25,668 bases of DNA from Clostridia bacterium (GCA_045604425.1 JAZUOB010000230.1:1-25668); one strand, 5' to 3'; positions 1 to 25,668 are shown, counted from the first letter of the stretch. Program-made: numbers and translations. Notes: generated from the letters alone by a model not told the origin.

Positions 1-17
1 TGGCTACGATCCGACTT
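1..17 (-). other. Untrimmed MGI/BGI (DNBSEQ) sequencing adapter remnant at contig end
   Basis: Reverse complement of 1-17 is AAGTCGGATCGTAGCCA, the start of the MGI read-2 adapter. The ABC ATPase frame departs from the expected family sequence exactly here (KRVEEA then KSDRS). Confidence 0.9.
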
Positions 18-371
18 AGCTTCTTCTACGCGCTTCTTGATTTCATCTTTTGGAGTCTTGCGAAGCTTAAGAGCAAATGCCATGTTCTCAAATACTGTCA
101 TATGAGGATAAAGAGCATAGTTCTGGAAAACCATTGCTATATCTCTTTCCTTTGGAGGAACTTCGTTCATAAGTTCTCCGCCGATATAAAGCTCGCCTTC
201 GCTGATTTCTTCAAGACCTGCGATCATACGGAGTGTTGTGGACTTACCACATCCTGAAGGCCCAACAAGGATGATGAATTCCTTATCTTCAATGTCAAGA
301 TTGAAATCGCTTACAGCTGTAACGCCGCCGGCGTATCTTTTGTAAATACTTTTGAGTTGTAAATCTGCCAT
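18..371 (-). CDS. Sugar ABC transporter ATP-binding protein (MsmX/UgpC/MalK family), 5' part only, truncated at contig end
   Basis: Own translation from ATG at 371: [56 protein letters not shown]...[24 protein letters not shown]. Contains Walker A and Q-loop. SD GAGAGGGG at 381-388. Absent from the ORF track. Confidence 0.95.
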
Positions 372-762
372 TTTATAAATCCCCTCTCATTTTTAAACAA
401 CTGCCTCTGCAGTCATCAATTGCTAATCAATAGTAAACACACATCTGCTTACGATACTATAATACCATTCCTTTTGCTTTTTGAAAAGACAATAATTGCA
501 CAAAAATCGGCTGACCGCTTTAGTCACATTTCCCATATAGGAAAAAACAGACCAAAAACCAGAGGTTTTGTTGTTCAATTTGCATAAAATATCTTGTGTT
601 TTTATACCCCAAATCAAGAACCAGAGCACAATATTTGGATATTTTGTATACTTTTTATGTGTAAATTTGTAAAAATTTCACGTTTAAATCTACACGTAAA
701 AAAAACAACTTTTCCCTTATGATTTTTTAGTAATTCTGTCACACAAAAACCATGAGAAGTTC

Positions 763-810
763 AAAAAAAGTCCGGAGCGCAAAGATTAAACTTATACGGT
801 CCGGATTTTT
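763..810 (-). terminator. Probable intrinsic terminator downstream of RNase H gene
   Basis: TCCGGA arms at 771-776 and 800-805, followed on the minus strand by a 7-T run. Lies immediately after the stop codon. The loop is long. Confidence 0.55.
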
Positions 811-1399
811 ATATTCCAAGTATCTGTTTTGCAAGCTTATCTGCTTCGTCGTTATACTTATCTCCCGAATGGCCTTTGACTTTGGTGAATTTTACATAAA
901 GCTTATCCTTGATGCTTTCATAATAAAAGTGATAATTTTTTGTGCCCTCTTTGTTTGTCTTCCACTCTTTTGTGCACCACTTTTCTACACCCTCATAATC
1001 ATATACTATCTCAAGAGAGGGTATATCATGCCTTACACAGTAATCCATTACAAACTTTGCACCTTCTATCTCCCCTGCTACATTTCGCATAGAGGAGTCT
1101 TCATTGTTTTCAAAGGCTTTTGAAAAGGTCAGCTTTTCGTCGCCTATAAACAACACCACACCATAAGAGTATCTTCCGTCGGATACATTATAGCTTCCGT
1201 CGGTATAGGCTTTGGCAGCACAAGAGCTGCACTCTTGGTCCTGAGCTTTCACTCCCATGTATTCAAGTGCTCCGTTTTTGTCTTCAAAGCCTTTATATTC
1301 TGCTCCGCTAAAGCCTTCAACCTGCGCTTTGCAGTCCTCCCACGAAGTGTATATACCGGGGACGCGGCCGGAGCGCACTGCATAATATTTCTTCTTCAT
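809..1399 (-). CDS. rnhA: Ribonuclease HI with N-terminal hybrid-binding (caulimovirus viroplasmin-like) domain
   Basis: N-terminal KYYAVRSGRVPGIYTSWEDCKAQV. Catalytic motifs YTDGS, VAGEIEGA, YDYEG and KVKGHSGDKYNDEADKLAK. Confidence 0.93.
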   Translation of the reverse strand: MKKKYYAVRSGRVPGIYTSWEDCKAQVEGFSGAEYKGFEDKNGALEYMGVKAQDQECSSCAAKAYTDGSYNVSDGRYSYGVVLFIGDEKLTFSKAFENNEDSSMRNVAGEIEGAKFVMDYCVRHDIPSLEIVYDYEGVEKWCTKEWKTNKEGTKNYHFYYESIKDKLYVKFTKVKGHSGDKYNDEADKLAKQILGI

Positions 1400-1409
1400 G
1401 GCTTTGTCC

Positions 1410-2048
1410 TCAACTGTTAAAGCTTCTGTACTGTCTGCCGTTTAGCTTGATTTCAACGCCTGGGTTAATTGTCTGGATATTTCTCATGATTTTCATTACT
1501 TCTTTAGCATCAAAATCAACAACATTCATGTATGCACTGTCACCGTCGGTGGTGGATACATAAAGGATATCCATTCTGTCAAGCATCTTCTGATTTGAAT
1601 TATACTTGGTGTTCTCATATAATGCTACAGCCTCAAGAAAGGCTTCATCATCAGTATTTCGCTTGATAAATGTCTTTGTTCCGATTATTATACGGCCTAT
1701 CTCATTTATTGGCACTCTAAGTCTTATGTTCTTGGCAGGCAAAAGCTCGCCGAAGAACTTGATATTTGAAAGAGTCTGGTGAGGGAAAAAGCAATTGTCC
1801 CAACACTGCATCATAAGGTCTTTGCCGTCCTGTGCTATCCAGGTTGAATACAATTCATTCAGGCACACCAATATATAGCTTGCTCCAAGTATGATGCCTA
1901 TGAAATACGCAGCTACATACCAATAGTTCATCATTATGATATTATATACTATAAGACCTATTGCGACTATGCACAAAGCTATAACTGCCCACATAGACAC
2001 AGAGCCTCTGGCTCTTCTTTTTTTGCTCACACATGCTTTATTAGTCAT
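1410..2048 (-). CDS. Hypothetical membrane protein (two N-terminal hydrophobic helices)
   Basis: 212-aa ORF with SD AAGGAG and two hydrophobic stretches near the N-terminus. Packed between neighbouring genes on the same strand. Confidence 0.75.
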   Translation of the reverse strand: MTNKACVSKKRRARGSVSMWAVIALCIVAIGLIVYNIIMMNYWYVAAYFIGIILGASYILVCLNELYSTWIAQDGKDLMMQCWDNCFFPHQTLSNIKFFGELLPAKNIRLRVPINEIGRIIIGTKTFIKRNTDDEAFLEAVALYENTKYNSNQKMLDRMDILYVSTTDGDSAYMNVVDFDAKEVMKIMRNIQTINPGVEIKLNGRQYRSFNS

Positions 2049-2063
2049 AAATCTATCTCCTTA

Positions 2064-4406
2064 TCAGCGAGAAACTCTTTTTGCTCCCGCATATTCTCTT
2101 TGAAAATAGCTTCCTTGAAGACTTGATACCTTGACTACATCTCCTGTAGAGGGTGCATGAACCATTTTGCCGCCGCCAATATATATACCTACGTGATGTA
2201 TCACACCATTATTCTGGAAAAATACAAGGTCTCCGGGGATAAGTGCATTCTTATCTACAAAATCACCGGCTTTTGCAAACTGCTGGGCGCTTGTTCTGGG
2301 TATATTATTTATTCCCAGCTTATTAAACACATATTTAACAAGACCTGAACAGTCAAAGCCTTTTGGAGTAGTACCTCCCCATACATATGGAACTCCCTTG
2401 TAAGACAGTGCCAGATTGCATACAGCCTGGCCAAACTCTGTAGAAGCTTCCATAGGCATCTCTCCTGATATACCTACAGTATATGATGCGCGTGGGATAG
2501 TATTTCTAAGCTGACGATATTTTTTTGTAGCAGGAACCTTGCGCTGCGTAATTCTTGTGCGCCACTGACCCTGTGATGCCTCTATATAATCCACATCATA
2601 AAAATACAGCCAATTATTATCATTTCCGTAATAAAAATCGTATCTTTCACCGGGGGCTAAAACAAACTGATTTATCTTTTGAACTATCTCTTTGATTGTG
2701 ACAGTGATAAACTCCTGCGCCATGTCCTCACCTGTAGCACGGCTTACAGCAGTAATGCATATATTATACTTGCCGGCAGGCAGTGCGTCGAGAGTATATT
2801 CAAACTCGTCTTTCAGCTCTTTTGTGAGTATTGCTTCATCATCTTTGTTATATACATCTATTCTTAAGTCTCTGTAAGCAGAAGAATATGCGCTTATATG
2901 TATTTCCTCTTCGTAAGTCTGAGACTCTCCCTTTGGGGACTTGACCTCAAGAGGCACCGCTGCATCTTTGTACAAAAACACTACAGTATTGCCGGGAATT
3001 TCTTCCTTGCCGTCCACCGATGCTATACATGCTCTGTACATATTACCCTCTGTAAGCATATAACCGGGAATTGTTATACCAGAGTCGTCTGTAGTGATGT
3101 AAGCATTTACATCATATCTTTCTTTTTCAAGATTATACACCTTTACCAAGTACTCTTTTGCACAGGCTTTCTTCATTTGAAGAATCAAATCTTTGTCTTC
3201 TGTCTTTTGATTATTTTCAGGTGAAATAATCTTTGGTGCTTTTATTTTTATGTCTTTTTGTGTGTCTTCTATGGGTGCTGCGCCGTCTGTCATGCCAAGA
3301 ATTGACACTATGCTGCTTCCGGAATCTTTGGCCGTGATACAAAAGCCCCCGTCTTTTGCTTCCATTGTGAGCTGTGATGCTGTATTAAAGTGATATGAAA
3401 GTATTGAAGAGTCCATAAGAAGATTTGTATAAAGCTGTATAAAATCCTCACCTTTTACAAATTCTTCTATAGATGTGTCTTTATTAAGGCTTGGTATAAG
3501 GTCAACCGGCTTGTCTATAAAAGTCACAAGTCCGCTTTTTGCTCTATGTGAGTTGATAGCATGAAGAAGCATATTCGCTACAGACTCCGGACTGTTTGGA
3601 AGGTCCTCAGGGTTTGGAACATAATATGCTCCGCTTATTTCTCCGCTTTGGTCCCGGATAACACTGACACCTTCATCTTTAGTGAAATCCTGACAATTTG
3701 TAAAATACCCAACCACAATATCGTCTTTTATACCTATAATTATAAAGGTTTTATAATTTGAACTGTATACAAACCACTCAACACCTGAAGCTGAATACTC
3801 ACATGAGTCCGGCTCACCAAGCTTTGAATACACTTCATCAACAGAGCTTCCCACATGGATAGTCACATCACCTACAGTGACAGGGAGCTTCTTTGAAAAT
3901 AGTCTGTAAACATTTGAAATCATGGTATCTGCGCCGCTTTTGGTCAGAATACCGTCAGGATATGTAAGGCCTCTTACTGATATAATCCCATGGCGTATCA
4001 TAGAAGCATAGGCTATTTTATTCTCAGGAGAAATCAGGGCATTGTCATAGCAGGAATTTAGTATCTCCTTTGCCTGACTTTCGCTTATAGAAAACTCCGG
4101 GTCAACACTTACAAGTATATTATATATTATACCGGATGCATCCTGCTTTGAAATAGTATCTTGCAAAGCTTCTGCTTTTTCATAGGAAATAATGCCTTTT
4201 TCACAAGCAGAAAGGACGTCACTGCTTGAGGGTGAAAAGCCTTCAGGAGCAGGCACGGATGCTTCGGGCATTTCAAGCTTGCCGCTAAGATTCAAAGCTT
4301 CTTTTATAAAATATTCAGTTGTGCAGGCATCATCTGCCAGTGCTTTTGAAAAGCCAAATACCATGGCAAGTATACATACAACTATAAAAAGTTTTTTTCT
4401 TTGCAT
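2064..4406 (-). CDS. Secreted multidomain NlpC/P60 cell-wall peptidase (CAP-associated-like central region)
   Basis: Signal peptide MQRKKLFIVVCILAMVFGFSKALA. C-terminal PYVWGGTTPKGFDCSGLVKYVF...HHVGIYIG...MVHA with Cys-His-His. Middle YSKLGEPD...WFVY resembles CAP-associated domains. Confidence 0.88.
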   Translation of the reverse strand: MQRKKLFIVVCILAMVFGFSKALADDACTTEYFIKEALNLSGKLEMPEASVPAPEGFSPSSSDVLSACEKGIISYEKAEALQDTISKQDASGIIYNILVSVDPEFSISESQAKEILNSCYDNALISPENKIAYASMIRHGIISVRGLTYPDGILTKSGADTMISNVYRLFSKKLPVTVGDVTIHVGSSVDEVYSKLGEPDSCEYSASGVEWFVYSSNYKTFIIIGIKDDIVVGYFTNCQDFTKDEGVSVIRDQSGEISGAYYVPNPEDLPNSPESVANMLLHAINSHRAKSGLVTFIDKPVDLIPSLNKDTSIEEFVKGEDFIQLYTNLLMDSSILSYHFNTASQLTMEAKDGGFCITAKDSGSSIVSILGMTDGAAPIEDTQKDIKIKAPKIISPENNQKTEDKDLILQMKKACAKEYLVKVYNLEKERYDVNAYITTDDSGITIPGYMLTEGNMYRACIASVDGKEEIPGNTVVFLYKDAAVPLEVKSPKGESQTYEEEIHISAYSSAYRDLRIDVYNKDDEAILTKELKDEFEYTLDALPAGKYNICITAVSRATGEDMAQEFITVTIKEIVQKINQFVLAPGERYDFYYGNDNNWLYFYDVDYIEASQGQWRTRITQRKVPATKKYRQLRNTIPRASYTVGISGEMPMEASTEFGQAVCNLALSYKGVPYVWGGTTPKGFDCSGLVKYVFNKLGINNIPRTSAQQFAKAGDFVDKNALIPGDLVFFQNNGVIHHVGIYIGGGKMVHAPSTGDVVKVSSLQGSYFQREYAGAKRVSR

Positions 4407-4439
4407 CAGCTTACTCCTCCCATTATAATATACCTTAAA

Positions 4440-4468
4440 ATTATAACAAAAAATATAATGAAAGTAAA
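4440..4468 (-). promoter_or_regulatory. Putative sigma-A promoter of the NlpC/P60 gene
   Basis: On the minus strand: -35 TTTACT (4463-4468), 17-bp spacer, -10 TATAAT (4440-4445). SD GGAGGAG at 4414-4420. Confidence 0.5.
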
Positions 4469-4590
4469 TAAAAAATAAAAATATTCAAAAAAATCTAACA
4501 ATTGTTTAATATTGGAATAAAAAGTCAACATTATTTGACAATATTGGCTATAAGCCTCCTTGTATTTTGACGGTTTTTCCACGAAGTTTG

Positions 4591-4599
4591 TGTTATACT
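4591..4599 (+). promoter_or_regulatory. Extended -10 promoter element (TGtTATACT) of the phage-like operon
   Basis: TG-n-TATACT about 40 bp upstream of the capsid ATG. TTGACG at 4567-4572 is 21 bp away, too far to be a canonical -35. Confidence 0.5.
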
Positions 4600-4602
4600 C
4601 TG

Positions 4603-4620
4603 TCTATAACCGGTTATAGA
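4603..4620. promoter_or_regulatory. Perfect 18-bp palindrome TCTATAACCGGTTATAGA, putative operator over the transcription start
   Basis: Self-reverse-complementary. Lies between the -10 element and the SD AAGGAG (4627-4632). Confidence 0.7.
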
Positions 4621-4639
4621 AAAAACAAGGAGTGATTTT

Positions 4640-5848
4640 ATGACAGATACAGAAAAGCTTTTGAACCTGAACACTACAAAGTCAAACGGTACAGCTCCTC
4701 TTTTTCAGGATGTTCTGAACAGACACATCCTCAAGAAAGCGGAAATAAAGCTTGTTCACGACCAGTTTGGACAGAAGGTACAGGTGCCAAAGGGTAAAAC
4801 AAAAACTATTGCATGGGACAGACTTTCTCCACTTCCAAAGGCAACTAAGCCGCTTACTGAAGGTATAACACCAAAGGGCAGCACTATCAATATTACAAGA
4901 ATTACTGCCCAGCCTATTCAGTATGGCAACTATGTGAGCTACACTGACAGCTTTGATTTCTTTAAGCATGACCCGTCACCTGAAGTTCTTAAGATGAACG
5001 AGCTTTTGGGAAGAAACGCCGCTGAAACTCTTGATGATATTACAAAGGACGTGCTTTCAGCAGGTACAAACGTACTTTATGCAGGCGGTGTATCAAGCCG
5101 TGCTGAGCTTGAAGGCGGCCTTACCGTCACAGATATCAGAAAGGCTGTAAACCAGCTTAAGAGAAACAAGGCAGTGCCTTTTGACGATGGCTATTATGTG
5201 GCAATCGTTCATCCTGATGTGACTTTTGATATCCAGTCCGACGAAAACTGGAAAAAGCCTCATGAATACACAGATTCAAAGCACATCTACAAAGGTGAAA
5301 TCGGCGAGCTTTACGGAGTGAGATTTGTAGAAACCCCTGATGCAAAGGTATTTAGAGGCACAGACCTTGCAGAAAACAGAGCAGAGCTTACAGTCCAGAA
5401 AATCGATGCCGAAAATAACAAGATATTCATTATGGAGGACTTGTCTGAAACAGAAGCTCAGGCACTTGCAGGCAGAAGCATTATTGCTAACGGCTTTATC
5501 TATGTGGTGGAAAGCGCCCAAGCCGGAGAAAACGGTGAAGCCTGCGTTGTTGTAAACTCTCAGCCTGACTCTTCTATTGAGCTTGACACCGCTATCTACC
5601 CTGCAGACGGCGGCGGTAAAAACAACAGTCCTGTATACGGCAATCTCTTTATTGCCAAGGATGCATACGGCGTAACAAGTCCTAAAGGCAATATTGAAAA
5701 TATTACCAAGGCGCTAGGCTCTGCCGGAAGCTCTGACCCTCTCAACCAAAGAGGTACTATGTCATGGAAAGCATATCACATGGCAAAAATTCTTGAACCT
5801 CTTTATCTTTTGAGATACGAATCATTGTCAACCCTGACAAAGATGTAA
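4640..5848 (+). CDS. Major capsid protein, N4-gp56 family
   Basis: Motifs PLTEGITP, QYGNYVSYTD, DVLSAGTNVLYAG, YVAIVHPDVTFD, GEIGELYGVRFVE and DPLNQRGTMSWKA. SD AAGGAG. Confidence 0.9.
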   Translation: MTDTEKLLNLNTTKSNGTAPLFQDVLNRHILKKAEIKLVHDQFGQKVQVPKGKTKTIAWDRLSPLPKATKPLTEGITPKGSTINITRITAQPIQYGNYVSYTDSFDFFKHDPSPEVLKMNELLGRNAAETLDDITKDVLSAGTNVLYAGGVSSRAELEGGLTVTDIRKAVNQLKRNKAVPFDDGYYVAIVHPDVTFDIQSDENWKKPHEYTDSKHIYKGEIGELYGVRFVETPDAKVFRGTDLAENRAELTVQKIDAENNKIFIMEDLSETEAQALAGRSIIANGFIYVVESAQAGENGEACVVVNSQPDSSIELDTAIYPADGGGKNNSPVYGNLFIAKDAYGVTSPKGNIENITKALGSAGSSDPLNQRGTMSWKAYHMAKILEPLYLLRYESLSTLTKM

Positions 5849-5880
5849 TCTGCTTTTTTATCCTCACCGCAAGCAGATTA
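5846..5880 (+). other. Intergenic stem-loop between capsid and terminase genes
   Basis: TAATCTGCTT (5846-5855) and AAGCAGATTA (5871-5880) form a perfect 10-bp inverted repeat with a 15-nt loop. No U-tract follows the stem. Confidence 0.65.
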
Positions 5881-5898
5881 ACTACGGAGGAAACGCAA

Positions 5899-7290
5899 AT
5901 GAATGTTGTATGGAAACCACAGGAAAGACAAAGGGTATTTCAATCAAGGTCTGAGTATGAAGCGCTTTATGGCGGAGCTGCCGGTGGCGGCAAGTCCGAT
6001 GCTTTGGTGGCAGAGGCGCTCAGGCAAGTACACATTCCTCATTATAAGGGTATTATTTTCAGAAAGACTTTTCCTCAGCTGAGGGAGCTGATTTCAAAGT
6101 CTCGCCGTATATACTCTGCGGCATTTCCGGATGCGGTATACAATTCCACTGAGCATGTCTGGCGATTTCCCTCCGGCGCCCGAATATACTTCGGATCCAT
6201 GCCGAACAAGGACAGCTACCTGAACTATCAGGGGCTGTCCTTTGCTTTTATAGGCTTTGATGAGCTGACACATTTTACCCGAGAGGAATACGAATATCTT
6301 ATATCAAGAAACCGTGCTGACGGCGAGGGCGTAAGAGTGTATATAAGGGCTACAGCAAACCCCGGTGGTATAGGACACGGCTGGGTAAAGGAAAGATTTA
6401 TCACTGCCGCACCGCCTAATACCACAATAAGATTCAAAACAAATGTCAGAATGCCTGACGGCTCTATGAAAGAGGTGGAAAGAACAAGAGTTTTTATCCC
6501 CTCATCCGTATTTGACAATCAGGCACTACTGGACAACGACCCAAACTATCTTGCCAATCTGGCATCCTTGCCTGAGGCACAGAAAAATGCGCTTTTGTAC
6601 GGTGACTGGGACACTTTTTCAGGGCAGGTATTTACAGAATGGAAAAACCACCCTGAAAATGAGGACAGAAGAAATACCCATGTGATAAGACCTTTTATTA
6701 TACCAAGGCACTGGAAAAGATACAGAAGCTTTGACTACGGCTATACACGGCCTTTTGCAGTGCAGTGGTGGGCTGTTGACGAGCAAGGTATATGCTATCT
6801 GTACAGACAGCTTTACGGATGTACAGACCAACCAAATACCGGCGTTCGAATGGAGCCGTCAGCTATCGCCAGAATGATAAAGGAAATTGAGGATTCAGAG
6901 GAGGCAGGCAACAATATCATCGGTATTGCGGACCCTGCCATATGGGATGAAAGCCGAGGCAAAGCAGGAACTATTATAAATCTCTTTGAAAGAGAGGGTG
7001 TGTATTTTGAAAAAGGCGACCACAAAAGAATTCCCGGCAAAATGCAAGTACATCACAGGCTGGCTTTTGATAAAAACGGCTATCCCATGATGTATATATT
7101 TGATACCTGCCGTCATTTTATAAGGACCTTTCCAAACCTTGTATATGACCCTAAAAAACCGGAAGATATCGACACAGATTGTGAGGACCATGACTATGAT
7201 GCCATGCGGTATTTTCTGATGAGAAACCCCATTCCCTCACCAAGTGTACAAAAAAGCTGCGAGAACCAAATAAAAATCTATTACAAATAA
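5899..7290 (+). CDS. Terminase large subunit (Terminase_6-like)
   Basis: Walker A YGGAAGGGKS, Walker B FIGFDELTHF, RATANPGG, nuclease motifs SFDYG and EDHDYDAMRY. SD GGAGG. Confidence 0.95.
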   Translation: MNVVWKPQERQRVFQSRSEYEALYGGAAGGGKSDALVAEALRQVHIPHYKGIIFRKTFPQLRELISKSRRIYSAAFPDAVYNSTEHVWRFPSGARIYFGSMPNKDSYLNYQGLSFAFIGFDELTHFTREEYEYLISRNRADGEGVRVYIRATANPGGIGHGWVKERFITAAPPNTTIRFKTNVRMPDGSMKEVERTRVFIPSSVFDNQALLDNDPNYLANLASLPEAQKNALLYGDWDTFSGQVFTEWKNHPENEDRRNTHVIRPFIIPRHWKRYRSFDYGYTRPFAVQWWAVDEQGICYLYRQLYGCTDQPNTGVRMEPSAIARMIKEIEDSEEAGNNIIGIADPAIWDESRGKAGTIINLFEREGVYFEKGDHKRIPGKMQVHHRLAFDKNGYPMMYIFDTCRHFIRTFPNLVYDPKKPEDIDTDCEDHDYDAMRYFLMRNPIPSPSVQKSCENQIKIYYK

Positions 7291-7307
7291 GAAGGAGAAT
7301 AAAAATT

Positions 7308-7628
7308 ATGACAAGCACTACTACAAAAAAGACAACTGAAACAAAACCTAAAATGACAGTAAACGAAAGAAGAAAAATCAATAATGAAAACTACAGAAGC
7401 TACATGAACGAAAAGGTGTCTGTGACAATACCCCTTGGCGCTGAAAAGCTTGGCACTACCACAACCGCTTCTTGCGACGGTAAGGTGTATGAAATAAAGC
7501 TTGGGGAAACTGTAAAAGTGCCAAGAAAACTTGCAGAAGTGATAAAAAGAAGTATTGACGGCAACCTTGAGGTTCAGAAAAAAATGGAAAAGGCGGCACA
7601 GGGTGCAAAGGAAATCGGTGAATACTGA
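7308..7628 (+). CDS. Small phage protein, probably virion-associated
   Basis: 106 aa with SD AAGGAG. The motif DGKVYEIKLGETVKVPRKLAEVI resembles small proteins encoded beside N4-gp56-type capsids. Joined to the next gene by a TGATG overlap. Confidence 0.65.
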   Translation: MTSTTTKKTTETKPKMTVNERRKINNENYRSYMNEKVSVTIPLGAEKLGTTTTASCDGKVYEIKLGETVKVPRKLAEVIKRSIDGNLEVQKKMEKAAQGAKEIGEY

Positions 7629-9352
7629 TGATTTATAATAATATCTCACGCACTCAAGGCTCTGTGACATTTGATGTGTTTGGGGGAATAAACCGCCGGA
7701 TAAAAGCAGACAACGGGGAATTTCGGGATATGCAAAACCTTTGCCACAGCGAATATCCTTGTCTTCGGTCTCACAGACTGTACAAGGATATGGGCTTTTC
7801 TCTTCCTGATAATGTTGAAGTGGTGAAAATGATAATACCAAAACGCCTTTTGTCCGCTATGGAGGGATTTTCGGGTGTTGTATATAACAAAAGCACAAAG
7901 TACTATGAAATATATATAAACGGAGAAGCAAAACGCACGGATATCCCTGTCTTTACAGATGCTGTGGACTACAACGGCTCTATCATTACACTTCCCCAGC
8001 TTAAAGGCTATAATTACTGTACTTTGGGTGAGGCTATGGACTATGATGATTTGGCAATCGAGCCTTATCGCATTTCCAGTGTAGGCTTTAAGTTCTATAA
8101 TTCATATTCAACCTCAACACAGACTACCACTCCATACCTACATATAATGGGAATAAGTAGCTCCTGGTTCAAAAACAGATTTTTAAACAACTTCAAGATT
8201 GGAGATGCTGTGGCTTTTTATGGGTTTGAAGGTGAATTTGCAAAAAACAATACCTTCTATCCAAAAAGCTCAACCGATTATTCAAATACTATCTCGCCCA
8301 CCATTGCTACCATAAAAAGCTACACTTCCTCCGGCACCATGGCTGTGATTGGATTTGAGCTTCGAAACTCTCTTGGTGAGATTATAAACTGGCCATATGG
8401 CTGTGGCATCAACACTGAAACCCCAACTGACCAGACTACAGGTGTTTTTCAAAAATATGTACCCAAAGGCTCTAATATGTGCGTTGCTCACAACAGATTA
8501 TGGCTCTGTTCAGAGTCGGGAGAAGAAATCCTTGCATCAAGCCTTGGCAAGCCTATGGAGTTTTATGAGTTTCAAGGGGTGAGCACTGACAGTTGGTCAG
8601 GAAGCGTTGGAACGCCCGGTCTTTTTAAAGGAATAATCTCATGGCATACAAGAGTCCTTGCATTTAAAGAAGACACAATTCATGTAGTATATGGCGACCT
8701 GCCCTCTAATTTCAGTATTGAAAAGACATATAATTTCGGATGTGTGGACAAAAACAGTATAGCCGCCTGCGGAGACTGTGTAATATGGCTTTCTCATGAT
8801 GGGTTTTATGCATATTCAGGTACTCTTCCCAAAAAGATATCACACAAGCTCCAGACAGAGTATACCTCTGCCAATGCTTTTTCAGACGGAGTCAGGTACT
8901 ATGCCTATTGCACAAAAAAAGACGGCGGGAGCGAATTCATAGTCTATGACACCCAGCTGAAGCTGTTTTCAAAGCTTGAAGCTCCCTCTATTATAAACGG
9001 AGACTTTTATGAAGGTAAAGTGTACTTTGCAGACAAAAACAAAGTATATGCTCTTGGAGAAGGTGAGTTTGGTGATTTTTACGGCGAAACTCCGGAACTT
9101 TCTTTTGACAGCTTTGGTGACAAATCCATAATCTATGCTTGTATAAGATGCAAGATAAAAGACGGGTTTTTGAACTTTTATACTGCATCCGGCGGCGGTG
9201 AGTTTATATCCCACAAAGGTATCTCAAAGTCCGGAAAACACAGGCTTCCTATCCGATATTCTCCCGGGGATGTATTGTCTTTCAGGATTGAGGGTCATGG
9301 AGATGTATGTATCAGCGAGATAAAACTTGAAGTACTTTTGAAAACGAGGTGA
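7628..9352 (+). CDS. Podovirus tail nozzle or stabilisation protein (P22 gp10 / T7 gp12-like beta-propeller)
   Basis: FGGINRR...EFRDMQNL...YPCL, HNRLWLC, ILASSLGKP, DSWSGSVGT, VLAFKEDTIHVVYG, GCVDKNSIA and VIWLSHDGFYAYSG repeat-like blades. Confidence 0.7.
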   Translation: MIYNNISRTQGSVTFDVFGGINRRIKADNGEFRDMQNLCHSEYPCLRSHRLYKDMGFSLPDNVEVVKMIIPKRLLSAMEGFSGVVYNKSTKYYEIYINGEAKRTDIPVFTDAVDYNGSIITLPQLKGYNYCTLGEAMDYDDLAIEPYRISSVGFKFYNSYSTSTQTTTPYLHIMGISSSWFKNRFLNNFKIGDAVAFYGFEGEFAKNNTFYPKSSTDYSNTISPTIATIKSYTSSGTMAVIGFELRNSLGEIINWPYGCGINTETPTDQTTGVFQKYVPKGSNMCVAHNRLWLCSESGEEILASSLGKPMEFYEFQGVSTDSWSGSVGTPGLFKGIISWHTRVLAFKEDTIHVVYGDLPSNFSIEKTYNFGCVDKNSIAACGDCVIWLSHDGFYAYSGTLPKKISHKLQTEYTSANAFSDGVRYYAYCTKKDGGSEFIVYDTQLKLFSKLEAPSIINGDFYEGKVYFADKNKVYALGEGEFGDFYGETPELSFDSFGDKSIIYACIRCKIKDGFLNFYTASGGGEFISHKGISKSGKHRLPIRYSPGDVLSFRIEGHGDVCISEIKLEVLLKTR

Positions 9353-9357
9353 TAAAC

Positions 9358-9975
9358 ATGAGCTATGAAATAAATGTGGATAAATACAGCTTTGCTGCAA
9401 ATCCCGAAAAGGAGCAGGAAAGCTATAGTACACAGCTTATTCGCAAACTTTTTGAAGAGGAAACAAAAATACGGACTGAAGAAATTCTTGAGCTTAGAAA
9501 ACAGATTGATACTCTTTTGAAAGAAGAAACTGACCCCACTGTTTCCTCTTGGGCGAAAGAGCCGACCAAACCAACATATACTGCCCAGGAAGTTGGAGCA
9601 CTCTCTGAAAATACACCTATACCGATTGTAGACCAAACCTATAACGGCGAAAGCGAAAATGCTCAAAGCGGTAAAGCTTTAAAGCCTGAATTTGACAAAG
9701 TGTGGCCTGAATTTGACAAAGTGTGGACTGAACTGAATGATATGGGAATTGCACTTGAAAATAACATAAGTAACACACAGCATTTAGCTTCTGTAAAAGC
9801 AAATAAATCTGATGTCTTTACAAAAGCCGAGACGGAAGCCGAAATAAAAGGAAACTTGGGTATGTATTATACCAAAGACCTTATTGACACTATGTTTGAT
9901 AATATATACACAAAATCTGAAACGGATACGGCTATCAGGACAGCTATCCTTGACAGTTGGGAGGTACCTGTATGA
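9358..9975 (+). CDS. Tail-fibre-like or virion appendage protein; start revised to ATG 9358
   Basis: SD GAGGTGA at 9346-9352. Motifs ETDPTVSSWAKEPTKPTYTAQEVGAL and VDQTYNGESENAQSGKA recur in Firmicutes phage fibre proteins. C-terminal YTK-type repeats. Confidence 0.6.
   Translation: MSYEINVDKYSFAANPEKEQESYSTQLIRKLFEEETKIRTEEILELRKQIDTLLKEETDPTVSSWAKEPTKPTYTAQEVGALSENTPIPIVDQTYNGESENAQSGKALKPEFDKVWPEFDKVWTELNDMGIALENNISNTQHLASVKANKSDVFTKAETEAEIKGNLGMYYTKDLIDTMFDNIYTKSETDTAIRTAILDSWEVPV
9685..9726 (+). repeat. Exact 21-bp tandem duplication (PEFDKVW x2)
   Basis: CCTGAATTTGACAAAGTGTGG occurs at 9685-9705 and 9706-9726, followed by the partial copy ACTGAA. Confidence 0.95.
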
Positions 9976-10640
9976 GTGTTCAGCAAGAAAAGTTTACACA
10001 AATAGCAGATGCAATTCGTGAAAAAACAGGCTCCAAAGATAAAATAAAGCCATCACAGTTTGCATCAGAAATTGATAATGTATTTGATGCAGGCTCTGCT
10101 TCAAATAACAAAAATTTTTGGGACGTTCTTCAAAACAAGGGCGGCAGTGCAAACTATTATTATGCTTTTGCATACGGCAGATTTACCGACAAAAATTTCA
10201 ATCCCGTCCATGATATTGTATGCGCCTCAGGTTCCACCCCGGGACAGCATCTTTTCACAGCATCTCATGGTATTACCGATGTCAAGGTGCCTGTATACGC
10301 AAATACAAAGAATGCAAACAGTGCCTTTTATACCTGCCTGAATCTAAAGACCATACCCTTGTTTTATGTATATAAAACAACTACATTGACAACCTGTTTT
10401 TCTGATTGTCCCGCCCTTGAAAACTTGACTATGGGCGGAGAAATAGGTCAGAACATCAAGGTATCCGATTGTACAAAGCTTACTCATAAAAGCCTTATGA
10501 GTATAAGCCAGCACTTATATGACTATGCTTCCGCGGGAGAAAGCGGCACTTATACATTCACAATGGGAAGCGCAAACCAGAAAAAGCTTACAGAGGCAGA
10601 GCTTGCAGAAATAACACAGAAAGGATGGAGCGTAGCATAA
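9972..10640 (+). CDS. Putative receptor-binding or fibre protein with short LRR-like segment; start revised to ATG 9972
   Basis: ATGA overlap with the upstream stop and SD GGAGGT. N-terminal IADAIREKTG...IKPSQFASEI, LRR-like FYTCLNLKTI / FSDCPALENL, and C-terminal LTEAELAEITQKGWSV. Confidence 0.6.
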   Translation: MSVQQEKFTQIADAIREKTGSKDKIKPSQFASEIDNVFDAGSASNNKNFWDVLQNKGGSANYYYAFAYGRFTDKNFNPVHDIVCASGSTPGQHLFTASHGITDVKVPVYANTKNANSAFYTCLNLKTIPLFYVYKTTTLTTCFSDCPALENLTMGGEIGQNIKVSDCTKLTHKSLMSISQHLYDYASAGESGTYTFTMGSANQKKLTEAELAEITQKGWSVA

Positions 10641-10822
10641 TGGAAATATATACTATAGAAATAAAAAAGCTAAAAGCAGGCCAAGGCAAAGTCCTCACAG
10701 ACGGCAATACATTTTCGGATGTAGGCGGAGCTGTATACCTTGGCGTCAATGATACTGCTGACAGGTGGCAGGAAATATCCAAAGAAGAATACGATATCAT
10801 AAAGGAGACTGCAAATGAGTGA
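10640..10822 (+). CDS. Small phage protein, possible fibre-assembly chaperone; start revised to ATG 10640
   Basis: TAATG overlap. 60 aa with motif LKAGQGKVLTDG...VYLG..D...WQEISKEE, directly following the fibre gene. Confidence 0.55.
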   Translation: MEIYTIEIKKLKAGQGKVLTDGNTFSDVGGAVYLGVNDTADRWQEISKEEYDIIKETANE

Positions 10823-11369
10823 TGTTCTTACAACTTGCAGGGATATAAAAGAGCTTACCAAAAGTGCTCAAAAAGCCTGTAATTTGTTTTTAGCAGAGTG
10901 TAAAAAACAAGGACTTAATGTACTTATAACCGAGACATACAGAAGCCAGGAGAGGCAAAACTATCTGTATGCACAGGGGAGAACAAGACCAGGCAACAAA
11001 GTGACATGGACTAAAAACAGCCGTCATACATCAAGAAGAGCATGGGATATTTGCAAGAATGTAAAAGGCGGAGAATACTCTGACAGTTCATTCTTTAAAA
11101 AATGCGGAGAAATTGCAAAAAGTCTTGGTATTGTCTGGGGCGGAGTGTGGTCAACACCGGATACTCCTCACTTTGAGGTAAATGAAGATTGGAATTATAA
11201 AGGAGATGAATTGGATATGGACGAGCTTGAAAGATTTAAAAAGGAATACGCTGATTATGTAGCACATACAAGCGGCATAATAAACACTATGGGCAAGGAG
11301 ATTAAGAGCCTTCAGGATATTATAAATATTATGGGCAAGGAGCTTCAAGCACTTAGAGAGGAGAGATAA
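10815..11369 (+). CDS. Endolysin, M15-family L-Ala-D-Glu peptidase with C-terminal coiled-coil tail
   Basis: ITETYRSQERQNYLYAQGRT, NSRH, AWDI, WGGVW and DTPHFE provide the Zn-ligand pattern. Adjacent to the holin. Confidence 0.88.
   Translation: MSDVLTTCRDIKELTKSAQKACNLFLAECKKQGLNVLITETYRSQERQNYLYAQGRTRPGNKVTWTKNSRHTSRRAWDICKNVKGGEYSDSSFFKKCGEIAKSLGIVWGGVWSTPDTPHFEVNEDWNYKGDELDMDELERFKKEYADYVAHTSGIINTMGKEIKSLQDIINIMGKELQALREER
11277..11360 (+). repeat. Imperfect 42-bp tandem repeat encoding a double-heptad duplication
   Basis: IINTMGKEIKSLQD followed by IINIMGKELQALRE. ATGGGCAAGGAG is present in both copies. Confidence 0.85.
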
Positions 11370-11370
11370 T

Positions 11371-11802
11371 ATGAACGATATAAAGATATTTGTATGTACA
11401 TACATAGGAATTCTGGGAGCTTTGTTTTCCAAAATGTTTGGGGGATGGTCCGAAGACCTTCTTACACTTGTGATATTTATGGCTGTTGATTATATAACAG
11501 GTCTTATAGTAGCAGGCGTTTTCAAAGCATCAGGCAAAACAGAAAGCGGAAGCATCAGCAGTAAAGCCAGCTTTAAAGGAATATGCAAAAAGTGTGTAAT
11601 GCTTTTGTTTGTGCTTATTGCTATTCGCCTTGATATGCTTCTTTCAACAGATTATATACGCACTGCCACTGTAATAGGCTTTATACTCAATGAAGTAATC
11701 TCAATAGTAGAAAATGCAGGGCTTATGGGTATTCCGCTTCCAAAAGCGATAGTCAAAGCTATAGAAATCCTGAAAACAAAAGAAAAGACAGGTGACGAAT
11801 AA
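11371..11802 (+). CDS. Phage holin (Phage_holin_4_1 / toxin-secretion holin-like)
   Basis: FGGWSEDLLTLVIFMAVDYITG, SSKASFKGICKK and NEVISIVENAGLMGIPLP with transmembrane helices. Confidence 0.9.
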   Translation: MNDIKIFVCTYIGILGALFSKMFGGWSEDLLTLVIFMAVDYITGLIVAGVFKASGKTESGSISSKASFKGICKKCVMLLFVLIAIRLDMLLSTDYIRTATVIGFILNEVISIVENAGLMGIPLPKAIVKAIEILKTKEKTGDE

Positions 11803-12554
11803 TGTATATATCAGAGGTAATACAAAGAGCAAAGACCCTCTTTCCTACTGAGTATTCTCCGAAAGAGTATATCCTTTGGTGCGACGAGCTATCGGCGTAT
11901 ATACGAAAAAATCTTGACCCCTTGTACCAAAAAATCAAATGCTCAACGTCTTGTGTGCTTCTTCCTGAAGATATAACCATAAACGATATTGCAAAAATCA
12001 TTATGGGAGAAAGGGAGCTTAAGAAAACTGACTTTCGGGATTTTGGTATTGAGTACCAATATACTCCGGAGGGAATACGACTTGCAAAAAAAGATGAAAA
12101 AGCCTGTGACTTTGAAATTATTTATGCTCTTTCATATCGCCCAATTCGGTATATAGATGATACATATGACGCTGAGATTTCAAACAACCGTCTTGTAATA
12201 AAGGATATTCCGCTTCTTGAAAATGACACCATAAAGGTGACATCGGAAGATACCGCATCTATTGTGACAATCACAAAAAAAGACGGTGATACCTACTATG
12301 TGACAGGTGATATTCTCCCTACTTTTAAAGGTCAGGTGAAGATTTACAGATTTATAAAAGATAAAACTCTGCTTCCGGCACCATACGACAGTGCATATAT
12401 AGATTTTGTGAATGCAAAAGCGTCCTTGTACCAAGGTGACAAACATGCATACAATGCTTTTATGAGCCAGTACAACTCCAAAATTTCGGACTATAAATAC
12501 TGGCTAAACAGAAACAAGCCAAGGACAGAAGCAAGATTCAAGAACTGGTTTTAG
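11802..12554 (+). CDS. Putative head-to-tail adaptor (P22 gp4 / T7 gp11-like role)
   Basis: N-terminal ISEVIQRAKTLFP...ILWCDEL and C-terminal LLPAPYDSAYIDFVNAK...YNAFMSQYN...DYKYW patterns. TAATG overlap with the holin. Confidence 0.6.
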   Translation: MYISEVIQRAKTLFPTEYSPKEYILWCDELSAYIRKNLDPLYQKIKCSTSCVLLPEDITINDIAKIIMGERELKKTDFRDFGIEYQYTPEGIRLAKKDEKACDFEIIYALSYRPIRYIDDTYDAEISNNRLVIKDIPLLENDTIKVTSEDTASIVTITKKDGDTYYVTGDILPTFKGQVKIYRFIKDKTLLPAPYDSAYIDFVNAKASLYQGDKHAYNAFMSQYNSKISDYKYWLNRNKPRTEARFKNWF

Positions 12555-12570
12555 AAAGGAGATGATATGA

Positions 12571-12711
12571 TTGGATTTTATAATGGAGGCTCCTCCCGAG
12601 CTTAGCGGAAACACTGATGAAGACTTAAAGGCTCTTCGGGAATACCTACTGGAGCTATTAGACGAGCTTGAATATACATTTAAAAGGAGGCTTAGAGATG
12701 AATCAGAGTAA
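12571..12711 (+). CDS. Unannotated 46-aa acidic helical protein (TTG start)
   Basis: Own translation: MDFIMEAPPELSGNTDEDLKALREYLLELLDELEYTFKRRLRDESE. SD AAGGAG at 12556-12561. Fills the gap exactly and overlaps the portal start by 14 nt. Confidence 0.75.
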   Translation: MDFIMEAPPELSGNTDEDLKALREYLLELLDELEYTFKRRLRDESE

Positions 12712-14317
12712 TATTAGTCCTGAGTTTCTGGCAAAAGCGCTATCTCAATATGAAAAATACAAAAATGACAAGCAGGCACTCAACCAGAGAGTCAGGGAAA
12801 ACGATTATTGGTACAAGGCAAGATATGGGTCACTACTAAACCCTAAAAACAATGAAACACAGCCAGTGACCGCTTTTATATTCTCCGCTATTGAATATAA
12901 ATTTGCAGATGCGGTGGACAACTTCCCTATGCCTAACGTACTGGAAAGAGAGCCGTCGGATAAAAAGGTATCAGAGCTTTTGTCAAAGATAGTGCCGGTG
13001 CAGCTGGATATGGCAGACTTCAAAAAAACCTACAAGTCAAACTGGAGAAGAAAACTAAAGCATGGCACCAGTATATATGGGGTGTTTTATAAGGGGGGAG
13101 ATATAAAAATCTGTCCTTTGTCTATCCTGAATGTATACTGTGATATGCATGTAAATGATGTTCAGGACAGCCCATTTCTTTTTATAGTGAATGCGCTGGA
13201 CAACGAGCACCTGAAAATGCTCTATCCTATGCATCGTGACAAGTTTTCGGGAAACGCAATGATAGAGTCTTTTGACGGTGCTCATGAAATGGAGGACAAG
13301 ACAGAGATTATAGATTGCTACTACAAAAAATTCGGCAAGGTACATTGTATGAAGATTTGTCAGAATGAGGTAATTGCCGCAACTGAGAATGAGAACTTTC
13401 CAAACGGTATTTACAGCCACGGCAAGTACCCGGTTGTCTTTGACGTAATGTATCCTGAAGAAGACTCTCCCTTTGGTTTTGGCGTTATAGATATTGCAAA
13501 AAACCCCCAGACTTATATCGACAGACTAGACAGTGCAATTGTGAAAAACGCAGTACTATCAAGCAAAATTCGTTTTCTTATAAAAGACAGCGGCTCAGTC
13601 AACGAAGAAGAAGTTCTGGACTGCTCGAAAGATATAATACATGTGGCAGGAAGCATTGATAATGACTCTATCAGGGAGCTAAACACATCAAATATGCCTG
13701 CATATGTAATAGAGCACAGAGCCAAGAAGATTGAGGAGCTAAAAGAAATTATCGGAAACCGTGACTTTCAGCAAGGCGGCACCAACAGCGGCGTCACAGC
13801 GGCAAGTGCAATCACTGCTCTTCAGGAAACGGGAAACAAGCTTGCAAGGGCAGCAATTGATGACTCCTATGACAGCTACAAACAAGTAGTGATTATGACC
13901 ATTGAGCTGATGCGTGAGTTTTTTGACAAAAAAAAGATATTCAGAATTGCGGGTCAGGGTGAAGAAGCTGAATACGCTGAGTTTTCAAAGGACATGCTGT
14001 ACAAAATAATAGACAACAAAAAAGAGCCTGTGCTTTTTGATGTAAATATTGTACCTCAAAAGCAAAACCCGTTCCAGAGAGAAACAAACAATAATACTAT
14101 CATAGAGCTGTGGAAAGCAGGATTTTTTAAGCCTGATACAGCAAGAGAGGCTATTATTGCCATTGAAGCTATGAGCTTTGACGGCAAGGACAAGCTACTA
14201 AAAAAGCTAAAATCAAATCCTACACCCCCAAGCCAAAATTCTGACATGGTACCCGTTGAAAAATACTTGAAAATGCAAGGAGTACAAGGGTATCAGCCAC
14301 AAATAAAGCGTGTATAA
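12698..14317 (+). CDS. Portal protein (P22-like podovirus type); start revised to ATG 12698
   Basis: SD AAAGGAGG at 12683-12690. Motifs DAVDNFP, PNVLEREPSD, YPVVFDVMYPEEDSPFGFG, KNPQTYID, IGNRDFQQG, VTAASAITALQETG and FDGKD. Confidence 0.82.
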   Translation: MNQSNISPEFLAKALSQYEKYKNDKQALNQRVRENDYWYKARYGSLLNPKNNETQPVTAFIFSAIEYKFADAVDNFPMPNVLEREPSDKKVSELLSKIVPVQLDMADFKKTYKSNWRRKLKHGTSIYGVFYKGGDIKICPLSILNVYCDMHVNDVQDSPFLFIVNALDNEHLKMLYPMHRDKFSGNAMIESFDGAHEMEDKTEIIDCYYKKFGKVHCMKICQNEVIAATENENFPNGIYSHGKYPVVFDVMYPEEDSPFGFGVIDIAKNPQTYIDRLDSAIVKNAVLSSKIRFLIKDSGSVNEEEVLDCSKDIIHVAGSIDNDSIRELNTSNMPAYVIEHRAKKIEELKEIIGNRDFQQGGTNSGVTAASAITALQETGNKLARAAIDDSYDSYKQVVIMTIELMREFFDKKKIFRIAGQGEEAEYAEFSKDMLYKIIDNKKEPVLFDVNIVPQKQNPFQRETNNNTIIELWKAGFFKPDTAREAIIAIEAMSFDGKDKLLKKLKSNPTPPSQNSDMVPVEKYLKMQGVQGYQPQIKRV

Positions 14318-14332
14318 AAAGGAGGAATAAAC

Positions 14333-15484
14333 ATGGCATACAACACTGATGAAAACGAAAAAACAACTGATACAAATAAGTCACCAAAGGGAAACACTTT
14401 TGTCTCTGATAATCTTGGAGTGAGGGATGCTTTAAACACACTTGGATACAACAACAGCCTTATAGGCTACGACGGAGAGAATGTCACATACGGCGGAAAG
14501 TATCTTTTGAAGCCGGAGAGAAACGATGAGGGCACAACAAAAGCAAGTCCCCAGACCTTAATCGGCAGTATAAACAGCTATAACAAAAAAGAAGGCATTG
14601 ATGACTCTGTAGTAGATGTGACGGCTTATAGCGCCACAGCTACAAAACTTCCCTATGCTGTCACACACGACAAGGGAGTTGTATCTCTTGGGGGAATTCC
14701 AATACAGAATACCATGATTATTGACGGGGTTGCGTATGCACCAAGAAGCAGTATAGATGCTGCTATCGGTGAGTATTCAAAAAATATTGGACAATATACC
14801 GAGAAAACAAATGAATACCTAAAGGAAACAGAAACTCCAACAAATGATTATCTAACCAGAATATATAATTATGAGCCTTTTAGTTATAATCCGGATAATG
14901 ACGCTGCCTATCTTGCATACAAGGACCAGTACACAAAAAATGCCGCGCTTGCGGCAGAGGACGTATATGGGCTTGGAGCATCAAGAACAGGGGGTTATCA
15001 AAACAGTGCGGCGCTTATGGCATCTAATCAGGCATACTACGACCATATGAAAGAGCTGGCTGATAATATACCTGCTCTTTTGGATAATGCATACAAGCGG
15101 CACACCGGAGATTTTGATATGCTGCTTGACAGTCTAAAGCTGTATGGCACACCTTATGACAGACATAAGCTTTCATCGGATGCGCTTGTGCTTGACAGAG
15201 AAGATACTGAAAAGGCACTGGAAAAAGACTACAATAGAGATATAGACTCTCGCGATTTCAACTATTCCGGAATTCTTGACTGGCAGGATTATGAACAGAT
15301 GCTTTGGGACAGAGATATGGATTCCTGGGATATAAATATGGATATATGGGAGCGAGATAATATACTTACTCCTAAATCTTTACTTTTAAACTGGGAAGTA
15401 GAAAACATACCACTAAATACTAAGCTTCTGGAAGCGGAGATTGCAAACAAGCAGGCAGACACCGGCAAAAAGAACAGATCATAA
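14333..15484 (+). CDS. Putative internal virion / DNA-ejection protein
   Basis: SD AAAGGAGG. The helical Ala/Gly/Tyr-rich block FSYNPDNDAAYLAYKDQY...SRTGGYQNSAALMASNQAYYDHMKEL resembles proteins in Clostridia podoviral morphogenesis modules. The function is inferred. Confidence 0.5.
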   Translation: MAYNTDENEKTTDTNKSPKGNTFVSDNLGVRDALNTLGYNNSLIGYDGENVTYGGKYLLKPERNDEGTTKASPQTLIGSINSYNKKEGIDDSVVDVTAYSATATKLPYAVTHDKGVVSLGGIPIQNTMIIDGVAYAPRSSIDAAIGEYSKNIGQYTEKTNEYLKETETPTNDYLTRIYNYEPFSYNPDNDAAYLAYKDQYTKNAALAAEDVYGLGASRTGGYQNSAALMASNQAYYDHMKELADNIPALLDNAYKRHTGDFDMLLDSLKLYGTPYDRHKLSSDALVLDREDTEKALEKDYNRDIDSRDFNYSGILDWQDYEQMLWDRDMDSWDINMDIWERDNILTPKSLLLNWEVENIPLNTKLLEAEIANKQADTGKKNRS

Positions 15485-15521
15485 AAAAAAAGGACCGACT
15501 CAAATGAGTCGGCCTTTTTTT
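15484..15521. terminator. Bidirectional intrinsic terminator between the phage-like operon and the S-layer gene
   Basis: A-run, AGGACCGACTC, loop AAAT, GAGTCGGCC, then T7. Sits between convergent stop codons at 15484 and 15544. Confidence 0.9.
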
Positions 15522-15543
15522 ATAAAAGTTCTATGAACATCAA

Positions 15544-18500
15544 TTAGTTCTTTGAGTTGAAGATAACGATATCTGTGATTTCGTCATCAAGAACCTTGAA
15601 GTATGCATAGTTTGCAAAATCAGCATTTTCGAATGTGTAAACAGCTGCTGCAACGTCTGAGCTGTTGTATACATCAATGTTGCTAACTGTAGGAGTTACA
15701 GCGATGCTGCCTGTTGAACCTACAGTGATTCTGTCTGAAAGTGTAAGGTCAGCTTCGTTCATGTCTACAACATATACCTTTACATCGTCAGCGAGGTCGA
15801 AGTCAACTGCTGCTGTCTCTAAAGCATACTTAGAAACATCATTGTCAGCTGTCTGTCCGCCAACATCAGTTGTCTTCTTTGTGAAGTATGTCATAGCGTT
15901 CTCTGTAACCTGAGGAACAAATGTTACATTTGAACCTCTCTTTTCAACGATAGCACCGAAACCAATTCTTGCATAACCGTTTGTATCACTTACCTTTGTT
16001 GTATCCCAAAGTGATGCACGGAAGAATGTGTCAGTTGTTAAACCGTCGAGCTTACTTGTACCATCACCAAAGTTTGTGAAGAGTGTATTACCTTCAGCGA
16101 ATGAAAGTACACCGTCTGCAAGGTCTGCGTTAGCTACTGTAAACTGATCTGTCAAAAGTGTTGTAGCAGCTGAATCGAGAGTTCCGTCTGAGTTGAAGCC
16201 GAGAGCTACAACAGCGCCTCTCTTATAGCCTGGGTTAGAAACCTGATCATCATCGTAGAAGTACTTAACGAGTTCGCCGTTGCTGTCTGCATCGTAAACT
16301 GAAAGTGTGTATCTAACTGATCCGTCTTCTTCGTATGTTTCTGAACCTACAGCGTCAACGATAGCAAAACGTGTGTTGAGGCTGATAGCTGAGTTACCAA
16401 CGAGTACAAGTACGAACTTGTAGTAGCCGTCGTCACCCTTGTCAGCAGCAACGATTGTGTACTGTTCGCCGTCAACGAATGTATCAAGTGAACCAGCAGC
16501 GATATCAGATGCTGAATACTGAGCTGTGTTGTTGATGTTTGAAGAACCTATGTCTGTAACGTCAACGATAGCTGTAGCTTCGTTCAATCTGTATGAACCA
16601 ACCTTGTTTGACTTAGCTGAGAATTCGCCTGCATCCTGTGTACCACCGATGAATTCGATGTTGTTGAGTTCACCCTTGCTGTTAACCTTGTATGTGATTA
16701 CACGGCTTGCAACAGGTGCGAGTGTTGTTGATGTAGCTGTGTTGATCTGTGTATTAGCTATGAAAGCTGAACCGCCTGTCAAGCCATATACAGTGTTGTA
16801 TACATCATGAGCTTCTGATGAAGTGTTGCCCTTGATAGATCCCAAAGCTTTGATTTCTACTGTTTCTCTTGTACCGTCAGCTTTGATAAGTCTTGCAACA
16901 TATGCATCACTTGTCTGGCTGTAAGATACTCTATCGATTACAGCGTAGTTCTTAGCTGTAGCCTGTTCGATATAATCGATAACTCTGCCTGCAGCGTCTA
17001 CATAAAGAGTATATTCATAACCAACTTCAAGTGGTGAAAGGAGCTGTTGAACTGTCAAGTCTGACGCAATTTTAGCAACGAGTTTATATTCTTCTCCGTT
17101 AACTGTGTAAGCTGTAACACCATCGTCGTCTCTTGAGCCTGTAACAGCACCTTCAACAACTGTGTCGCAGAGGTTAACGATAATAACGTCAGAATTTGTT
17201 GCTCTGTCGCTTGTATCATATGTTACGAGTGCGATATCGCCAACAGCGATGTCTTCAAAGTCGATTGCTTCACCATTCTTGTAGAATGAAACAACTTTAT
17301 CTTCATCTGTTGTGTCGATGATGATGTTTGCGCCTACAGCAGCAGTCTTAATTTGATCAACACCAGCAGTTCCTACAGCAAACTCACTTTCAAAATCTGA
17401 GAAGTAAATTCTCTGTGTATCGCCTGATACAAGTGTATCACTAACAATTGCCCACTTTGGAAGTGAGATCATGATAACATCATAAACGCCGTCAACGCTT
17501 GTGCTAGCAACGTCTGTTGAGTCGATAAGTGTAACTGTACCAACTTTGTTAACTGTGATGTAAGCTATGATCATGTTAGTTGTGATATCATTTGTAGCGT
17601 CTGATGCTTTACCATCAGCGATTTCGATACCGTTTACATACAACTTTGTCTTGTCAAGATCGATTTCATAACCGATTGTCTTTGAAGATGTAGCGCTCTT
17701 CTTGAAGTCAAGTTCTTTGCTAATTGCATCATATCCTACATAATCATCAGCAACAAGCTCTACAATGTCGTTCTTGCCGTAAGGAGCGATAGAAACGATT
17801 GTGTAGTCGCCTTCTTCGTCAACCTTGATAAGTGCTTCAGCATATGTGAAGAGAAGGTCATCAGCAGCTGTATCACCAACATAAGCTTCGATAGAAATCT
17901 TGTTGCTGTAGCCTGTGATTATACCATACTTCTTAGCGTCGATAAGGTATGTGCCTTCGAAGTTGTCTGAAAGCTCAACGTCGAAATCAACCATACCAGC
18001 TTTAGCTGAACCAGTAGCGAATGTACCTGTCACACGACCCTTAACTTTGTAAACGTCATGGTTCTCTGTGAGGAGAGTCTTGTATTCGCCCTTTGTGTTT
18101 GTACCATCCATAGCTTCTGTCTTAGCAACAGGTTCGCCTGTGATGTAGTTTGTTTCCCAACCTGTAACGAGTACAAGAGGAGTATCAACAGCATTGCTGA
18201 TGAGCTGTGCAACCTGTGCTCTTGTAACAGGTGTTTCAGCGCTCAAACCAGAAATACCAGCTGTGATGCCTGTTGAGTTACCAAGCTGGAGGTAACCGTT
18301 AGGATATCCGCCGTTGTACTCAGCAGCTGTTGTATAACCAAGAGCTGCAACGAGCATCTTAACGATCTGTGCATATGTAACGTTTGCATCCGGAGCAAAT
18401 GTGCCATCGCCCATACCGTTGATGAATGACTGAGCAACACCTACTGCGATGAAGCCTGATGCCCAGTGGCCAACAGGATCAACATCAGCAAATCCTGATC

Positions 18501-18774
18501 CGCCAACGCTGCTTTCAGCTGAAGCTGTGTAGCTTGGGCCCATAGCAGCAACAACCATCTTTGTTACTTCTGCTCTTGTGATTTCGTTGTCAGGCTTGAA
18601 AGTACCATCTTCATAACCATTAACGATTTCAAGAGCTACGAGTTCGTCAATTGCAGCCTTGTACTTAGATGATGCTTCAACGTCTGAAAAATCAGCAGCG
18701 AAAGCTGTGAAGCAGCTAAGTGACATAGCAAGTGCAGCAACTGATGAAATTACCTTTTTGAGATTAATGTTCAT
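15544..18774 (-). CDS. S-layer protein with N-terminal SLH domains
   Basis: Signal peptide ending AFA. SLH repeats FSDV...IVNGYEDGTFKPDNEITRAE and FADV...FINGMGDGTFAPDANVTYAQ. Acidic 1076-aa body. Visibly strong codon bias suggests high expression. Confidence 0.9.
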   Translation of the reverse strand: MNINLKKVISSVAALAMSLSCFTAFAADFSDVEASSKYKAAIDELVALEIVNGYEDGTFKPDNEITRAEVTKMVVAAMGPSYTASAESSVGGSGFADVDPVGHWASGFIAVGVAQSFINGMGDGTFAPDANVTYAQIVKMLVAALGYTTAAEYNGGYPNGYLQLGNSTGITAGISGLSAETPVTRAQVAQLISNAVDTPLVLVTGWETNYITGEPVAKTEAMDGTNTKGEYKTLLTENHDVYKVKGRVTGTFATGSAKAGMVDFDVELSDNFEGTYLIDAKKYGIITGYSNKISIEAYVGDTAADDLLFTYAEALIKVDEEGDYTIVSIAPYGKNDIVELVADDYVGYDAISKELDFKKSATSSKTIGYEIDLDKTKLYVNGIEIADGKASDATNDITTNMIIAYITVNKVGTVTLIDSTDVASTSVDGVYDVIMISLPKWAIVSDTLVSGDTQRIYFSDFESEFAVGTAGVDQIKTAAVGANIIIDTTDEDKVVSFYKNGEAIDFEDIAVGDIALVTYDTSDRATNSDVIIVNLCDTVVEGAVTGSRDDDGVTAYTVNGEEYKLVAKIASDLTVQQLLSPLEVGYEYTLYVDAAGRVIDYIEQATAKNYAVIDRVSYSQTSDAYVARLIKADGTRETVEIKALGSIKGNTSSEAHDVYNTVYGLTGGSAFIANTQINTATSTTLAPVASRVITYKVNSKGELNNIEFIGGTQDAGEFSAKSNKVGSYRLNEATAIVDVTDIGSSNINNTAQYSASDIAAGSLDTFVDGEQYTIVAADKGDDGYYKFVLVLVGNSAISLNTRFAIVDAVGSETYEEDGSVRYTLSVYDADSNGELVKYFYDDDQVSNPGYKRGAVVALGFNSDGTLDSAATTLLTDQFTVANADLADGVLSFAEGNTLFTNFGDGTSKLDGLTTDTFFRASLWDTTKVSDTNGYARIGFGAIVEKRGSNVTFVPQVTENAMTYFTKKTTDVGGQTADNDVSKYALETAAVDFDLADDVKVYVVDMNEADLTLSDRITVGSTGSIAVTPTVSNIDVYNSSDVAAAVYTFENADFANYAYFKVLDDEITDIVIFNSKN

Positions 18775-18864
18775 AGTCTCAATTCCTCCTTAATTTTTCT
18801 TGAAAGAGATTTACTGACATCCGGCAGGGCCTCTTTCATCACCCAGGTCCGGATACTCGCACTG

Positions 18865-18894
18865 ATTATACCATATGTCAATGACATAATTCAA
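18865..18894 (-). promoter_or_regulatory. Putative sigma-A promoter of the S-layer gene with a palindrome in its spacer
   Basis: On the minus strand: -35 TTGAAT (18889-18894), 18-bp spacer, extended -10 TGGTATAAT. TATGTCA-A-TGACATA inverted repeat at 18874-18888. Confidence 0.6.
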
Positions 18895-19234
18895 GTGCTT
18901 TTTACAGTTGTAAAAAAACTGTAAGATTGCCGAAAAAATCCTTTACCTGCAAAGGCTTCGGCAAATAATAACGTACAGATTTCTGTAACGCTTCTACCCA
19001 ATTACAAGAAACTGTATATATTCATTCTACTATAATAGGAAGACAATGTCAATTCATTCTGCCAATACAGTGAAAATATCACAAAGCCAAGGACATATGT
19101 AAAGACAATATTCGTCAACTTTTATTATAGAGGACGATATATAGACAGCTGTTTTACAACTATCACCATGTTAGACGTATATTTTTTTAGAAAGTTCCAC
19201 TTTTTTAAAAATTTTTTCATAAATTTTTTTAAGC

Positions 19235-19263
19235 AAAAAAACCGCATAGTTATGCGGTTTTTT
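19235..19263. terminator. Bidirectional terminator-like hairpin
   Basis: A7-CCGCATA-GT-TATGCGG-T6, about 160 bp downstream of yafQ. Confidence 0.7.
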
Positions 19264-19353
19264 GCAGTTTTTTTCAGATATTACAATTTTTTTGTAAAAA
19301 TTTGTAATATATTTGTAATATTTCTGGCAGATTAACAAGCTGTATTCATTGAC

Positions 19354-19385
19354 TAAGTTTGCAAAACACTCAATCTGCAAACTTA
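19354..19385. other. 10-bp stem hairpin downstream of yafQ
   Basis: TAAGTTTGCA (19354-19363) and TGCAAACTTA (19376-19385) with a 12-nt loop. Confidence 0.55.
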
Positions 19386-19425
19386 ACTTCAATTCAGCAT
19401 CTTAAAGCTTCACCGGTATATCTTG

Positions 19426-19698
19426 TTAAAACAAATCACTATGGGTTCCCGTTCTTGATAAATACAAAACCAGTTCATCTTCTATAACCTGATACACCAA
19501 CAGCCAATCCGGTGCAATATGACATTCTCTCAATCCTTTAAAATCCCCTGTCAGCTCATGGTCCTTGTATTTTAAGTCTAAAACAGCTCCGGATGCAAGT
19601 TTATTGACCACATCTTCAAGCAATTCAATCTCATACCCTCTTTTGATAGCCAATTTCAAGTCTTTTTTGAACCTATTGGATGAAACAATTTTAAGCAT
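19426..19698 (-). CDS. yafQ: Type II toxin, YafQ family mRNA interferase
   Basis: FKKDLK, YKDHELTGDFKGLRECHIAPDWLLVY and RTGTHSDLF. Overlaps the antitoxin by 8 nt. Confidence 0.93.
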   Translation of the reverse strand: MLKIVSSNRFKKDLKLAIKRGYEIELLEDVVNKLASGAVLDLKYKDHELTGDFKGLRECHIAPDWLLVYQVIEDELVLYLSRTGTHSDLF

Positions 19699-19972
19699 CT
19701 GCCTTTACCTCTTCCAACAACTCGGAAAAAGAAGAATATCTTTTATATCCGTTTGGATTTTTCTTAAACTCTTCCAATTCTTTTATAGCTTCTATTGTAT
19801 CGCTGCCCGGAACTTTTAAAGATATTTCAAAAGGTATTCTCTGTTCTCTGACAGCCTGTTTTGCAGATAAAGTAAAAAATGTTGTCATACCCATACCAAG
19901 ATTGGAAACCAACTCCTGAAGCTGAGCTTTTAATTCCTCATCCATACGCATTGTTACATTTGCAGCAGCCAT
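19691..19972 (-). CDS. dinJ: Type II antitoxin, RelB/DinJ family; start revised to ATG 19972
   Basis: SD AAAGGAGG at 19981-19988. RHH-like NVTMRMDEELKAQ...LGMGMTT and REQRIPFEI. Confidence 0.88.
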   Translation of the reverse strand: MAAANVTMRMDEELKAQLQELVSNLGMGMTTFFTLSAKQAVREQRIPFEISLKVPGSDTIEAIKELEEFKKNPNGYKRYSSFSELLEEVKADA

Positions 19973-19994
19973 ATTATACGCCTCCTTTAATAAT

Positions 19995-20023
19995 ATATTA
20001 TCACATCGCACTTACATTGTCAA
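19995..20023 (-). promoter_or_regulatory. Sigma-A promoter of dinJ-yafQ
   Basis: -35 TTGACA (20018-20023), 17-bp spacer, extended -10 TGA-TAATAT (19995-20000). Confidence 0.7.
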
Positions 20024-20057
20024 TATATTATATGCGTATTGTAATTATATTATACAG

Positions 20058-21473
20058 TTAATTAACTTTTTCCAGCCTTATTGTATTGGTTTCACCAGAT
20101 TTGCCGTTGGTAGTTCCGCCTACTATTATAATATTATCACCCAAAGAAAGCTCAAGAAGCTTTGCAGTGGTCTTGGACGCTGTATAGAACATAACCTCAG
20201 GTGAAGGGTACTCTTCACAAAGCACCGGTATAACTCCCCAGGAAAGAGAAAGCTTGCGCCAAACCCTTCTCTGTGTAGTAAAACCTAATATATCCGCCAC
20301 CGGACGAAATCTTGACACAAGACGGGCTGTCTTTCCCGAAAGCGAGCAGGCTGCTATGGCTTTTGCATTCACATCTATTGCCATACTGCATGCCGCATGG
20401 GATATGGCATCGGATATACTTTGTATTTCAAACTCTGTTTTATTAAATCTTTTGTCGTAATGGATATTTCTCTCTGTTTCTTCGCATATATCCGACATTA
20501 TCTCCACAGTTTTTACAGGGTACTTTCCTGCTGCAGTTTCTCCCGAAAGCATTACCGCACTGGTGCCGTCATACACTGCATTTGCAACGTCCGAAATCTC
20601 TGCACGGGTAGGTCTTGGATTATATATCATGGACTCAAGCATTTCTGTGGCAGTTATAATACGTTTGCCAAGCATTCTGCAGACGGTGGTCAGCTTCTTT
20701 TGTACCGCCGGAAGCTCTTTAAAGGGAATCTCTACTCCAAGATCGCCTCTTGCTATCATCACACCCTCACAAATCTCGCATATGGAATAAATATTATCTA
20801 CACCGGCTCTGTTTTCAATCTTTGCGACAAGGCCGATATTTTCTCCGCCGTTCTTTTCAACAAAATCCCTGATGTCCTCTATATCTTGTCTTGAGGATAC
20901 AAAGGACGCGGCGATATAATCCACATCATTTTCTATACCGAAAAGAATATCCTTTTTGTCATAATCGCTGAGAAAAGTCTTTTTCAGGACTTTTCCCGGA
21001 AAGCTCATGCTTTTTCTGTTTGAAAGCTCCCCTCCGGATACAACCAGACACACAGCCTCCGTATCTTTAAGCTCTTTTACCTGAAAGCTTACAAGACCGT
21101 TGTTTACCAAAATGGTGTCTCCCACTGCCAGATCATTGATGAGACCTTTGTAATTGACGCCTACCATTTCATTGTTTCCCTGAACATCACAGGTTGTGAA
21201 TGTAAAGGTGTCACCGTCTTTTAATAAGATTTTGTCCTTTTCAAAAGTGCCTATTCTGTACTCAGGGCCTTTTGTGTCCAGCATTATGGCTATGGGCATA
21301 TTCAGTTTTTCTCTGACTTTTTTTATAAGCGCAATAGTTTCTCTGTAATGCTCGTGTGTGCCATGAGAAAAGTTGAGCCTTGCTACATTCATGCCCGCAA
21401 GACACATATTCGTAAGCGTTTCCTCATTATCGCACGCAGGGCCGATAGTGCATATGATTTTTGTCTTTCTCAT
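20058..21473 (-). CDS. pyk: Pyruvate kinase
   Basis: RKTKIICTIGP, RLNFSHG, MLDTKGPE, MIARGDLGVE, ATEMLESM..NPRPTRAEISDVANAVYDG and MLSGETAAGKYP. Confidence 0.98.
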   Translation of the reverse strand: MRKTKIICTIGPACDNEETLTNMCLAGMNVARLNFSHGTHEHYRETIALIKKVREKLNMPIAIMLDTKGPEYRIGTFEKDKILLKDGDTFTFTTCDVQGNNEMVGVNYKGLINDLAVGDTILVNNGLVSFQVKELKDTEAVCLVVSGGELSNRKSMSFPGKVLKKTFLSDYDKKDILFGIENDVDYIAASFVSSRQDIEDIRDFVEKNGGENIGLVAKIENRAGVDNIYSICEICEGVMIARGDLGVEIPFKELPAVQKKLTTVCRMLGKRIITATEMLESMIYNPRPTRAEISDVANAVYDGTSAVMLSGETAAGKYPVKTVEIMSDICEETERNIHYDKRFNKTEFEIQSISDAISHAACSMAIDVNAKAIAACSLSGKTARLVSRFRPVADILGFTTQRRVWRKLSLSWGVIPVLCEEYPSPEVMFYTASKTTAKLLELSLGDNIIIVGGTTNGKSGETNTIRLEKVN

Positions 21474-21492
21474 AAAAACCCTTCCTTTATTA

Positions 21493-22443
21493 TTATACTG
21501 TCAATACTGCTTTTTTAGAGGGCAGAACAAAATTAAATGCATTATGCACTATTTCAAGCTCCAAAACCTCCGAGTCCACAATCTCTCCGTCATTTGCCAC
21601 TTTAAACTTTGATGTGTTCGGCTCTATTACCACTTTTTTGCATTTTATGGATTGAACTATTTTGTCAATGCCCTTTAATTTCAAAAATGTACCTTTCATA
21701 TAAGACGGAAGAAGCGATATAAACTTCAGCCTTGATACATCCTTAATTATATTTATATTTATAAAACCGTCCTGAACAGAGGCGGTGGGATTGCTCATTA
21801 TACCGCCGCCGCAAAAACAACCGTTGGCAACGGAAGTCAGAAGCAATGGGCCTGTATGCACAATCTTACCGTCTGTTTTTATTCTGAGATTTGCTCCTTT
21901 TTTCGTTATTAGCATAATAAGAATTGATATGAAATAAGCAAAAGGACCTGATATAAACGGCTTTGTCTTCATCACAGATGTCATATCAGCCACATTACAG
22001 TCAAAGCCTATATTCATCATATTTACACAGTAGCCGTCTTTTTCTTCCCCCTGAAAAGATGTTTTGTATCTTATGGCATCACACAGAACTGTACTTCCTG
22101 TCAGTTGGGCCTCTATATCATAAAAACTCTGTCTGTCAGGGAAATTTCTGCAAAAATCGTTTCCTGTACCAAGAGGAATTACTCCCACCTGTGCACACGA
22201 AAATCCTTTTGTTCCGTTTAGTACCTCGTTCAAGGTACCGTCGCCTCCAACAGCTATAAAGCGCGCTCGGCCTTTGGTTTTTATGTAGTCTGAAACATAG
22301 ATTGTGGCGTCGCCTGAAAACTTAGTCACATAAACTTCTATAGGGCAGCCCACCGAGTCTGCAGCTTGCTTTATCAGGACTTTCAGCTTGTTGATATCCT
22401 TGCTTTTGCCGGCTTTTGGATTTATTATAAAAACCGTTTTCAT
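21493..22443 (-). CDS. Diacylglycerol/lipid kinase family protein (YegS/BmrU-like)
   Basis: FIINPKAG, VGGDGTLNEVLNG, IPLGTGNDF, NIGFD, ANGCFCGGG and NDGE motifs. Confidence 0.92.
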   Translation of the reverse strand: MKTVFIINPKAGKSKDINKLKVLIKQAADSVGCPIEVYVTKFSGDATIYVSDYIKTKGRARFIAVGGDGTLNEVLNGTKGFSCAQVGVIPLGTGNDFCRNFPDRQSFYDIEAQLTGSTVLCDAIRYKTSFQGEEKDGYCVNMMNIGFDCNVADMTSVMKTKPFISGPFAYFISILIMLITKKGANLRIKTDGKIVHTGPLLLTSVANGCFCGGGIMSNPTASVQDGFININIIKDVSRLKFISLLPSYMKGTFLKLKGIDKIVQSIKCKKVVIEPNTSKFKVANDGEIVDSEVLELEIVHNAFNFVLPSKKAVLTV

Positions 22444-22621
22444 ATCAATACCTTCTTTGTATATGTTCTTCCATCATAAAGAGGGGAGCTATCTCCAACA
22501 TTTTTGCAGCAGTGTTTTCAAGCATAGCTTTTTGTCTGTCTTGCCAGGACTGTGGCAATAAATGCCTATGTAATAATCCTGAATTATTTATTCTCCTTTT
22601 TATTAAACACAGATAATGAAT

Positions 22622-24294
<1,673 letters not shown>

Positions 24295-24305
24295 TTATTA
24301 CCTCC

Positions 24306-25109
24306 TTAGGCATCGCTGCCTGCTACTATTTCAGTAATTTCCTGAGTGATTGCTCCTTGTCTTGCACGATTGTACCTGATACTCAAATCATCCAGCATTG
24401 CCTGTGCATTCTTTCCTGCAGAGTCCATGGCAAAGCGGCGGGCTGCCACTTCTGATGCAAAACTTTCTCTTATACATGATACAATCACACTGGATACATA
24501 TTCTTCTATGACAGAGGAAAGCACAGTCTGCTCATCAGGCTCAAAAATCACACTGGATTTTCTGCGGTTTTTCTCTCTTTCTAAAGGAAGAATCCATTTT
24601 ATATCCGTCTGTTGCAACATTATGGACACAAATCTGGTGTACACAATGCCTACTTTATCAAAATCTCCTTGCAAAAATCCTGACAGCACTTCTTTTGCTA
24701 TTGAAAGACCCATACCTGAGGTAAAGCCTTCGGCTTCTATTCGCTCCTTCTGGAATTTGTCCGATGCACGCTTGCCTACAGCTATCACAGATACCGGAGT
24801 ATACTGCTTCAAAAATCTGAATACATTTGCGTTATATCCTCCCGCAAGGCCTCTGTCACCTGCAACTACTATAAGACAAAGCTTATCCGTATCCCTTTTT
24901 TGAAGATAAGGACTTTTATCGGCTTCAGGGCAGGCTATAAGGTCCTGAACGCTTTTATAAAAAGCATCGGTGTACTGTGCTGATTTTTGCATCATGTCTG
25001 TAGCTTTTCTGATTTTTGATGAAGCTACAAGACCCATGGCTTTTGTAAGATGCAAGGTAGAGTCCACGCTCCTGATACGATTTCTCAGCTTTTTTATATC
25101 TGCACCCAT
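24306..25109 (-). CDS. atpG: F1 ATP synthase gamma subunit
   Basis: LTKAMGLVASSK, DRGLAGGYN, ASEVAARRFAM and YNRARQGAITQEITEIV. Confidence 0.97.
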   Translation of the reverse strand: MGADIKKLRNRIRSVDSTLHLTKAMGLVASSKIRKATDMMQKSAQYTDAFYKSVQDLIACPEADKSPYLQKRDTDKLCLIVVAGDRGLAGGYNANVFRFLKQYTPVSVIAVGKRASDKFQKERIEAEGFTSGMGLSIAKEVLSGFLQGDFDKVGIVYTRFVSIMLQQTDIKWILPLEREKNRRKSSVIFEPDEQTVLSSVIEEYVSSVIVSCIRESFASEVAARRFAMDSAGKNAQAMLDDLSIRYNRARQGAITQEITEIVAGSDA

Positions 25110-25114
25110 TTATA

Positions 25115-25668
25115 TCACCTCTCGATGCTTGAAAGGGCATCTCTCAGCATTTCAAAATCAGAGTCCTCGGCATATCCGCTTTCAAATCTATCAAGAAGCT
25201 GCGGAAAATCATGTTCAAGCTTTTCATACAACTCCAGTTCGTAAGCCTTGATTTTAGATGTGGGGATGTCACCGAGATATCCGTTTATTACTGCATATAT
25301 AACTGCTACCTGACAGCCTACACGTACAGGCGCATTTCTGTCCTGCTTCAAAACCTCAACTATTCTCTCACCAAGTGCAAGTCTTGCTTTGGTGTCTGGG
25401 TCAAGGTCGCTTCCAAACTGGGCAAAAGACTGAAGTTCTCTGTACTGTGAGTACAAAAGCTTAAGCTGACCGGATACCTTTTTCATAGCAGGAAGCTGTG
25501 CTGCTCCGCCTACTCGGCTTACTGATATACCGGGATTTATAGCTGGCATAATACCTGCGTGAAAAAGCTCTGTCTCAAGAAATATCTGTCCGTCAGTAAT
25601 GGATATAACATTAGTAGGGATATAGGCAGACACGTCTCCTGCCTGGGTTTCGATGATGGGCAGCGCGG
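25115..25668 (-). CDS. atpA: F1 ATP synthase alpha subunit, 3' part (gene starts beyond the window)
   Basis: [41 protein letters not shown] and [16 protein letters not shown]. The frame is open to the window edge. Confidence 0.97.

Follow-up and report, generated by a model that had tools for sequence, protein, structure and literature searches.

A domesticated, podovirus-derived particle operon, most likely GTA-like, with dispersed helper genes in a genus of uncultured gut Clostridia

Gene transfer agents (GTAs) and other viriforms, in the sense of Kogay et al. (2022), package more or less random host DNA with at best part of their own genes, are produced under host (trans-acting) control and deliver DNA to recipients (PMC9662315). 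FpGTA of Faecalibacterium prausnitzii (Borodovich et al.; preprint 2024, Nat Commun 2026) is encoded by two operons that specify an N4-gp56 capsid, portal, large and small terminases (TerL and TerS), scaffold, nozzle, fibres and lysis proteins, and its 40-nm particles contain ~9 kb of host DNA (PMC12946183). RcGTA of Rhodobacter capsulatus, among the alphaproteobacterial GTAs, resembles the system described here in its domestication, vertical inheritance and purifying selection; both pair a head–tail cluster with unlinked extra genes that are (here, presumably) co-regulated in trans, both keep TerS, and lysis, the route of RcGTA release, is also the one we propose. RcGTA differs in being siphovirus-like, with an unrelated capsid lineage and CtrA/GafA control, and in that random packaging of 4 kb of DNA and its transfer have been demonstrated, whereas packaging and transfer are predictions here. 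PBSX of Bacillus subtilis is a host-retained particle of a Gram-positive bacterium that fills its heads with ~13 kb of chromosomal DNA taken at random, leaves the cell by lysis and expresses its late genes through a dedicated sigma-like factor; it differs in being myovirus-like, in forming a single contiguous, prophage-like block that encodes a repressor of its own, and in killing without injecting DNA. The nearest cultured phages are the Pagevirus podophages of Bacillus megaterium (Page, Pony and Pookie, ~40 kb; capsid identity 36–37%). These and ~42-kb gut podovirus contigs from IMG/VR carry a TerS-TerL-portal-scaffold-capsid head module of the type found here, but they are complete phages that also encode replication, recombination and regulatory functions, and their structural module spans ~25 kb, compared with 10.9 kb here.

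The window analysed is a whole 25.7-kb contig of the metagenome-assembled genome G000 (1.2 Mb in total, 89% complete), from a genus of uncultured Clostridia of the human gut. ORF calling in the region 4640–15484 (plus strand) gave 12 co-oriented ORFs of 65–574 aa and a thirteenth of 46 aa at 12571–12711, bearing out the 13 intact co-oriented ORFs claimed in the initial annotation. Both this operon and FpGTA are podovirus-derived chromosomal elements of gut Clostridia with an N4-gp56 capsid and a matching parts list; both are near-ubiquitous in their genus, lack replication and integration genes and are split over more than one locus. The FpGTA-type layout is seen in the length of the operon (10.9 kb; ~10 kb in FpGTA), in the adaptor fold and in the location of TerS and a scaffold-like gene elsewhere, and the FpGTA capsid RCH50849.1 bears the N4-gp56 family name, as does the TIGR04387 match here. 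We infer homology to the FpGTA proteins (RCH50844-RCH50852) through loci of the L269 type; L269, which has the canonical gene order and the FpGTA parts list including Prp and a BppU fibre, shares 27–42% identity with the operon proteins. The order here is scrambled relative to FpGTA, with the capsid gene leading and the portal gene almost last; the main operon also includes the fibre and lysis genes, which in FpGTA belong to the second operon, and the dispersed genes here are those for TerS and the scaffold-like protein. The Prp-type cysteine protease gene that FpGTA carries between its portal and capsid genes has no counterpart: no Peptidase_Prp match was obtained in the operon, nor any tblastn match to the L269 Prp in the whole 89%-complete assembly. 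Particle size, DNA content and proteome have been established for FpGTA. The earlier suggestion that Clostridia held no characterised podovirus-type GTA is outdated, FpGTA being such an element (PMC12946183); the system is well supported and most likely GTA-like as FpGTA is, hence not unprecedented.

All 13 ORFs lie on the plus strand, beginning with the gene for a 402-aa major capsid protein of the N4-gp56 family (4640–5848; TIGR04387 E 7e-73, 245.7 bits against a cut-off of 60; phrog_1357 E 4e-71). TerL (463 aa, 5899–7290; Terminase_6N E 3e-15; phrog_979) follows, with Walker A (GGAAGGGKS), Walker B (FIGFDE) and the nuclease Asp intact on motif reading. A 106-aa candidate head or neck accessory protein (7308–7628; phrog_15239) has homologues encoded immediately 3' of the capsid gene in the relatives L206, which is prophage-like, and L207. 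The 574-aa ORF (7628–9352) probably encodes the tail nozzle or hub, given phrog_511 on its C-terminal half, Atlas neighbours that include the P22 gp10 Phage_stabilise family and a weak profile match to 8jov_A, whose entry contains six copies of this 577-aa chain. Two putative fibre genes come next, assigned from conserved N-termini, variable C-termini and strain-level swaps. The first encodes a 208-aa probable fibre or fibre anchor (9349–9975) whose sister-species match is confined to the first 40–100 residues of an otherwise variable protein. The same ORF contains a perfect 21-bp tandem duplication at 9684–9725. The second encodes a 227-aa probable receptor-binding or fibre protein (9957–10640) with a weak BspA-type LRR match and 33% identity to a 229-aa L206 protein, its place being taken by unrelated ORFs in the sister species G001 and G005.

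A 65-aa protein (10625–10822), 47% identical to a 72-aa L206 ORF in the equivalent position, precedes the lysis genes. The endolysin is an M15 peptidase (10815–11369; Peptidase_M15_4 E 7e-11; phrog_6523) that in G001 retains its C-terminal 53 aa while Amidase_2 replaces the catalytic domain; the holin (11371–11802) belongs to Phage_holin_4_1 (E 2.5e-35). The 250-aa product of 11802–12554 is confirmed at the fold level as a podovirus-type head-to-tail adaptor: its AlphaFold model (pLDDT 89.9; SU10_adaptor in the Atlas) matched the SU10, Pa223, KHP30 (TMt 0.65) and GP4 adaptors in Foldseek with probability 1.0, crAss001 with 0.96–0.99, and N4 and T7 with lower values. The 46-aa ORF preceding the portal gene is conserved in two sister species, with counterparts of 61 aa in G001 and 46 aa in G005 at the equivalent place. 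The P22-like portal protein (549 aa, 12668–14317, start codon uncertain; P22_portal E 5e-20; phrog_156 E 1e-60) is 72% identical in G001 and G005. The last product (383 aa, 14333–15484) is a candidate, unproven internal or ejection protein; its model (pLDDT 87) predicts two small N-terminal beta domains followed by long helices and gave no match in the PDB. It has 6569 representative homologues and matches solely uncharacterised gut Podoviridae proteins (E 1e-6); in relatives of canonical order its homologue follows the nozzle gene. In the parts list proposed initially, capsid, TerL motifs, portal, endolysin and holin hold by profile HMMs and the adaptor by its fold, the nozzle being a lead, not proof.

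As initially described, the operon has neat boundaries, a promoter with an extended −10 (4567–4599) and a bidirectional intrinsic terminator (15493–15514) common to the operon and a convergent SLH gene. Profile scans identified the flanking genes as RNase H, NlpC/P60, SLH protein, RelE, pyruvate kinase and ATP synthase. Pfam, PHROG and NCBIfam scans of the cluster and its flanks returned no integrase, repressor, replication or recombination family, and a direct-repeat search of the locus found no att-like repeats, both as claimed at the outset; in three species, flanks of as much as 10 kb were likewise free of integrase, replication and repressor genes. The locus consists of resident structural genes of caudovirus origin without genes for replication, integration or excision, and the integrase, lysogeny switch, replication module and att sites that in an intact prophage are contiguous with the structural genes are missing here and in the G001 and G005 flanks. 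Capsid-forming satellites of the cf-PICI type possess an integrase, primase/replication genes and their own packaging module, and have no tail genes. We rejected a satellite of this type, as integrase and replication genes were not found and adaptor, nozzle and fibre genes are present.

The cluster had been taken for a complete, self-contained unit. Our analysis revealed that it is not: the small terminase and a scaffold-like protein are encoded at unlinked host loci elsewhere on the chromosome, under the promoter box of the operon. The TerS candidate (G000:C77 ORF) aligns over its full length with the GP3_package TerS of L206 (32% identity, E 2e-18); its gene is present in 10/10 genomes of the genus, always on a contig other than that of the operon, between PTS/ApbE genes on one side and an SLH gene on the other. 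The scaffold-like ORF (G000:C56) matches proteins encoded between the TerL and capsid genes in L207 and L206. Its homologues lie directly 5' of the capsid gene in six genomes and are unlinked in seven, and were found only in capsid-bearing genomes, one 72%-complete MAG excepted. Complex prediction of the scaffold-like and capsid proteins scored 0.35, against 0.00 for the best of three controls, which is weak support on a mark that 51 of 78 solved pairs attained, as did 2 of 108 mismatches, and where passes at or below 0.60 count as weak; the predicted interface places the conserved C-terminal EFDEYI motif of the scaffold-like protein on the N-arm of the capsid. With the loci so dispersed (the scaffold-like gene of G005 is at least 38 kb from the operon), one headful cannot hold the whole gene set, and because of this dispersal particles would be expected to carry at best part of their own genes. 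Related free phages have genomes of ~40–42 kb, which counts against a GTA-like reading: if the capsid has kept that capacity, the whole 11-kb operon would fit, and the strict definition of a GTA would fail.

The three loci share a 16-nt promoter box, TTGACGGTTTTTCCAC (4567–4582, plus strand), that is also common to an unlinked DUF6973 locus. The box core occurs at four sites in the 1.2-Mb G000 assembly, each 5' of one of these genes; exactly three (operon, TerS and scaffold-like gene) have no mismatch, and the fourth, 5' of the DUF6973 gene, has one. The box pattern gave 22 matches in five sister genomes and its reversed control none. The box 5' of the capsid gene is kept in G001, G005, G009 and G003; in the first three it precedes all three loci, and in G003 one and the same variant stands at two. 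The extended −10 (TGnTATACT, 4591–4599, plus strand) is kept in five species, and by sequence reading the TTGACG of the box lies 21 nt from it, exceeding the standard −35 spacing. A perfect 12-bp palindrome, ATAACCGGTTAT (4606–4617, plus strand), spans the likely transcription start as a candidate operator; it is single-copy in the G000 genome, nearly invariant in G001, G005 and G009, and differs in G003 yet stays palindromic. In G005 the nozzle gene has been relocated to another contig, carrying the box and a near-copy of the palindrome. The sharing of box and palindrome points to trans-acting regulators, and the position of the palindrome over the main-operon start suggests an added repressor. 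The genus-specific box and palindrome are both newly defined here.

The capsid is present in eight of the ten species of the genus (82–90% identity in seven other species, with an 83% fragment cut off by a contig end in an eighth) and, at 41–59% identity, in further genera of its family. The left flank, RNase H - h212 - NlpC/P60, is identical in order in G000, G001, G005, G009 and G003, and the right-hand SLH gene is shared by G000 and G001. Synonymous sites are near or at saturation in cluster and flank genes alike (dS at least 1.3), with dN/dS ~0.05 for the capsid (dN 0.08) and TerL (dN 0.07–0.09, dS 1.4–2.2) and ~0.15 for TerS. In unrooted trees of seven species, capsid+TerL recovered the RpoB topology, 1 of 945 possible, with paired identities in the RpoB and capsid+TerL comparison running parallel (94/91, 96/95 and 84/86). 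The operon evolves with its host on the evidence of this topology, the five-species flanks and the low dN/dS, and no near-identity to a complete active phage was found. The initial reading of a host-retained, domesticated short-tailed particle is borne out by the conserved locus, the RpoB congruence, the low dN/dS and the orthologues, which are intact, not pseudogenised, and domestication of the operon is strongly supported. An inert prophage remnant, in which decay has merely not yet begun to show, could explain the phage origin, the lack of genes for autonomous propagation and the absence from one species of the genus; we find it barely credible, with 13/13 ORFs intact in several species despite saturated synonymous sites, dN/dS values as above, and a promoter, palindrome and box conserved in non-coding DNA and copied to dispersed loci.

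Several observations count against the GTA-like reading. The comparison of codon usage with host genes, proposed as a check, placed the operon in the tail of the distribution for host gene sets (its distance is 0.54, theirs 0.31 ± 0.07; 1.8% of random sets as distant; GC3 0.40 against 0.34). In the nearly complete species G010 the capsid gene is absent and the scaffold-like gene was not found, and gene order and location deviate in G004, G006, G007 and G008. This somewhat atypical codon usage, with the exchange of fibre and lysin modules among species and strains, might be expected of a still mobile element, either a small temperate podovirus or a capsid-forming satellite occupying one site across species. 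L206 resembles such an element in carrying HTH_3, ParB_N, REP_ORF2-G2P and TerS genes ahead of the equivalent structural genes (capsid identity 56%). We regard mobility as very unlikely: integrase, replication gene and att repeat were not found at the locus, and whole-genome tblastn of G000 with all L206 early genes returned no REP homologue; a hit to the ParB_N domain (E 6e-18) and weak hits to HTH were judged to be generic host domains. An element with TerS and the scaffold-like gene at separate chromosomal loci cannot move as a unit, and the RpoB-congruent tree and saturated dS also oppose mobility.

The box is also found ahead of genes of other kinds. In G001 it precedes the gene for a 169-aa protein that joins the C-terminal 40 residues of a Mu F domain to a barnase-type RNase, with barstar next; loci under the box encode a DUF6973 protein and a small partner in G000, G001 and G009, and DUF4417 and barstar-like proteins in G005. 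An EFDxYI motif resembling the one at the scaffold C-terminus recurs at the end of the small partners and of a 478-aa protein whose gene is likewise under the box. The G001 pair recalls the MuF-fused polymorphic toxins of temperate phages, proposed as capsid travellers (Jamet et al. 2017, PMC5576092), but differs from them in having only ~40 Mu F residues, a gene outside the morphogenesis operon and a hypothetical packaging into capsids. The capsid might accordingly be kept to inject protein toxins or for PBSX-like killing, with DNA incidental, and a PBSX-like tailocin role was left possible by the FpGTA authors (PMC12946183). As a replacement for gene transfer we consider this unlikely: strong purifying selection on TerL, TerS and portal indicates that DNA packaging itself is maintained, the toxin cassettes vary by species and their packaging is hypothetical, and DUF6973 is without known activity. 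Gene transfer and toxin delivery are mutually compatible.

We favour, at a probability of roughly 0.72, the reading that we are looking at the main operon of a particle system that descends from a short-tailed phage, has been domesticated and passes vertically with its host, making it an FpGTA-type, GTA-like viriform. Its two essential helpers, a P22-gp3-type TerS and the scaffold-like protein, are encoded singly among housekeeping genes. Since all the loci carry the 16-nt box and extended −10, the whole regulon would be switched on together by an activator of its own or by an alternative sigma factor, probably in a subpopulation of cells, with the palindrome at the main-operon start providing extra repressor control. 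Procapsids would assemble on the scaffold and be filled by headful packaging with any DNA present; as no replicating phage genome is in the cell, we infer that the particles package host chromosome. Holin and endolysin would then lyse the cell, and the released particles would bind related cells by means of their rapidly evolving fibres and inject the DNA. The toxin–immunity cassettes in the regulon point to a function beside, or other than, gene transfer.

As the initial annotation had described it, the main operon (4640-15484, + strand) is a run of co-oriented ORFs with capsid, large terminase (TerL), portal, endolysin and holin, now recognized by profile (the capsid as one of the N4-gp56 family), and an adaptor, now recognized by fold. 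It comprises 12 ORFs of 65-574 aa, and at the place of a 13th, of 46 aa (12571-12711), a small ORF is called in two sister species. The source is a fragmented MAG (1.2 Mb in 271 contigs, 89% complete), of which the window is one entire contig. TerL is matched by the Terminase_6N profile, and its Walker A, Walker B and nuclease aspartates are legible in translation; the portal is P22-like, the endolysin of the M15 family and the holin a Phage_holin_4_1 match. The 250-aa protein encoded ahead of the portal gene was modelled with a pLDDT of 89.9, and the best structural matches of the model are podovirus head-to-tail adaptors (SU10, Pa223, KHP30, GP4, crAss001, N4 and T7). The operon ends at a bidirectional terminator, and no att-like repeats were found at the window locus.

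The remaining structural genes were assigned with graded confidence. The 574-aa protein is probably the nozzle, judging from phrog_511, its P22 gp10-family neighbours in the Atlas and a weak profile match to 8jov, a PDB entry with six copies of a 577-aa chain; in PDB profile searches neither this protein nor the 383-aa and 250-aa proteins had a significant sequence match. The 208-aa and 227-aa proteins behave like fibres in their sequences, with conserved N-termini and species-variable C-termini, and one fibre gene varies among strains whose capsid protein is identical. The 208-aa gene carries a perfect 21-bp tandem duplication of 7 codons (9684-9725). The 383-aa protein begins with two small beta domains and continues in very long helices; its matches are limited to uncharacterised proteins from gut podovirus contigs, Foldseek against the PDB returned no match, and its designation as an ejection protein is a guess. 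The C-terminal tail of the endolysin (11277-11345) contains a duplicated 27-nt unit at a spacing of 42 nt, and the endolysin of the sister species G001 (L014:12532-13167) has Amidase_2 in place of the M15 catalytic domain and retains the last 53 residues.

Host genes flank the operon in the window (RNase H, NlpC/P60, an SLH protein, a RelE/antitoxin pair, pyruvate kinase and ATP synthase). On its left the operon has the same neighbours in the window and in four sister species (G001, G003, G005 and G009), namely RNase H, a 212-aa protein and NlpC/P60, and on the right G001 also has the SLH gene, beyond an IS200-type insertion. The wider flanks of G001 and G005 consist of housekeeping genes, for example alanine racemase, YjeF, ClpXP, trigger factor and SHMT, and contain no integrase or replication gene. 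Between the SLH and pyruvate kinase genes the window encodes a RelE-like toxin (phrog_7251) and an antitoxin (19426-20011, - strand), a position held in G001 by PfkB and rubrerythrin. The F-type ATP synthase beta subunit (22891-25109, - strand) has a 90% homologue in one of the five sister genomes searched and only 25-34% matches in the others, which may reflect accessory content or binning differences.

At 82-90% identity the capsid gene is found in 8 of the genus's 10 species (in one of them as an 83% fragment at a contig end), among MAGs of 1.0 to 4.1 Mb of which one has 6% contamination, and at 41-59% identity it extends to further genera of the family. G032, a genome of another genus, has two divergent copies of the cluster (L025 and L026) with differing gene orders and capsids 49% and 46% identical to that of the window. 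Within the genus, dS is at least 1.3 (near saturation or saturated) in cluster and flank genes alike, and dN is 0.08 for capsid and 0.07-0.09 for TerL, so the divergence is old and has gone on under strong purifying selection, rather than reflecting recent spread. For the seven species having both, the maximum-likelihood tree of capsid and TerL agrees exactly with that of RpoB in its unrooted topology, and pairwise identities in the RpoB and capsid+TerL data sets run in parallel (94/91, 96/95, 84/86 and 84/82), the two co-diverging at a roughly equal rate. The 99%-complete genome G010, which has no capsid gene, is placed inside the genus, so that the absence reads as loss. The operon had been proposed to encode a GTA-like, domesticated short-tailed particle that packages host DNA, and the checks for which the initial annotation had called, on conservation of the locus, congruence with RpoB and dN/dS, all favour domestication. 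Codon usage went against the proposal: the operon falls at the tail end of the distribution for host gene sets, with 1.8% of random sets equally distant, and its GC3 is 0.40 versus 0.34. Readings of the operon as an intact prophage, a satellite or an inert remnant were rejected.

The initial annotation also suggested tentatively that no podovirus-type GTA had been characterised in Clostridia, a claim made outdated by the description of FpGTA, a GTA-like element of Faecalibacterium (PMC12946183; preprint 2024, Nat Commun 2026). FpGTA consists of a 10.5-kb operon encoding small terminase (TerS), TerL, portal, scaffold, N4-gp56-family capsid, a Prp-like protein and nozzle, while fibres, holin and endolysin are encoded by a second operon, of 5.5 kb; its 40 nm particles contain ~9 kb of host DNA, and GTA-like packaging has likewise been reported in other gut Clostridia (Borodovich et al., PMC12946183). 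A locus from Ca. Limivicinus (L269) reproduces the FpGTA parts list, with TerL, P22 portal, Prp, scaffold, capsid, nozzle and BppU fibre, and its proteins are homologous to those of the window at 27-42% identity. No Faecalibacterium entry occurs among the best 120 capsid homologues, and homology to FpGTA therefore rests on family membership together with intermediates of the L269 type. Among cultured phages the closest are Bacillus megaterium podophages of the genus Pagevirus, 40 kb in size (capsids 36-37% identical), and many related IMG/VR contigs are ~42 kb long. Membership of this putative particle system in the FpGTA-like class of domesticated podovirus particles is well supported, and a gene-transfer function is likely. 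Its main operon is scrambled, its helper genes are dispersed, and a promoter box defines it.

The main operon has neither TerS nor scaffold, and two relatives served as guides to these genes. One, L207, is a compact 9.9-kb cluster among host genes on a 325-kb contig (capsid 58% identical). The other, L206 (NCBI JAZMII010000010.1, 339654-360847; capsid 56% identical), is prophage-like: its structural genes are the same, and before them come an HTH_3 regulator, ParB_N, a REP_ORF2-G2P initiator and a GP3_package TerS. As a model of the free ancestor it is plausible, that ancestor possibly having been a small rolling-circle or plasmid-like podovirus. A solitary ORF in the window's own assembly (G000:C56) matches the protein encoded immediately upstream of capsid in both guides. 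In six genomes homologues of this scaffold-like gene immediately precede the capsid gene, and in G000, G001, G002, G003, G005, G008 and G009 they are on a separate contig from it, by contig geometry at least 38 kb from the operon in G005; they are confined to capsid-bearing genomes, with the exception of one 72%-complete MAG. The protein is fast-evolving, with EFDxYI motifs invariant at both ends. Complex prediction placed its C-terminal motif on the capsid N-arm with a score of 0.35, where the best of three controls scored 0.00, which lends weak support to such a contact: 51 of 78 solved pairs and 2 of 108 mismatches reach this mark, and passes at or below 0.60 are mostly wrong unless the pairing is likely a priori.

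TerS was found in the genus with the Pfam GP3_package model, below its cut-off, and then confirmed against the L206 TerS, which the ORF on G000:C77 matches over its full length (32% identity, E 2e-18); a search with the candidate TerS of L207 found nothing in the genus. The gene is present in 10/10 genus genomes and never on the operon's contig; G000 is highly fragmented, and it is from the larger contigs of sister species that the helper genes are judged to be unlinked. TerS has a dN/dS of ~0.15 and lies between PTS, ApbE and phosphatase genes on one side and an SLH gene on the other. This SLH protein (L226:3033-5978; 981 aa) and that encoded beside the operon (window 15544-18774, - strand; 1076 aa) are paralogues, with 26% identity over 628 aa (E 2e-38), and may be a receptor, co-regulated or mere conserved synteny. 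SLH homologues also lie near capsid genes at the distant loci L186, L195 and L199. In G005 the nozzle gene is absent from the operon and lies on another contig with its own promoter box and palindrome, and an additional 655-aa ORF without family match stands beyond the 383-aa gene (L205:11251-13218, + strand); operon content thus varies among sister species. The capsid, if still sized like those of its 40-kb relatives, could hold the whole operon; even so, the dispersal of the TerS, scaffold-like and nozzle genes makes the gene set non-transmissible as a unit.

The dispersed genes share a promoter. Non-coding DNA 5' of the capsid gene is conserved in five species although dS is saturated, and includes a 16-nt box, TTGACGGTTTTTCCAC, followed after 11 nt by an extended -10 element, and a perfect 12-bp palindrome covering the likely transcription start; in G003 both arms of the palindrome are altered and it is still palindromic. 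The TTGACG of the box is separated from the -10 by 21 nt, more than a normal -35 allows, from which we infer a dedicated activator or an alternative sigma factor; a repressor would act on the palindrome. As a late activator we considered a 138-aa ORF upstream of the L206 TerS, which has no homologue in five genus genomes; neither L206 nor L207 has the box, and neither of the two regulators turned up. The degenerate box fits the G000 sequence without mismatch at exactly three sites, ahead of the operon, the scaffold-like gene and TerS, and with one mismatch at a fourth, ahead of a small ORF and a DUF6973 protein. G001, G005 and G009 carry the box at the operon, TerS and scaffold-like loci and at two to four more sites, one box variant is shared by the operon and scaffold locus of G003, and across five sister genomes the pattern gave 22 matches versus 0 for a reversed-pattern control. 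Box-like sites at G005:C19, G009:C29, G009:C57 and G008:C7, and three in G003, are intra-CDS without a -10 and were dismissed as chance.

Several of the additional sites drive toxin-like genes. At G001:C40:20298 (L242:4104-4954, - strand), 17 kb upstream of the G001 operon, the box precedes a gene for a 169-aa protein in which the C-terminal 40 residues of a Mu F domain are fused to a barnase-type ribonuclease, and a barstar gene follows. The fourth box locus of G000 (G000:C148:12165; L254:3874-5125, - strand) recurs in G001 (C8) and G009 (C41), each time as a gene for a small protein (67-79 aa) ahead of one for a DUF6973 protein (304-363 aa); the small proteins of G001 and G009 terminate in an EFDxYI motif resembling that of the scaffold C-terminus. 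In G005 the genes under the box are one for DUF4417 and a barstar-like one. As for what the particle serves, toxin delivery or killing is a live alternative. In its specific form we consider this unlikely: the box regulon would co-express toxin-immunity cassettes with the particle genes, the EFDxYI tail or the C-terminal Mu F stub would load these proteins into the head, and the domesticated podovirus would inject polymorphic protein toxins among related gut Clostridia, with or without gene transfer.

GTA-like particles have only recently been shown to move much chromosomal DNA in the human gut, with genetics known for one genus. To the FpGTA-like class this locus adds an independent, deeply diverged lineage from uncultured Clostridia of human-gut MAGs, some of them Hadza and Nepali, with co-divergence with RpoB as a clear evolutionary signature of the system. 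The genus-specific box, which marks every dispersed component, is a directly testable regulatory handle and a simple route to listing the system's whole gene set from sequence alone. Through the box, toxin-immunity cassettes also come into view as possible cargo, which bears on whether the particles serve gene exchange, antagonism or both.
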